Positions 1 through 64,000 of a DNA stretch of 64,000 nucleotides are shown in pieces. The DNA is from Blasia pusilla (taxonomy: Eukaryota). Where the stretch lies: assembly GCA_050084515.1 (NCBI GenBank), contig CM114271.1, forward strand, positions 39,246,001 through 39,310,000, read 5' to 3'. Position 1 is the first letter of the stretch. Every line of letters starts with the position of its first letter. The notes under the pieces are model-generated. The model was not told the DNA's origin, ran no database searches, and worked only from the letters and a program-made list of their open reading frames with translations. The translations under genes were made by a program, and so were the position numbers.

Positions 1-359
1 TCTATATTGAAAATATTCATGCTATTAATTTTGCTTGATTCTTCATGTTGATGCCTACCATGTATGTCATGGAAAAATGATCGGGATTCGATTTAGGTCG
101 TATGAAAATGGTTAATGCCAATAATGGACTACACAATTCCGTAACAAGTTTGAAAATTTATGTTAGGGCGTAGTTCTATTGAATGTTGGCAAACTACATA
201 ATTTCAATTCAATAGGTTGCTTATATTGCATCATGTTCAAACAAGTTGAATCACAATATCTGTGGGAAGTACACAACTTATTAAGGGAAATTGGAACAAG
301 GACCTTCATAAACCTTTGGGCTCTAAACCAATGCCTCCTTACATACTTGAATTGGCTAC

Positions 360-1310
360 CGGTTGTAGAGTATGACCTCTATTGCATCTAGCTTCCTAAC
401 AAAACACTCCTAACCTCAAGCTTTGCAAGTGGCATAGAAGACTCAGGTTGAGTCCCATAAACTCAACCGATTGCGCATTTTGAAGGTAGCGAAGAATCCT
501 CCTGATGGTAATCGGGTTGAGTCTCTCAAAGTGCAAACTTTCTACATAGGATTCCTCTTCCCCAAGCCTCAACCAAGCTCCCTCAGTTCCTCGTCTATAG
601 CAAAATGTATTGGATAATTCCTCAAGATGCATCCCCTAACTCAAACCTGAAACACGACCGAACGCGCATCACGATTAAGTCTTGTTTCAAGGACTTGAGC
701 AAGTAGGAAAGAAGATTTTATCCTCTTATAGGTACTTCTAGGGTTCTTTTGGGGAATCCCAACTTCCAAAATATTGCTCGCAGGCCCTTGATTTAATCCT
801 CAACCTAAATGCAACTTGCGACTTGCAGACTGGAGTATGATTGGTTATCCATCAAGATGGGTTGGCGTTGGCTTCATGGAGACTATGCAACTCTTGGCTC
901 CCCAAATGGATCTTGGAGCTTGGACCCACGTTTTGTGTGTCTTATGGCTAGTGCTCATCTTGACTCCTTGTTTCGAGTCTCATGGTTGTCTTGTTGTCCT
1001 TTGAATATTGTGGCTAGTCTCGTGGCGTTTCGCCGTCTTGGCTACTCACACATTCCTAACTTCTCAAGCTTGACTTAGTACTTGGTTCTAAGGTCTGAAA
1101 TCTTAATTGGATGTTCTTACGAGTAGCTATGTCATTTCTCGCATGAGGCTTGTCTCAAGATATGTGCATCTCACCTAGTGCTAGTCCAGGTTTAGTTTTT
1201 CCGCCCTTCATAATCTTGTTACTAGCTATTTTAGGTTATGAATTTGGCAGGTCATACTGAGGTCTTAGATCCTTGGACTCGCTTGCTAGGGTGGGCACTA
1301 TAGACTTAGT
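360..1310. repeat. Degenerate dispersed repeat (family D), probably an old LTR/TE remnant; homologous to about 52545-54560
   Basis: Collinear similarity by eye, e.g. CTCAAACCTGAAACACGACC...GGACTTGAGCAAGTAGG (~640-707) vs CTCAAACCTAAAACATGACC...GGACTTAAGCAAGTAGG (~53870-53937), and CATGGTTGTCTTGTTGTCCTT in both copies. Boundaries approximate. Confidence 0.6.
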
Positions 1311-1821
1311 TATTCATGATGCTACCTTGTTGTAAATTGTCTATTGGATGTTTTTGTTCGATCATCCATCGACATCCAAAAAATCATTTTGCATTTTATG
1401 GAATCCTAAACACTTCATCCATTTTGATACCCCAAGTTATAGGGATGGAAGATTTCTAAGCCATGAAGGGATCCATTGATTTTTGTCGTTAAATTGTGAA
1501 GCGAGTGCATCGTATGGGCATTTCAACTAAGTATCAACTACATGGGGTTTTAGACAAATCAAGATGGTCCTCTCTAGTATAAATCTCCTAGTAAGTTGTC
1601 CATAAGTGATCGCACCATGCATGTTCACCCTCGTGTTTTCGTCTCAAATTTCTCTAAAAGTAGGAAAAAGGACACATGTCAAAAAATAAGTACACCAATA
1701 ACACATGCCACTATTTTGGGTGTGGCACTCCTTCCACAATAATATAGATTTTCCCCAAGCTCATTAACCTCCATTTTAATTATATGGAAGAAAATAAAAC
1801 ACACTCAAGTATTAGAAATAA

Positions 1822-2484
1822 ACTAGTTAGCATGCTCGTGCTTGCCCACGAAAACGAATTTTTAAAAATGATAGTATTTTTCACTTCATTTTTAAAAAAA
1901 AATTTCCACATTCTTAAATCTTGAAGGAGTAACGACATTCCACTCTTCTAGATAACTTCATTCCTCAATAAAGATTTAAATGATGCCCCACTCCCTTAAA
2001 AAATTCCACTTTCCATAAGATTTTAAACAATTCTTCCTCCTCCCCCCCCTCCACTCCTCCCAAAAAATAGCATCCATTAATTAAACTATTTATTAATCTG
2101 AATTCATAAAATAATTTCCCTCTTCCATTGAAATTAATTTTCCTTTTCCAAGATAGAAAATTTGAATAAAATACAAAATTCCAAACTTGTTATTAATTTG
2201 TCTGATTTTTTAGAACCCATATAAAAATTCCATATTTTTTTATTCTTTCCATCTAACCATCCACATTTTCTACGAAGATGTAATAACTATTTTATTTGCG
2301 ATCACATTCGTTCATTATTTTGTTTTGTATGTTACCATGCATTTAAGATGAAATCTATATTATTATGGGAGAATGCCTTCTTGATTTGCAAACACCTCTC
2401 TTCTTGACAGGTGGCAACTGGGCAGCAAAAATAAAATTTATGTGCAACATCGTTAATCGCTTCCCTTCACGGGCTACACACTAG
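1822..2484. mobile_element. Possible non-autonomous Helitron-like element
   Basis: Starts ACTAG followed by a GC-rich GCTCGTGC...CCACG segment and ends CACGGG-ctacaca-CTAG; AT-rich interior. Resembles the ends at 20411-20479. Confidence 0.3.
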
Positions 2485-4336
2485 CTCGTCAAACACTTTT
2501 TTATTTCCCATGCATCGCCTTACTAATCTTCACTTGGAAACACTTATTTATTTGACATATGATAAATATAAAAAATAATAGATTTAACATTTACTTTCCC
2601 TCCTTGATAAAAAAATCATTCTCTTATCATGATGATTTGTTTTCTATAGCGGGTAGTGGCGGAACCAAACACGACACTTTGTAATGTCGTTTCTTTAAAT
2701 CCCCTTCTTCTTTTCTTAATCGATTTTCCGCGGAAGCGCCTCCGTACTGCAGTGCCTAGCGCGTGAAAGAACCGAGCGCACCGGCTTGGACGGTCGTTAC
2801 GGGGTTAGCGAGGAGAGGTGAACGGTGAAATTAAAGTCCAACACTTGTGAAAGCAGCCGGTCCCGGCGTCCCGGTCCCCAGCTGGGCGGCCGGTGAAAGC
2901 CGACGGAAACGACGCGTTCCGTGTCACCGGGAATGTAAGCGGGAACGGCCTTTTGTTGGTGAATTTAGGACAGGTGCGGAGGTCCGGGTACACGCTACTG
3001 TCGAACCAGATCAATAGTCACCCAAGGTCCCGCCATTTTTGGATACGAAATGTGGAGGCTGGTTTAGAGCGGTAAGTTGGCGCGCTATGAACTGGCGGGA
3101 CCGCCAAATCCTCAGCTCCGTCCGCAACGACGACGTGAGTGTCCACGTCAGCTTAACAACCCTCATGGTGGAGGTTTCACCAGTCAACAGTCGCCATGTC
3201 AGCACGCCCTTCCGCGCTTGCTGGGCCTCCGATCTTTTCCATACACTTCCCCCTTTTTGTAGGTGTGAGCATCCGGACGGTCCCGCCATTGTACCGCTTC
3301 CGCCTGTCATTCTCATCCGCCCTCTTTCAGTTTCCTGCGTCATTTGCGACTCGATTGATCCTGCTCGAATTTGGGCGGAAGCATTGCAGAAAACAGACTG
3401 CGGTTCTGATCTGCTCGTCAGGAAATTGCTGTCCGCATGGCGATTTATGCGGCGTCCGGATGTGGCGCTGTGCCACAGAGTTTTCAGAGCACATTTCCCC
3501 TGTGAGACTGGGCTTCATCTTGGGGCGCCTAGCTCTCCACAGCGGAGGGGTTTGATTGGGACATGCCCTTGGTTTCTGCCGCCTTCGCCAGCCCTGGCGT
3601 CCCCTGGTGATTTTGTAGTCGATTTGTGGTTGAGATGAATGTCCTTGAATGACGTTATGATTCCTGCTTTGTAAGTCGGATCCCATTTGGCTTCGAGACA
3701 ATAGGTTTCTTGTGGTCATCGCAATCCTGCGTCGAGATTATTTTTCGTTATCAATCCTATCGCGCCGACTCAGCTTCTCTCCACTGCCGTTGGAGCCTAC
3801 CTTGGGGTTTTGGCGGCGGTCAATTCCACCCGTGACATTCTCCTCGATGACGAGCTTTGTTCTCTATCGCGATGACCCTGCCGAGTTGTTCTAGATAATC
3901 TCGTAATGTAGCCCCTTCTTGACCTGTTTGTTCTGGCTTCTCAGGCGAAGAGCTTCGAAGTCTGTTTTCTTTTGGAACCAGCATGTGCCTTGACTTTTCG
4001 GAATGTGAGTCGTCTCTTCCGAGTCGAGGCATGTGTTACCTCTCTCCCTTATATCTCGGGATCAGCAATTCTGCAACTTGCAGGTCCGCATCCTGAGTTG
4101 CAAGGATGACTTGTGTGGAGCGAGAGATAGGGTAATCTTCCTTCCCGGCTGCATTGCCGCATACACAGCTTGCCACTGCGTGTAACTGGAACGGCGTGGA
4201 CCGGCCGGAGTTATGAATTTCCACAATGGATCCGCAAGGTGAAGTCACTAGGTGTCGAAGGCTTCGTCTGCAACTGTATTGGTCTCGTTGGGCCACCTCC
4301 TACTAAACGACGGGCCGAGGCGTTTGCCAAGTAGCC

Positions 4337-7300
4337 ATGGGCAGTAAGGAAGATGAAGAGGAAGAGAGTGAGAAGAATTTCGTGGGCCGGACGGTCAGAA
4401 AACACTTCGCAGGGTTCGGATACTTTCTTGGGAAAGTGGTGTCGTACAACAGAGCTCGCAAGTTTTACAAAGTGAAGTATGCCGACGGAGATAGGGAGGA
4501 GCTCGATCTGTCCGAGCTGAAAGAAATCCTCTTCCACAACGACCCACAAGTTGTATTGGATAATGTAGAGGAGAAGTCGAAAGGCAAGGACGACTTAAAT
4601 ACCTTCGGCGAGAAATCCGAATGGAAGGATGGTTCAGCAGCTATCGACGAGAAGCCGAAAGGGACAGTCGGACGGAAGCGTAAAAGAGATTCACCTCAAA
4701 AATTGGTGAATCGTGCGGTCGGTGGCGCCGGACCTGCTAAGTCGAAGAGCTCCATCAAGAAGCCAGGGAGCGATTCTATTCAAAAACCGAAGGTGGAGGC
4801 AGGTCGTCCGCCTGAGAGAGGGGGAGTAGTGGTCAATGAAGGTGAGACACAGCAGAGATCCAACGAGAGTGTGCCGCAAGGAGTGGAGGAACACAATGGA
4901 CAACCGGGGGAATCTCCACTACGCTCATCAAATTTAAATTTTCTGGAGAGCAACGATATCGCAGACAACACAACCGAAAACCCAACAGAAGATAAAGGTA
5001 GAAAGAGGGCAGGAGCATGTCCGTCTCCTGCGCCAGAAACAAGTCGTGTCGATCTTCCCAAGCGTGCTCGCGTTGTCTCGTGTCACGCTGCAGGTCAGCC
5101 GCAGGTAGACGCCCCTGAAAATGCCGCGAACTCGGTTCATCTCCTCGAAGACATTGCATCGGGGCTTGGAGGGAATTCATCTTCTGCTACAGGCATGCCG
5201 CCGCATTCTGTTTGCCCTGAAGAGACGAGTAAAAGCGGAGTGGGGTTTCAAATTACCTCAACTTCTGCTGATTTTCAGGGACAGAGGTGGTGCCCTGGAG
5301 ATGGTTTAGCGAAAGACTTGAGACTGTTAGGTTCTCCTATTTCCACAGGTTGTCAGCCGACAACATCTGCTAACGCAGATATCCCAATTATTAAATCAGG
5401 TCTTGGAACAAGTTCCATCTCCACAGATGTTCTCCTGCATTCTGCTAGTTCTGGATTTGTGGCAGATGCGGAAGACAGGCAGAATGGTATTGGAGGTGCG
5501 AAGAAGGAAGATGTAATCGGTGAAATCCCAGCGTCACCAGAAACCATAGCCGATAATCTCTCCGAGGACCGGAAATTCATGAGGGATGCACCAAGGTATA
5601 CTGCCCACAGTCTGACGACTACTGAAGCTAAGGCTGCGGCTCTTCCCTTACCCACATCTGCGACATGCTTCAGATCTTTTGATAATTGCGCAGCCGACCT
5701 TTTCCAGGTGTACTCGGTGCTGAGATCTTTCAGCCTTGTGTTCTTTCTTAGTCCGTTTGCACTTGAGGAGTTCGTCGTTGCTCTCACCTCAACAGAGGCC
5801 AGTCCAATGCTAGATTGTGTTCATGTGAGCCTGCTGCAAGCCCTGAGGCGACATCTTGAAAGGCTTTCAAGGAGCGGTTCCAATTCGGCAACATTCTCCC
5901 TAAGGTTGGCTCTCTTCTCGATATACCAACCAGAAGCAGGTTCATTGCTCTGATAGGGAATCATGATCCATCGCTTCCTCTGTGGGTGAAACTTTTGTTT
6001 CTGATGCTTTTTATCCGGATGTTTGTATTTCACATGCCTTGCGTCCTGGGTACGGAAAAACAGAATACTGTACTGGTTATACCCCTCACGCCTTGTTCAC
6101 TCTTCCAGGCTTTCTGACTGGACTCTACTCGACAACATAACCTGGCCCTCATTTTTGATGGGATTTTTGCTCACACAAGGGTTCACGTCTGAGCATGGAC
6201 AATCTTTTGCTGAAGCTGGTCATTCTACAGTGGAGTACTACAAATTGCCAGCGTCCACAAAGCTGGCATTTCTTAGTTTTCTCTGTGACAAAGCCTTGGA
6301 AACAGATGAGGCCAGAACAGAACTTGATCGACGTGCAATCTGTGAAGGCGAGGTGGAATTGAATGAAATAAAAGGATTACCTCCAAAGCGTCCTCACAGG
6401 ACTCGGAGGGATAGCTTGTGTCTAGAAGGAGAGTTTGAAGAGGAATTTGAGAGGATGACAAGACAGAGGAGGGAATCTCCAGCCATGAAGGGAGGAATGG
6501 AAGCATTGGCTCACTCTAAATCCATGCAATCAGGAGGAGTCCGCCTTGAGCAGGGAGAGGATGGAAATTTGGATGAGTGCGTTCTTTGTGGTATGGATGG
6601 AAGTCTAATATGTTGTGATGGGTGCCCTGCGGCATATCATGCACGCTGCGTTGGTGTCACTAGACAAGGTCTTCCACCAGGGGACTGGTTTTGTCCAGAA
6701 TGCCGTGCCAACAAGCTAGATCGCAAGGGAATAACCATCCCCAAAGGACTCCGAGGAGCAGAGCTTCTTTTCATTGATCCATATGGTCGTCTGTACTTTT
6801 CTAGTTGTGGATACCTCTTGATGTAAGTGTCACCAGTTGTGCTGTTCACAAGGCCTTGCTTTTCTTAAGGGAGATCATACAGGCAATTTAATGTAGTGAG
6901 TTTGGTATTTCTACAACGTGAGCACCTGTGCACAACATATTCTGCTATTTTTTATTTGTGTACTGTTCATGACATGAGTCTACATACAAGTGTTACTAGT
7001 TTGGTCACGACTTTGGTTATAGGCATTCAGAGTTTCCACTCCAAGGCCAATCTTCATATAGTCTTTGTTAGTTTGTCTCCTGTTTACACGCAAGGTGTGT
7101 CAAGTGTTATGGTATGCAGTTTGTCAATTGTATGTCCTCTTTGCTAGTCCAGGCTGAATTCAGAAACACTCTATTGATAGTCTTTTGATGTAAGAAATTT
7201 TTGGTCTGTGTTGGCAGATCAGAGTCAGGGACAGATCGCCAGACAATGAGTCGTTATTACAGTCCAAGAGACTCGGATAAGGTTGTGAAGTTCCTCGAAG

Positions 7301-10300
7301 ATGCAGGACCCATCTTTGCGGATCTTCTCTCTGCTGTCAAGCAACTCTGGCAATTGGAGATACAGCCGATACCTGGTGCAGATAATGAACGAAGCCTAGC
7401 AGAGCCTTGCTTCACCCCAGTTTCATTTCAGCTTGAGGATGATGTGAATCAATTACTTGCAGGGTCTCATGCCACAGGAGGCTTCACATGGATTGGCGAC
7501 ATCCATACTCTCTCCATTCCCGAGCCTCCATCTGGGGATATTGCATGTGGAACAGGTGCAATTGGTACTGATGACAGCAACCAAAGGCCTGGAAGCACTT
7601 CTAGACTCCCAATTGCTGAGCAAGAAGTGAACTTTAATGCACGAAGTGACACTACTCTATCGGAAATAGAAGGTAGTCAGCCCATGGCCCCTCTTACAGA
7701 TACCAAAGTAGTTTATGGTGAGGTGCCTGATGTACATGCAAGCAGGGAGAAAGTGAAGTTATCCAGTGTTCCACTTGAAACTCAAGAGGCTGTGTTGTTT
7801 CAAGCTGAATCCACTAGAGAAACCAATGCACAACCACAGAACATCCTTATTAAGGGAGGAGACGTCAGAGGCATTTCTACTCAAAATTGCGTGTCAGACA
7901 GATTCAACGAATGTATCCATTTACCAGAAGCCCTTAATGAGAAGTGGGTGTCCAAGTCTGGTGCTGCAACGGTTTTGCAACATGGTGAAAGTACACCTGT
8001 TGGCACATGTGCATCTGGTGCTTTTCAATCACCAAGGCAACTTACTGCACAGATGGCTGACTGTGGGAGAAATAAAGATAAACGAGACATGGGTAGTAGG
8101 TGTCTTACACGAGAACAGGAGGACAGCTTATCAATGCTGACCCAAATAAATGCCTTCTCTTATACCAACAAGTACACTAATGGTGATATTGTCTTCACAG
8201 CAGCAACGTACCTTTTGGTGCTATCAGGTGGCTCTGATGATGGGACAGATGAAAAAGGAGGTTCTCAAAAGAAAGCCAAACCACCAAGTGCTGCAGACCA
8301 ATTAAAAGCTTTCAGCCTAGCTGTCCCTCACTTCTTTTGGCCAAGCCTGAAGAAAAGAAACATGGAGACACCAAAAGAGAAATGTGGCTGGTGCATATCT
8401 TGCCGAACACCACATCGCCGGGGCTGTCTGCTTACTCAAGTTGCGGGGCAGGTTGCTGGAGGAGCTGCGGCTGTTGCTGGAGGAATCAAACCGATCAAGG
8501 GAGTGTCTGGGCATTATTCAGCAGTTGCAGCATATATATTATATATGGAAGAAAATCTGCACGGTCTGCTAGGTGGGCAGTGGGAGATGCCTGGTTATCG
8601 GAAGATCTGGCGTAAGAAAGTTGAACAGGCCAAATCCGTCCTTGACATGAAGAATGCGCTGCAAGAAGTAAGATTCTGACAGAACTGCCATTATCAATTT
8701 AAGCCTGTATGTAAATGGTAATGACAACATAGGACACATGACTTCATGCTATTGGAAAGAATGAACAAAGGAGAAAGTTTGATCCTTTCGTGCTCATCTG
8801 GTCGGGAAATTGTGAAATGAATTGATTCACCTGTGCAAGTTGCAAGCTGTCCGTGGTACTGAACCTGCTTCTCTTAATGTACTTGTACCTATCGGATTTG
8901 TCTTATAGATGGAGTCTAGTTTACGAATGGTTGCTCTTTCATCAGACTGGGAGAAAGTTGTGGAGGAGGCACCTCCTTTAGTTTCAAAGTACGTGATAAA
9001 TATCATTGGAGCAGGGGCAGGCTCCAAAAAGGCTGCTCCTAAGAAGCGTGGGCGACCCCCACTTTTTCCCAAACCTCCCGTTGTAAGTGCATACAATGGA
9101 GCTTGCTTTGGAGTAAATTGGTGGAGAGGTGGTAGACTTTCTCGTCAACTCTATAATTGGGAGAGTCTTCCTCAAGCTGCACTGAGGCGTGCTGGCCGCC
9201 AAGGTATGAATTTATGCAGATTCCAGCTGCTTATTGGACTGGCTTGAGAGCAAAGTCATATGGTCATCCATTCTAGAATGATCAGTGAATTCTGATGTAT
9301 GGAATATGGAAGTATGTTGATTCAATCTGTCATTCTGGGAATTGGGTTGGTTTAGCCCTCTTCTGATCATTGTCCTGAAAGTATGATACATGACATGACG
9401 CTATATTATGGGCTACTATAAACCTTCGTGGGGATTGTCATGGGCTTGGTGAATATACACTCTAGGGATTCTACTAATCCTGATTCATTTATTAGGAGGC
9501 TTGAAGGAGATCGCAGAGCTTGTGTACAACAGGAGTTCAGATCTTCCTCGTAAGACACAACAGTGCGCTTGGAGGGCAAGAACTGAAAAAGTTTCTTCTA
9601 TTGCTCAACTTGCTGTTCAGGTTGGTTTTACCTTTCTACCTAGATACAGTATCCTCCAGCATCTAAGTAGCGTTAATCTCTCTTTGGTTGCTCTCGTCAA
9701 TTCAAATTCTAATGTATAATCTGACATCAGATCATTGGATGAAATATGATATAAAGACCTTGGGGATGAAAGGCCTGGCTTGAAAATGCCCCAGCAATCT
9801 GTTTGGTACTGGTCAAATAGATTACTAGGAACTTCTTTATGTGATGCTTTCAGTAGGTCATCACCAATCTATCATGTTATCCATGTTAATTGTGGTTGTC
9901 AGGTGTCTCAGTAAGTAAGGCTTGGTAAACTTGATGATAAGGTTTTATTTTTGTTATGATTGTATTAAGGTGTTATTTTCGGGTTAGTTTCTTCCATGTA
10001 TGCCTGCCTTGTATTGATACCCTGTGGAAAATGGAACTGTTTACAGGTGAGATACCTAGATAGATCCATCAAGTGGAATGAGATCGTCTCTCCTGTTGAG
10101 GCATCCACAACACACAATTCTAAGGTTTCTGTTGACACTAGTAGCATCAAGAATGGAGAAATCCGAGCCAAGTCAGAAGAAGGTGGTACTGTCAAGTATC
10201 TACTTTATTTCTCTAAGGACGGAGAAGTGTCAGCTCCTGACCAAGAACTTTCTGAGCCACCCATAAAGAGTGGCAGTAGTTCATCTGGATACTGTACAAA

Positions 10301-13300
10301 CAAAAAGGATCAAGGGTTTTCCAAGGGAGAAGTGTGGACTGCAGAGAAGGATGTGCCATTGTTCATGCTGAAGGAATATGAATTGAAGGTTCGCTCTGCA
10401 AATCAAAGCAAGTTAACAAAGTCCGTGAAAGCTCGGAAGGTTCAAACTCCTGCTGTTGTGAAGAAAGACTCTTTTTGGAAAATGTTGTGCAGTCCACTTC
10501 TCTTTGCCTCTCATGAAACAAAGAGATTATCAAGCTGGATTTGTGGGCACTGTCACCTAAGTTGCTCTGAAAGGTGAGAACTCAAATGACATTTACATTT
10601 GTGAACCTGTTGTGAATCCCATTTCTAGCATTCATCATTCATAGAAATTTCTTGAGAACACAATATTTGTAGTATGTGGCTCAGTAACTTACACCGGGAT
10701 GTGGGTACATTTGCAGTCAATCTTTACAATGCCAGCGATGTAGTGGTATGTCCTTGCACCATATCTCCAACCTGCTTCAAAAGACTCTTTTGGTACACAT
10801 TCCTTGGAATTGTATGTTTTGAAATTTACATGTTTCCTGAAAAGATGTAGGATTTTTTCTAATGCTGTGTAATGTTTCCTGGTAACATTCATCTTACTTT
10901 CCTGCATCTTTGCATGTTTAATTGACTAGGTTTTGGGCTCTAGGACTCTCAGTCAGCTCCTTCCATAGAATCTAATTATGTTTGGTCCGAATGGTGTGTT
11001 TTCATGGTCTGGGCTTAGAATGGGCTTTGCTATGTCTCCCGCAATTTGTATGACGGATTGACCTCCTACACTCCTAACAGCAAGTATAATTCAGAACCTT
11101 TTGTGGCATGGGACTGTTTCCCATGACAGTGTATGACATCTGATTGCCATGGTGCATTATTCAAGGGTGTTTTCAACCGTACTTACAAGACTGTCTTTTG
11201 TGTGGAACAGGGAAGTTTCACAAAAACTGTACCCAAGTGGAAGATGCAATTGATGGGCGTGAGAAAGTAGCTGTTTGTAAAAGCTGTGTAAAACTACGGC
11301 TTGGACAGCGAAAGCGAAAGCCGTCCTACAAGATGCTAGTCATGCAGTCAGAGCTCGCAGAAGGATTGGGTGTAGTATCAAGTAGGGGAGTTGCTATGGA
11401 TGTTGCTGAAGAAGCTGCAGCGAATGGTTGGGCTGATTCTAAGTTTACAACCAAGAAAAAGGACATAGTGTCTGGAGTTGAGAATACCTTGGAAGGGGCC
11501 CAACCAGGAAGAAACATGGCTGTTGGAAAGAACAGCCTGCCTCCAGACCCTGTCCATCCAGAGACCATTGGTAAGAAAAGAAAGGGCCGGCCACCAGGAA
11601 AGTCTCGACTGCAACAAGAAGTGGTTCAGTCAGGTAAAGGAAGGCCGGGAAGGAAAAAGAAAAGTCTGGTCTCATCTCCAAGCCAAGGAGTACCTGAGCT
11701 TGACACCACGCCAAAAGAGAGGAGAACATCAGACAGGTTAAGAAACAGTCTGTCTCCAACTGCCAGTCTTCGCCATTCCTCACCTGGAGAAGACTATACA
11801 CCTAAGGGGAAAAGCAAATTAAGAAGAAACTTGGAGAATCAGCTGTTACTTACGCCTAATGTACCCCCTGATGATGACAATACGTCCTCAGTCAAAAGGC
11901 GAGTTGTAACACGAAGGGAGAGATTGCTGGCAGATGGAGACAAATCTGTGGAAGAGGAGGATGGCTCCCATCTTGAAAAGAAAAGATCCCCTGTGAAGCG
12001 GAAAAGACTGAAAATAATTTTTGCAGGACTATCATCTGAAGATGGCAGTAACAATGGTGCACAAGTGGGACCTGAGAAGAGGAAATCTGGCAGTGGACTT
12101 GATTATGGATACAAAAGCGTGAAGTCTGAAGCAGACATCCAGAGGTTTAGACAGGAAAGATTGTTGTTACCGGGTCAGGAAGGTGGTGATCCCTCCACAG
12201 CTCCAACTTGTCCCTTGTGTTCAGAGGGTTTTAATCCTCGTCATCATTATATCAGCTGCGAGCACTGTAAAGGTATGTTGAGTCTTGTGAGTTTTATTCT
12301 CCTAAACTTGTATGTTGGTTGTGGTGACTCTGTATCTGTCATCTACTGAGGCTAGAGAAGATATATAGAGAAAGTACTCAATTGTAAGCAGAGGATTCGT
12401 TTTTGGAATTGTTGAGTGGCGTTTTTTGACTTGGTTTCTGAGCACATGGCCAAAGTCCTTGATAGACATACTTGAAGTTGTTTGAAGGTTTGACGTTTTT
12501 GGGCTACATTTCAGCTTCTACGCATGTTTTTTCCTGGTTTTGTTTGGTTTCAGTGACCTGAAATGAGCAGAATACTGACACCTTGTTGACTGTCCTGTGA
12601 CTAGTGACCAAGGTTTAGAGCCTTCAAATTGTAGTAGGTTGGAGGAGTAGGGCTTTTATGCACATTGCTCATTAAAATGGGGTGGTGTATTTGCCGAAAT
12701 GCTGAATGTTCTAGATGGGCAGGTGATTGAGTCCCCACCAGAAAAGGTGGACCCCATGAAATGTGGAGATATTTTTGAACTGTATGGGACATTCCCTACA
12801 ACATACCCTGACAGAATCTTTGGTTTTTTACAGTATGGTATCATGGAGATGCAGTGGGTGTGAAACAAGAAGATGCACCATTTCTTGTGGGTTTCAAATG
12901 TCACAAGTGTCGAAAATGTCGCGCTCCTATATGCCCTTTTACTGGCAGATGCCAGGGGCCCATCCCTGTGAAACCTCGCAGGAGAGGTGGTAATGTTGAT
13001 CATGGGGAGGTTATTGATGCAGAGAATGTGAATAGGAGGGATCATTTGAAGGCCACAGAGAAAGTCTTCTCTGGATTCAATGATGTGAAGGCATTCCCAG
13101 ATTTTGCTGCGGCAACTGACCAGGCAGAGCAGGCACTAGCTGTGGATGGGAGTAATTTTGGTCATGTACTGCCACCCAACTTCAATCTGAGCAATGGATT
13201 AATGTGTGACCTTGACCTTTCTGGTGAACATCAACTTGAGTTGACCACCCCATTATCATTAGGTGAGCAAAATGTCAATCTTTGGCCCAGCAATGGCTCA

Positions 13301-13564
13301 GGGCCACTTGACCTTCCCGGGGATTTCTCTTCACAGGCCGATCTAGCCTCTCGGGCGGTACCGTCTCTTTCCTTTACTGAACTCTTAGCTTCTGAAGATG
13401 ATTATTTCGAAGGAGTTGCAGGATCTGGAATGGCCCCAAATGCCAGTTGGACGGCAGAGATGTACAATTTAGATGGTGGAGCAATTGCACCTGTTCCCTC
13501 CACAGATGAAATTGCTGGTTTTGTTGGTCTAGGTTCAGGGTCTGTTCCTGACAAGATGCCATAA
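4337..13564 (+). CDS. PTM: PTM-like DDT/PHD chromatin protein (Tudor-like N-terminus, DDT, three PHD-type fingers, AT-hook-like motifs). Exons 4337-5904, 6109-6822, 7218-8667, 8909-9203, 9496-9620, 10047-10573, 10717-10745, 11211-12272, 12834-13564
   Basis: FVGRTVRKHF...YKVKYADGDREELD (Tudor-like); DLFQVYSVLRSFS..LSPFALEEF..DWTLLDNITWP (DDT); DGNLDECVLCGMDGSLICCDGCPAAYHARC..WFCPEC (PHD); EKCGWCISC; WWRGGRLSR; CEHCKVWYHGDA..GFKCHKCR. All introns are GT-AG with consistent phases. Confidence 0.9.
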
Positions 13565-15043
13565 TTTTTAGAAGGTTAGGAATTGAAAAGTGACTTGTAG
13601 CAGAAAACTTGGTCTTGCAATTGACGGGAAGCAATCATAGACAGGGGTCTTGAGCTCTACTTGGCAGTGCAATCCAACTTCCATGCATTCTTGGGATTGG
13701 GAATTCACATATGTAGATATATGTGCACTCAAAAGTGCCAAGCAGTAGCTCGACGGGAAAAAGATGTTTCCTGAAATCTTGGTCTGAACTTGAAATGGAT
13801 CAATGGTTCTTTTGTTTGGATATTCGAACAATTTTCATGAAGAGCAATACACACCCCTTGAATCTACCCTGAGCTTCGAGGTGGAAATCAAGGTACAGTC
13901 TCCCCCGGGAAGGGGAGCTAAAAGTCTGTTACTTAGCTTCACTTTCTCCGGCCACATTGACTGACTTAATTGTTTTGCAATTCATCACCTGGATTATTGT
14001 CCAGGTCTTGTACCATTTGTGTTGATAAATTTCACGACGATTCTAACTCTTTGCTCGCAATGGTTGGTCTGTGAAGTTCCATGTAATGAGCAGTTCACCG
14101 AGGAAATTGATTGAATACGTTAAATTATTCCTTGCAAAGATGGAACGTTTTGTGAAGAATTAATACGCTATCATCACGGATTGCTGGCTGTAAACTCGCT
14201 AACTTTTGCGTAACTTTCGATTTATGTGAAGCATGTTACAAACCTCCCCACTTCGAGATTCGAGCGTTCAGTGAAGAACGGTGAACGTTGGGTAAAGTTA
14301 TCGAACCAAACAGTTTTCTCCTGGTAAGGAACTTAACCTAGTATAAGTAATCGCCTCAGCGTAGTTATGTATCAAACGAGATGCTCTCTTCAACAGCACA
14401 GTCGGTTTCTTCATGGGTTGTACACCACTAAGTAGTAAAAGTGCTTCGCTTACTACACAATTATGATTAAAATTAATTGTGATAAGTATCTCTTTTTTAC
14501 AGTAACTTATGTTTAAAAGTGATGATGTTATATGATTGTAAAATGTCAGTTTTGTCACGAGATCATCAAAGAAACTCCCATTTCCGTTTTCTACACAGCC
14601 GCTCACGATGTAGACACATGAAGATGTATGAAGATCCCGTCGAGATTTTTATTTGAAGTAGATGACTTGAAATATATGCTTTTTCTCCGTCTGCAGCCAT
14701 AGTATGATACAACTTGTAACTATCTACAGCCATAGTATTACAATTCCATCGGACATTTCTGTTGTGGTGTTCTCGCTGTATTTGTGCCATATCGGCTTCC
14801 TGCGTTAATAAGCTCCACATTTCTGATAACAGTTTGTTCAACTCCTTGACGTCTGCCGTTTTGGACTTGTCGTAATCGAGTCGTGGTTAAGTTACAATGG
14901 CAATTTCTCACTGTAATTATCCCAATGACGGGCTTCTGAACAATTGCTGGATACTTTTGTCGTGACTTCGCGGAAGGCCATAAAATTTGTGGAAGTCATC
15001 AGCTACCAAAATCGCCCGCTACATCTCTTGGAATGCAATATGT

Positions 15044-18000
15044 TCATAAACCCAGCATAGCCTGCAACTCCCTGTCCCAATGCTCCCTGGCCTCTCTCAA
15101 ACGGTGCCGTCGCTCCTGTGGCAGCCTCTCATTGTAGTAGTCTTCACATCTGTGGAGGAGCCCCAGTGAATTTCAGTACTCCCTATCCAGAGTTTCCTCG
15201 CCTCAGCAGCAACATTCCCCACTTACGGGTCTTATCCAGAGGGGGGATTTGAAGCAAAAGGATCTCATATACATTCTCCACTTACAGATCTTATCCGGAG
15301 GTGCGATTTGAAGCAAACGGGTCTCATGTTTTGACAAGTTCTGATCGTAAATACTAGAAAGGTTTTTTATTTTCATTTTATGTTCTGACGAGTTGTGATA
15401 CTAGATATTAGTAAGGTTTTTAATTTAAGACCTTACAAACATAGTAAGGGAAATAAAAGTTATTATTGTTAGTATGAAGGGAAGGTTTAATGATGCTACA
15501 CAATTTTATTTTTTTTCCGAGTTATCACGGATCAAAGCACCCTAAAGCACCTCCCATACAGATAAAAAAAAAACCATCTCTTATGACGACCACGATATTT
15601 ACGGCCGAATATGTACATGATTCGATACGGAAGTGCGAGATTCTCCTACTTCGCTCAGTCTCGTCTCCGATTCCTATTCCTGTCGCCTAGTATGGACGCA
15701 AGCAAACAACTGAAATACGGATCCGTAAGCAAGTCAGGCGCGAGTCCCAACTCACCTGGTACTTACAAGCGCACCCAACTCCCGTAGTTTCACAGCGTGG
15801 ACGTATACTTCACTCTGCAGTGCACGGAGCCCACATTGTCACAATCTTGGAACTTCCGGTCTACATGACGATACCCCCCTACACCATTCTCTGATTTCAC
15901 GACGGAACCTTCTACTGTTGTGCGACAACTGGTACGGCGCTACAGTGACAGCGGTTTCTTCAGAAAGGTCATGACCCAAAGTGCGCGAAACATGCTGCTC
16001 TCAACCGCATATGTACATGATTCGCACTCCCGAGATCGGCAGTCATAGCGCAGAGGCTCGAATGCTAGCAATTGAGTAGTAGTTAATCTACGAAAGCCAA
16101 TGTCATGCTCGCAAAGCAGTCACTCGCAACCGCAACTTCCATTCGATGCATCATATCATATCACAATCCGAAGACACGCGACTGTATCGACAACTAGCCC
16201 ATGCCTCTGTCCCCCCCGTATGCAGGGGCATCGTCGAGGCGGGCGATGCGGAGGCCAGAGAAGGAAGTGCAAACCTGTCGACACAACGGGCACTTCGCTC
16301 TTCGCTGCGCCGCTTTGGTCCCTTGAAACACCGGAACAAAGGCCGCTGCGCAAGCACAACTCGTGCAAAAGATATGCCCACAACCTAGAGCAACCGGCTC
16401 GAAAACCATCTCCTGCACCACAAAACACACGATCTCCTACCATGAGACGCCTCGCTACAAACCCTGCATCCCTGGCGAATGGAATGCAGCAGTAAGGGAC
16501 ACGATTTTAAAATCAGCATAAGACGAAGGAGAGTCGTAGCGTTCTGGGCCGCATTAGCTGCCCAAGTCGGCAGAATTCTATAGAGCCTATCCTATCTTAA
16601 AAGCTTACGCGTATGCTGAAGTCGGTCGATTTCTTCAGTACACAAGGCACGCGCAAGCGCTCAAGCTTCACGGTACATTTCATGGCAGTAGAGTACCGAA
16701 CCGAGGGAAAATCGCATTATCGGAGGTGGTGAGCGAGGGCTTCGAACATTGAAACAGGGCTGGAGTAAGTACAGGGGAGTCTCGAAATTCGCGAGGGCTC
16801 GAGAGACGATCCGCGAGTTGCAGCGAGGGACATGCTGAGGATGAGGGCGAAGACGACGTACCAAGCATATGGAGCAGGTGAGGCTGAAGTCCAGTCGTAT
16901 CGCGCCGGGCAGCACGCAGGAGAGAGTGTGGTTGGTGTCATCGAACTGACATGTGGAGCACCACTGCGAAAGCCGGTCAGCTTGGCCCGAGGCGTCGGGT
17001 AGCCCCGAGTCCATGAGATTCAAGCCCAGAGCACCCAATTCGACGAGGAACGGCGATCGCAGGAGCTCGGCACGCATGACTACCAAGCGTGACTTGAATG
17101 CACGCCCATTCGCGGATCCGTGTATCTGCCAACACAATTCGGCAACTCGAAGTGAGCTCCGGATCCCAGAAAACCAGAACAACTCTGAATGTAAGTAACT
17201 GCACTCCTCGAGCGGCAGGTCCGGTGATTCGGAGCTCAATGTGGGTTCCGTCAATATGTTCCTAAGACCATAAGGGTGTGGCGGATCCGGTGCAGACAGA
17301 ATCTAGTAGGGTTAGGATCTCCACTATATCTTCGTTCGACACCCGTATCCGTACCCGTACCTATGCCTAGCATGCAAGCTCTACATGACGAGTAGCAAGT
17401 CTGATTCATCCGAGACAGTTTCGTGGAAGAAATCGACGCAGCCGGAATTACCTTGTCGTACTTTTTGAGGATCTTGCGGATGGCTAGTGCGTTCATGCAA
17501 CCGTAGCACACGAGGGTGTTTCCTAGTAGAATCATGGTTGCTGGATCACGACGGATTTTACACCTGAATTGCAGAAGGTACTTGCTAAGGCCTGACGCCA
17601 AGTGAAGACGCAGGAGCTCCTGTGCGCGGGCATTGAAAAATCTCACGATAGCTGAAACTGCCTCGAGGAGGTTTGGAAAGAATTGAGCGTCGCAAGCTGC
17701 AGCAAGACGAAAAAATTGCAACATTTCAATTAAAAGTAGAACCCTTGCAGCATGCACTCTGCAACAGCTTTCAAAGGGAACTTCTCTGCAGAACCTCGAC
17801 TTCTCCAGACCGCCAAGATCTACAACCGCCTCCCGTGCCACGACCGTTGCTGGCCTCATTCAACAACCGCCCGCGGTCCTATCCAGCTGCTAAGATTCTA
17901 GACAAAGCCGTATTATGGACTTTTACGTGCCAGGATTTCGCAAAAGGTTAGGGTTGGGATTCATCAAGCGCGAGCCGGGTAGTCCTCAGTGTTCGACTGC

Positions 18001-19053
18001 TATAGTTTTTAGTATCCCAATTTTGCTGCAGTTTCAATACGAGACGAAAATCTCATGTGCTGCGCTTTCTGGGTCCAGAAGGAAGCTGGTTCAAGGCAAA
18101 CTCGGTTTCAATACCGCATGATCTGCTGCCAAGTCTCTTCGACCGGCCATGATAATTGCGATGTTGCATGCACACATTTCGTCGGAACCGAGCCCATACG
18201 GAAGCACAGCCGGCGTTCTTGACGAAGAGCGCCCGCCGCTCAGCGCTCTGAGCGGCCAGAACGATGTTCGGCTTCCTTCCAGTAGGTCCTGAGGGTTTCT
18301 TCCACCTTCACGAATTGGGACATGAACGACGGGACAAAGCACAGGTGGCTACGGGTCAGACAATGAATCCTTCACGAGCAAGAAGAATGCGTGAGCAGAT
18401 CGAGTATGAATTCCGCCGTCCGAAGGTATGAGAGCAGTCCCACTCCGGCGACTCAAAGCTTCTACCGACGCTAACTAATGCTACGAATCTAACGACGTGC
18501 TGGGAGATGACAAACTGGACTCAGACACGAGTGTCTGAACTCGCGGGTGGTGAAAAGAAAGAGGCCTCTCTTCTTCGTATCCTCGTCATGGTGAGGAACG
18601 AAACGGTCATGAAGAGGAGGGAGGGCAGAGGACCAGCTCCGTGCTGTTGGACGCCGCTGCGGTGGATTGATGATATCGATCACGAATCGCTTTAACGGAC
18701 TCGGGACTGAAAAGCGAGCATCGCAGTCGGTGGGATAAGAAGCGAGGGGGTTGCGAGAAGCTGTTCGGGAGCAGATGGAAAATACCAGGGCAAGACGAAG
18801 AGCCGTCGTCATCGACTGAGCCGCGAGATTCGTGACGCACAACTAGGGTGGAATTGTCCGCCGCTGTGTCACATTCGGAATCGGAGTTTAGCTGTGCCGC
18901 AGACGAGTGCGAGTCGGAAACATTCAGGAGCTCTTGGTGAGGGCACTTCTTCAGGAGCTTCTTGAATCGCCTAAACTCTACGAACGAGCATTCCGGGAGC
19001 AATCGCTGCACCTCGGTCTCCACATAAACGGTGTACTTCTTGCCAAACTTCAT
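15044..19053 (-). CDS. NLA: SPX-RING E3 ubiquitin ligase, NLA/BAH1-like. Exons 19053-18786, 17696-17452, 17125-16862, 16412-16275, 15814-15756, 15149-15044
   Basis: MKFGKKY..FKKLLKKC (SPX start); [63 protein letters not shown]; C-terminus ERLPQERRHRLREAREHWDRELQAMLGL*. GT-AG introns in phase. Confidence 0.9.
15212..15327. repeat. About 59-bp imperfect tandem duplication in the last intron of the SPX-RING gene
   Basis: ACATTCCCCACTTACGGGTCTTATCCAGAGG...GAAGCAAAAGGATCTCAT followed by ACATTCTCCACTTACAGATCTTATCCGGAGG...GAAGCAAACGGGTCTCAT. Confidence 0.8.
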
Positions 19054-20410
19054 GATCTCGTCTCCTCCTCCTCCTGCGAAGCCTTCCAATTCACAGCTGA
19101 GTGATCAGCGACAGAACTTCGGGGAAGTAGTCACGACGGCGCTGGAAAATCTGCGACGCAACCCTCATGTTGCAATCGTGGAGCGAAACCGACTCTCGGG
19201 ATACACCGTCGCCATTTCTCGTCGCTTCGAATTCGGGCGCCCCTCTAAAACCAGAGAGGCATTTCCAACTTCCGGAACCGCAACACAACGACGTGCGTAC
19301 GCACTCCCGACACTCCTTCTCATCCGCCCTCGACCCGAGCGCCCCACAGATGAAGCTTCCGTCCCTCTCCAGCGACCCGATCCTCTACGGCAGTGGCGGA
19401 AACCGACGAGCATGCAAATGCAACTCTGCCACAGCGAAAGTGAGTCAGAAACTTTAAGGCCACGGCCAACGAAGCCCGCGAGCACTAGAAACAACGATCG
19501 CTCTCGACAGCTTCGAAATTCCGCCACATCAGAAACTGCGCACACATCGGCACACAACCCGTCGCGCGCGAGCGCACCCGAGCGAGACTCCTCGCACTTT
19601 CAACCGGCGCTTGGCGACATAATCCCAGCCCGGGCTCTCATTCATCCACCCAGCACTTCTACCACACTCGGCTCGACAAGCCCACCAATCAGGAGGCGCA
19701 GGCGAGCGGCCACAGCGGGAAGAGTTCGGAGGAACCCCCGCGGGAGCCCTGTGGGGAGGACGGGAATAGTTACGGGACCGGTCCCCGCAGTCACCCCGCT
19801 GCCAGCGACGGAAGAATCTCGTCTCGGCTGAATCTCGGGGTGGGCCCGCGCATGTACATTCCCGCCCGCGTCGCAACGCAAGCTCCGACCTTGCGCTTGA
19901 ATAATGTGTCCCGTCTGTCGCGTCACACGGCACGCACTGCCAAAATTAGACGAAGGCTTATCTTCCGTGATTGGACGTCAACCCCGTTCGTGTTGTTTTC
20001 TTCCTCAAGGGAGGCGCGGGCTTATTTACCGCCTGCTTGGAAAAGATAGGGCTTTTTCTTACCTCTGAACCGTTCTAAACGGCCTCTTCATCCCACCAAT
20101 CGGGAGCCGGAGGAGGGACCCGCTTGCTCCTGTCCTAAGGTGGTAACTTGTGGCCCGCCTCTCTGTCGTGTTTTACCGGTTGCTTCTTGTTCGACCACAT
20201 TGTAATGGAGTTTGTCCTTTGGTTGGAGAGCCTCCTTTAGGCGCTTGGAATTAAACGTGTGGGGCCGCCCCATTCGTCTATGGAACCCCTCCTCCCGTAT
20301 TGACACGTGTGGTATGGTCTCTTCCCATATTGACACGTGTAATTTTTAACATAAGGAGTTAACAGGTAATAGACGTCTTTCCCGTAAGCTGATTCATCCG
20401 TGCATAGTGA

Positions 20411-20819
20411 TTCACCCGAGCTATGCACGGGCAAGATGCTAGTATATAGTTACTAGTGCCTGAGCTCCGCACGGGTGAATAACATTTGAACCCGAAGAAA
20501 ACAAAAACGTATTCAAATTTGGTAGACATGTGTCAGAAAGGGAAGCATCTAAAAAGCTTATGTGTCGTCACGGGGGAGGAGTTCTCAAACCCTGTCCTCT
20601 TTTAATAACATAGATTGCAGGAATGACTATATGGATATTGTGCTTTACTTTCCAGTTGTCTTCAAAACTCTTTTATTTTCGAATTGGTTGGTAGGTCTTT
20701 GGAAGACAAAATTGAAAAATATTCTTCAATTTTGGAATCAAATTGAGTTTAGAGTGCCAAACAAACAAAAGTAATGAATGCCACACTTGCGGGAAATTAG
20801 CAGTTAGGCGTTAGCTAGT
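20411..20819. mobile_element. Helitron-like termini: hairpin+CTAGT at 20415-20443, ACTAG+hairpin at 20452-20479, and another CTAGT at 20815-20819
   Basis: CCCGAGC-TAT-GCACGGG-caagatg-CTAGT matches the canonical Helitron 3' hairpin plus CTRR end; a mirror-image copy follows 8 bp later. Confidence 0.45.
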
Positions 20820-21035
20820 TGTCGTGCGCATACACATCGCTACACAACATACATTGTTGTCACCGAACACACACACAAACAAGCACGATCCCAAGCTAAC
20901 TCATGGCATCCCAAGCTAACTCATGACATCCAAACAACGAGACAAGAAGTACCAAAATATCTCCAATAAAATAAGATCCAATCTCTCTCACAACACCATA
21001 GTTCTCACATGTGTGCACTCTCACATGTCTCTCTC

Positions 21036-24000
21036 TGTCGTGCGCCTACTCTCCTTGAACCGTAATCTTGTTGTTGCGGAAGCGTGCGTTCAGTAGGTCA
21101 TGCTCTCAACGTTGATCCGCATCCAAACACGCATTCTGGTTAGTCGGGTCTTGGATCAATCAACGGGCTAACGTTTCGAGTTCTCGTCTCGATCTCTCAT
21201 CAAGCTTGACCTTATTTGTTTCACGGTTTACAACATGGGTAAGTCTCAAAAGACTTGGGACAGACTTTCTGGTCGGTTCAAGAACCTCAAACCGCGTTTC
21301 GTGCTTGGCGGTTCCAACTGTCCGATGGACATCCAATGAGTCCCTAACCGAGACTCGCACGAAGTGAATCTCGGGTTGGAATCCAAGTGTGGCGTACAAA
21401 GTCCACTCCCTTGGATCAGGTTTGGGTTTCGAGTTCCAATGCCAAACTCCCGTTCCATCCCGTGCCTCTGAGACGCTGTTTGGTGCTCAAAGTGGGGATT
21501 CGTGTTCCAAGACATCATGGAGAGACTCCTCCCTTACTAGTATTTCTGGGGATTCGGGGTTCCCTACATTTAGGGAAAGACACCCGGGCCTCTCCAATTG
21601 GCCCTCAACCAGATTGCTCTCACAGTCGTTTTTGGCCACTACGCTTCGTGAGCGTGGAGATGGCATTACTGTCTCACGTTCAGAGAAGATTACAAAGATG
21701 ATGGTGGACGTACCTACCCTTAGAGCCTATGCTTGGGCCGTTTACCTCAAATTCATGGCAAGTTGCGGTTGCTAAGATGGCAGAGATGTCGTTAGACCCG
21801 TAATAGAGTGTATCATGGTTTTTGTGGATATTGTCTTCCTTAATAATATGGGAGAGATCTTCTAGTTGGTTTGTCCAAGGGGAAGAGTGTTTAGTCCGCA
21901 TCGCATCTTGTTGGATTTTTCATGCACCTACTCCTATTGAACGTCAATCTTTAGTATTTCAGAAGCGTACGATTAGTAGATCACGCTTTCCTTATTGATC
22001 TACATCCAAACACACTCATCTTAGCCAGTTTTTGGGTAACCTAGCCACATGTCTCCCCAAGTTCTCATCTCACACTATCCAACAAAATTAAAAATTCCTA
22101 ATCCCTCACTTACAATATGGGCAAGTCTTCCTAGACTTATGACATCCTTCCTATATAGTCCACACACCTAACACATCGCTCATAAGCTCGGCGGTTCCAA
22201 TTTTCCAATGAATCTCGAATGACCCAAGACTCCTTCGAGATTTATTGGAAAGTTGCAACCCAATTTGCAACCGAAACCGAAGAATTTAGTTGTGGCGAGT
22301 ATTAGCCTTGGACATCCTACTGATGAGTCCATGGTGCGAGCCAAGGCGATAGTGATCGATGCCGAGTCCGATGACGTATTGGTTGGAGTAGCAGTGTTGA
22401 ACCGGATGGGATCTTCCCTAGATTTCAAGGAGGAGTGAACATCCTATAGACTAGGATGACAGCTTAGTGATGGGCGACTTAGCTTGTTACCCGTTTGATT
22501 TACGCGTGGAGTGAACGAGCGATGGCCTGGAGAGATGGTGACATTAGCAGCATTCAACACCGCCATCACTTGGCCTAGTGATTTGATTGAGGGTCATGTT
22601 CATACGATGATACCCTTGGACACCAAACCGATTGTATGGCGTATCCTAAAGAAGGGTATTCGAGTGTTGGATCATTATTGCGTCATCAACTATTTTTCTG
22701 GAAGGAGTGCGCGTACAATTGTATTTATATGTTGAGCTTGGTGATGTTCTGAGTCGTGTTTCACTATGACATGTAGCACACTTACGCCTCCGTTTTCTCG
22801 ACTTGTTTTCTGCGTCTGCCGTACAGGGGTACTAGAGTTCCCTACCGAGGGACATTTCATTGCTCGGGGCGTAGGACTTGGAGCAGGTAGGGACTATTGA
22901 TTTGGTCATTGGTGGTTGGCCATGTGAGGGCCACTTGAGTGTTGGACAAGGTAGCGGGTTGGCGATCACTTCTTCATGATATGGAACCCCAAAATTCCTA
23001 ACTATGAAGTCCTTGTAAACTACTTTACGTTTGTACACAAGGAAAATGACACAACTAGTGTTAAACCCTATTCGAGCAGGCCTATTGACATCCATGGATT
23101 GCTATATAAGGACATACAATGTACAATCCCACATCCTTCCGTACGTGACTATATGAAGAATCATTGGAGTTGGAGAGTGCATGACTTGGTTCATGAACGC
23201 CTTCCCAAAGTAATAGACTAGATAACGAGTCAACCAGTGCCTATCTACAAAAAGAATCTTGACATGATACGGATTAAGGAAAGGAAAATCGGTAATAACT
23301 CGTGCTCCACCCCTATCCATAATTGACAAACATTCTCTACGCTCCTCTTGAATGGGGTTTGGCGCATTTGCTCTCTCAAGAGGGGTAATCCACTCTTATT
23401 GGGAAAAGAACAAGCCAAACCATCCACTATTTCTAATATGACTAAACTCCCTTAAGGTGATAAGTCTCACACTCTAAAATCCTCTCGGAGACTAGACCAT
23501 GGTCAAGTTACTCTCCCAAGAGGGATAATCCACTCTCCTTGGAATAGCAAGCAATCCCAAAGCCATCCACTCAAGAGTGACACGAAAAACTCAAGATGTT
23601 AAGTAGAAGGTGATGAACCCTTGAAGGTCCCTCCTCTTCACATACTCACAAGGGATCCACAATAGTACAAAATAGGCTAATCTTATCTTGTGCCACATGG
23701 CTCCCTCTCAAGGCTTAGCCAATCGTATTTTGACACAAGTAGATTACCTCTTATCTCTTCCAAAATATCCTCTTTTACACCCTTCATATCTTCCAAACTA
23801 CCCCACCAACCAAGACTACTTTTGCTTTTGTTTCATTAAAGCACCAACCCCATTATTTTACTTTTCTAATCCAATTTGTATTTTTTAATTTTTTTTCCTA
23901 AAGTTGGGCCCGTGCAAATGAGTCATCCTAAAAAGGTTTAAACATGGGAATTTCATTTTCCTAGACTAATTTACTTAATACTAATAAAACTCTCTTTAAC

Positions 24001-25093
24001 ACTTAATGTTAGAGAAGTTTACGTAATGGGTGATTTTACTATACAACAATGCACAATATTTTCCAATTTTGTGAGTTTCCACGCTTCTTATATATACAAG
24101 GAGGCCGAACCTGACTTGGTTTGGGATGACCAGGTACAGCGGTTGGTGGAGCCCAATGCCGATGAGCGAGAGCGAGCGATGGGATTTCCCAAACGAGTGA
24201 AAGCATTATCGTCACTATTAGAGGCATAATGACAACATATCCTCGATCAATCGATGGACTTAAACTGCTTGAAGTGGATCATCAGCTTAGGAGTAGTTGA
24301 GCAGTGTTGGATGAGATTGCGACATGTCACAATTGTTGTATTGGTAAGCCCCATGCCTATGGAGACGGTTGAGGCAGTGGATAGGGGCGAGACTTGAGGA
24401 GATCGACACACCAAGGGTGATCAGGAAAGACACCCTTGGACTTCTTGGAAAGTTTTGCAGGTACGCCAAGAGATGGTAGCCATATCATCGAGCGTAGTTA
24501 CAGGTACTTATCGTGGACGAGATGAGAGTTTGTAGTTGGCTGCAAGGGAGAAGTTGAGTCATGTTGTTTGAAATGGGTTTCTAGCATAACAACCACCAAT
24601 ACCCACGCCGAAGAGTCCTACCGTGGTCATGATGGAGACTTGGGGGCCAGATATGGGCCCCATGGGCCAATATCTCATTCTGTACTCATGCGTTTGCTGA
24701 GATCTTTTATGCGTTGGAAGCGTCTCAAGATAAGATTTTCAACGCGCCCTTACTTGTTAAAAATTCATCTTGGAGCTAAACGTTATGGTCCAAAACACAG
24801 TCAAATTCCCCAAACGCTGGTGGTGTTCCAAAACGGGTTCTCACCTCTTTGGCAACCAACCTTCCAAGACTCAACTCATCTCAAGTCTTGGCTCACGTTT
24901 GGTCTAGGTTTCTTGGTCGCGACCACTAACGCATGAAACGTACAACTCTGTTCCGCATTTTGTCTCTTGGAATTTTCCAAGAGACCTTTCCAAACGCCTC
25001 TCCAAAGCGCGAACATCGCAGCGTGAGTCCACTTGAGTTCTGAAGTTCCGCTTGGCGCCTATTTGGTGTTGTTTGGTTATGAGGGTCGTGACA
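21036..25093 (-). mobile_element. Solo LTR (Gypsy LTR family A) with 5-bp TSD CTCTC, interrupted by a ~3-kb insert at 21639-24664
   Basis: TGTCGTG...CGTGACA termini; CTCTC at 21031-21035 and 25094-25098; both halves align to the intact solo LTR at 52657-53684. Orientation taken from the PBS next to the related LTR at 27468. Confidence 0.85.
21639..24664 (+). pseudogene. Fragmented protease-DNMT segment of the methyltransferase-carrying Gypsy family (copy 2), broken by unrelated inserts
   Basis: Protease C-terminal half DVLVGVAVLNRMGSSLDF (~22370-22425); KGIRVLD (start of motif I, ~22650-22672); LPRDISLLGA*DLEQVGTIDLVIGGWPCEGHLSVGQGSGL (motifs III-IV, PC at 22920-22925); EPNADERERAMGFP and HILDQSMDLNCLKWI (motifs IX-X, ~24148-24280). 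Collinear with copy 1. Confidence 0.85.
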
Positions 25094-26043
25094 CTCTCAA
25101 TGTCAAACCAAACCCACTCTTCTAATGAGAGGCTTGGGTTACACATACAAGGTAGGCAAGACCATAGCTCCGCCGCCTCATGCCAAGAGGTTCAACAAAG
25201 AGAGAATGAGCTCTCAAGCTATCTCTCCTTGAGGTATACCCCTCCCCTCTCCCAAGCTCTCTCCATGGTAACCTATGCTCCCAAGTCAACTCCTTGGCTC
25301 TTGATTTGATGTAGGAGATCAAGGGCCACTTACCAAAAATATAAAGTCGATCATATACTCAAAATGGTACTTACCTAAAATAATAAGTTCCTCAATATGA
25401 CTCCAAATGAGCGGAAACAAAGGGGAAACCTGCTCTCTCAAGTTTTCCGGGGCTTCAACAAGTCATCCTCGACCTACTGACCATGTCCTCCACTACTCAC
25501 GAAGGCGCTCTACTAGATCTCACATATCTATCCTAAAAACGTGACAGTTGTCGTGCATATACACATTACTACACAACATACATCGTTGTCACCCAACACA
25601 CACACAAACACGCACGATACCATGCCAACTCATGGCATCCAAACAACGAGACAAGAAGTACCAAAATATCTCCAATTGCTCCCCTAGCTGGTGGTTAGGT
25701 CCCTCTAACTCCAGATAGCCATCTATCCCTACCTACCATGACATACATCTCTCAGACGCTAAGAGCAAGAAGGTCGGGTGCTCATGTGGCCCCATCGTTA
25801 GTCACCTTCTTGTCATCCGTGTCATAGACACAAGTTGGAATGTAGAACTACCTACTCTATGTACATATGGGATACATCCATCATCCCTGAGGAACCGTAG
25901 TGAGAGGTGGCGTCAAACATGCCATATGCCATCCTCTCGAACACCCATCACAAACTAGCATAGTGGATGCACCACGGGCGGAACCACACAACATACACCG
26001 CAAGCCTGTAGGAACTATTGCTAAGCTCGGATCAATTGTACCG

Positions 26044-27323
26044 TCAATGTTCGGAAGATGACATGGTAGAGAGCCCCAGTTCCTTCACGATTCTCGGGCT
26101 TAGGAAGGAGTGCGAAGCATCTGTATCCACGAGCAACAACACATCGCGATCAGCAATCTTGGATCTTAGGTACACCAAATTGTGCGTCCTCTTGGTAACT
26201 TGAAGGGATGTCTCGAGATCGCCCGCCAACAGATGCTTAGTAGCAAACGCAATCATACTCCCATTACTAACCTTCGGTTTCAAACACCCTTTCGCCAGGT
26301 GCCCAGGTTCGCCACAGTTGTAGCAAACGACCTCGCCGTTCCGTGACTTTGAGTGTTGTCCTCCTTTCGGTTTCGCATGAAGTTCCACTCGTTTTGCTGC
26401 CGGGACAGACGACTCTCTTGGTTCGTGCTGGCCCCCACTCCAGCCTCGTTTGAACGCCTCCTTATTGTTCGACTTCTTTGAAAAACCTTTTGGCTCGAAG
26501 GGTTTCTGGGTTTGGACCTCATCGTCCCCAATCCGCTCCACTAGCCTCAGAAGATCCGCGCAGGTCTCTGGCAACGTCGGCATTCGGTAAAGGGCGTTTT
26601 CAGCGCTCGGCTTGAGTCCACTAATGAAGATAGCCTTCTTCGCGTGCTCATCCATCTTTGGACTAGAAGTCAGTTTCGCACTAAACTCCCTCACATACGC
26701 GCTTAAGGAACCACTCTGCCGCATCCGCACGCATTCCACCGTGTCGCGCAACCCTTGGAACGCCGGAGTGAACCGATCCCCAATCAACTCCTTGAACTCC
26801 TCCCAACTCAGAGGTGACTCGCCGCCCAGATATTCCTCTCGTTGAGCTTTCCACCATTGTAGAGCATGATCCTTCAAGAAAGTAACGGCTACCGTCACCT
26901 TGTCCTGCTCAGCTGCCCTCTGCGCCTCGAAGTACAGTTCCAATTCCGTAAGGAAATCCTTCACTTTCCGTGAGCGCCCCACTCCAATGAATGGCGTGGG
27001 CAGGTTTGTCTTGCAGAGCTTTTTGCCGCACCCAGGGTTCGAGTGGCCTCTAACTCTGCAATCCGCTTGCTTTGCTGGGACATCTGCTCCACCAACACCT
27101 TCAACAAGTCCAACGTCTGGCTCGAATCCGTCCGTTCCCCTGAGTTTGGGCCCACTGGCCCCGCGGAAGGATTCGCCTCCAGAACGTCCTCACGATTGGT
27201 GTTCAGCTCTTCAGGAGTCTTCGTCTCCTCCATAGCTTCACGGTCCGCCATTGGTTCCTCTCTTGGTTCACGTCGCTTGATTCGGCGCTTCTTGGGTTGT
27301 TCTCCCTCGATCGCCATTTCCAA
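26044..27323 (-). pseudogene. Gag and protease start of a Ty3/Gypsy element (5' half), frameshifted and truncated
   Basis: DFLTELELYF..FLKDHALQWW..SWEEFKELIGDRF..MRQSGSLSAYVREF (retrotransposon Gag); CYNCGEPGHLAKGC (CCHC knuckle); LLVDTDASHSF (protease DTG mutated). Confidence 0.9.
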
Positions 27324-27453
27324 GCCAACTCACTCAGATCTCCTCATCGTTTCTTGCGTCCCTCCTCGAGTGTCTGAGTCTAGCCGCTACCTTTGAGTTT
27401 CCCCAAGCGTCCGGTTGATCCCACGACCCCAAGTTCTCGCTCACCAAGGATTT

Positions 27454-27465
27454 GCTCTGATACCA
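27454..27465 (-). promoter_or_regulatory. Primer-binding site complementary to initiator tRNA-Met
   Basis: GCTCTGATACCA is the reverse complement of TGGTATCAGAGC, 2 bp from the LTR end. Confidence 0.9.
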
Positions 27466-27467
27466 CT

Positions 27468-28470
27468 TGTCGCGCCCCTACTCTCCTTGAACGTCAATCT
27501 TTAATGTTGCGGAAGCGTACGTTCAGTAGGTCACGAACTCATCGCTGATCTGCACCCAAACACGCACTCTTGTTAGTCGGGTCTAGGCCACCCAGCGTTC
27601 CAACCCACCGATTCCTCAATTCGGCGTCTCATCAAACTCAACCTTCCTTAGCTCCTAGTTTCCAAAACATGGCAAGTCCTTCAAGACTTGGAACAGACTT
27701 CTTGGTTAGTCCAGGGATCTGAAACGGCACTTGCGCGCCTAGCAATCCCAACTGTTCAACGGTCCTCGGGTGAGTTCCGAACCGAGACCCAAGTAATTGA
27801 GTCGCGGGGTGGAATCCAAGAGGGATGTCTAAAATCGCCTCAATGGACTTGGTGCAGGTTTTCCAACCCATCCCCCAAACTCGCGTTCCGTTCCATGCCC
27901 TTGGGCCGCCCCGCGGCGCCCAAAGTGGGGTTTGGGTTCCAAGCACTCTCGGAGACCTTCCCCCTTACTAGTACTTCTGGGGTTCTCCAATAACCCCTCC
28001 CCTTTGGGAAAAGAGGGTCGGGCCCTTCATTGTGGCCCTCAACCCGACTCCATTTACAGTCGTTTTCGGGTTGTATCTTGGCCTCTGTTTATGCGTTTGC
28101 AGCGATCTTTAGTGCGTTTGGACCGGCTCTCTATAAGCTTTCCAACGCACCCTTATTTGTTCCAAACGCATCTTGGTGCTAAAAGTTATGGTCATAAATA
28201 CAGTCGGAAACTCTCAAACGCTAGTGGCGTTCCAAATCCGGATCTTTCCTTTGGCAACCTACTTCCTAGACTCGACTTCTTTCAAGTCTCATTCCGCGTT
28301 TGGTCCCGGTTTCTCAGTCGCGACCATAACATCTGAAACGCGACTCCTCGCTCGCGTCTCGTCTCTTGTCTCCTCTTTGAGACAACTCCAACGGGCAAAC
28401 CATCTTAGCGTGAGCCCGCTAATGTTCCGATGTTCCGCTTGACACTTGTTTGGTCATGAGGGTCGCGACA
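27468..28470 (-). mobile_element. 5' LTR (family A) of the gag-bearing element, inserted into the integrase of the DNMT-Gypsy
   Basis: TGTCGCG...CGCGACA inverted termini, about 1.0 kb; PBS and gag follow on the minus strand; integrase-like sequence abuts at 28471. Confidence 0.9.
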
Positions 28471-31400
28471 AAGGATGTCTGCTTGTTGAATCTGTATCCC
28501 ATCTCCAACCACCGCAATTGAAGGTCCCAATCTCCTAGGTGACCTCTCTGCAAGCCATACTTGTGTAGTCCTCTCTTCACCCTCTGCACAACCCGCTCCT
28601 CTAGTCCATCCGCCTCAAAATGATCTCGCGAAGTAGTGCGGTGGTCGATCAGTGCCTGATCACACAAGGCTTGAAACTCCCCACGGAACTCTGTACCCTA
28701 GACTGTCAACACCTCAGCTAGTGCGCCGCAATCACTCAACACTCGATCTAGGAAGGCATACGCTACTCCCTCACTCGCTTTGTCAGGCAATACAACCAAC
28801 TCTATCCACTTCGAGAAGTGCTCGACCATCACCAACACATGACAACTATGATGCTTTGTCAAAGGCAAAGGTCATGCAAAATCCAAACTCCATCTATAAC
28901 CTAAATCCATGATCGGAAGTGGATGCAACTATGGAGTTGGAGCATTGAACAATGCTCCAACTCGATCACATAAAATGCATTTGGCAACAAACTGCTGAAC
29001 GTAAGTCTGCATGCCTCGCACCAATATTGAATCTGGAGCAATTTGTATGTCCGCTTCATTCCAAAATGACCCAACTTCTTGTGGGCATGACGCACCAAAC
29101 GTGCTCTCTAAGAAGGATGAGGCACTACACGCACTCTACCATCCTCCCATACTTGCAACACATGTGTGCCCTTCCATCGGAACCGTCTGGCTTGCTGTAG
29201 GATCCGATCCCGCTCTCTAGCACCCACTGTGCTCGCGACGCTGCATGTAGGCAAGTAGTCCAAGACCACTCCATCATCGTGAATGTCTCAGCCACCTGTC
29301 GTCTCCTCACCAGCCTCTGGATCTAAGGACTCTCCATCAGACCTCGCCATCGAAGTCTCAGCAATCTAGCTCTCCATAGCCAACAAGCCCAAATAGGTTG
29401 ACGCATACAATCCTGGCACCAACTCCTCATCACTCTCACCATGCCAACGAGCTCGAGTCACATCTCGTTGACTCGAGCATGGGTTATGGCTCAAACCATC
29501 TGCATCCTGGTTGAGCGTCCCAGGTTTATGCACCACTTGGAAGTCATACTCCTACAACAAAAGAGCCCACCTCGAAAGCTTCGTTGTAAGCTTGTCGGAC
29601 TCCATCAACCACTTAAGTGGCTAATGATCAGTAATGATGGTAAAGGGATTTCTGAATAGATAACATCTGAAATGTGCGACAACCCACACTGCAGCCAAGC
29701 ACTCACTCTCATACGAGCTATACTTTGCCTCTGCAGCGTTGTTCGAGCAACTAGCATAAGCCACCACAAACTCTCTACCATCATCGTCATGTTGGGTGAG
29801 CACGGCTCTAAGCCCCAACATGCTCCAATCGGTATGCAACTAGAAAAGACGCCCCCTGATCGATCTCCTCAATATGGGCACAGACGTTAATCTATCCTTG
29901 AGCATATGAAATGCTCTCTCTTGCTCATCCCCCCAGTGCCACTACTGATCCATCTTGGTCATCAAGGTTAGCGGCTTCGCAATTGAACTGAAACCCTTGA
30001 CGTACAGTTGATAGAAGTTCGCCAATCCCATGAATGCATGGACTCAACTCACATCTTGAAGGCGTGGAATGTGTGAAATATCCTCTACCTTTGTCTGTTG
30101 CATACCAAGGCCCCCAGGATATATCGTATGACCCAAGTACTCAATCTGGTCGTAGAAGAACTTGCACTTGCCTGGAAGTAGCTTGAGCCCATGTAACTGC
30201 AATCGTCAGAACACCTCCTCTAGATGTCGCTCATGCTCCTCAACCGTGGCGCTAAAGACTACAATGTTATTAATATAACAACTAGCAAAATCCAGACCTG
30301 CAAAAATCCTATCCATGACCCTTTGAAACTCATCCGGGGCCTTCTTTAACCCGAATGGTAAGAACCGCCACTGGTACAAACAATCCTTCCAGTGAGGATC
30401 GAAGCCCCAAAATGCCGTCTTTTGCATGTCCTCCAATCTGATAGGCAGCTGATGATATCTGGTCGCAAATCCAATGAACTGAATTTTTTTGCATGCCGAA
30501 TCGCATCAAAGATCTCCTCAGGGGTGGGCATGGCATACCTATCAAACTTTGTCTGCCGATTGATATGTCGGTAATCTCCACACATCTGCCTATCCGTCCA
30601 GTTGCCATGCACATCCTTCTTGGCGGGCATGACAGTGGCAGATGCATACTCTCCATGCGACATCTCCACTACTCCTGCTCCAACCAAGTCTTGGCTCCTA
30701 CTTTGAATCAGAGCCCTCTCCATGTCACTGTACTTGTAGGGTCGCCGGAAGGTCGGCGTGTCACTCGATAACTCAATGCAGATCCTTGGACCCTTCAGCC
30801 TACCCAAATCATGCATGCTAAATGCAAAACAACTCCTATAACTCCTAAGGAACTAGTGTATGCGGCGCTGCTCTCCTCCTGTCAACTTAGGGCCTATATC
30901 TGGCTCCCAACTCTCTGGCGCGGGTGTCGGTAGTTGCTATGGTGCAACCCCGTCTCGGATAATAGAACTCTCATCTCCACGTGCAGTACCCCGAACCACA
31001 CTCGATGGTGTGGCTATCATCTCCTGGCGTACCTGCAAAACATCCCAAGAAGTCCAAGGGTGTCTCTCCCAATCATCCTTGGTGTGTCGATCTCCTCGGG
31101 TCTCGCCCCCAGCCGCTGCCTCAACTGCCTCGGTAGGCATGGGGCTCACCAACGCAACAACTCTAATCTGTCGCGTCCTCAAATGACGATGCTCAACTAC
31201 TCCTAAGCTGAAAATCCATGTCAAGCAGTTCAGGTCCATTGCCTCACCCAAGACATGACGTTGTGATGCCTCTGATAGTGATGGTATTGCCGTCACTCTT
31301 GTGGGGAATCCCATTGCTCGCTCTCGCTCATCGGCATTGGGCTCCACCAACCTCTATACTTGGTCATCCCAAAACAAGCCACGTCCGGCCTCCTTGAATG

Positions 31401-33108
31401 CATAGGAAGCGGGAAAACTCACTAATGTGGGAAAGGTTTCCCGTGGCCTGCCAATCCTATTAACCATAGTCAATGGCGGTCGATCATCTAGCCTCACTGC
31501 TTGTGATCGACGGCCAGGATCCAATATAGAATCCACCAAAAAATTGGAGGGACACTCCACTCTCGCATATGCCTTCCATAACACCTCGTGTGGTACAAAG
31601 TTGGTCCACCAAAGACGCGGGTAATGTGCTTGTGAACCCACACTTGCCGCATCTAACAACACTTTTAGGCGGATCCATGCGCGCACCTGATGTGCACTCG
31701 TCACCATGCAGGACCTCGAATCGCCAAAAATTGGCACATTCTCCAGCGTGCAAAACAACAACTAAACCAATACGAATTCCTCCAAAGAGATCCGACACCC
31801 AAATACCTTTCTCTGGGATGCACCACAAAATCGGGGTGGTGTCCAAAGGGGTTATAGCAGCACTCCTGGCTACTTGGGGTTCCTCTGACCTATCACACTT
31901 TGGTGCAAACGTCTCGCTTCACGCGGTTTGCACATGCTCAGTGGCTAAGCGTCGAAGCTCCTCAATCGAGCCCCAAAGCGACACCTCTCCTCCACGGACT
32001 GATGCGGCTACCATGACACTCCTCTGCATAGAAATGTCACGAACTGGAGTATCCTCTGCATGGACATGTCCCTCATTGAAATCACTAGGCCAAGTGATGG
32101 CACTGCTAAATGCTACTAAGGTCGCCATCTCTCATGTCTCTCATCGCCTTGGCTCGCACCACGGACTCATGTGTAGGATGTTCCGGGCAAATCCTCACCA
32201 CGACCTCCTATCGGGTGATATACTGCCTGGTACTCGCTTCACTCAAGGATGTGTTTATTCGGAATGGATAACGCTCCACATTGGCCTCGTCAAGCCCAAT
32301 CCTCTGAATGACACTTTCCCCAACATCAAGAGTTGCGCTCCCGAATCTAACAAAGACGCGCTACGCACTAAAATCTCTATCTCCGGAACTCACCAACTGG
32401 AAGACCTCTCCCCGGTTATCCAGCAACACAACACTAGGAGAAACCATGGCACACTCTATCGCGGGTCTAGCGGGCATCTCCGCCATCCTAGCAGCCGCAG
32501 CCTGCCATGAATCTGATGTGGACGGCCCCAACATCCGCTCCAAGGGCAGATCCATCACCTCCTCTGCAATCACCTTTGAACGTGATGCAGGAACTCCAAA
32601 TCCACACTCACATAGCATAGCGGCTAGCCGAAAAACCTCAGCGGGCGTACCTCCCAACGTCATAACATCGGAAGCAAAAAATAAAGGAGCGCAGTACACA
32701 ACGGTGGCCGCCCCCAACAACATGCTCGGCACATGCCCCTCCTGAGCATCAGCAATAGGAGTCTTCGCACTCGCTTCTCCCATCGCCCTCCGTGCCTACA
32801 CATCAACAACATCACCTAATCTCCGGGAACTCTGATAAGGACTCCTCCACGGGCAGCTTCACCACCTTGTCGGGAAACTCTAGCTCCTCATCCCCCAACG
32901 GGACCACCTGATGCACGATCTCTAGGTCCATCCTAACCGGCCACTTGCTTTGGTGCCCTCTCTAGCCCTCGGTCCGGACGTAACTCAAGATGTAAAATGA
33001 AACACTTGGCACGTGTGTGACCATACCTCTGACAATAGTCAGACTGATAACCTCCTGGTGCAGCACCATCTCCTCCTCCATGCTGAGGCACACGTCCATG
33101 ACCCTAAC
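28471..33108 (-). mobile_element. Decayed Ty3/Gypsy internal region: Gag knuckle - protease - C5 DNA methyltransferase - RT - RNase H - integrase (copy 1)
   Basis: SDYCQRYGHTRAKC (~33045-33003, CCHC with first C changed to S); LLDSGAQ (~32354-32334); DNMT motifs (31846-31200); RT RRPYKYS..EYASATVMPAKK..MCGDYRHIN..YAMPTPEEIFD..LPFGLKKAP..YINNIVVFS; RNase H HTDWSMLGLRAVLTQ..VVAYAS..ECLAAVW..ITDH; integrase HKKLGHFG and ADGLEERVVQRVKRGL. Many stops and frameshifts. Confidence 0.9.
31200..31846 (-). pseudogene. DNMT3-like C5 cytosine methyltransferase domain inside the Gypsy pol (motifs II-V deleted in this copy)
   Basis: DLFGGI (motif I, 31792-31775); LENVP (VI); LLDAASVGSQAHYPRLWWTN (VII/VIII); ERERAMGFP (IX); QRHVLGEAMDLNCLTWI (X). 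Motifs are in unpermuted order. Confidence 0.85.
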
Positions 33109-34104
33109 TGTCGCGCCCCTACTCTCCTTAAACGCCAATCTTTATCGTTACGGAAGCGTACGTTCAGTAAGACATCATCTCATCGCCAATCTGCTCCCAA
33201 ACACGCACTCTTGTTGGTCGGGTCTGGGCCAACCAGCATTTTAACCCACCGAGTTCTCAACTCAGCGTTTCATCAAGCTCAACCTTCCTTACTTCCTAGT
33301 TTCCAAAACATGGCAAGTTTTTCAAGACTTTGAATAGACTTCCTGATTAGTTCAGGAACGTAAAACGGCACTGGCGCACCTAGCGATCCCAACTGTTCAA
33401 CGGACCTCGTGTGAGTTCCGAACCGAGACCCAAGTAATTGAGTCGCGGGGTGAAATCCAAGAGGGATGTCTAAAATCGCCTCCACAGACTTGGTTCAGGT
33501 TTTCCAACCCAAACTCTCGATCCGTTCATGCCCTTGAGCCGCCCCGTGGCGCCCAAAGTGGGGTTCGAGTTCCAAGCACTCTTGGAGACCTTCCCCCTTA
33601 CTAGTACTTCTGGGGTTCTCCAATAACCCCCCACCTTTGGAAAATAAGGGTCGGGCCTTTCATTGTGGCCCTCAACCCGACTCTACTTATAGTCGTTTCC
33701 GGGTTGTTTCTCAGCCGCTGCTTATGCGTTTGAAGAGATCTTTAGTGCGTTTGAGCCGGCTTTCCATAAGCCTTTTAACGCACTCTTGTTTAATCCAAAC
33801 GCATCTTGGCGCTAAAAGTTATGGCCATAAATACAGTCGGAAACTCTCAAACGCTAGTGGCGTCCCAAATCCAGATTCCTTCCTTTGGCAACCCACTTCC
33901 TAGACTCAACTCCTTTCAAGTCTTGTTCCGCGTTTGGTCTTGGTTTCTCAGTTGTGACCACAACATCTGAAACGTGAAGCCTCGCTTGCGTCCTGTCTCT
34001 TGGCTCTTCTTCGAGACTACTCCAACGCGCAAACCATCTTAGCGTGAGCCCGCTAATGTTCGATGTTCCGCTTTGGCACTTGTTTGGTCATGAGGGTCGC
34101 GACA
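33109..34104 (-). mobile_element. 3' LTR (family A) of the chromovirus pol-bearing element, preceded by a polypurine tract at 34105-34115
   Basis: TGTCGCG...CGCGACA termini; CTCACCCCTCT reads AGAGGGGTGAG on the minus strand immediately upstream; similar to, but visibly diverged from, 27468-28470. Confidence 0.9.
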
Positions 34105-34819
34105 CTCACCCCTCTTTAGAGGTTGATGCCCTCATCAACGCAAACCTTTGTTATGTCAAGTTTCCTGGGCAGCCTACCCCTTGACATTGAATTGTGTTCT
34201 AGTGGCTAACCCGCAATTCCTCTTAGTCTACAGTTGTCGCTTTGCACCACTTAGAATTATTAGCCTCTCCTCTTTGATAAGCGTGGACTCGTTCCAAAGA
34301 ACTAACCTATCAACTAAGCTAATTAAGTGTGCAACCTTAGACTCTTCTGGCTCATTCTTGTAAACATCACACATGTTTACATGGTCTACAAATCGTACTA
34401 TTATTGGGTCGCTCTCGTATTCGACTTAGGCGCGTCACTAAGTTTACTTATGTAGCCACAAGTAAGATCACCCCAAGCCCCAAGACAGATTCATCTGCCC
34501 CGCGGACGCTAGGGCGAGCCCAAGTGTAATCCAACACAAGGTCCTGTTCTAGGTGCTTATCCACATACAAGCTCTCACCTCAAATACTCATTGTCTGTCC
34601 TCTTGACTTACATCCTAAGCCTATAATGAAGGACTCATAGCCATGCCTTACCACATACAAATTGCAATCAACTCTGGCATCGAATCTCCAAATCCATGCA
34701 TTCCTTTATTGCAACACAAGCATGTTCTAGTTACAACGGCCTTCGGCCCAAGATTCCAATGGGTACAAGTCATGTTTCTAGCTTTTCCTCGTACTAACGT
34801 ATGTGGTTCTCATGCGTTC

Positions 34820-37076
34820 GCTTGAAGTCTCGCAACAACTCTTGCGCGTGTTCCAAATCCGCCTCCGCAATCCAAGTCACCTCCTTCACATGGTAGCCCT
34901 TCCATTTAACCAAGTATTCATACTTGTTGGCCTAACGCCTTGAACGTAAGATGGTCTCCACCTCAAACTCTGGCTCTTCATTTATGATCACCGGGTGCGG
35001 TCTCACCACCTGTCTCCGCTCGAAACGTCCATTATCTTGAAGAAATGTCTTCAACAATGACACATGAAAGGTCGGGTGAATCCTGAACTCATCCGGCAGC
35101 CCCAATGTATACAGCCACAATCACATACGGTCCAACATACTTGGCAGATAGCTTTGTAGACAACTCTTTCGGAAGAGTGAGATTCTTCACACTCAACCAC
35201 ACTTGCTCTCCAACCTGGAATCGTACTTCAGTACGGCTTTCCACCCACAGACGGATGGAGAGCATGCTTAACGTACCTCATTTGAGCCTTTGCAGGACTT
35301 CGCCTTGCTCGCTCTTCCCGTTCTCGCATCTCTACCAACAAACCTTGTGCCGTCGCTTGTCGTGTACGTGCTAATTTAGTACCCTTCTGGCTCTCCTCCA
35401 TTTTCCAGGAGAAACGGAGATTCTCCAGTTGCAGAATGCTTGGTTGAGTTGTAGCAGTACTCCGCCATGCTCAGCCACTTGACCTAATCTCGTTGATCAG
35501 CATTGACATAATTCCTTTAGTACTAATTCACGATTGAGTTTACCTTTTCAATCTGTCCATCCGCCTGTGGGTGGAAAGCCGTACTAAAACTCAGCTTGGT
35601 CTTAATCCTCCTGAACAAGTGCTTCCAGAAAGCACTGGCAAACTTTGGATCCCGATCTGAGACAATGCTCCTCGGCAAACCGTGAGCACGCCACCAGCTA
35701 TCCAGAAACAGTTGCGACGTCGTATAAGCCGTTGCGGAATCCACCGTCGGCACGAATCTCGCCAACTTGCTAAACCGATCAAAAATCACAAGTATAGCAT
35801 TGTATCCCTCAGATTCCAGAAGACTCGCGATGAAATCCATACTCACACTTTGCAAGGGTCCTTCTGGGATGGGCAAGGGATGCAACAAGCCTTGTTTCTT
35901 ATTATAAGAAACTCTATTTGCTTGGTAGGTCACACAGGTCTTCACATATTGAGCAACATCCTCTTTCATGTTGGGCCAAAAAAACCGCTTCGACAGAATA
36001 GCTAGCGTAGATTTTCTCGTTTATGTCCTGCCAAGGGTCCGTCGTGACACTCCGCTAACACATTGGTTTGCATCCTGCCTTGCCCCACATAGATCCTACT
36101 CTGCTTGAACCTTAGTAAACCGTGCCTCAAACTTATGTTGGCCACCTTCTCACCCTGCTTCAACTTCCTCAGGTACTCCCCTGTGTGAGCATCCTTCATA
36201 TATCCTTCATGAAGCCTTCTTTCCAGGTCTGTTTCTTTAGGGAACATTGCTCTCAAGACCTGTGTCGTCGATGGCATGTGTTCCTCCTTGCGACTCAACG
36301 CATCTGGAATCACATTATCTTTACTTGGCTTGTGAATCAACTTAACATCCATCAGCGCCAAGGTATCATGCCATCTCAATTGTTTCGGTGTCACTCGATC
36401 ATGGGTCTCAAAATACTAGAGTGATATATTATCGGTGAATACTCGAGTCGTGTGGAGCCCTAAATAATGCCGCCATTTCCTCAAGAAATGGACCACCGCG
36501 AACAACTCTTTCTCGTGAGTGGGCCATCTCCTTTCAGTATCGCTAAGCTTCTTGCTCTTGTATGCTACAAGTCTCCCTTCTTGCAACAACATTCCTGCAA
36601 CCGCGAAATCACTAGCATCGGTATGCACTTCGAAAGGTTTGTCAAACTCTAGCAGCTTCAATATTGGTTCCTGGGATAGAATCTGCTTCACTCGATTGTT
36701 CGTCTCATTAACTTCCTGGGTCCATGTCGTGTTGGCAAAATTTTCCGTCCAATCCGTGAGAGGTCTCACAATTCGCGGAAAGTTCTTCACATAAGTGCAA
36801 TAGAACAACACCGCACCTATGAACCTCCTCATCCCCTTCACGGTGGACGGCGGTTCCCATTCGACAATCGCTTTCACCTTCTCCATGTCCGGACTGATGC
36901 CATCTGCGCTAACCATGTGACCCAAGAATTTGATCTTGCTCAAACCAAATTCGCTCTTCTCCACATTCGCATACAGTTGATGTGCCCTTAGCTTCGACAA
37001 TACCGCTCTCACATGTCGAACGTGCTCCTCTAGGGACTTCAAATAGATAAGTATGTCATCAATATAGTTGATAACA
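34820..37076 (-). pseudogene. Chromoviral Ty3/Gypsy pol 3' half: RT (from YIDD) - RNase H - integrase - chromodomain
   Basis: YIDDILIY..EEHVRHV; HTDASDFAVAGMLLQ..ELFAVVH; CHDGPLAGH; SVSMDFI..DRFSK..IVSDRDPKF..STAFHPQADGQIE; KYVGPY; IHPTFHVSLLK; chromodomain FEVETILRSRR*ANKYEYLVKWKGYHVKEVTWIAEADL. Confidence 0.9.
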
Positions 37077-37677
37077 TGTCAGCGATGTATATTCTATGAC
37101 GATGTGGATTCGCACGACAACCTGCTGAGGCCCCGATAAATATGAGAGAGAAGGTTTTTCCCTTCATTTCGGCTCATTTGGAGTCAAATTGAAGAACTTA
37201 CTATTTTAGGTAAGTACCATTTTGAGTATATGGTCTACTTTATATTTTGGGAAGTGACCCTTAACCTCCTAAATTAGGTCAAGGGCCAAGGAGGTAACTT
37301 GGGAGCATAGGTTATCATGGAGAGAGCTTGGGAGAGGGAGGGGTATACATCAAGGAGAGAGAGCTTGACTGCTTATTCTCTCTTTGTTGAACCTCTTGAC
37401 ACGAGGTGGTGGAGCTATGGTCCCTTGTCTTGTGAGTGTAATCCAAGCCTCTCATTAGGAGAGTGGGTTTGGTTTGACATTGAGAGAGACATGTGAGAGT
37501 GCACACATGTGAGAACTATGATGTTGTGAGAGAGATTTCACCTTATTTTACAAAGAGATATTTTGGTACTTATTGTCTCGTTGTTTGGATGCCATGAATT
37601 AGCATGGGATCGTGCGTGTTTGTGTGTGTCTTAAGTGACAGCGATGTATGTTGTGTGGCGATGTGTATGCGCATGAC
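37077..37677 (-). mobile_element. Repeat family C, copy 2 (inverted), truncating the chromovirus RT
   Basis: The reverse complement matches 20820-21035 plus 25094-25460, and ends with a short restart of the unit's first ~40 bp. Confidence 0.7.
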
Positions 37678-39899
37678 AGTCTCCTTGAAGATTTCATGAA
37701 ATGTGTGGAAACATTTATCATTGAAGGGGGCACGCAAGTGCACATAATTGTGGATGTGATTGACTTTAAGTTATGTTAAACAATTAATGAATCGGGGGTA
37801 GAACCTTGGGGGTGTAAATAGGCATTCCCTAACAAATGAGAATAGATTTAGCAAGGTGAGAGAACATTGAGTAGTCAGATTCCATGAATGGATGGTCCAA
37901 ATATAGCCTATCAACACAAAAACAACCACCTCAAACACCCATATTAGTACATATAAAGGTTTCAATGTTGATATGTTGCCCTCGTCAACGTTTGGATGCG
38001 CCGCCATCCAAAATTAAGTTGCTCCCTTTGAAGCCAAAAATTCAAGAACTAGTGAGTGGTATTGAGAAAACATAAACAACGGAGATACAACCTCCTCCAA
38101 AATTCATGGAAGTAAATATAAAGGTTCCATCCTTGGTCATTTCCGTCATTTGAAGTTAGGATGCACCGCATGCAGGTACTAAGGTCCTTACATATAGAAA
38201 CGCAAATACATGAATTAGTGAATGGTGGTGAAATAACCACCATTCACTAATTCAAAATGTGAAAACCACGTATTCACTTTACCTATCAATAACATCTGAC
38301 ACACGTGCTATTCATGGAACAGAGCGGAGGAAAAGATTGATGAAAATACGTCACTCAAGTAAGGAGGAAATAATGATCTAGAAGCAACAAATCAAGTAAG
38401 TACGAGTTAAAAAAAGTAGTGGAACGTACTTTATTCCATGTCATATGCAGGCCACATGGAGTTTCATATCTCCCAAAATAGAGTCTCTTACTTTCAAGTT
38501 ACTATGTTGGAAGACATCATGAGTTCATTTAACGAAGCCAATGAAAAAAATGAATATCATCAAACGGGATTGAAATACAAACGTTAACGTTAATGCAACT
38601 TGTGGGATATTCACTTCAAGTTAATCTAGGATCAATGCGATAATAGGCATGGCCTATCTTAATCCACATACAACTTGATTTGTTCAATGTAGCCTAAATG
38701 AGTAATTCACGTTGAGCTTTTGCAAGGTTGCACAAAAATGGACTTGTCCGTCTCTTGGACAGACTTGTTTGAATAAGTCTAGACATTCCAAATTGGTCCC
38801 TTGCCCAAGTTATTTTGGGTATTTGGGTTTCCCGCGCAGATTTGGGAGGCAAGAACATATGCATGCTTAGAGAAAGCTATATATCATCTTGACTTATAGA
38901 AAGCCGTCTCCTCCAAATAATATAGGATAACCCCTATCATGTACAATATTGCTCCATCACCCCAATTGTTATAGGACTTGACATCAATCACTATCGCTTT
39001 GGCCTACACCTCTAACTCATTGATTAGATGTTCTCGTCTAATCCTCAACAATATCTCATGTTGGGTGATAAATTACATCATGATGGACCCATCCAATGAT
39101 GTCTAAATCTTGAAAGAAAATTTTTGAGCATTAGTCCGAGTTAGGCCCAAATTTGTGAATGGCGCCTTTCCCAACTTCATAGGCTAGAAGAGGACCATGG
39201 GTGTGGTACATGTTCCTCCCCCTCTAATCTACTTACCACATGCTCCTCTTGAGTATCACACGTGGTTGCCAAGATACTTAGCTATCCCATCTCTTGCCAT
39301 GCATGCACAACATCAACACTCATCCTCCGAGTGGTCTGATCGGGATCCATCGACAGAGTCCTAATTGCATCAAACAATCTAAATGATCGAGGGAGACATG
39401 TACGTCTATTGGACTCTTCTCTCTATAGATTCAACTCTATTATGGCTCCACATGTAACCATAGGGGTGGCCTCTATCTATAAGATCTTGCACATCCATCC
39501 ATGATCCTCTATAGCCCTACCTACTCCATATGATGTGGATGCCACTGACCCAACATTAGGAAATCTCAACCATTCTTGCAATGTCTTATTGTAATTGCTC
39601 TATTTGAGTGGCGATCATAGCCCCACTCGGAGTCACACCTAGGGTCTCCCTCAACCTGTGTAGGTGGTGGGCCTCTATCTTCTCTACGAGTCCACAAGGA
39701 TGAAATGTAATCATGACCTTGACCAATTAGAAGAACCACCTTGGATCCCAATTTTACCTAAGTGTCCAAAAAAATTGGAACTTCAAACCTCCATAAATTC
39801 TTCACATTTGTACCTTTGCACTTGTGCATTTTGTTGGGCTAGAGGGAACCTATCAAACCCTTTGGAGAGGGCCTATCTATTTTCGTTCCTTCCTCTCTA

Positions 39900-40660
39900 A
39901 ACATAGACTTAAAAGTCCTTTCCTTATGAAGTGACTCCTTGTTGAAAATTGATCCCTTTCTCTATGTGTGCAGCCTTTCTCATATTGAAAATTCAACCAT
40001 ATCTTTTGTCCTCCCTCTTGTTGAAAACTAAAGTTACTAAACATGGTAGAAAACTTTACTTATGAAGCCATCCCATAATAAAAATTTATCCCTTCCTATC
40101 TTCCCCTCACTTATTATAAATTCTCCAATTTCCCTTTGCTCTTCTATAAAATTGAACACTTAAAATTTTTTTCCTTATGAAGTCGTTTCTTGTTGAAAAT
40201 TTACAACTTCTATGCCCACTTCCCTTATTGAAAATTCAACTTTCTCTTGTTGAAAATTAAACATTAAAAAATCCCATTTTGAAAATTCATCCCTTTCTTT
40301 GCTCTTCCCTATTGAAAATTAAACCCTTTTAAAAAGGATATGAGTGAAGTCAGATTTTGTTGAAAAACTATCCACTTTCTTGTTCCCCTTATTGAACAAG
40401 TTTTCCCTTTCGGTGTTTCCTTCCTTTATTAACAATCGAATACTTATTCATTAATTCCGTGTAAAGCCTAAGCAAGTTCAAGATACGACGGATGTCTCTC
40501 AGCTATTGAAAATTTATTTATTTCTATTTCCCCTCCATTGTAAAAAATCCAACCTTATCTCTCTATCTTTATTTCTATTAAATAAAAAAAGAGGAAAAAC
40601 TAAAATCCATTCGTTTCTTTCACTTCTCCAATTGAAAATTAAAACCTATAAAAAGAATCC
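39900..40660. repeat. Degenerate AT-rich array built on TTGAAAATT / CCTTATGAAGT motifs
   Basis: Recurrent TTGTTGAAAA(TT), ATTGAAAATT and TTATGAAG motifs at irregular short spacing. Confidence 0.5.
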
Positions 40661-41756
40661 ATGGGAATTTCTATTTTTGAGGGTTTTTCCCAAATTATCC
40701 CCTAAAGGGATTATAGTTTCTTATTTACAAATTTGAAACATTACGGTGAAAAATACCTATTTTGGATATTTTTCATATAACTTTTGGATTGTTATCGGAT
40801 GATTATGAGTAAGTGAAATCTGAAACAGAAACGAAAGTTTCCTGTAGAAAATCAAACACCTCTTCAAAAAATCGTGACGAAGTCTAAAACACAGAATGAG
40901 ACAATGGAGAAGAAATAATCAACTAATCCCAACAATTATCCTTGGGCCTAAACTCGACGTGCATCTTTTGTAGATTCTCCCAGCTGGCGACAGTTGCAAC
41001 CCGCGCTGCCGACTAGCTTCGGTCCGGCTCCTTCCCGTCCCTTGGCTACGGGATTGTTCCCCGTCCGATGCGTCCAGGGTGTCCCTCCTGCCGCCGTCGG
41101 AAGGATCCTGCCGCCATCGGACATCCTTCCGACGGCGGCACTTGAAGTTCGCAAGAGAAAGGAGCAGAGACCCCACCCCCCGAAAGTCCCGAGCGCAGCC
41201 TAGTTGTCTCTTTCTCTCTGAGCCGAAGAGTCGGTCATAACCAGGTGGTTTTCTAATCTGAGCGGTGGTTTTCTAATCTGAGCACGGATTCACGCACGTG
41301 AAATGAGAACCTCGTCAAAAGGCGCGAACCTTATGCGTCCCGTGTGGGAACAGGTGTAGTGGTACGCTGGATCGCAGAGAGTGGCGGAACAGGCGCGGTG
41401 CTCGGGAAGGGTGGCGCAGAGTGGCGCGTTGGCACGGCACAGTCCGCATGCACGTGGCGTGGGATCGTAACCGCCACGGTCCTGGAAGTCCGAGCGCTCG
41501 CGCAATCGCCCGAGCTTCGGCACAACCTTCTTTCCCAACGCAGATCTCCGCACGGCTCTGCTTACGCTTACGGATGGAAGGAACTCGTCGCGATTCACGA
41601 TCCGTTTCACATACAGGTGCACTTGTTTGAATTGCATGAATCGGAAGGGGAAGGATCGGGAGCTCATTCGATCGGAAACACTTCCGCAATACTCTTGATC
41701 TGTGTGTAAATTGATTGCGGCAGAACTGCGAGAGGAAGAGATTTGAAACTGGAAGT

Positions 41757-44700
41757 ATGAGCTCTTTCAGATATTGTACGTCGGGTGTCCTCTTTTTAGT
41801 CGTGGTTGTGTTGCAAGCGATCGCGATTACAGCGATTGGAGCGCCGGGTGATGATCACCAGGGTAAGATATATGCGGACATGGACGTGAATGAAATGAGA
41901 GCAGAGTTGGAGCACAAATCACGGAACGAGTCTGCTAGCGAAACCTTCTTGGCAAGCACGGCCAATGCTTCGCTACCTCTTCCGGTGCCTGGTCGTCCGG
42001 TGAAAGGCAGGAAGCACGCAAAGGGAATTGGCTCAGTGCCTGGAGGGAGCGGGCGTACGAGGCACAAAGATATCCCTCTCCTATGTCCAGAACGGAAGCC
42101 ACATGGTCCGTTTACAAAACGGGACGTAGATCTGATCAATGTCGCCTTGAATGTTGAGTATCTGTCGGCAGAGTTTTTCTTGTACGGAGCCTATGGTCAT
42201 GGAGTTGACAAATATGATAACACGCTGAGTAAGGACGGGCCGCGCCCGTTCGGTGGCGAGAGAGCTGATCTCGGTCGCAGCCTAGCCACTCAAGTTGCGA
42301 AAGAGATCGGTTTCCAAGGAATGGAACACATAAGGTGCTCATCACTATCATTCTCTAACAGGAAGGGCACCGCCAACAAATTAATCAGCTGTCGCAAACA
42401 TCCTACACAGATGACGGTCGGATGGTGTATCACAACTCGTCCGTTTACAGCTTAGCTTTTCAGTTTGTGCCTCTAATTCCAGGATTCGTATGGACGTAGA
42501 TAACGAACGTAGCAGGGGTTGATCGATCTTCTATTCCCGTCTTCTGAATGATCGAGGGGAGAGCCAGATCGGGATACCGGGTGGCCTTTGTTTGTCTAAG
42601 AATAACACAATGTGGTGGTCGCATGATTCAGATAATCTGCAAACGAGACGCAAATTGGACGTAGGACCCGCCTTCGTATTCAGACTTGCGAGTCTAGTCA
42701 AGCCTCTACACAATTGTGATTGCCGTGGGACAGCTGATGAACGATCAATCTTTTACGCATCTGGACCGGTAGGAGGGACGTCGTTGATAATTGTCTTTTG
42801 AAATGGTTCAGCCATTTCATTAGCAATGAAAATCGCAAGGGATCTTTGCGATCACGGTCATAGTTTTCCCGCGAAACAAAGTGAGGAAGGGGTCCCAGAC
42901 CTTGGATTCTTCTAATTCGTGTCTCACATTCCAAAAAGCGGGAATACAACCGTAAGAGATCTGCGTCTTGGCAATCTCTTTCAGAGCGATAGCTCATGCT
43001 ACAAGTCACATCCAACATGCTTGAATTTTCATGCATAGAATGATTCATCAGCTATAATAGATGGACGCGAATAGCGACGCGCTTCCGAGGGTATCGTCGT
43101 CACGAGACTGTGTGTGCCTCACGTGTCCTTGAGTGGCTCTCGATCAGTCGTGGGATTTTTCCCGTACTCATAAATAGGACTCTAGAAATGAAGCCAGCGA
43201 CAGGCCCACTGCCCTGTGAGAAGGGCTAAATAACTTTGTCAAGATAAAGAGGGACTTGCATTTCGTCAATCCCATGAACCAACTCATGCCGGTGAGAACC
43301 TCGCGACCTCCTGCAAGATAGTCCTTCCTTTGGGTGAGAAAAGCGTGTCGCACTTCGCGAAGACACTAATGTGCATAGACGTTCAGAGAAATTGAAGTCA
43401 TATCTTTAGCTGAAGCATAACACACTCGCACATTCCTGTCTTCGGATTTAAACAATGAGCTGATCATAGAGATCACCTAGTTTGATCCTTTCCCTTTTTT
43501 TTTTGAAGCCCTTCCAAGACACATACGGGGAGTCCGAGCCCGAGAGACGTTGTGAGAAGCAAATTCACTCATTGATTTGTCTCGATAGCTCCGCGAGTAG
43601 TTGTTAACTTGTTCCTTGGTCACTGTGCGCTTGTCTTAGAGGGCACCACATCAATTCTGTCACCGCGCAATCCCGTGAATCAATGTAGGGATTGGGACCC
43701 GCACAAAACCAAGAAAGTTTGCCCACCCTGTGTCTGGTCCAGGCAGTTCGTCTAAGATCGGGCCGAACGATGAGGTCTCGCACGTACACTACGCCACCCA
43801 TGGCCAGAGGCGTCGGAGAATGTTTGAGTAACCTGAGCCTCGAGGCAGCCAGGCGGGACGCCAGCCCTGTGATTCACTTTATGACATCTTGTACATACAT
43901 AAATATAAGAGGGAAGGAGTAGCAACTCTCGTGGAAACAGTCGTTGTCACTTACGACTATTTCCTCGAGACACTGTAGTGATTCAAGCAACTTGCGAAGA
44001 GTCCAGACCTAGGAATACATGTTGCAACATCAATGTTGCTACTAGAAGGTGCCGGAGATGGAGGGGCCGCACAAGGCTCCTTGCTTGCGACAAATTAATT
44101 ATGTGAGCTCCTCGACGATCATGTTAATGACGTTCCAGCAGTGCACTAGCTGACGTGCACGTCATGTTCAGTGGTAAGCTCGAAAGAGCAGAGCCGGAAG
44201 AAGGTGTAGCTTCCTTGCACCTGGTCGGAGTGAAACAAGTCAGTTCTAAAGATAATCGCGGACCCATGCCTCTCTTTCTAGGCACTGCTGCTGCGCGTCA
44301 TCGGCCTACAGTATATAGGGTAGATATACTGTCATATGCAGGGAGGAAGGGCACAATCACGAGATTGTGAGATAGAGCGGGGTGATCTCGAGTGCGCGAA
44401 ATCTGTGTCGCTATGGCGTTTCTTTGTCCGGCACAAGGAGGAGCAGTACTCTTATTCCGAGCTTCCCCCTATTCAAGTGAAGTGGGGGGGAGGAAGTAAT
44501 TTTGGAACTGTCAATATAGGTCAGATACATTTACAGACGTGTTGAAGATCAGGTCACTGCCTTCGTCCTGTGCTTCCGCTGCCATCAAATCTTAAATCAT
44601 GAGGGTGGTTGTGAAGGAGACTGCAAAGGGGCGAAGAGAGAGAAATTTCTTATGAATGCTCAATATGCGGATAAATTCCACTCGGTCTTGTCCTAAATCG

Positions 44701-46749
44701 CTTGGATCCCAGAAACTGACCCATTTTACTGTTTTCATGCCCCCTTGGTATTGTCGTCTGACTACAAAATTCCCTTTCGACCCAAACAAACTCCATTACA
44801 GTAGGTAGGCAGTGGGCAATGTCCCATGTAGACCTAGAAAGTCAAGATAAGGGGATCGGACGATCGAAAATCAATTTTGTTAATGAAGGAAATAGAATAA
44901 AAATGTATGCACTTGAGAGGAGTGAGAACAACAAAGAAGATCCGTGTCTGCCGAGGTCAGTCAGGTTACCGTCCCTTCTATACTGGACCGCGTAATTGGT
45001 TGGAATACCAGGTCGATTCTTGAGAATGATAACTTGCAAATATTCAAGCTAAGAACTCTACAATCCACGATTTATTTATTTATTTATAATTAAGAACTCT
45101 ACACGAGTCATTAATCCCTACCATAACACATGAGCTGACAGCCTGATTCAACTAAAGATTCACATGTTTGAGGACTGGAAAGCTGTTCCTTCGAGTAAAG
45201 ATTCGATGTCGTCGAAATCATTAGGATAATTAGTTGGGCAGGCAGGTAGACACAAGAGACTGGTCCAACAATCGCGCGCTTGCAATGAACTACAGGACAA
45301 TTCAACGCGCATTGGGAGAAAGCGCAATTCCAAGGCCTCAGCTGAATATCAGTAAGGGTGTTTGGGCGAAGCTATTTTCTGACGCTCTGCAGACAGAGTT
45401 GGATCCACCCTTCAACCCTTACAACGACACAGTGAGCTTTCTGTTAGCAGCGGGTGTGGTGCCTTATGCAGCCTTGATGGGATATTTCGGCCAAACTCCG
45501 CACCTTTATGGCAGAGAAGCAAAGAAGGTACTAAACTTTCGACAACCTTTCCCTAAACCCGGAAACGCACGGGTCATGATGAACGAGTCCCTAAGAAACT
45601 TACGGTTGAGCTTCAAACTAGTCAAGAGTTCATCCATGATTTGCTTGGTGCTCAGAGCCTGCGATGTACAGTGTAAAAGAAGGATCGAAAACATACGTTT
45701 TTGAGCTTGTTGTTGACTGAGCAGTGTAGCTTTCTGGAAACCTCTGACAGATGCAGAGTGCACTGACTCTGTTGCAATTGGGTATCAGTAATTTGAAGTA
45801 AATTGTATTCTAACTGAGATAGTGAGGACCTGAGTGCTAGCAACCGGACGAAGGGAATCTCATGCGTTTAGTAGAGAGACGTACAAACTACACTGTATGC
45901 GGGTCCCTGAATGCACCACTTCCTGGTCATGTCGGCGTGTTGAAATTATATGTCCACGATCGTCACCGACCGTTCATCAGTTCTTCAAAAGGGAATTCAT
46001 AACCTTACCGCACTTCATCCATGCTTTTTAATGGAACCCATGATCATGACAGGTTGAGGGATCTGATTAGTACGAAAGCTACTGCTGTCCATTTTCATGT
46101 TGAATTTCTTAACGTTGCAGGATGTGTCTAAGATTGCTCGCAATCCATGCTGCTTTGGTCGCTAGCTAGCCAGCTATGCCTACTGGTGTCAAGTCATGAG
46201 TCAAGGGGAGAAAATTTTGGAGAAGTCCGAAAAGTTACGAGTTATCCATGACAATTTAAGTTCACAAAGTACTTCGCCGAAGAAAAATATATGACCAATG
46301 AATACTGAATCAAATCAGTACAGCATACATTCAGGGAGTAATAGATTAATAGAAAACTGTGTGAGTGAATGCAGCTGGTGGCTGGTCTATTGAGTGTTAT
46401 CTCAGCTCAGGATGCGATCTTGCGGACACTGCTCTATAACTACAGACGAACGGTCGTCCAACCATACAACCTCACAGTAGCTGACATCAGAGCCAAGATA
46501 TCAGCATATACCGCCAATCTGACCGGAACCGTCCATGACATAGGAGCTCCTGTGTCTGTGTATGATGGACTGGAACGCAAGCCCGTTAGTAGTATAGTCG
46601 CTGTTACGGGTGCAGACTCGTTACCTTTCAGTGTTTCGTCGAAGCAGCTGCTCGGCCTTTTCTACGCAACTGGTAATGCCTCTGTACCTGGTGCATTTTT
46701 CCCTTATGGAGCTGCGGGCAAGATTGCCGACATGTTCCTTCGGTCGTGA
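41757..46749 (+). CDS. Desiccation-related protein PCC13-62-like (ferritin-like domain, signal peptide). Exons 41757-42334, 45296-45527, 46375-46749
   Basis: Hydrophobic N-terminus; DVDLINVALNVEYLSAEFFLYGAYGHGVD; EIGFQGMEHIRTIQ; IPRPQLNIS; LDPPFNPYNDTVSFLLA; LVAGLLSVISAQDAILRTLLY; YATGNASVPGAFFPYGAAGKIA. GT-AG introns in phase. Confidence 0.88.
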
Positions 46750-47849
46750 GATCAACAAGTTGACTGCAGATTCTAATGTTGTAACTGTGCTTGATACTGA
46801 GTTATAAAGCTCAGGACAGGTTAGTACATAAAACCTGCAGACTCAGTATCCTGATAGGAAGCCAATTCTCTCAGCTTCGGACGTTCCAATGGCTCGATAG
46901 CACTACAACTGAATATCCAAGAGAACGGGATGCTTATTTCTCTATTAAGAGGAACGCAGATGCACTTGAAGCTGTCAATTCTCTAAGCGCGTGGAGCTGG
47001 CTTGTGCAGATTTAAAACTGAGAGTGAGTAACAATAATATTGTCCTGCAAATGACTCTGCATGATTTTCAACTAGCACGTATTCACATTCGAGTAAAAGA
47101 AGCGTAGACTTTGGAAGTGTAGTTCTCGTGTATGTAGTAGTGTAAGCGGTCTCTTCAAGTGGTCCTTGGATGATAGGTAATCCACGAACTTTTCAATAGA
47201 CCCTCAGTGTTCTCGATTAGCTCCAGCACCCAATCGACATAAATGAATTCAGGGAAAGGTTCTACTATCGCCGAGTTCAAAGTACACTGATTCTCTATTA
47301 TCCCAATGTACTTTCCGGAAGGAGTTACACTCAGTCTTCTTAGCCAGCAAGTAATTGAAACTGATCCACAAAATTTATTTGGGTACATTCGGGTAATGCA
47401 CTGTTCGCAAAATATTTGTTCAGAATTCACTGAGAGATCGAGAAGTATATCACGAGCTCTCGATTTGGGATTGTATGAATAGATTTATTTAGATCCTGAA
47501 GAGATGAACACAGAAGCGCAGACTCAGTACGTTTGAAGCTTTGGGCAGCTTCTGCTAAGTTCGTGTGTCCTAGGAAATGTCCACCGAGCCTATGGGTATA
47601 TCACTAATAAAAAGATGAATGCGGGAAGGGCCGTCGTAAATCTTGGTGAAGAAAGCGTCTCAAACCAATAGTTCCAAACGAGATGGACGCACTGACAATC
47701 ATCTTCATTCATTCTAGATCCCTTCAGTCAAGCACTTACCAGTATGCCTGGGAAGTGGAGCAGACAGCATGGTCAATTAGGGTCTTTTGAATAGGGTTAG
47801 ACATCCAGGTGAATAGTGGAAATTGTTCTTTGTTCCGCTCTTTGCAGCC

Positions 47850-48480
47850 ATGGATGCTGTCTGCCCAGTTATGGTCTGTTTGAACTTTTGGCACTGGTCA
47901 AAGCATGCTTGAACTTGTTTTGCCTTCGACACACTGGATGTTCGAAACATGGGTCCTTCGATTCCTGACCAAGCAGAATTTTCTGGCCCTAAACTTGTGA
48001 GTGGGGACCATAGGTTGGGTAGCTCTCCTAACACATTATTCTTGAAAGGTTTTGAAGTAATTGTGAGGCATTCACATGAGACTGTACAGCATCAGCTAAT
48101 TCTTGGGGGTGATGTGTTTCTTCCCATATCGCTAGAGTTCCAGATTCTGATGTGTGCAAGTTCCAGGATCTTCCATCCCCTTCATTAATTCTTTGTTGGC
48201 TTCCAGTTGGTTTCCTCAACCAGAGTACAGGCTATAGAGTATTGGTCGCTTGTCATATGGCAGAGATGATCGTTTAAGCTTGGTCTCTTTTTGTTCTCGA
48301 ATGCATCAGCTCCCAGTGGATGACAGCACCGCACTTCAAACTGATACGACACGCTCTCCAGATCCAAAATACACTCAACAGACCTAGCCGCTGTTCCTTT
48401 AGGCCAATTTTGCAGGAGACAATCGGATTCCAGGAATCAGGGCCAAGTCATATTTTGTACATTAAATGTTCCATACCCGT
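47850..48480 (-). pseudogene. Possible highly decayed LINE (APE endonuclease) remnant
   Basis: Scattered, frame-broken motifs GTFNVQ (~48470), NYFK and TDHN (~47875), in the order expected for an APE domain. Weak. Confidence 0.25.
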
Positions 48481-49123
48481 CTTGCTGAATTGTGTACCCT
48501 TCCGAGAGCGTCGATGGCTGAACAGACTTCACAAGCCTAGATTCCGCCCACTTGCTCGTGAAATTGCACTCCGAATTCTTAGGCGCGAAACTCCCGCTTG
48601 TATATGTCCATTTTCCAAGAGAGATGTCCAGGGCTCACTTGGTTTGGCAGACATCACTCTGTCTCTCTGCAGGATGGCTCCAGATCGGCACTATCGTCTC
48701 CCCGAGTGCCGGGTCTCCATGCACTCAGAGAGAGACTGTAATTAGTGCCTGTCGTAGCCTTGCGACCATAGACCCCGCGCCATGGTTGGACGGTGCTTGA
48801 GACTGGGATGGGTGTAGAGAGAGGAAGAAGTGAAGAAGGTACCATAGGAGAGGAGGGAGACACTCTCATATACTGAGAGTGCTGACCAAACACCGTGTTC
48901 GTTCGGAGCTTCCAAGTGTCAACCAAGAAAGTCTTCACCACACCATCTACTTTACCCGATTGGATCCCCGATAGACTTTACTTACCAGTGCAGCAGTTTT
49001 GGGCCCTCAGCGAGAGAGAGAGAGAGAGCTCCGTTGGGACGCTGACAGTTGTGGCAGGAGAGGTTTAGGCTCACGGATGAAGACAGGTAGGCACACAGTA
49101 TCTCGATACAGAGGGGATCACCT

Positions 49124-49380
49124 CTCCGCATCTCGCGACAATCTCTGCAGGTTTGTTAGCTCCATATCCAATGTTACGAGGCTGGCAACTTCCCTGCCCT
49201 TGTGCAGAGAGAGAGAGCAGCATGCCGAAATCTTGGGCGGAGATTCGAAAGCTCTCCGCATCCCACGACAACCTCTGCAGGTTCGTTAGCTCCATATCCG
49301 TTGCTACGAGGCTGTCCACTTCCCTGCCCTTCCGCAGAGACAGCAGCATGCTGAAATCTCGGGCGGAGATTCGAAAGCCC
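49124..49380. repeat. About 125-130 bp tandem duplication
   Basis: CTCCGCATC...CTCTGCAGGTT.GTTAGCTCCATATCC...GGGCGGAGATTCGAAAGC occurs twice; the copies differ by an (AG)n length change. Confidence 0.85.
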
Positions 49381-52300
49381 CCGCCGATCGAAAGCGTCGA
49401 AGCGAGCGGGGTCATGAACGAAAGCATGAAGCTGCCGCAGCAATTATAGAAATCAACAAACCCTTCCCCTCTCCTCCATCACGTCGAATAAAGAATGCGT
49501 TCCGTCCCCCTTCCGAGCAAACCCGCAACCAGCAATGAATGGCGGTATGACGACAGCGCCAGCTCACCCTGTGGAGGATCTCGCGTCCTCCCTTCCCAGC
49601 GCCCACTCGGACCGCCTTTCCGCTCCGATCATCGAGAGTCCCATCCGCCCCCTAGACTTGGAGGTTGGCAGCGTTGGCTGGTTGGATGCTTCACAATCTT
49701 TCCTTTTCCTTTCCTCTCTCCTTCGCTTTACTCCACCCGCGCCACCTGCCACCGCTCACGAGGACCCGCTGCTCCGGCCGTAGTTATTCCTCCCAGCCTG
49801 TGCCGCGATTGTCCCCACGGCTGCCAGCCAGCTGGGAACGATCGCTCTTCTACTCGACTCCCTTTGTATCCCTATGGATTTTCCATCCCAGTTTCCTTAT
49901 GCACTCACTCTCAAAGCGGAGCACCTTTTCCAATGCGATCCATGCGACTTCTTGTTGTCTGGGCAAACGCTTCTTGTTGCGTGTGGCAAACTTCCCACGG
50001 ACCCACCCGTCCTTGTGCGAGCCCGTCGTCGCAGTGCGATGGCGCATGTATCGAGCAAGTCCCGTAGAGAGAGAGAGAGTCTCGACTGACTCCGCACCCG
50101 CGATGCCAGAGAGGGCCCACGCTAAATTTTAATTGTATATTTCTTTTAAAGTGGCTTTATCTCCCCAATTTGTTATTTCGTTTCCTTCTTCTTCGATTCT
50201 CCTTAGTAGTGATGGATGACATGTATCCGCGGAATTTTAAAAAAAAAACTCTATTGGGAAGCACGAAATCACCTTCGTGTTGGCGATAACAAACGATCTT
50301 CTAAGACAGCACGAAAACGATTTCGTGTTGCCGTAGAAACATTTTCTTGTTACACATGTTTGCAAATCAAGAAGGCACTCTTCAACAATAATATAGATCA
50401 ATTTTATGATTTAAATTTTATAATAATATAATGTCTAATTGTGGTACATCTATTACACACATCTTATTTACGCAAAAGTCTCCCCTTCTTTCGTCCCACC
50501 CATGTTTCTCCTAAACATTATAAGCTCTCCTCTAATTAAAAAAATCCTCCTCTCACAAATAGAAGAATAGAAAAAAAATAAACGAGGGGATGAAACAAAG
50601 TTTGGTGCAATTTTTTCCTATCCTCTACAACTTAATTTTTAATTTTATCTTTCTAAAAAATCCAAAAATTTATATTATCCTCTTTTTATACATAAGTATT
50701 TATGAGACCCATGGATGTGAAAGAAAATTCCCATTTTGGACAGAAAAGAAAGTGATTGATTTCTTGAAACTCTCCAAACTTTTGGGGAAGAGATAAACAA
50801 TAGCACATGAAAAAGGGGAGAAAATGAGCAAACTCAAAGTGATACTCTTTTCTTTGTGGTTCAAAATTCTCTTACATTTAAGAAGGACAAATATGAGATG
50901 GAGTGATGTTCGAAAAATTCACATTGTTATAATTTTTCATTTATACTTTTATTGTAGAATCATGTCTTACGATGCTTTCCCGATGAACACGTCGACACTT
51001 GGTGATTTTGACCAATGCTAACTTGTCACCTATCCCACGTATCTCACGCCCACTCAATAGCCAATTATGGGGTCCGTCAAATTATCGAGTCACATAATCA
51101 CAATTTAGAATAATGATGGATAATTTGAATTATCCATCACAATTAGACTTCCAATACTTTTTTGAAACTAGTTTAATAGTTCATGTGACATGTGAAAATT
51201 ACTTAGGCTAAAAAAAAGTATAAGATAAACTAGTCTTATGACAAAACCCAAAATAACTAACTTTGAATCGCTAAAAAGAGACATGTCATGTTCATTCGTA
51301 GTTTCTTGAATCCTCTTCAAATAAGAATCCGGACAAACAAGAAGAGTTTTGTTATTCTTCATGCATTTCTTCTCTAGGAATAATGAATTCGTGTGGGAAT
51401 ATTTGTGCCATGCATCAACGATGACATAGATTAATCATGGCCTTAGTGTCCTACCAAACACTCTTTGTGCGCAAGAAACATTAAGCCGGGATACCTAGTA
51501 AGCAAACAAACAAGTTAAGATTCTTAGTTTCTCTTAATCCAAGTTGGACCTACATAATAACCCTAGGGAAGTTGGTGATCGATAAACAACGTTGCATTTT
51601 ATTAAAAATCTTTTTTACTAAAAATCTTTCCCCACGAAGAAACGGAAAGATTTTTAGTAAAAAAGATTTCCCCTAATTCAAATTAAATTAATTCTGGTTG
51701 CTTGTGTGACATGGTGGAAGAGCATGTTATTTAACCCATGTGCCTCAACCTTATGAATAATAGTTTAACTAATGTGGTTTTATCAATTAAAATCAAAGAA
51801 AAGGAAATGAAAAGGAGACTATCTCACCTTTGTATACACTAGTTTGAATTTCCTATGTAATGAATAAATGAAAATATGAAGAAAATTGGAAAAAATGTCC
51901 CATGACAAAAGTTGATAATCAACCATAATTATCAACTTGAAAATTAGAGTACAACCTATGCTATGCACAAGACAAATAGCCATGCTTTGCTAAAATTGAA
52001 AAAAAAAAATTTATGCCCATACCTTGAGCTTGAGAAAAAAAAATCTTCTTTATTTTCTTGTGTTGATGAGAGATTTGTTTGCAAATCAATAACTTATATT
52101 TCCTTAATAGATTAAATATTTGTGATGGTAATGAAAAAAATCATTGAAGAAAAATATATTCATGCAATGTCTAATATTAATAAAGAGGAAAAGTTCATAT
52201 TTCTTGTAAAGTACATCAAAATTCCAATAAGATAAGAACTATTTTGGAAATGAAAATTTTACATTAAAAATATTATCAATACTTAATAATGATGGAAAAT

Positions 52301-52544
52301 TCCAAAGATCAAAATTTTAAATCATGAAAAGAAAGAAATTAATATTCTAATTTATTATTTTTTCCATGAAAATATTGTAGTTGAATTTCTCTATTTAAAA
52401 AAAATAAGAATTGAATGGAATCATCTTTTCTAACTACGCTATTCCATTTATATTCTATGTTCATGCACCTCCCACCATGAAAAGAAAGAAATTATAAAGA
52501 CCATAAATACAAAGAAGATGGAGGAACCCATCGGAATTACATCA

Positions 52545-54560
52545 TAGAGTTCGACCTCTAATGCTCTTCACCTCCCAACAAAGTACTTTTGACCGTGAGA
52601 TTTGCAAGTTGAAGTCTTGGGTTGAGTCTCAAAGATTGGATTGGTTGCATTTTGTGTGTCGTGCGCCTACTCTCCTTGAACGTTAATCTTGTTTGTTGCG
52701 GAAGCGTACGTTCAGTAGGTCACGCTCTCAACGCTGATCTGCATCCAAACACGCACTTTGGTTAGTCGGGTCTTGGATCAATCAGCGGGATTACTTTCCG
52801 AGTTCTGGTCTCGGACTCTCATCAAACTCAACCTTCCTAGTTTCGCGGTTTACAACACGGGCAAATCTCGAAAGACTTGGGACAGACTTTCTGGTCGGTT
52901 CAGGAACCTGAAACGGCGTTTCGCGCCTAGCGGTTCCAACTGTCCGATGGACATCCAATGAGTTCCTCATCAAGACTCGCACGAAGTGAATCTCGAGTTG
53001 GAATCCAAGTGTGGCGTACAAAGTCCACTCCCTTGGATCAGGTTTGGGTTTCGAGTTCCCACGCCAAACTCCCGTTCCATCCCGTGCCTCTGAAACGCCG
53101 TTTGGCGCCCAAAGTGGGAATTCGTTTCTCGAGACCTCTCGGAGAGACTCCTCCCTTACTAGTACTTCTGGGGATCTCCGGGGATCTCCGGGGGCCCCCT
53201 ACATTTAGGGAAAGACACCCGGGCCTCTCCAATTGGTCCTCAACCCGATTGCTCTCTCAATCGTTTTCGGCCAATATCTCTGCATATACTTATGCGTTTG
53301 TTGAGGTCTTTGATGCGTCGGAAGCGTCTTAAGATCAGCTTTCTAACGCGCCCTTACTTGTCCTGAACGCATCTTGGAGCTCAAAGTTATGGTCCTAAAT
53401 ACAGTCAGATTCTCCCAAACGCTAGTCGTGTTCCAAACTGGTTCTCACCTCTTTGGCAACCAACCTCCCAAGACTCAACTCATCTCAAGTCTTGGCTCGC
53501 GTTTGGTCTAGGTTTCCTGGTCGCGACCACTAATGCATGAAACGCACAACTTTGTTCTGCGTTTCGTCTCTTAGACTTTTCCAAATGCCTCTCCAAAGCG
53601 CAAACCTCGCAGCGTGGGTTCCCTTGAGTTCTGATGTTTCGCTTGGCGCCTATTTGGTGTTGTTTGGTTATGAGGGTCACGATATTGTGGGTAGTTGGGT
53701 AGCCGCGAGGGTAGCCACAAAACGCTAAGTGGTTTCGAATCTCCAATGGTGCACATCTTCTTCTTAAGAAACCTCTCCCCCAAGCTTTGAACAATCTCCC
53801 TAAGTTGCTCGCTTAAAGTGGAGCCCAATTGTTATTTCCTTAAAGGTATGTCCCGAATGGTTCCTTAGCTCAAACCTAAAACATGACCAAAGTGGCATTA
53901 TGATTAATCCTCTTTTCATGGACTTAAGCAAGTAGGGAGGGAGAGGAATCTCAAAGGATATCCCTCCTATGTGTGCTTCTAGGATTCTCTAAGAGTACCC
54001 CTCCTTTCCCATCATGCATCTTGGATCCTTCATTTTGTCTCACAACCCAAGCATGGTTATCCCCAAGATTGCTTGGTGGAGTCTTGGTGCATATTTTGCA
54101 ACCTCCAACTCCCCAAATGCATCTCTTATAGCTTGGACCTACATTTTGTGTGTCTCAAGGCTAGAGCTTGTCTTGACTCTTGCTTTTCCGGCGTATCATG
54201 GTTGTCTTGTTGTCCTTCGCATTTTGTGACTAGTCTTATGGCGTCTCGCCCTTCTTGACTACGTTTGTATTCCTTGTTACTTGCTCTTGACTCGGACTTG
54301 GCTCAAGGGTCTTACACCTTGGTTGCCTTGCCCTCATCCTCGGGAGTGGCTACAACCTTTCCCACCTAAGGTTAGTCTCAAAGCACGTGCCCGTCTTAAC
54401 TAGCGTTTATCCCATAGTTGGTTCCATCGACCTTCCTAGTCTTGTGACTAGCTAGTCTAGGTTTTGACTTTTGTAGGTCATACCAAGATCTCTTCTCCTT
54501 GAACCAAAAATCATGATTACCTTTACAAGTTCATGTTAGTATATGTGCCATAGACTTAGC
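52545..54560. repeat. Family D repeat, copy 2, split by the solo LTR at 52657-53684
   Basis: Similarity to 360-1310 on both sides of the solo LTR. Confidence 0.6.
52657..53684 (-). mobile_element. Intact solo LTR (family A) with TSD TTGTG
   Basis: TGTCGTG...CACGATA (terminal CA mutated to TA); TTGTG at 52652-52656 and 53685-53689; homologous to the other three family A LTRs. Confidence 0.9.
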
Positions 54561-54692
54561 TATTTGTAATGGAGGTAAGGAGGGGGGACTTAAAGAGTTG
54601 GGGAATATGAAGTTCATGTTAGAATATGTGCCATAGATTTAGCTACTTGTAATGGAGGCAAAGAGGGGGAACTTAAAGAATTGGGGAATAGG
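54527..54692. repeat. About 83-bp tandem duplication
   Basis: AAGTTCATGTTAG.ATATGTGCCATAGA.TTAGCTA.TTGTAATGGAGG...TTGGGGAATA occurs twice. Confidence 0.8.
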
Positions 54693-57595
54693 AAGGCCAT
54701 ATTTGGCAGGGGGCAAGAAAAATAAGGAACACCCCTAAATCTAACCCCACCAATAGTAGAAATAATATCAGAAAAAAAAATTTCATGCCTTTTATATCAT
54801 AAAAAATTGTATGTAATCAACATATCGGAGGACTTGGGTGCGAGGAGATTAAGGATGATGTGTTGAGGAATAAGGTAACTTGAGTGTGCAAGTGGGTCCC
54901 TTCCACTTGAGAGAGAATGAGTTCCTAAGCCCTCTCCCCAGTGACTTGTATTCAAAGATCACCCTTTTGTATATTGTGCAACGATGTGATGTGTATGCAT
55001 ATGACAAAACAAACATGATTACCATCACAAAGGCCCCGAGTAATGGAACCTACCATACTTTGACCCTGCTATAAAAGCTAAATGGCTTGCGTGAGTTGTA
55101 AAGTGATGTCTACAATATAAGAGAGTAATAACAAAAGACAACCCATTTCTCAAATGGAGAAGATACACAAACTTGGTAAGGAAATTGTAAAATCTCTTGT
55201 GTATAGCCTCATATATCTTAATAGATAATGGGACCAAATGATGTCCTTCATGAGGACAACTTTAAAGGTGAGTCTTCTTCCTTGTAGTCGCTCCTTGCAT
55301 CTATCTTCCTTGTACAACCACATCTTCGCGATCTCGCTCTCGCGCTGGATTTTTAACTACAATGTCCACCATCACCATGTCCATGCCCCACATAATATAT
55401 GGATACCCTTGAATGAGGAAACTTTTCATTGAGTAGTGCCGCTCCCTGTCCATATGGAGGCCTGTTCTGGTAAGAAATAAAGAACATGATATCCCATACA
55501 ACATCAAGACCTACTATAGAAAACATGGATGTCTTTGCCTTGATATCCTCTCAACCTCCCATTTTCAAGTAAATGTAGTCATATTCAAGAGATGGTTTAT
55601 GTTTTTGACTTCCAATGGTTTTGGATGCGATCGAGAACCCTCCTTTCTTGCAGTATGGCTTGACGTTTAGGCTGTGCGCCCACTAGGGATAATCTTTGGC
55701 CTAGCCATTTCAAGCTAATATTGACACTCTATACTACATCTTGCTATTCGTAACGAGAATCAATTTTCCATGGGGATACACTCTTACAAGGTTAAAGTGC
55801 TCACACCATGCGACGGGGAAATGAAATCGTGCCCTAATCTCATTTCAACTCGAAATTTAGAAACCACTTGTTGCATCTCTCACCTAGGATAGGATGAAAG
55901 CATCCTTTGATACATGTATGCTCACCTTAGATCCATGTTTCTACTATTGGTTTAGAAATTCATCATATTTATTTTGTTCATTAATCCTCTCGCGGTGTAA
56001 ACCCATGCACCACACCATCTATACTATAAATGAGTATAACTTTTTGATTTGCAAACATCTTTAATCTTGAAATAGAGGTGAGACCATAAGAAAACGTGTT
56101 GGGTTGATAAAGTGGCAAACAAGGAAATCCTTTTATGAATTTTTGGGCATCATGATTATTTGCCCCTACATAGCACTAGCTCTCCACCGGTCCCTCGACC
56201 ATAATCGGACTAGCAATCCACCAATCCCTTCATAATCCGGGAGAGTCCCAAATTATCAAGGGACTAGTTAGGACCCACAAGGGACCATGCAATGCACATC
56301 CTTTCATTAATACCTTCACTCTCTTTACCAATTTTCAAACCCCGTTAAGGTGACAAAAGCATTGTTGAGGGAAGTTTAGTGACAAGTGTCAAACATATGA
56401 GCAACTTTCAGGTTCCAGGTCCTCGAAAGGATTTAGGGTCCTTGAAAGGATGTGGGGTCCTCTAAGGACCTGGTCCTATACAACCGAGGTCACAGGACCC
56501 GGCCCCACCGTTTCGAATCTTTGTTGATCCAGCGGATGACATTCACGGGACTCGAACCGAATTCGTGTCGTCAAAACAGAGGGCGCAAGTTTTGCGACCT
56601 TGTTACCACCTATTTCCAACCGGCGAGAAGGAAATAACGCGGTTGCTATACGACGATCATAGCAAGGACAGCCGACCGCATGGGACCGGGTCCTAAAGCA
56701 GCTTAAGAAAACTGCATCCTCCAATTAGAGTACACATATAGATATACATAAAAAATATAGATTACCAAGCGCCAAACTTAGTTTCATGGGGTTCGAGAGT
56801 GCCAATAATTGATGCGAGCAGTCTCAAAGCGGATTTTCGCACCGTTCTAAAACGAGATTTGCGCTTGTCTATGAGCAGCAGGCGTAAATCCTGCGGCGCC
56901 AGGTGGTGCAGGAGCCCGCGGCGGCCGGGAGCACCCCGCCAAGAAGAAGGAAGAGACGGAGAAGGGGAAGGGGAAGAGATCGTTGCAGGAGCGCAGGAGA
57001 TCGCGGCGTGCTCGGCATCTTTTTTCAGCGAGGGGAATACATCTAGTCGTCCTACGGACTGCACGACGCGCCGGGTTTGGCAAGGACGTCGCGAGGCTGT
57101 AGTAACCGATTTGGGAGGTTCCGTGATGTGTGGCCTGAGGTGACAGTGAGGTTTCGATCGCGCCCGGGGGTGGATGTTTGGTTGCGTTGCTGATTGCGTC
57201 AAACGCAGATGTTTCGGTCCTCTGCGAGCTCCTTGGATTCGAGGTTTAGGTCGTCGACCGCACAGGTAATGTTGGGCAATGTGTGCGTCGTGGACATGTT
57301 TCTGGCGGAAGTGAGGGCTTTCGCAGGTGTAGCTGTCGCTAGACCTCCGTCAGTACCAGGAATCCTCACGGCACCAGCACGTCACAGCAACTGGGCTTCC
57401 AGCTGGGCCTTGTGGAAGCTCTCTCGGCCCCGCTTCTTACTCTTCCAGTTTTATCGAGGCGGCCGTGAATGATCCTGTGTTCGTCTAGCGACTCGGAAGT
57501 CGAAACGTTGTGCACTAGGGCTTCCTGCGGTAATTCTGCGTCCTCTGGGGAGGGTGATTTAACCTTACAAACGACACGAGGATAATTATTCACAG

Positions 57596-57599
<4 letters not shown>

Positions 57600-57631
<32 letters not shown>
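57600..57631 (+). repeat. (GA)n microsatellite
   Basis: Uninterrupted GA run. Confidence 0.95.
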
Positions 57632-57635
<4 letters not shown>

Positions 57636-60600
57636 GAGAATCCAATCACCATAATTGCGGAGGACGAATGGAGAATGCCACGCACCGCTTATCGGAAAGA
57701 TCAGTACCTTCTAATTCTTCGCGCGCTCCTTCCACCTGAAACACAGGACGTTCACTAGCGTTGAGACTCATGACACATCTCTGAATTTCTGTTGCTCTTC
57801 CAACAGCAACTGAAGCTGGCGTGAGGAGCTATTACTTCAATCGTTGTAGGTGAATAACAACTCAACCTATCTGTACAGTGAAGATGATTTCATCTTCAAT
57901 TGTGGAATGTGTCCATTACGAGAGGTTGCCGAGCAAAATAGATAATTGGTACAGTCATAATTCAATATGTAAGCGAAAGAGATATGCGAGTCAGCTCTTG
58001 ACAGGCTCAGTTTTCTAGCCTCCCAACTCAGATACTCTGAGATCTGCAAAGGAAAACCTCACTTCACTACACTGTACTGCCGCCGAGTAGGATAAGAAAT
58101 ATTTATTTTTGGGGACCGGCCTGGAAAATCGTCATACGCGCCCTCAGCGTCTGAGACGAAGCCTTTCTCCGAGAGATCAATGTGCACCGGCAACCTTGGA
58201 ACTCCGCTCTTGCCGATGAACGGACTGCCAGATCTCCCTCATCCTCCCAACGGTTAGATGCCTTAAACGCACCAACTTTGGCCACCCGGTGGAGGGAGAG
58301 AGAAGCAATAGGATGTTCATAGTTCGCCAGTACCCATTTTCGCTTCTCTGCGTATGCTCGTCCGTCGCGAGGGAGAGAAAGCATGCGAAAGAATGATCGA
58401 TAACAGCAAAGAATGCCGTGTTCTCACGGGATTGGCAAGATCTGCTTAGACTCCGGGTTCGGGCTTCCGCCACGCGTGGGCCCGCTGAAGGAGAAGAAAG
58501 GGCGTCGAAGAACCAGATCAGAGCTCCCTGGGGCCGTGCCGATGGGGGTGGCGGGGTGCCCGTCGAATGACTGCGGAAGCGCCGCATTCGGCCCATTGTG
58601 ACACACTGCACGTACACAATTTGACAGTGCACCTGCTACTTCGTACCGATAGACGAAGATCTTCAGACTTTCTCTGTCCTCCTTCTGCGCCCTCTGGTTC
58701 TTGACAGGGCTCTCACCTGTGTAGGAATCACTCCGCGCTTTCTCTTCTACCTTCTCTCAGGTAAATGACCTACTCCGTGTGATTGCCCTCAACAAGCGCG
58801 ATTTCCGTCTATTCTTTACGGGATCACGAATGGCAGGAAAAGGGGCCGATAGCCGGTAGGGGCGGGAATGTTCACAATTTCAGGACGTGTTCAGGGTTAC
58901 ATTTTGGGACGGTAACCCATGTGAACTAACGCAGTTCAGTGAACCTCGTTTGCAATCCACTTGGATCTTACGGATCTACCTCTCCTGTGTGCTCTTCCCG
59001 GTTGTCAATCGATGTGAAGATTCACCATCTCGGTGGTACTAGTATCGATATTGTTTGTCTGTATGCTTCGTAGATGTGATGACATAAGAAGATTTTATTT
59101 TTTCGCAGGATGTGGCAGAGTTAGAATACTTTCCCGGTTGGTCTCTTTCTTCAGAGTCTCAGAGTCTGCTCCCGTTTGCACGAATGTCAGCAACCTAGAC
59201 GCCGGACCTGATCTTTTCACTGGCTTTTCTCCGCATAGTGTCGCATGACCGTTCAAGGCTTGAAGAAGAGGGTACACAGAGAATCCTGTCTCGTGCAGGA
59301 TTTCCGTTGAGCTTTGTCGCTTAAGGACTGGTTTGGAGGAACTTTTTGAAATGCTAACTCTCGATCGCGCTCTCCTCAATGTAAGCCCTACATTAAGGCT
59401 GTGAGTGAGTGGTCAGCTCTTTTCTGTAGATCCGCAGATGAAAATCTCCCCGCTATCTCGTTGAACGATCACAATTAGTTTTCTTACATGATTCTCCTAT
59501 TTAGACCATTTGGCAAAATATCACGCACTTCCGTTGCTGCTTTAAGGGAACCGCGCGTCGTTATTCAGGCTTCTCTCCGAACTTTGTAGAAGGATGTTTG
59601 TATATGATGGTGTAATAAACATCTCGGTTGAAACTCAAGCACTCCTTTTCTTCTGTAACCTATCACGCTGGTCGTAACCAGAGGTAGCACCTCGGGGATT
59701 TGCCCACAAGGATCAATCGCTGCGTGGAGTTCTGGGAATGCAAAGTGGTAAGGACCTTTACAATAATTAGATCTGCTCCTGAGCTCTTGGACGAGACGCC
59801 AAATCATCATCCTACGCACTGCTGGAAAACAAATGTTTACTGGCAGTTGTGTTTGTAATGTGATTTACCGTTCCCAAAAGGCTTTTGTATGATGACTAAA
59901 TTCTTGTTTCTGTGGACAGGTGGTTTATACTTCAGCTTGAAGGTCCGGGAGGCCGATGGATAGAGTGTTTGACGTAGACCTCGAGCTCTTCTCGGATCTT
60001 GACATTTGACCCGAGTCTCCTCATCAAAACTGGTCACCAACTTGACTTTCGTGAGTAATTTAATTCTTGGCCTTTTAAGGAGCCAACCCTAGATTAGAGG
60101 ACGGGCGTATCTCCGATCTGTTGTAACAACTCTGTAATGTGTAATGGGTGATTCTGGACAAGTAACGGATTCTGTCAGTAGTCCTTCCTATTGTTCAGCG
60201 ACCATGAATACTGAGCATTGGGGATGGCAACGGATAAGCCTGCTTTACCCCTCACATGGGTGGAAGCGGATGAGGAAACACAACTTTTATGGCCGATGTA
60301 CCCACTGCAAGGGTTGAACCCAAGGCCACTTTACGTGTGCAATTCGACTCCAATTCAGTTTGTTGGGGAAAGACCTGCTGGAGCGCAACCTGGCGTTCTA
60401 AGGAAATGTCCACAGAAGCAAGGCTGAAGGCCATCAAGAAATGGGAATGGAAAACTCGTTGGAATTCTCCGGATAAAGTGTGAATGAGGACTGTGCAGTT
60501 GTTCATCAAGGGTTCTATATGAATATCTCGTGCTGCTAGAAGCGCCAAAAGAAGAGCTGTTCAAGTAGGCAGCCATGTCAGAATCATGTTGAGATGTTCT

Positions 60601-60910
60601 AGCGAACATTTTCAGGGGTGAGGAAAGGGAGAGGAGCAAAATAGAACTTCATGCATAGAATTAGGAAGCATGTTTCATGGACGCGGAAGAGTGTATGTGG
60701 CATTGAGATTAGATTGACATGTCTTGACGTCTCACAGCATCCCAGTGTAGGGAACTTTGTTACAAGTTTTTGTCTGGCTTAAAAAAGTCCCTCTGAATGA
60801 TGAAAAGTAATATGGAACTCTCTGTGGTTGTTTACAGGCTAGGAGTGGAGATCGCTTTTGTTGAGGCTTCTGGATTTCTTTTATTGCAGAAGCTGATCGT
60901 GTATGCTGAT

Positions 60911-63900
60911 ATGCCGCCATCTGCAGCAGCTGAATGGCGTGGAAAGGCTGGTGGTTTTTTTTCATCCTCAAGTGAGCTTTCCTGAACTCGTCCTAGCCCA
61001 GATGTTTTCATTGGAAGCAAGGCACTGATAACCTAGAAGAATCTACAAGGCGGATCATTGGTCGAGCTAATCACACCAAGAATGCATGTGGAGAAGGATT
61101 TCTGTAATGTGGTTACTGCAACTTTGTAAGTTGGTTCAATATGGACCGGAATGCCTCATTACAGTATACCACAGGGATTGTTATGAATTCAAACTATGAG
61201 GAGTGGAATTCAAGCACCTGCACTAGTGGCGATCAGTATCAGAACACAAGAGCACAGTTTCTGACATTGGAAACTGCTTCAAGGTCACCTCTGTCTGTTA
61301 TGTGTTGGCCTCAAAATAGATGTACACCATTGAAAGATGAGCAGATCTCAGTGGACAGAAGCTACCCACCTAAAAATATTAACAAGGAGCTTTGTATGGC
61401 AGGCATAAAACTTAGGCAGGCAACACAAGTTGCAGGGTCGGTTGTAGGGGATGTGGCAAAAACTGCTGGATCAAGTGTGGCAGGGGCTGCTGAGCGAGCA
61501 GGCTCAGTTGTTCGTGCCCGATGGTCTCTTCTGCAGTTGCAGCAGCAACAAACACAAGATACTTCATCACTGCAAGATCGTCCCTCAGTGCAAGAACGTT
61601 GGCGAACAGCCAGCTTGATGTTGAAGAAGGGCTTACAGGACACAAAAGAATTGGCTACAGTAGGCTTTTTGGATACCAAGGAGAAAGTTACGGTTGGTCT
61701 GGTGGAAACTAAAGAGAAGCTAGCAGTTGGAAAGACCAAAGTTGAAGAGGTGTGCCACAATTCTGACAGATTCTGACATAGTACTTCTGATAGATATACC
61801 TAAACTCCTGGTCATCTTCTTGAATCAAAATACATTCAGCTGTGGACGAGGCTAAGGGTCGATTACACCTTGTGCTAGGTGACATGTATGTTTTCCTTGT
61901 GTAGACGAGTTCTTCATGTCCTTACTTCTAAATTTGTCATGTCTTTAAGGGTAGATTGGAGATTTTCCTCAGAGTGCCGTTGAAGCCAATCAAGATCCAA
62001 GTTGACAAGGAATCTGGAGTATCTTATATGCCAGAGTTGGTATAACTGGGCCCAGTCACCCGCCAAATGTCTATATCCTGCCTACCTAAATTCGTCATGT
62101 GTTGAAAGGTTAGGATGGAAATCTTCCTGAGATTGCCGTTGAAGCCTAGTAGGATCCATCTTAGCAAGGAATCTGAAATTCTATTTCGCATTCCAGAGTA
62201 AGTGGGGGCGAAGCACCTGCCAAATATCAACATCCACCCTACGTATTCTTGCTCCTGATCAGACTTGCAATTAAAGTTAGAAAGGGATTTGTGCAAGGGA
62301 CCACCAGACTGCCAAATCTTGGATTATAGACCTCATAGACCTGATTGTTCTGACTGAGGGCTCCCAATATGTCTGCCGGTCTTGCAGGCGGCACGGAAGG
62401 CAGCACAACGTAGCAAGACCATTATTGCAGACTGGCGCCAAAAGGTAGGGTGATTTACAGCCAGTTGGAGGTGGAATTGGTTTTGCACTTTGATGAATTC
62501 CTTACTATGTCATTTGCATATTATCGAAGCTACGAAAAGTTGTACTACAGAGATTCCTTTCTCTTGTAGACCCTTACTAACTACACTTGTAGACTACTCA
62601 CTAACCATATTTGTTTATTGTGGTTCACAGGGTGCTGGTGGCAAGGGTGGTAAGTATCAACCTTAATGTGTTTCATGTCTGAGGGGTTCTTGGTGATTGA
62701 ACCTTACTTGCTCCCATCGCCTTTGTCTTGAGGCCACAAAGGTGTGGAATATCCTGATGTAGCGATGGAGCCCCTAAAGAATTAAGAGTGGGAGACTTCC
62801 AGTTGTAGAGCTTGCACCAAAGCTATATGGGTCATAGACATTCCAGATGGAAGTTTTACTCTGAGGGGGGTGACCAGGAGAAACCAGTTTTAAGAATAAT
62901 CTGAAAGAATATATTGAAAACTTTTGGGTTACTTTTAGATGGTCCGATCTTCATTTAAGATTTTCAACACTTCATGCATGTTGACTTCTTACCATCATCT
63001 TTTGTAATAGAGTTCCATTTCTTGAATATATCCCAAGAAAATCATATCAAATCCACAGTGCTTACAGTGATGTGTTCCTGTAAAAAGTACTCTTCTTGAG
63101 GTTGACCTACCTTTTTATTCTTGTTTCGTTTCAGTGTTTGGGGTACCACTGGAAATTCTTGTGCAGAGGCAAAAGAGTACCAGACCCATCCCCTCCATCG
63201 TCATCAAATGCGTTGATTTCTTAGTCATGTCAGGTGAGGAGGTGTCCTTTGTCTGTTGGATTTAAATAGCTAAGATTGTGTGGTACCTTGAGCTGGAAAC
63301 TTTGTCCAAAGGTATGTGGGATGACAGGGTGATGAGCTGAATGTTTCAGTTTTCACTGTTACTGAATGCAAACTCTTTTCTTGCAGGATTGAATGCGGAG
63401 TACATCTTCAAGAAAGATGGAAATCATCGAGTGGTGGACCGGCTTATTGCTTCTTTGAATGAAGGTGACATTACATCATTCTCTAATAGATGTTCTGCTT
63501 TGTGAGTATGAGTAGGGCTTTCTTCAGGAAAGAAGATTCATTCTCCTTTTGTGTTAGAAAAAGCTTAAGCATCACAGGAACAATCTTCATGGCTTTACCT
63601 TCATCGTCATTGAAGGAAGTATCTTTGAGTTGACGTGCTCAGGGATTTCCTTATCATGAATAAACTCTGCTATTGACTGTTTTTTCAGAACTTCAACACT
63701 TATCAATTGACATTAGGTCTGACAGAAGTGAGGGTATGAATGCTGCAGACCCTACTACATCAGTGCAAGGGGCAAGCCCAATTGATGTGGCAGCTTTGTT
63801 GAAAGCGTTTCTGCACATGCTGCCAGAGCCTCTCTTAATGTTCGAGCAGTATGATGCCTTCGTTAGTGCTCGTGGGAATGTTGTGAGACTACGCCAGATA

Positions 63901-63990
63901 GTTTCGGCACTTCCTCCAGCAAACTACTTTACTTTGGAGTGTCTTACAGCTCTGTTGTTGCGCATCAGCCAAAAATCAACTGTCAATAAG
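60911..63990 (+). CDS. RhoGAP-domain protein, At5g61530-like, 3'-partial. Exons 60911-60971, 61403-61749, 62388-62444, 62631-62649, 63135-63233, 63387-63464, 63749-63990
   Basis: MPPSAAAEWRGKAGGFFSSS..IKLRQA..VVRARW; KTKVEEAARKAAQRSKT; VFGVPLEILVQRQ..IPSIVIKCVDFL; GLNAEYIFKKDG; IDVAALLKAFLHMLPEPLL. GT-AG phases consistent. Confidence 0.85.
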
Positions 63991-64000
63991 GTGGGCATTT

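What the first reader, a model, noticed from the sequence alone, without database searches (positions are those of the whole stretch)
22300..24560. Second diverged copy keeps the catalytic GGWPC motif and completes the enzyme
Seen: a + strand copy with the same protease - linker (TLAAFNTAITWPSDL) - DNMT junction. It contains RDISLL..IDLVIGGWPCEGHLSVGQGSGL (motifs III-IV with the catalytic Cys at 22923-22925) plus motifs IX-X. The two copies together supply motifs I, III, IV, VI, VIII, IX and X. Inference: the PR-DNMT fusion is a replicated family trait rather than a one-off insertion, and the ancestor was probably catalytically competent.
Basis: partly seen in the sequence, partly recalled or inferred. 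Interest (0 to 1): 0.78.

Follow-up and report, generated by a model that had tools for sequence, protein, structure and literature searches.

The report
Dead fragment of methyltransferase-carrying Gypsy retrotransposon
This stretch is a broken, non-functional piece of a jumping gene whose family carries its own DNA-methylating enzyme, a kind so far described only in one alga but here seen to be common in liverworts and peat mosses.

Summary
Window 21702-24532 (+) is a decayed fragment of a Ty3/Gypsy Pol. It holds the protease, a conserved junction (TLAAFNTAITWPSDL, 22541-22585), Dnmt3-type motifs II-IV with the catalytic Cys codon at 22923-22925, and motifs IX-X. tblastn with an intact liverwort relative gives E 6e-33, 2e-25 and 6e-15.

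The copy is dead. It has nine in-frame stops, a mutated motif I loop and PCQ changed to PCE. About 1.1 kb of unrelated DNA replaces motifs V-VIII. It sits inside a solo LTR of another Gypsy family.

The minus-strand copy (33103-28464) has different lesions and no shared stop. dN/dS between the two copies is 0.38-0.49. WGS reads show many more copies in the genome.

Intact relatives with gag-PR-DNMT-RT-RNaseH-INT occur in Marchantia, Calypogeia, Sphagnum and metagenomes. They keep the catalytic Cys in 43 of 45 and match DNMT3A/B best by sequence and by fold. In the domain tree they fall on the same side as Klebsormidium nitens, whose KnitGypsy-Dnmt3 (de Mendoza 2018) is the known kind.

A larger algal group, including Scenedesmus, places the DNMT between RNase H and integrase.

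Verdict: a real but fossil new member of a known kind. The family's breadth is the interesting part.

The parts
21031..21035 (.). Left copy of the 5-bp target-site duplication CTCTC of the LTR unit 21036-25093. The right copy is at 25094-25098.
   Evidence: flanks read ...CTCTC|TGTCG... and ...GTGACA|CTCTC. The uninterrupted site is seen at rc 37482-37490. 287 WGS reads (143 + 144) join 21030 to 25094.
21036..21641 (.). 5' part (positions about 1-606) of a solo LTR of another Gypsy family ('F2'), starting TG.
   Evidence: 88% identical to 52657-53276 and 70% to 27468-28069. Termini.
21702..21937 (+). Copy 2: remnant of the Pol stretch just before and at the start of the protease.
   Evidence: ORF pieces SNSWQVAVAKMAEMSL.. 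and RPVIECIMVFVDIVFLNNMGEIF. P0044 aa 457-501 matches 21791-21925, 42%, E 1.25e-6.
21920..22222 (.). LTR-like filler replacing the middle of the protease of copy 2.
   Evidence: 72-78% identical to LTR starts at 21038-21130, 27474-27576 and 52659-52752. Collinear repeats D4 and D6 both have spacing 883.
22280..22606 (+). Copy 2: protease C-terminal part and the conserved PR-DNMT junction (TLAAFNTAITWPSDL at 22541-22585). Three in-frame stops.
   Evidence: P0003 aa 140-227, 43%, E 6e-15. Stops at 22436, 22457 and 22496.
22595..22690 (+). Copy 2: stretch before motif I and a degenerate motif I (..GIRVLDHYCVIN where relatives have ..VLDLFGGIS). About 66 aa of linker are missing before it.
22686..22961 (+). 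Copy 2: DNMT motifs II-IV in another frame. Catalytic Cys codon TGT at 22923-22925. Motif IV reads GGWPCEG (family AGWPCQG). Three in-frame stops.
   Evidence: P0003 aa 329-420, 50%, E 2e-25; family HMM positions 101-131, E 7.8e-9. Stops at 22767, 22833 and 22872.
22962..24043 (.). About 1.1 kb of unrelated, partly repeated DNA where motifs V, VI, VIII and most of the target-recognition region should be.
   Evidence: no HMM match in any + frame; no match to copy 1; internal 140-bp spaced repeat; raised contig word depth.
24044..24301 (+). Copy 2: end of the target-recognition region and motifs IX-X (..EPNADERERAMGFP..MDLNCLKWI). Two adjacent stops.
   Evidence: P0003 aa 558-686, 49%, E 6e-33. 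80% DNA identity to 31434-30966. Stops at 24227 and 24230.
24302..24532 (+). Copy 2: linker that in intact elements leads from the DNMT to the RT. The fragment ends before any RT.
   Evidence: Stop at 24395.
24665..25093 (.). 3' part (positions about 613-1022) of the same solo LTR, ending CA. The 8 bp GGCCAATA at 24665-24672 repeat GGCCACTA at 21634-21641.
   Evidence: 85% identical to 53269-53678; junction sequences.
31922..33103 (-). Copy 1: gag zinc-knuckle remnant, protease, junction EMATLVAFSSAITWPSDF and the full PR-DNMT linker.
   Evidence: P0003 aa 24-138 and 205-335; P0007 aa 503-689.
30940..31918 (-). Copy 1: DNMT with motif I (DLFGGIRIG), then a deletion of motifs II-V, then motifs VI (LENV), VIII (PRLWWTN), IX, X and the linker. 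One stop at 31356-31354.
   Evidence: (P0003 aa 450-686, 58%, E 1e-82).
28464..30909 (-). Copy 1: RT, RNase H and integrase core. Cut at 28464-28470 by LTR A of the other Gypsy family.
   Evidence: P0006 aa 696-1190, 58-63%. P0044 aa 1103-1240, 69%; P0053 aa 335-403, 70%.
25860..26084 (-). PHD finger that in this family ends the integrase. Probably the displaced C-terminus of copy 1's Pol.
   Evidence: PF00628, E 5.4e-9; 71% to Marchantia P0053 aa 540-608.

Best explanation
Window 21702-24532 (+) is a fossil. It is a scrambled, 5'- and 3'-truncated piece of the Pol gene of a Ty3/Gypsy LTR retrotransposon whose family carries a Dnmt3-type cytosine-5 DNA methyltransferase between protease and reverse transcriptase. 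The full order is gag-PR-DNMT-RT-RNaseH-INT, and some members end in a PHD finger. The piece does nothing now.

It lies inside a solo LTR of a different Gypsy family. That LTR is itself inserted, with a 5-bp target duplication, in a very high-copy repeat.

The second copy on the minus strand (33103-28464) is an independent, differently damaged descendant of the same family.

Inferred for the living family, not shown here: the DNMT is made as part of Pol. It uses AdoMet through motifs I-III and the Cys of motif IV to methylate cytosines de novo. The likeliest target is the element's own reverse-transcribed DNA or the chromatin at the integration site. The C-terminal PHD finger on the integrase would read histone tails to choose or mark that site.
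For: Shown:
- Collinear homology of copy 2 to intact Pol proteins across PR, junction, DNMT II-IV, DNMT IX-X and the pre-RT linker (E 6e-15 to 6e-33).
- Copy 1 continues into RT-RNaseH-INT.
- 9 stops, frame changes, two replaced stretches and no RT in copy 2.
- LTR pieces 21036-21641 and 24665-25093 are collinear with the intact LTR 52657-53682, with TG..CA ends and the duplication CTCTC.
- Those LTRs belong to another family. A primer-binding site (PBS) and an unrelated gag follow LTR A, and a polypurine tract (PPT) precedes LTR B.
- The relatives' DNMT is Dnmt3-type. phmmer against PDB gives DNMT3A 8.4e-11, DNMT3B 6.6e-10, DRM 3.9e-7, HaeIII/HhaI about 1e-3.
- An AlphaFold model of P0014 (pLDDT 82.5, pTM 0.82) gives DNMT3A/3B/3C in all listed Foldseek rows (ranks 1-50). 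The best is 6f57_D, E 3.9e-18, TM 0.80 on the target.
- Catalytic residues are kept in 42-44 of 45 relatives.
- Whole architectures: P0124 CCHC-PR-DNMT-RT-RNaseH-INT, P0117 CCHC-PR-DNMT, P0006 DNMT-RT-RNaseH.
- Many further genomic copies: 216 and 219 WGS reads match only 22562-22603 and run on into the AEDTPV linker that copy 2 has lost.
Against: - Pfam does not call PF00145 on any single ORF piece of the window copies. The identification rests on relatives.
- Neither copy has LTRs of its own family in the window, so a full element of this family is not seen here.
- The junctions 21641/21642 and 24664/24665 were not confirmed by reads (bin 21705-21845 has zero depth). Part of the mosaic could be an assembly error.
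- The mechanism for the living family is untested. The only published assay of the Klebsormidium enzyme in yeast was inconclusive (PMC5890265, passages read).
Confidence: 0.9

Rival explanations
1. The two window copies are a local segmental duplication of one already dead locus, so they say nothing about a family.
For: They lie only about 6.4 kb apart (24532 to 30940) in one repeat nest. The same foreign LTR family flanks both.
Against: - Opposite orientation and about 80% DNA identity.
- Non-overlapping deletions.
- 0 shared stops among the 4 stops in the 158 shared codons.
- dN/dS 0.38-0.49 with bootstrap upper bounds below 1.
- Hundreds of reads from other copies.
- Dozens of relatives in other species.
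Confidence: 0.03
2. The DNMT pieces are remains of a host DNMT3 gene that happens to lie next to transposon debris.
For: The best solved-structure matches of the family are host DNMT3A/B.
Against: In both copies the DNMT is in phase and collinear with protease upstream and with the pre-RT linker or RT downstream, exactly as in single-ORF Pol proteins of relatives. The target-recognition region is shared with the retrotransposon proteins and does not align to DNMT3A.
Confidence: 0.01
3. Copy 2 did not arrive as a Gypsy integration. It came as a fragment carried or copied into the solo LTR by another process: capture by a DNA transposon that makes 8-bp duplications, templated repair, or template switching.
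For: - The 3.0-kb insert has no LTRs or terminal inverted repeats.
- It is flanked by an 8-bp direct duplication, GGCCACTA / GGCCAATA, 7 of 8 alike.
- It is antisense to the LTR that holds it.
- It contains an extra LTR-like piece at 21920-22222 and 1.1 kb of unrelated DNA.
Against: No transposase, terminal repeat or poly(A) was seen. A 7-of-8 match could be microhomology. The junctions are not read-verified. This rival concerns only how the fragment got there, not what it is.
Confidence: 0.3
4. The mosaic at 21036-25093 is partly an assembly artefact of a very repeat-rich genome.
For: WGS and contig coverage is zero at 21705-21845 and near zero to 21986. No laid record spans either junction. 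The surrounding repeats have depths 10-150 times the unique level.
Against: Only about 1 in 100 of the WGS run was read, giving roughly 2x on unique parts, so gaps are expected. Contig pieces of run X1 cover unique parts of copy 2 with 0-5 differences (table 8). The two LTR halves match one intact LTR with an exact 8-bp overlap, which an assembler collapse would not be expected to produce.
Confidence: 0.1

Closest known systems
KnitGypsy-Dnmt3 of Klebsormidium nitens (de Mendoza et al. 2018, PMC5890265; passages read)
   Same: - A Dnmt3-related, intronless DNMT inside the Pol ORF of an LTR Gypsy element, with key residues conserved and purifying selection reported (Ka/Ks < 0.2, paper).
- The K. 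nitens protein KFL_000540020 (P0076) matches the liverwort DNMT at 31-35% identity, including the target-recognition region.
- It is followed by the RT start (local score 103 against a shuffled maximum of 45).
- Its 89%-identical relative P0117 is CCHC-PR-DNMT.
- In DNMT trees it falls on the same side of the 97%-supported split as Marchantia and Calypogeia.
   Different: The paper places the acquisition in the K. nitens lineage. The relatives found here are in land plants (liverworts, Sphagnum) at only about a third identity to K. nitens. The window copies are dead. A PHD finger at the integrase end is seen here, and the passages I read do not mention one.
Host DNMT3A/3B/3C catalytic domain
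   Same: Best sequence and fold match. The motif order I-X is not permuted. Motifs I, IV, VI, VIII and X align.
   Different: About 20% identity. Motif IV is PCQ rather than the PCN of DNMT3A in the alignment. The target-recognition region (P0003 aa about 500-589) does not align to DNMT3A. No PWWP or ADD domain; it is embedded in Pol.
Plant DRM methyltransferases
   Same: Second-best solved relatives (E 3.9e-7 to 2e-4).
   Different: DRM domains are circularly permuted (stated in PMC5890265). The family here is collinear with DNMT3A from motif I to X.
Algal Pol proteins with RT-RNaseH-DNMT-INT-PHD, for example 'pol' of Scenedesmus sp. PABB004
   Same: The same DNMT subfamily (hits of the family profile at E < 1e-96). 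Integrase ending in a PHD finger.
   Different: The DNMT sits between RNase H and integrase, not between protease and RT. All 107 such rows lie on the other side of one tree branch from all 10 PR-DNMT-RT rows. I found no paper describing them.
SymbioDIRS-Dnmt3 and SymbioLINE-Dnmt of Symbiodinium (PMC5890265)
   Same: Retrotransposon-borne DNMTs. SymbioDIRS-Dnmt3 methylated CG de novo in yeast (paper).
   Different: Different retroelement classes and a different host lineage. No sequence comparison was made here.

Membership tests
C5 cytosine DNA methyltransferase, Dnmt3 type | AdoMet-binding motif I (F-x-G-x-G loop) | tested here: not met
   Copy 2 reads VLDHYCVIN where relatives read VLDLFGGIS. 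Copy 1 keeps DLFGGIRIG. Relatives: F in 38 of 45, second G in 39 of 45.
C5 cytosine DNA methyltransferase, Dnmt3 type | Motif IV Pro-Cys with the catalytic cysteine | tested here: met
   GGWPCEG, Cys codon at 22923-22925. The Q of the family's PCQ (43 of 45) is E in copy 2. Copy 1 has lost this motif.
C5 cytosine DNA methyltransferase, Dnmt3 type | Motifs VI (ENV) and VIII (RxR) | tested here: not met
   Absent from copy 2: no HMM match in 22977-24060. Present in copy 1 as LENV and PRLWWTN.
C5 cytosine DNA methyltransferase, Dnmt3 type | An open reading frame able to give an enzyme | tested here: not met
   9 in-frame stops and frame changes in copy 2. A stop and a deletion of motifs II-V in copy 1.
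C5 cytosine DNA methyltransferase, Dnmt3 type | Closest to DNMT3 rather than DNMT1, DRM or bacterial enzymes, with unpermuted motif order (tested on intact relatives) | tested here: met
   phmmer against PDB, Foldseek on the P0014 model and the Atlas structure rows. No tree including host DNMT3 was made.
Gypsy-DNMT3 retrotransposons (KnitGypsy-Dnmt3 kind) | DNMT lies inside the Pol of a Ty3/Gypsy element (order PR-RT-RNaseH-INT) | tested here: met
   Copy 1: PR-DNMT-RT-RNaseH-INT, collinear with P0006, P0007 and P0044. Copy 2: PR-DNMT-pre-RT linker only.
Gypsy-DNMT3 retrotransposons (KnitGypsy-Dnmt3 kind) | DNMT specifically related to that of the K. nitens elements | tested here: met
   P0076: E 5.7e-33, 95% coverage. 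35% identity over 233 aa, including the target-recognition region. Same side of the SH-like/SH-aLRT 97 branch. Caveats: unrooted tree, no host DNMT3 outgroup. That P0076 is a KnitGypsy-Dnmt3 copy is inferred from its architecture and was not checked against the paper's list.
Gypsy-DNMT3 retrotransposons (KnitGypsy-Dnmt3 kind) | Own LTRs, PBS and PPT bounding the element | tested here: not met
   The LTRs next to both copies belong to another family, with a different gag and an RT only 31% identical. No own-family LTR pair was found in the window.
Gypsy-DNMT3 retrotransposons (KnitGypsy-Dnmt3 kind) | Purifying selection on the DNMT across copies | tested here: met
   dN/dS 0.38 (0.19-0.72) over 82 codons between the two window copies. 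Motif retention in 45 relatives. No DNA of other copies was available for a DNMT-versus-RT comparison.
Gypsy-DNMT3 retrotransposons (KnitGypsy-Dnmt3 kind) | DNA methyltransferase activity | not testable with these tools
   Inconclusive even for the K. nitens enzyme in yeast (PMC5890265).

The most novel reading that the evidence does not exclude
Gypsy elements that carry a Dnmt3-type methyltransferase are not a peculiarity of Klebsormidium. They form an old, large lineage of green-plant retroelements.

One branch has the order gag-PR-DNMT-RT-RNaseH-INT(-PHD). It runs from Klebsormidium into land plants (liverworts, Sphagnum). In the window's species it is still multi-copy, with a few RNA reads.

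A sister branch has the order RT-RNaseH-DNMT-INT-PHD. It is abundant in chlorophyte-like genomes such as Scenedesmus.

The elements would thus pair a methylation writer with a histone reader on the integrase. The same DNMT would have been moved within Pol, or captured twice.
Probability: 0.5. Interest if true: 0.65.

Novelty: new member of a known kind. Interest (0 to 1): 0.45.

Why it matters
Retrotransposons that encode the enzyme normally used to silence them are a paradox. They are known from very few lineages. The only plant-side case in print that I could find is one charophyte alga, where the capture was read as lineage-specific.

The window's two copies are only fossils. They do lead to dozens of relatives, several with near-full-length Pol ORFs, in Marchantia, Calypogeia and Sphagnum, and to a larger algal group with another domain order and a PHD-tipped integrase.

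If that holds, the question 'what does a transposon gain from its own DNMT?' becomes testable in Marchantia, a genetically tractable land plant. It would also mean that annotated DNMT counts in bryophyte genomes include transposon genes.

Tried and rejected
- Whole-genome search and download: no genome is held for this window. Copy number, intact copies and LTR ages in this species could therefore not be measured.
- Pfam on single ORF pieces: no DNMT call.
- Earlier notes of this scan: nothing by place, sequence or words.
- Sequencing runs: no RNA holder listed.
- Laid RNA reads on copy 2 were few: 74 reads in X14 and 118 in X15 over the whole 4.2 kb, mostly on the flanking high-copy repeat. 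Only about 2-6 reads lay at 22551-22691, and those came from other copies. I draw no conclusion on expression of this locus.
- Read support for the two inner junctions was not obtained.
- CpG observed/expected: 0.66-0.68 in the copies, against 0.45 and 1.05 in the two host genes. No usable signal of past methylation.
- Terminal inverted repeats, own LTRs or poly(A) at the ends of the 3-kb insert: none.
- A rooted answer to 'one capture or several' was not possible. No host DNMT3 sequences were among the retrievable hits. Only the best 150 of 18732 were listed, and the profile also holds non-DNMT columns, so its counts overstate the DNMT family.
- Literature searches and passages of PMC11982613, PMC10952607, PMC6453930, PMC11244446, PMC12542154 and PMC6338049 gave nothing on bryophyte or chlorophyte DNMT-carrying LTR elements.
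Those of PMC5890265 and PMC12344493 may list such copies.
- I considered and dropped the idea that the flanking LTRs are the family's own (see membership test).
Full report
**What is at the coordinates**

The + strand of 22300-24560 has no long ORF.
- TLAAFNTAITWPSDL is at 22541-22585.
- One frame over 22686-22961 reads ...YLYVELGD...SSLPRDISLLGA*DLEQVGTIDLVIGGWPCEGHLSVGQGSGL, with TGT at 22923-22925.
- 24044-24301 reads ...LVEPNADERERAMGFP...MDLNCLKWI.

Pfam did not recognise a DNMT in any single ORF piece of either copy at E<=1. The identification therefore had to come from relatives.

**Relatives**

A 135-aa ORF of the minus-strand copy (31761-31357) found 13 longer proteins at E 2.6e-45 to 4.7e-9. 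Twelve of them lie at E 4.7e-21 or better. They come from Marchantia polymorpha, Calypogeia fissa and unnamed assemblies, and most carry PF00145.
- P0006 is DNMT-RT-RNaseH by Pfam.
- P0004, P0007 and P0044 start with gag.
- P0124 is CCHC-PR-DNMT-RT-RNaseH-INT in one ORF.

tblastn of these proteins onto the window maps copy 2 as follows:
- 22280-22606: protease C-terminal part plus junction.
- 22595-22690: stretch before and at motif I.
- 22686-22961: motifs II-IV, 50% over 92 aa, E 2e-25.
- 24044-24481: motifs IX-X and linker, 49% over 137 aa, E 6e-33.

A weaker but significant match puts the start near 21791, and ORF pieces suggest 21702.

**State of copy 2**

- It has 9 in-frame stops.
- It has a frame change at motif I. 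The FGG loop reads YCV there.
- Motif IV has E for the family's Q.
- It lacks about 66 aa of the PR-DNMT linker.
- It has no detectable homology from 22977 to 24060, where motifs V, VI, VIII and the target-recognition region belong.
- A piece resembling the first 300 bp of a foreign LTR replaces the middle of its protease.
- There is no RT.

**Context**

- 21036-21641 and 24665-25093 are collinear with one intact 1,026-bp LTR at 52657-53682 (88% and 85%). They share an 8-bp overlap that appears as a 7-of-8 direct duplication at the two junctions.
- The whole unit 21036-25093 ends TG..CA. It is flanked by CTCTC, and the empty site is seen at 37482-37490 and in 287 WGS reads.
- That LTR family is not the DNMT family's own. 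LTR A (28470-27468, minus sense) is followed by a primer-binding site of the TGGTATCAGAGC type. Its assignment to initiator tRNA-Met is recalled, not tested.
- After it comes a 381-aa gag-PR ORF that has Pfam gag, CCHC and protease hits but no similarity to the gag of P0004 or P0044.
- LTR B (34104-33109) is preceded by a purine tract and an RT-RNaseH-INT only 31% identical to the family's.
- Copy 2 is thus a fragment trapped, antisense, inside a solo LTR. How it got there is open (see rivals).

**Copy 1**

On the minus strand, 33103-28464 reads as follows:
- A gag knuckle and the protease.
- The junction (EMATLVAFSSAITWPSDF) and the full linker.
- Motif I (DLFGGIRIG), then a deletion of motifs II-V.
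- Motifs VI, VIII, IX and X.
- RT, RNase H and the integrase core.

LTR A cuts the integrase. A PHD finger at 26084-25881 (PF00628, E 5.4e-9) is 71% identical to the PHD that ends the Marchantia protein P0053. It is probably the displaced end of this Pol.

**Are the copies independent, and was the DNMT under selection?**

- The alignable DNA is 80-84% identical.
- The deletions do not overlap.
- Of the four stops in the 158 shared codons, none is shared.
- Nei-Gojobori dN/dS is 0.38 (bootstrap 0.19-0.72) for the 82 DNMT codons, 0.65 (0.34-1.23) for the 75 linker codons and 0.49 (0.31-0.79) overall. The sample is small, and both copies have also decayed neutrally, which pushes the ratio up.
- In a WGS run of the same species label (about 1% of it read, unique depth roughly 2), 216 and 219 reads match only 22562-22603. 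They run on into GCAGAGGATACTCC... (AEDTPV), the linker kept by copy 1 and by intact relatives. The genome therefore holds many more copies, roughly tens to a hundred.
- Across species, 45 domain-complete relatives with pairwise identity 26-97% (median 39%) keep Cys in 43, the Q of PCQ in 43, the Glu of ENV in 44, the RxR arginines in 42 and 43, and the ERERAMG glutamates in 43 and 44.

**What kind of DNMT**

- P0003 matches DNMT3A best among solved structures (8.4e-11). DNMT3B and 3C follow, then DRM (3.9e-7), then HaeIII and HhaI. Motifs I, IV, V, VI, VIII and X align in order. The region between VIII and IX does not align.
- A model of P0014 built on 36 relatives (pLDDT 82.5, pTM 0.82) finds DNMT3A/B/C in all listed Foldseek rows (ranks 1-50). 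The best is E 3.9e-18, with TM 0.77-0.83 on the target among the chains of catalytic-domain length.
- The Atlas gives the same picture.

**Relation to what is known**

- De Mendoza et al. 2018 (PMC5890265; passages read) described KnitGypsy-Dnmt3 in Klebsormidium nitens. It has a Dnmt3-related intronless DNMT in Gypsy Pol, Ka/Ks < 0.2 and an inconclusive yeast assay. They read it as an acquisition in that lineage.
- A 2026 preprint (10.64898/2026.05.21.726589, passages) and PMC12344493 (passages) still cite only that case for streptophytes.
- Six searches found no paper on such elements in bryophytes or chlorophytes. Supplements are closed and may hold more.

A domain search here returned 77 proteins at E<=0.001.
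- Named sources are Marchantia (many), Calypogeia, three Sphagnum species and K. nitens KFL_000540020 (31% identity, 95% coverage, E 5.7e-33).
- The K. nitens protein shares the target-recognition region (35% over 233 aa) and runs on into an RT start.
- Its 89% relative P0117 is CCHC-PR-DNMT.

**A wider family**

- A profile search of 1.84 billion representatives gave 669 proteins at E<=1e-30. The profile also holds some non-DNMT columns, so this overstates the family.
- Of ten long hits looked up, only one cluster is named: 'pol' of Scenedesmus sp. PABB004.
- Three of the four proteins scanned are RT-RNaseH-DNMT-INT-PHD by Pfam. The fourth, P0084, has the same order without a PHD hit.
- Of 250 stored proteins, 241 match the DNMT HMM. 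Of these, 15 have the DNMT before the RT, 116 have it after the RT or directly before the integrase, and 110 are DNMT-only fragments.
- In a FastTree of 195 domains, one branch (SH-like 97) separates two groups. One holds all 10 PR-DNMT-RT rows together with Marchantia, Calypogeia and Klebsormidium (63 rows). The other holds all 107 rows of the other order together with Scenedesmus (132 rows).
- An IQ-TREE quick run on 75 rows gives the same split (SH-aLRT 97), with Klebsormidium on the liverwort side.
- Both trees are unrooted and have no host DNMT3, so they do not settle whether there was one capture or several.

**Mechanism**

The locus itself is inert. For the living family, what is shown is a Dnmt3-type fold, conserved catalytic residues and a fixed place in Pol.

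What is inferred is de novo cytosine methylation of the element's cDNA or its integration site, as de Mendoza et al. proposed, with the PHD finger helping to choose chromatin. I hold this at moderate confidence. No activity has been shown for any Gypsy-borne DNMT.

**Verdict**

The feature is a dead new member of a known kind. The interest lies less in this fragment than in the breadth and the two architectures of the family it belongs to.

Noticed in passing
window 25860-26084 (-): A PHD finger (PF00628, E 5.4e-9) that ends the integrase in this retrotransposon family. It stands where chromoviruses carry a chromodomain (the chromovirus comparison is recalled). The same PHD end is seen in Marchantia P0053 and in algal Pol proteins P0064, P0087, P0092 and P0101.
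   Followed up: partly
window 26047-28470 (-): 5' LTR, a primer-binding site of the TGGTATCAGAGC type and an uninterrupted 381-aa gag-CCHC-protease ORF of a different Gypsy family. It is inserted in, or recombined with, the integrase of copy 1. The open gag suggests this other family was active more recently.
   Followed up: partly
window 20817-21035 plus 25094-25676, and 37077-37678 (-): A repeat of about 560 bp, each time followed by a partial second start of itself. It is extremely abundant in the genome: WGS depth about 330 per strand against roughly 2 for unique sequence. It is also present in RNA reads. It was not classified.
   Followed up: partly
window 21634-21641 and 24665-24672: An 8-bp direct duplication (GGCCACTA / GGCCAATA) flanks the 3.0-kb mosaic that holds copy 2. 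The insert has no terminal repeats. The way it was inserted is unexplained.
   Followed up: partly
window 22962-24043: Unrelated 1.1-kb filler inside copy 2 with an internal repeat (23368-23428 and 23508-23571). Parts of it, for example 23679-23819, are multi-copy in the genome and appear in a few RNA reads.
   Followed up: no
window 52657-53682: An intact solo LTR (TG..; 1,026 bp) of the same family as the LTR pieces around copy 2 (85-88%) and of LTR A and B (70-72%).
   Followed up: partly
window 38893-39183 (-): A further Gypsy protease-like remnant, about 31% identical to the family's protease.
   Followed up: no
window 4307-13564 (+) and 16661-19104 (-): Two apparent host genes with introns. 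One is a large protein with PHD-type fingers (a PHD query hits 6575-6739) and, by my reading only, a DDT-like region. The other starts MKFGKK.. like SPX-domain proteins (my reading, not tested).
   Followed up: no
stored proteins P0092, P0087, P0101, P0084 and 116 of 241 family hits: A second, larger group of retroelements places the same DNMT subfamily between RNase H and integrase (RT-RNaseH-DNMT-INT-PHD). It includes 'pol' of Scenedesmus sp. PABB004. I found no description of it in the searched literature.
   Followed up: partly

Follow-up and report, generated by a model that had tools for sequence, protein, structure and literature searches.

A decayed Ty3/Gypsy fragment in Blasia pusilla from a bryophyte family with a predicted DNMT3-type methyltransferase inside Pol

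The 64,000-nucleotide stretch of Blasia pusilla DNA analyzed here (the window) very probably holds, on the minus strand at 33108-28471, a decayed internal fragment of a bryophyte family of Ty3/Gypsy retrotransposons whose Gag-Pol is composed of gag, protease, a DNMT3-type methyltransferase, reverse transcriptase (RT), RNase H, integrase, and a PHD finger. The fragment (D1) lacks LTRs, extends from the gag knuckle to the integrase core, and is collinear by tblastn with P0053, P0261, P0267, P0272, and P0280, with Pfam matches along its pol region. It starts with a degenerate CCHC zinc knuckle (32981-33040, with Ser in place of the first Cys; YCQRYGHTRAKC at 33037-33002), 65% identical over 20 amino acids to residues 335-354 of Marchantia P0261. 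The pre-protease and protease follow at 32142-32750, with two stops and 36-37% identity to P0261 (521-707), P0267 (28-212), and P0265 (272-472) by tblastn; the active site LLDSGAQ is at 32353-32333, and P0053 has a Pfam Asp_protease_2 at the matching place. Next comes the methyltransferase, first its lead-in with motif I (31742-31975; columns 61-144 of alignment A1, together with motif I of seven relatives, and tblastn to P0009 1230-1309) and then its C-terminal half plus a linker (30937-31761), also in alignment A1. The individual motifs are DLFGGI (I, 31792-31775), LENV (VI, 31746-31735), AHYPRLWWTN (VIII, 31629-31600), ERERAMGFP (IX, 31329-31303), and RHVLGEAM (X, 31260-31237). RT and RNase H occupy 29153-30909 (58-63% identity to Marchantia P0267, eight or nine stops), and the integrase, with an H2C2 zinc finger and a catalytic core, 28464-29311, ending where the next LTR begins; it is 69% identical to residues 1103-1240 of Sphagnum fallax P0272 and 68% to 333-403 of Marchantia P0280. 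The Pfam domains downstream of the methyltransferase, i.e., RVT_1 (3.5e-17), RT_RNaseH (1.4e-30), RT_RNaseH_2, Integrase_H2C2 (1.5e-5), and rve (1.3e-6), are on one strand and, with LLDSGAQ upstream, in Ty3/Gypsy order. All the motif strings and domains listed in the initial annotation, from the knuckle to the integrase, were located on the minus strand in the succession given there, and the HMM search that it had proposed for RT and integrase gave matches to both RVT_1 and rve.

D1 is a fossil without function. Its reading path takes at least five frame changes and ca. 17 in-frame stops; the C-terminal half of the methyltransferase and the start of RT share a single frame, down to 30346, with three stops. 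The YxDD box of RT (ORF 30206-30505) has become YINN. Between DLFGGI and LENV there are just 28 nt, against ca. 125 codons in the relatives; the deletion, of about 100 to 113 residues, took motifs II-V together with the catalytic Pro-Cys. The ca. 330 gag residues (capsid) that precede the knuckle of P0261 had no match anywhere in the window, and the CCHC knuckle is intact in both P0053 and P0261. No LTR pair, primer-binding site, polypurine tract, or target-site duplication of D1's own was found, the flanking LTRs being those of chromovirus insertions. This absence reflects truncation and not a family trait, because a related copy, L003, has a pair of direct repeats 8.7 kb apart. In none of three RNA runs did the depth over the methyltransferase bins (30760-32087) exceed 0.14. 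The earlier proposal that the element expressed its own methyltransferase does not hold for this copy in recent times, since this copy has neither a capsid nor LTRs of its own, has lost motif IV, and reads YINN at the RT box.

The interval originally delimited, 28471-33108, does contain D1, but it spans precisely what lies between two LTRs foreign to D1. These 1-kb direct repeats (27468-28470 and 33109-34104) share 88% identity and enclose the coding fragment exactly, as would the LTRs of a complete retrotransposon with D1 as its interior. Such a reading is very improbable given what lies on either side of them. The upstream repeat, LTR1 (33109-34104, minus strand, with termini TGTCGCG...CGCGACA), is the 3' LTR of a chromovirus, G_a: a polypurine tract, AAAGAGGGGTGAG, is found just upstream at 34117-34105, DNA reads link an LTR edge to this tract, and it is preceded at 37078-34815 by Pfam matches to RT, RNase H, integrase, SH3, and Chromo. 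Downstream of LTR1, where a complete element would have them, there is neither a primer-binding site nor gag. LTR2 (28470-27468) is the 5' LTR of a second chromovirus, G_b, and with its primer-binding site covers 27454-28470 (minus strand); the site, TGGTATCAGAGC, is of the tRNA-iMet type, lies at 27465-27454, 2 nt past the LTR end, and is followed by an open, unrelated gag-protease ORF at 27189-26044 (Pfam Retrotrans_gag, Ty3_capsid, zf-CCHC, and Asp_protease). No polypurine tract precedes LTR2, and the D1 integrase passes directly into it. Besides, the reads of other copies leave into different sequences at both edges: 335 DNA reads (agreement 0.95) extend beyond 33105 into something other than LTR1, and many differing flanks are found at 28470 (agreement 0.34). 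Finally, the PHD tail of the element is located beyond LTR2.

This PHD finger (25860-26066, minus strand; Pfam PHD, 3.1e-8) is 71% identical to residues 540-608 of Marchantia P0280, a segment that comes after the end of the integrase in that protein, and 51-53% identical to P0278 and P0048. A PHD tail past the integrase is present in 8 of the 11 long metagenome copies, and the remaining three stop before it. Beyond 26066, the reads of other copies diverge. The finger is probably the displaced tail of D1 itself rather than that of another copy. A second fragment of the same family, D2, inverted and truncated, was found at 21639-24664 (plus strand), within a solo LTR and flanked by a GGCCA duplication. 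It is 80% identical to D1 at the nucleotide level over 24059-24530, includes motif IV (GGWPCEG, 22911-22931) as well as motifs IX-X, and was recognized by tblastn with P0261 895-986 (53%) and in alignment A1.

The locus combines, in a nested arrangement, two solo LTRs with at least four element fragments. Accidental neighbors are common in such a setting, and the methyltransferase-like segment might derive from a DNMT3 gene or pseudogene of the host that nested insertion left beside Gypsy debris. We find this scarcely credible in view of the relatives. The protease-methyltransferase and methyltransferase-RT junctions are in one frame in P0053, a single metagenome ORF of 2188 aa with zf-CCHC, Asp_protease, DNA_methylase, RVT_1, RNase H, and integrase, and in the Marchantia proteins P0267 (DNA_methylase, RVT_1, and RNase H in this order), P0260, and P0262 (the last two running from methyltransferase into RT within one alignment). 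The methyltransferase comes before RT in all 11 long metagenome copies (chosen from the 24 loci of at least 6 kb among 51 fetched), D2 has the same protease-to-methyltransferase order as D1, and the methyltransferase and RT trees show the same split. Judged by these relatives, the insert is a family trait.

Regarding the nature of the insert, D1 itself gives no direct answer. The Pfam C5-methyltransferase profile (PF00145) matched none of 10 ORF pieces and none of three whole read-through frames of the window at an E value of ≤1, and a phmmer search of the PDB with the window's own sequence returned no match at E of ≤10. Hence, every argument for a methyltransferase runs via relatives that are 52-62% identical. 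They are abundant: the 275-aa read-through of 31761-30937 matched 742 proteins at E of ≤1e-3 and 381 at E of ≤1e-10, among 1.84 billion, and PF00145 is present in four of five long matches, 5 of 10 shorter ones, and five of seven named bryophyte proteins. Thus, the HMM check suggested in the initial annotation fails on the sequence of D1 and succeeds on its relatives. The likeness of D1 to methyltransferases, as far as sequence comparison goes, exceeds chance. D1 keeps motifs I, VI, VIII, IX, and X and lacks II-V, D2 retains IV, and the relatives retain all; D1 is a dead member of the C5 cytosine methyltransferases, a class for which the family as such qualifies. A profile built from 63 relatives had its best match in DNMT3A (2.1e-24), followed by DNMT3B (3.9e-22) and DNMT3C (4e-22), and then by DRM (1e-12 to 9e-11), M.HhaI (5.6e-9), and DNMT2 (ca. 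1e-5); none of the DNMT1 chains reached E of ≤0.01. Motifs I-VIII and IX-X of the profile align collinearly with DNMT3A. One relative, P0162, matched DNMT3A by sequence (6.9e-11), and its AlphaFold model (pLDDT 85) had only DNMT3A, -B, and -C among the Foldseek matches listed, down to rank 47 (best E value of 5.5e-19, target TM score of ca. 0.8). The motif order of the relatives is I, IV, VI, VIII, IX, X, not the permuted order of DRM. Profile and predicted fold thus indicate a DNMT3-type, non-permuted insert, closest to DNMT3 among solved methyltransferases, an assignment made through the relatives and by comparison with solved enzymes. The Gypsy pol with such an enzyme between protease and RT, as initially annotated, agrees with P0053, P0267, and the 63-relative profile.

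All 16 named matches of 483 to 2000 aa come from bryophytes (Marchantia, Calypogeia, and Sphagnum), with Riccia added by shorter ones; no Klebsormidium sequence is among the named matches. A land-plant host is indicated by these relatives and by intron-bearing host genes, the latter read by eye. Marchantia polymorpha alone has 13 gene models in this size range, labelled "hypothetical proteins," and one 90%-identity cluster with 18 member sequences. Rooting the RT tree on the chromovirus of the window placed D1 and Marchantia P0267 as sisters (support of 0.999). Intact relatives have the methyltransferase in one ORF with protease and RT, keep its catalytic residues, and evolve under constraint. 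For two deep pairs of open copies, dN/dS is 0.20 and 0.22; a third pair, with a dS as low as 0.054, gave 0.82. The majority of copies seen are dead, as stops or frameshifts interrupt the methyltransferase in 22 of 25 metagenome copies. One could still think of a family-wide pseudo-enzyme, kept for binding DNA or nucleosomes or as a spacer within Pol. The residue before the catalytic Cys is Glu (87) or Asp (5) instead of Pro in 92 of 218 relatives, and the yeast assay of KnitGypsy-Dnmt3 from Klebsormidium, the only published one of a Gypsy-borne DNMT3 in the part of the source cited here, detected no methylation, a result that its authors deemed inconclusive (PMC5890265). However, the Cys itself is kept in 215 of the 218 relatives covering the site and the motif VI Glu-Asn in 244 of 264, and both Arg-x-Arg (motif VIII) and motif I, which binds SAM, are widely retained; among the rows of type A, ENV is found in 18 of 18 and the Cys in 16 of 17 covering the site. 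A mere binding module would not need such residues, and we regard a pseudo-enzyme as unlikely.

Under the preferred reading, a decayed fragment of a retroelement that encoded an enzyme, two later chromovirus insertions would flank D1. One would have cut away everything beyond ca. 20 codons ahead of the gag knuckle and the other would have parted the integrase from the PHD tail, now at 26066-25860, while a deletion would have taken motifs II-V and, with them, the catalytic cysteine. In intact members, the methyltransferase would be produced with Pol and then released or remain fused; it may enter the particle, or the nucleus along with the integration complex, and methylate de novo the new DNA of the element or its surroundings. 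By analogy with the chromodomain of chromoviruses, the PHD finger might read histone tails and so steer integration.

Marchantia is transformable and editable, and the family therefore provides a land-plant system for studying retroelement methyltransferases. Does the enzyme methylate the element's own DNA, does this methylation benefit or harm the element, and does it spill onto host genes? All of this can be asked there. There is also a caution for annotators, since counts of DNMTs in bryophytes include retroelement copies. A methylome paper on Marchantia polymorpha, in the part cited here, lists only five DNA methyltransferases, namely, MET, two CMT, and two DRM.

Among known systems, the cellular DNMT3A, -3B, and -3C and plant DNMT3 resemble the relatives' domain in that motifs I-X are collinear and the target-recognition region is short. 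DNMT3A, -B, and -C are the best profile and fold matches, yet identity in the structural alignments is just 19-23%. Cellular DNMT3s have companion domains, PWWP or ADD in animals and a DUF in land plants (PMC12344493), whereas the enzyme of the D1 family is embedded in a retroelement polyprotein. Pfam found no PWWP, ADD, or other such companion in the relatives scanned (P0053, P0258, P0261, and P0267 included), and the only reader is the PHD finger after the integrase. Plant DRMs are likewise DNMT3-related de novo methyltransferases, but their chains match only positions 28-157 of the profile, while DNMT3A is collinear over motifs I-X; a match to the first half fits the rearranged domain of DRM described in the literature.

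Another group of Gypsy elements (type B), from green algae and many metagenome contigs, shares with the D1 family a homologous methyltransferase (35-41% identity) as well as RT, integrase, and a PHD finger. It differs in the position of the methyltransferase, which follows RNase H and precedes the integrase (RT, RNase H, DNMT, integrase, PHD) instead of lying between protease and RT. With the chromovirus of the window as the root, type B comes out as sister clade in the RT tree; its named hosts are the chlorophytes Monoraphidium neglectum, Chlamydomonas eustigma, and Cymbomonas tetramitiformis (three algal names among 116 hits). No paper describing these elements was found in the literature searched; the Cymbomonas elements described in a 2026 preprint are others, whose pol has a DNMT4-like domain at its 3' end. 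We tentatively suggest, at somewhat less than even chances, that both types form an undescribed Ty3/Gypsy lineage spanning green plants and equipped with two chromatin modules, the DNMT3-type methyltransferase and the PHD finger that ends the integrase, in which a single relocation, compatible with the congruent trees, separates the algal from the bryophyte form, and whose bryophyte branch may have been recently active in Marchantia polymorpha. If so, a genetically tractable land plant would harbor retroelement-borne de novo methyltransferases that could add to its methylation. Chromoviruses, with two copies in this very locus, similarly have a chromatin reader fused after the integrase, but it is a chromodomain instead of a PHD finger, and RT identity to the window's chromovirus is 28-33%.

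Elements of this kind are already known from KnitGypsy-Dnmt3 of the charophyte Klebsormidium nitens (de Mendoza et al. 2018, PMC5890265), and the D1 family contributes new bryophyte members. The initial annotation knew of no described land-plant family; the named relatives are indeed bryophytes, and the literature searched yielded no paper describing them and no bryophyte report of DNMT3-carrying Gypsy elements. As described in the part of the 2018 paper cited here, which mentions neither Marchantia, mosses, nor a PHD finger, KnitGypsy-Dnmt3 is also a Gypsy-type LTR element of a streptophyte; its Pol polyprotein includes a DNMT3-type domain that is intronless and not rearranged, has retained key catalytic residues, and shows a low dN/dS. 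The comparison is one of descriptions; the hosts differ (a charophyte versus bryophytes), and so do the repeats, DIRS-like and split in KnitGypsy-Dnmt3 but a plain direct pair, 94% identical, in L003, the only related copy with visible repeats. SymbioDIRS-Dnmt3 and SymbioLINE-Dnmt of Symbiodinium are likewise retrotransposons with a cytosine methyltransferase in a coding region, although on DIRS (tyrosine recombinase) and LINE backbones and in a dinoflagellate host (PMC5890265). The former is of the DNMT3 type, as in the D1 family, and methylated CG de novo in yeast; in the part of the source cited, activity is shown for the dinoflagellate DIRS enzymes only. According to the same authors, the captures of methyltransferases by retrotransposons were independent (PMC5890265).

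The Gypsy-type polyprotein of D1, the fragment at 33108-28471, is spread over three minus-strand reading frames. Scanning each whole frame against Pfam, with stops read as X, gave in order RVT_1 (3.5e-17), RT_RNaseH (1.4e-30), Integrase_H2C2 (1.5e-5) and rve (1.3e-6). Upstream of these domains and on the same strand, the frame translations contain, as strings, a gag knuckle (33037-33002), the protease LLDSGAQ (32353-32333), DLFGGI (31792-31775), LENV (31746-31735), AHYPRLWWTN (31629-31600), ERERAMGFP (31329-31303) and RHVLGEAM (31260-31237), which bears out the order proposed in the initial annotation, i.e., a methyltransferase between the protease and the reverse transcriptase (RT). The methyltransferase-like second half and the start of the RT share one frame, interrupted by three stops. 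The domain calls held for RVT_1 and rve but not for DNA_methylase (PF00145), which was undetected at E ≤ 1 in D1's own sequence (0 of 10 ORF pieces, 0 of 3 frames). A PDB sequence search with the DNMT pieces of D1 gave no match at E ≤ 10 either, and since both direct searches came up empty, the methyltransferase call rests on relatives.

These relatives are numerous. The 275-residue read-through 31761-30937, compared with a database of 1.84 billion representatives, retrieves 742 of them at E ≤ 1e-3, of which 381 reach 1e-10 and 20 reach 1e-30. PF00145 is present in 4/5 long matches, 5/10 shorter ones and 5/7 named bryophyte proteins, immediately upstream of, or spanning, the part that matches D1. 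One relative (P0162, 57% identical to the D1 segment) matches DNMT3A by sequence at 6.9e-11. A profile of 63 relatives matches DNMT3A (2.1e-24), DNMT3B (3.9e-22) and DNMT3C (4e-22), the DRM proteins of tobacco and Arabidopsis over their first half only (1e-12 to 9e-11), M.HhaI at 5.6e-9 and DNMT2 near 1e-5, and its alignment to DNMT3A is collinear across motifs I-VIII and IX-X. The AlphaFold model of P0162, built from the 63-row alignment, has a pLDDT of 85, mostly >90 over residues 1-330 (with only 7 aligned rows the model was too poor to use, at pLDDT 49). Among the Foldseek matches listed for it, to rank 47, there are only DNMT3A/B/C, the best with an E of 5.5e-19 and a target TM of about 0.8. 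Profile and fold thus agree with the original description of the enzyme as DNMT3-like and not permuted as in DRM.

D1 itself is a wreck. Compared with its relatives, it has at least five frame changes and about 17 in-frame stops, and in the DNMT alignment a gap of about 100-113 aligned residues after motif I takes away motifs II-V, including the catalytic Pro-Cys; DLFGGI and LENV are separated by only 28 nt. The RT box reads YINN, the first Cys of the gag knuckle is gone and, for the capsid, nothing in the window matches the ca. 330 gag residues that precede the knuckle in the Marchantia protein P0261. The CpG observed/expected ratio of D1 is 0.68, with TpG+CpA in excess (1.28), against 0.83-0.98 in the adjoining chromovirus parts, a depletion that fits a long decay under methylation. 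DNA read depth over the D1 bins is several-fold above that of the least-covered bins. An estimate of copy number from depth was dropped, with 491 of 10,987 DNA reads at least 99% alike and no single-copy host gene in the covered stretch.

The methyltransferase is nonetheless a regular component of the family. One related protein (P0053) is a single ORF of 2188 aa with zf-CCHC, Asp_protease, DNA_methylase (978-1226), RVT_1, RNase H and integrase; Marchantia P0267 has the order DNA_methylase, RVT_1, RNase H, and for two other Marchantia proteins (P0260 and P0262) a single alignment with the window runs from DNMT into RT. From 51 related metagenome loci, 24 were at least 6 kb long and 11 of these were mapped; in all 11, gag-protease-DNMT lies upstream of RT-RNase H. 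A tail bearing a PHD finger follows the integrase in eight, the other three ending short of that point. One metagenome locus (L027) has >2100 codons, open except for two in-frame stops. The insert is therefore common to related elements and in frame. Among the 27 matches of 483-2000 aa, the 16 that carry a name all come from bryophytes (13 Marchantia polymorpha gene models, two Calypogeia fissa and one Sphagnum fallax); the named hosts among 107 matches of 151-482 aa are C. fissa, Riccia sorocarpa, Marchantia paleacea, M. polymorpha and Sphagnum jensenii. No match exceeds 62% identity to D1, so the host's own proteome must be absent from the collections searched. When the RT tree is rooted on the chromovirus present in the window, D1 comes out as the sister of Marchantia P0267 (support 0.999). 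On these grounds the host is likely to be a land plant, probably a bryophyte.

In the collected set of 377 proteins, 215 of the 218 rows that span the site have the catalytic Cys and 244 of 264 have the Glu-Asn of motif VI, and the commonest forms of motif VIII all keep Arg-x-Arg. In 87/218 rows, Glu takes the place of the Pro in the catalytic Pro-Cys, with the Cys kept; this applies to 5 of 17 covered rows of type A (DNMT before RT) and 56 of 112 of type B (DNMT between RNase H and integrase), where motif VI is frequently Glu-Asn-Thr or Glu-Asn-Ala. The DNMT domain is open in only 3 of 25 metagenome copies; among open copies, two deep pairs gave dN/dS of 0.20 and 0.22, and a shallow pair 0.82 (dS 0.054). 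The kept catalytic residues and the dN/dS values lend thin support to the view that active elements encode a working enzyme. Host expression of the family was not seen in three RNA runs (6-12% read), with a depth of at most 1.5 over D1 and at most 0.14 over 30760-32087. Packaging of the enzyme and methylation of the element's cDNA is a proposal found in the accessible text of de Mendoza et al. 2018 (PMC5890265), and we infer that the same might apply to the family of D1.

D1 is bracketed by direct 1-kb repeats, LTR2 (27468-28470) and LTR1 (33109-34104), 88% alike and with termini TGTCGCG...CGCGACA, which could be taken for its own LTRs. Signals and reads speak against this, and so does the D1 integrase, which abuts LTR2 without a gap. 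Two nucleotides past the end of LTR2 there is TGGTATCAGAGC, which we take to be the primer-binding site that plant elements commonly use with initiator tRNA-Met, and beyond it an open gag-protease ORF of 381 codons (Retrotrans_gag, Ty3_capsid, zf-CCHC, Asp_protease). A purine run, AAAGAGGGGTGAG, stands directly before LTR1, with RT, RNase H, integrase, SH3 and Chromo farther upstream, and neither signal was found on the D1-facing side of either repeat. A total of 335 DNA reads (agreement 0.95) extend beyond 33105 into something different from LTR1, at 28470 the reads continue in many different ways (agreement 0.34), and some reads link an LTR edge with the polypurine tract and chromovirus interior. 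D1 is therefore bordered on one side by the 3' end of a chromovirus and on the other by the 5' end of a second member of its family, both partial and on the minus strand: G_a (34815-39183; protease, RT, RNase H, integrase, SH3 and Chromo, then polypurine tract and LTR1) and G_b (26044-28470; LTR2, primer-binding site and gag-protease ORF). In the DNA run, read depth over the LTR bins goes up to about 370-fold. A 44-bp piece at 37076-37119 is covered by 49-97 RNA reads per run and about 400-500 DNA reads, which diverge from the window on both sides; it also occurs in some sequence that is abundant and expressed at another place in the genome.

The ORF of G_b ends within the protease, exactly at a PHD finger (26066-25860, Pfam 3.1e-8) that is probably the displaced tail of D1. 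Marchantia P0280 carries a tail with 71% identity to this finger, and the integrase end of the same protein matches the window at 28676-28464 (68%). RNA and DNA reads of other copies differ from the window beyond 26066, which places a breakpoint there. Loose read ends at 26066 and 25828 mark where paralogous copies continue differently. RNA depth over 24784-26111 is 7-23-fold, with nearly all first mates on the plus strand; the fixed differences of these reads from the window indicate that they stem from paralogous copies.

A second fragment of the family, D2 (21639-24664, plus strand), is 80% identical in DNA to D1 across their shared DNMT end and retains motif IV, GGWPCEG (22911-22931). It sits within a solo LTR, where a duplication of 5 bp (GGCCA) borders D2 as it would a true insertion, and is without LTRs, truncated at both ends and includes ca. 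1 kb of unrelated sequence (about 23000-24050); its placement could be break-repair filler DNA or chance microhomology. The position of D2 between two parts of one LTR prompted a reading as DIRS-like split A-coding-B repeats, as in KnitGypsy-Dnmt3. This was rejected on two grounds: the LTR around D2 is a plain solo copy bearing a target-site duplication of its own, and D1 and D2 face opposite ways relative to the repeats. The solo LTRs at 21036-25087 and 52657-53680 belong to a related subfamily (72-73% to LTR1/LTR2, 86-89% mutually) and each carries a clean target-site duplication of 5 bp (GAGAG and CACAA). The former is inserted in an inverted fragment homologous to 37120-37678, and insertion-free reads for it were found in DNA and RNA runs alike. 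By eye, ORF translations also suggest three candidate intron-bearing host genes: 4307-13564 (+), with a CpG observed/expected of 0.45; 17251-19104 (-); and 41715-45704 (+). Of the three, one is large, with DDT-like and PHD-like stretches, another begins with an SPX-like N-terminus, and a third is similar to desiccation-related or ferritin-like proteins.

In the wider lineage, 129 proteins match both DNMT and RT, 113 of type B (91 with a PHD finger) and 16 with the DNMT before RT, counts that are skewed by the choice of queries. The named hosts of type B are three green algae. In the DNMT tree, all 18 type-A rows form one clade apart from 112 of type B (support 0.915, arbitrary root), and the RT tree splits nearly the same way, the exception being P0374, of type A, that groups with type B. 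One 1974-aa Gypsy polyprotein with a PHD finger (P0346) carries the NCBI label of a "Minisyncoccia bacterium" metagenome-assembled genome, most likely a mis-binned eukaryotic contig.

In the portions of the literature available to us, Gypsy-borne DNMT3 is described for Klebsormidium only (PMC5890265), and PMC12344493 and a 2026 preprint use the wording "streptophytes." The accessible parts of PMC6453930 make no mention of element-borne DNMT3 or liverwort copies, those of PMC5784723 list five Marchantia methyltransferases, none element-borne, and those of PMC11982613 and PMC10952607 hold nothing further on element-borne DNMT3 in bryophytes. The supplements of PMC5890265 and PMC12344493 may already list bryophyte cases, which would lower the novelty. 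Literature coverage is thin in subscription journals and excludes supplements, so it is only provisionally that three points appear unreported: the occurrence of the family in bryophytes, its protease-DNMT-RT arrangement followed by a PHD tail, and its relatives in Marchantia. D1 is a true fossil of a DNMT3-carrying Gypsy family, a kind of element that is already known.
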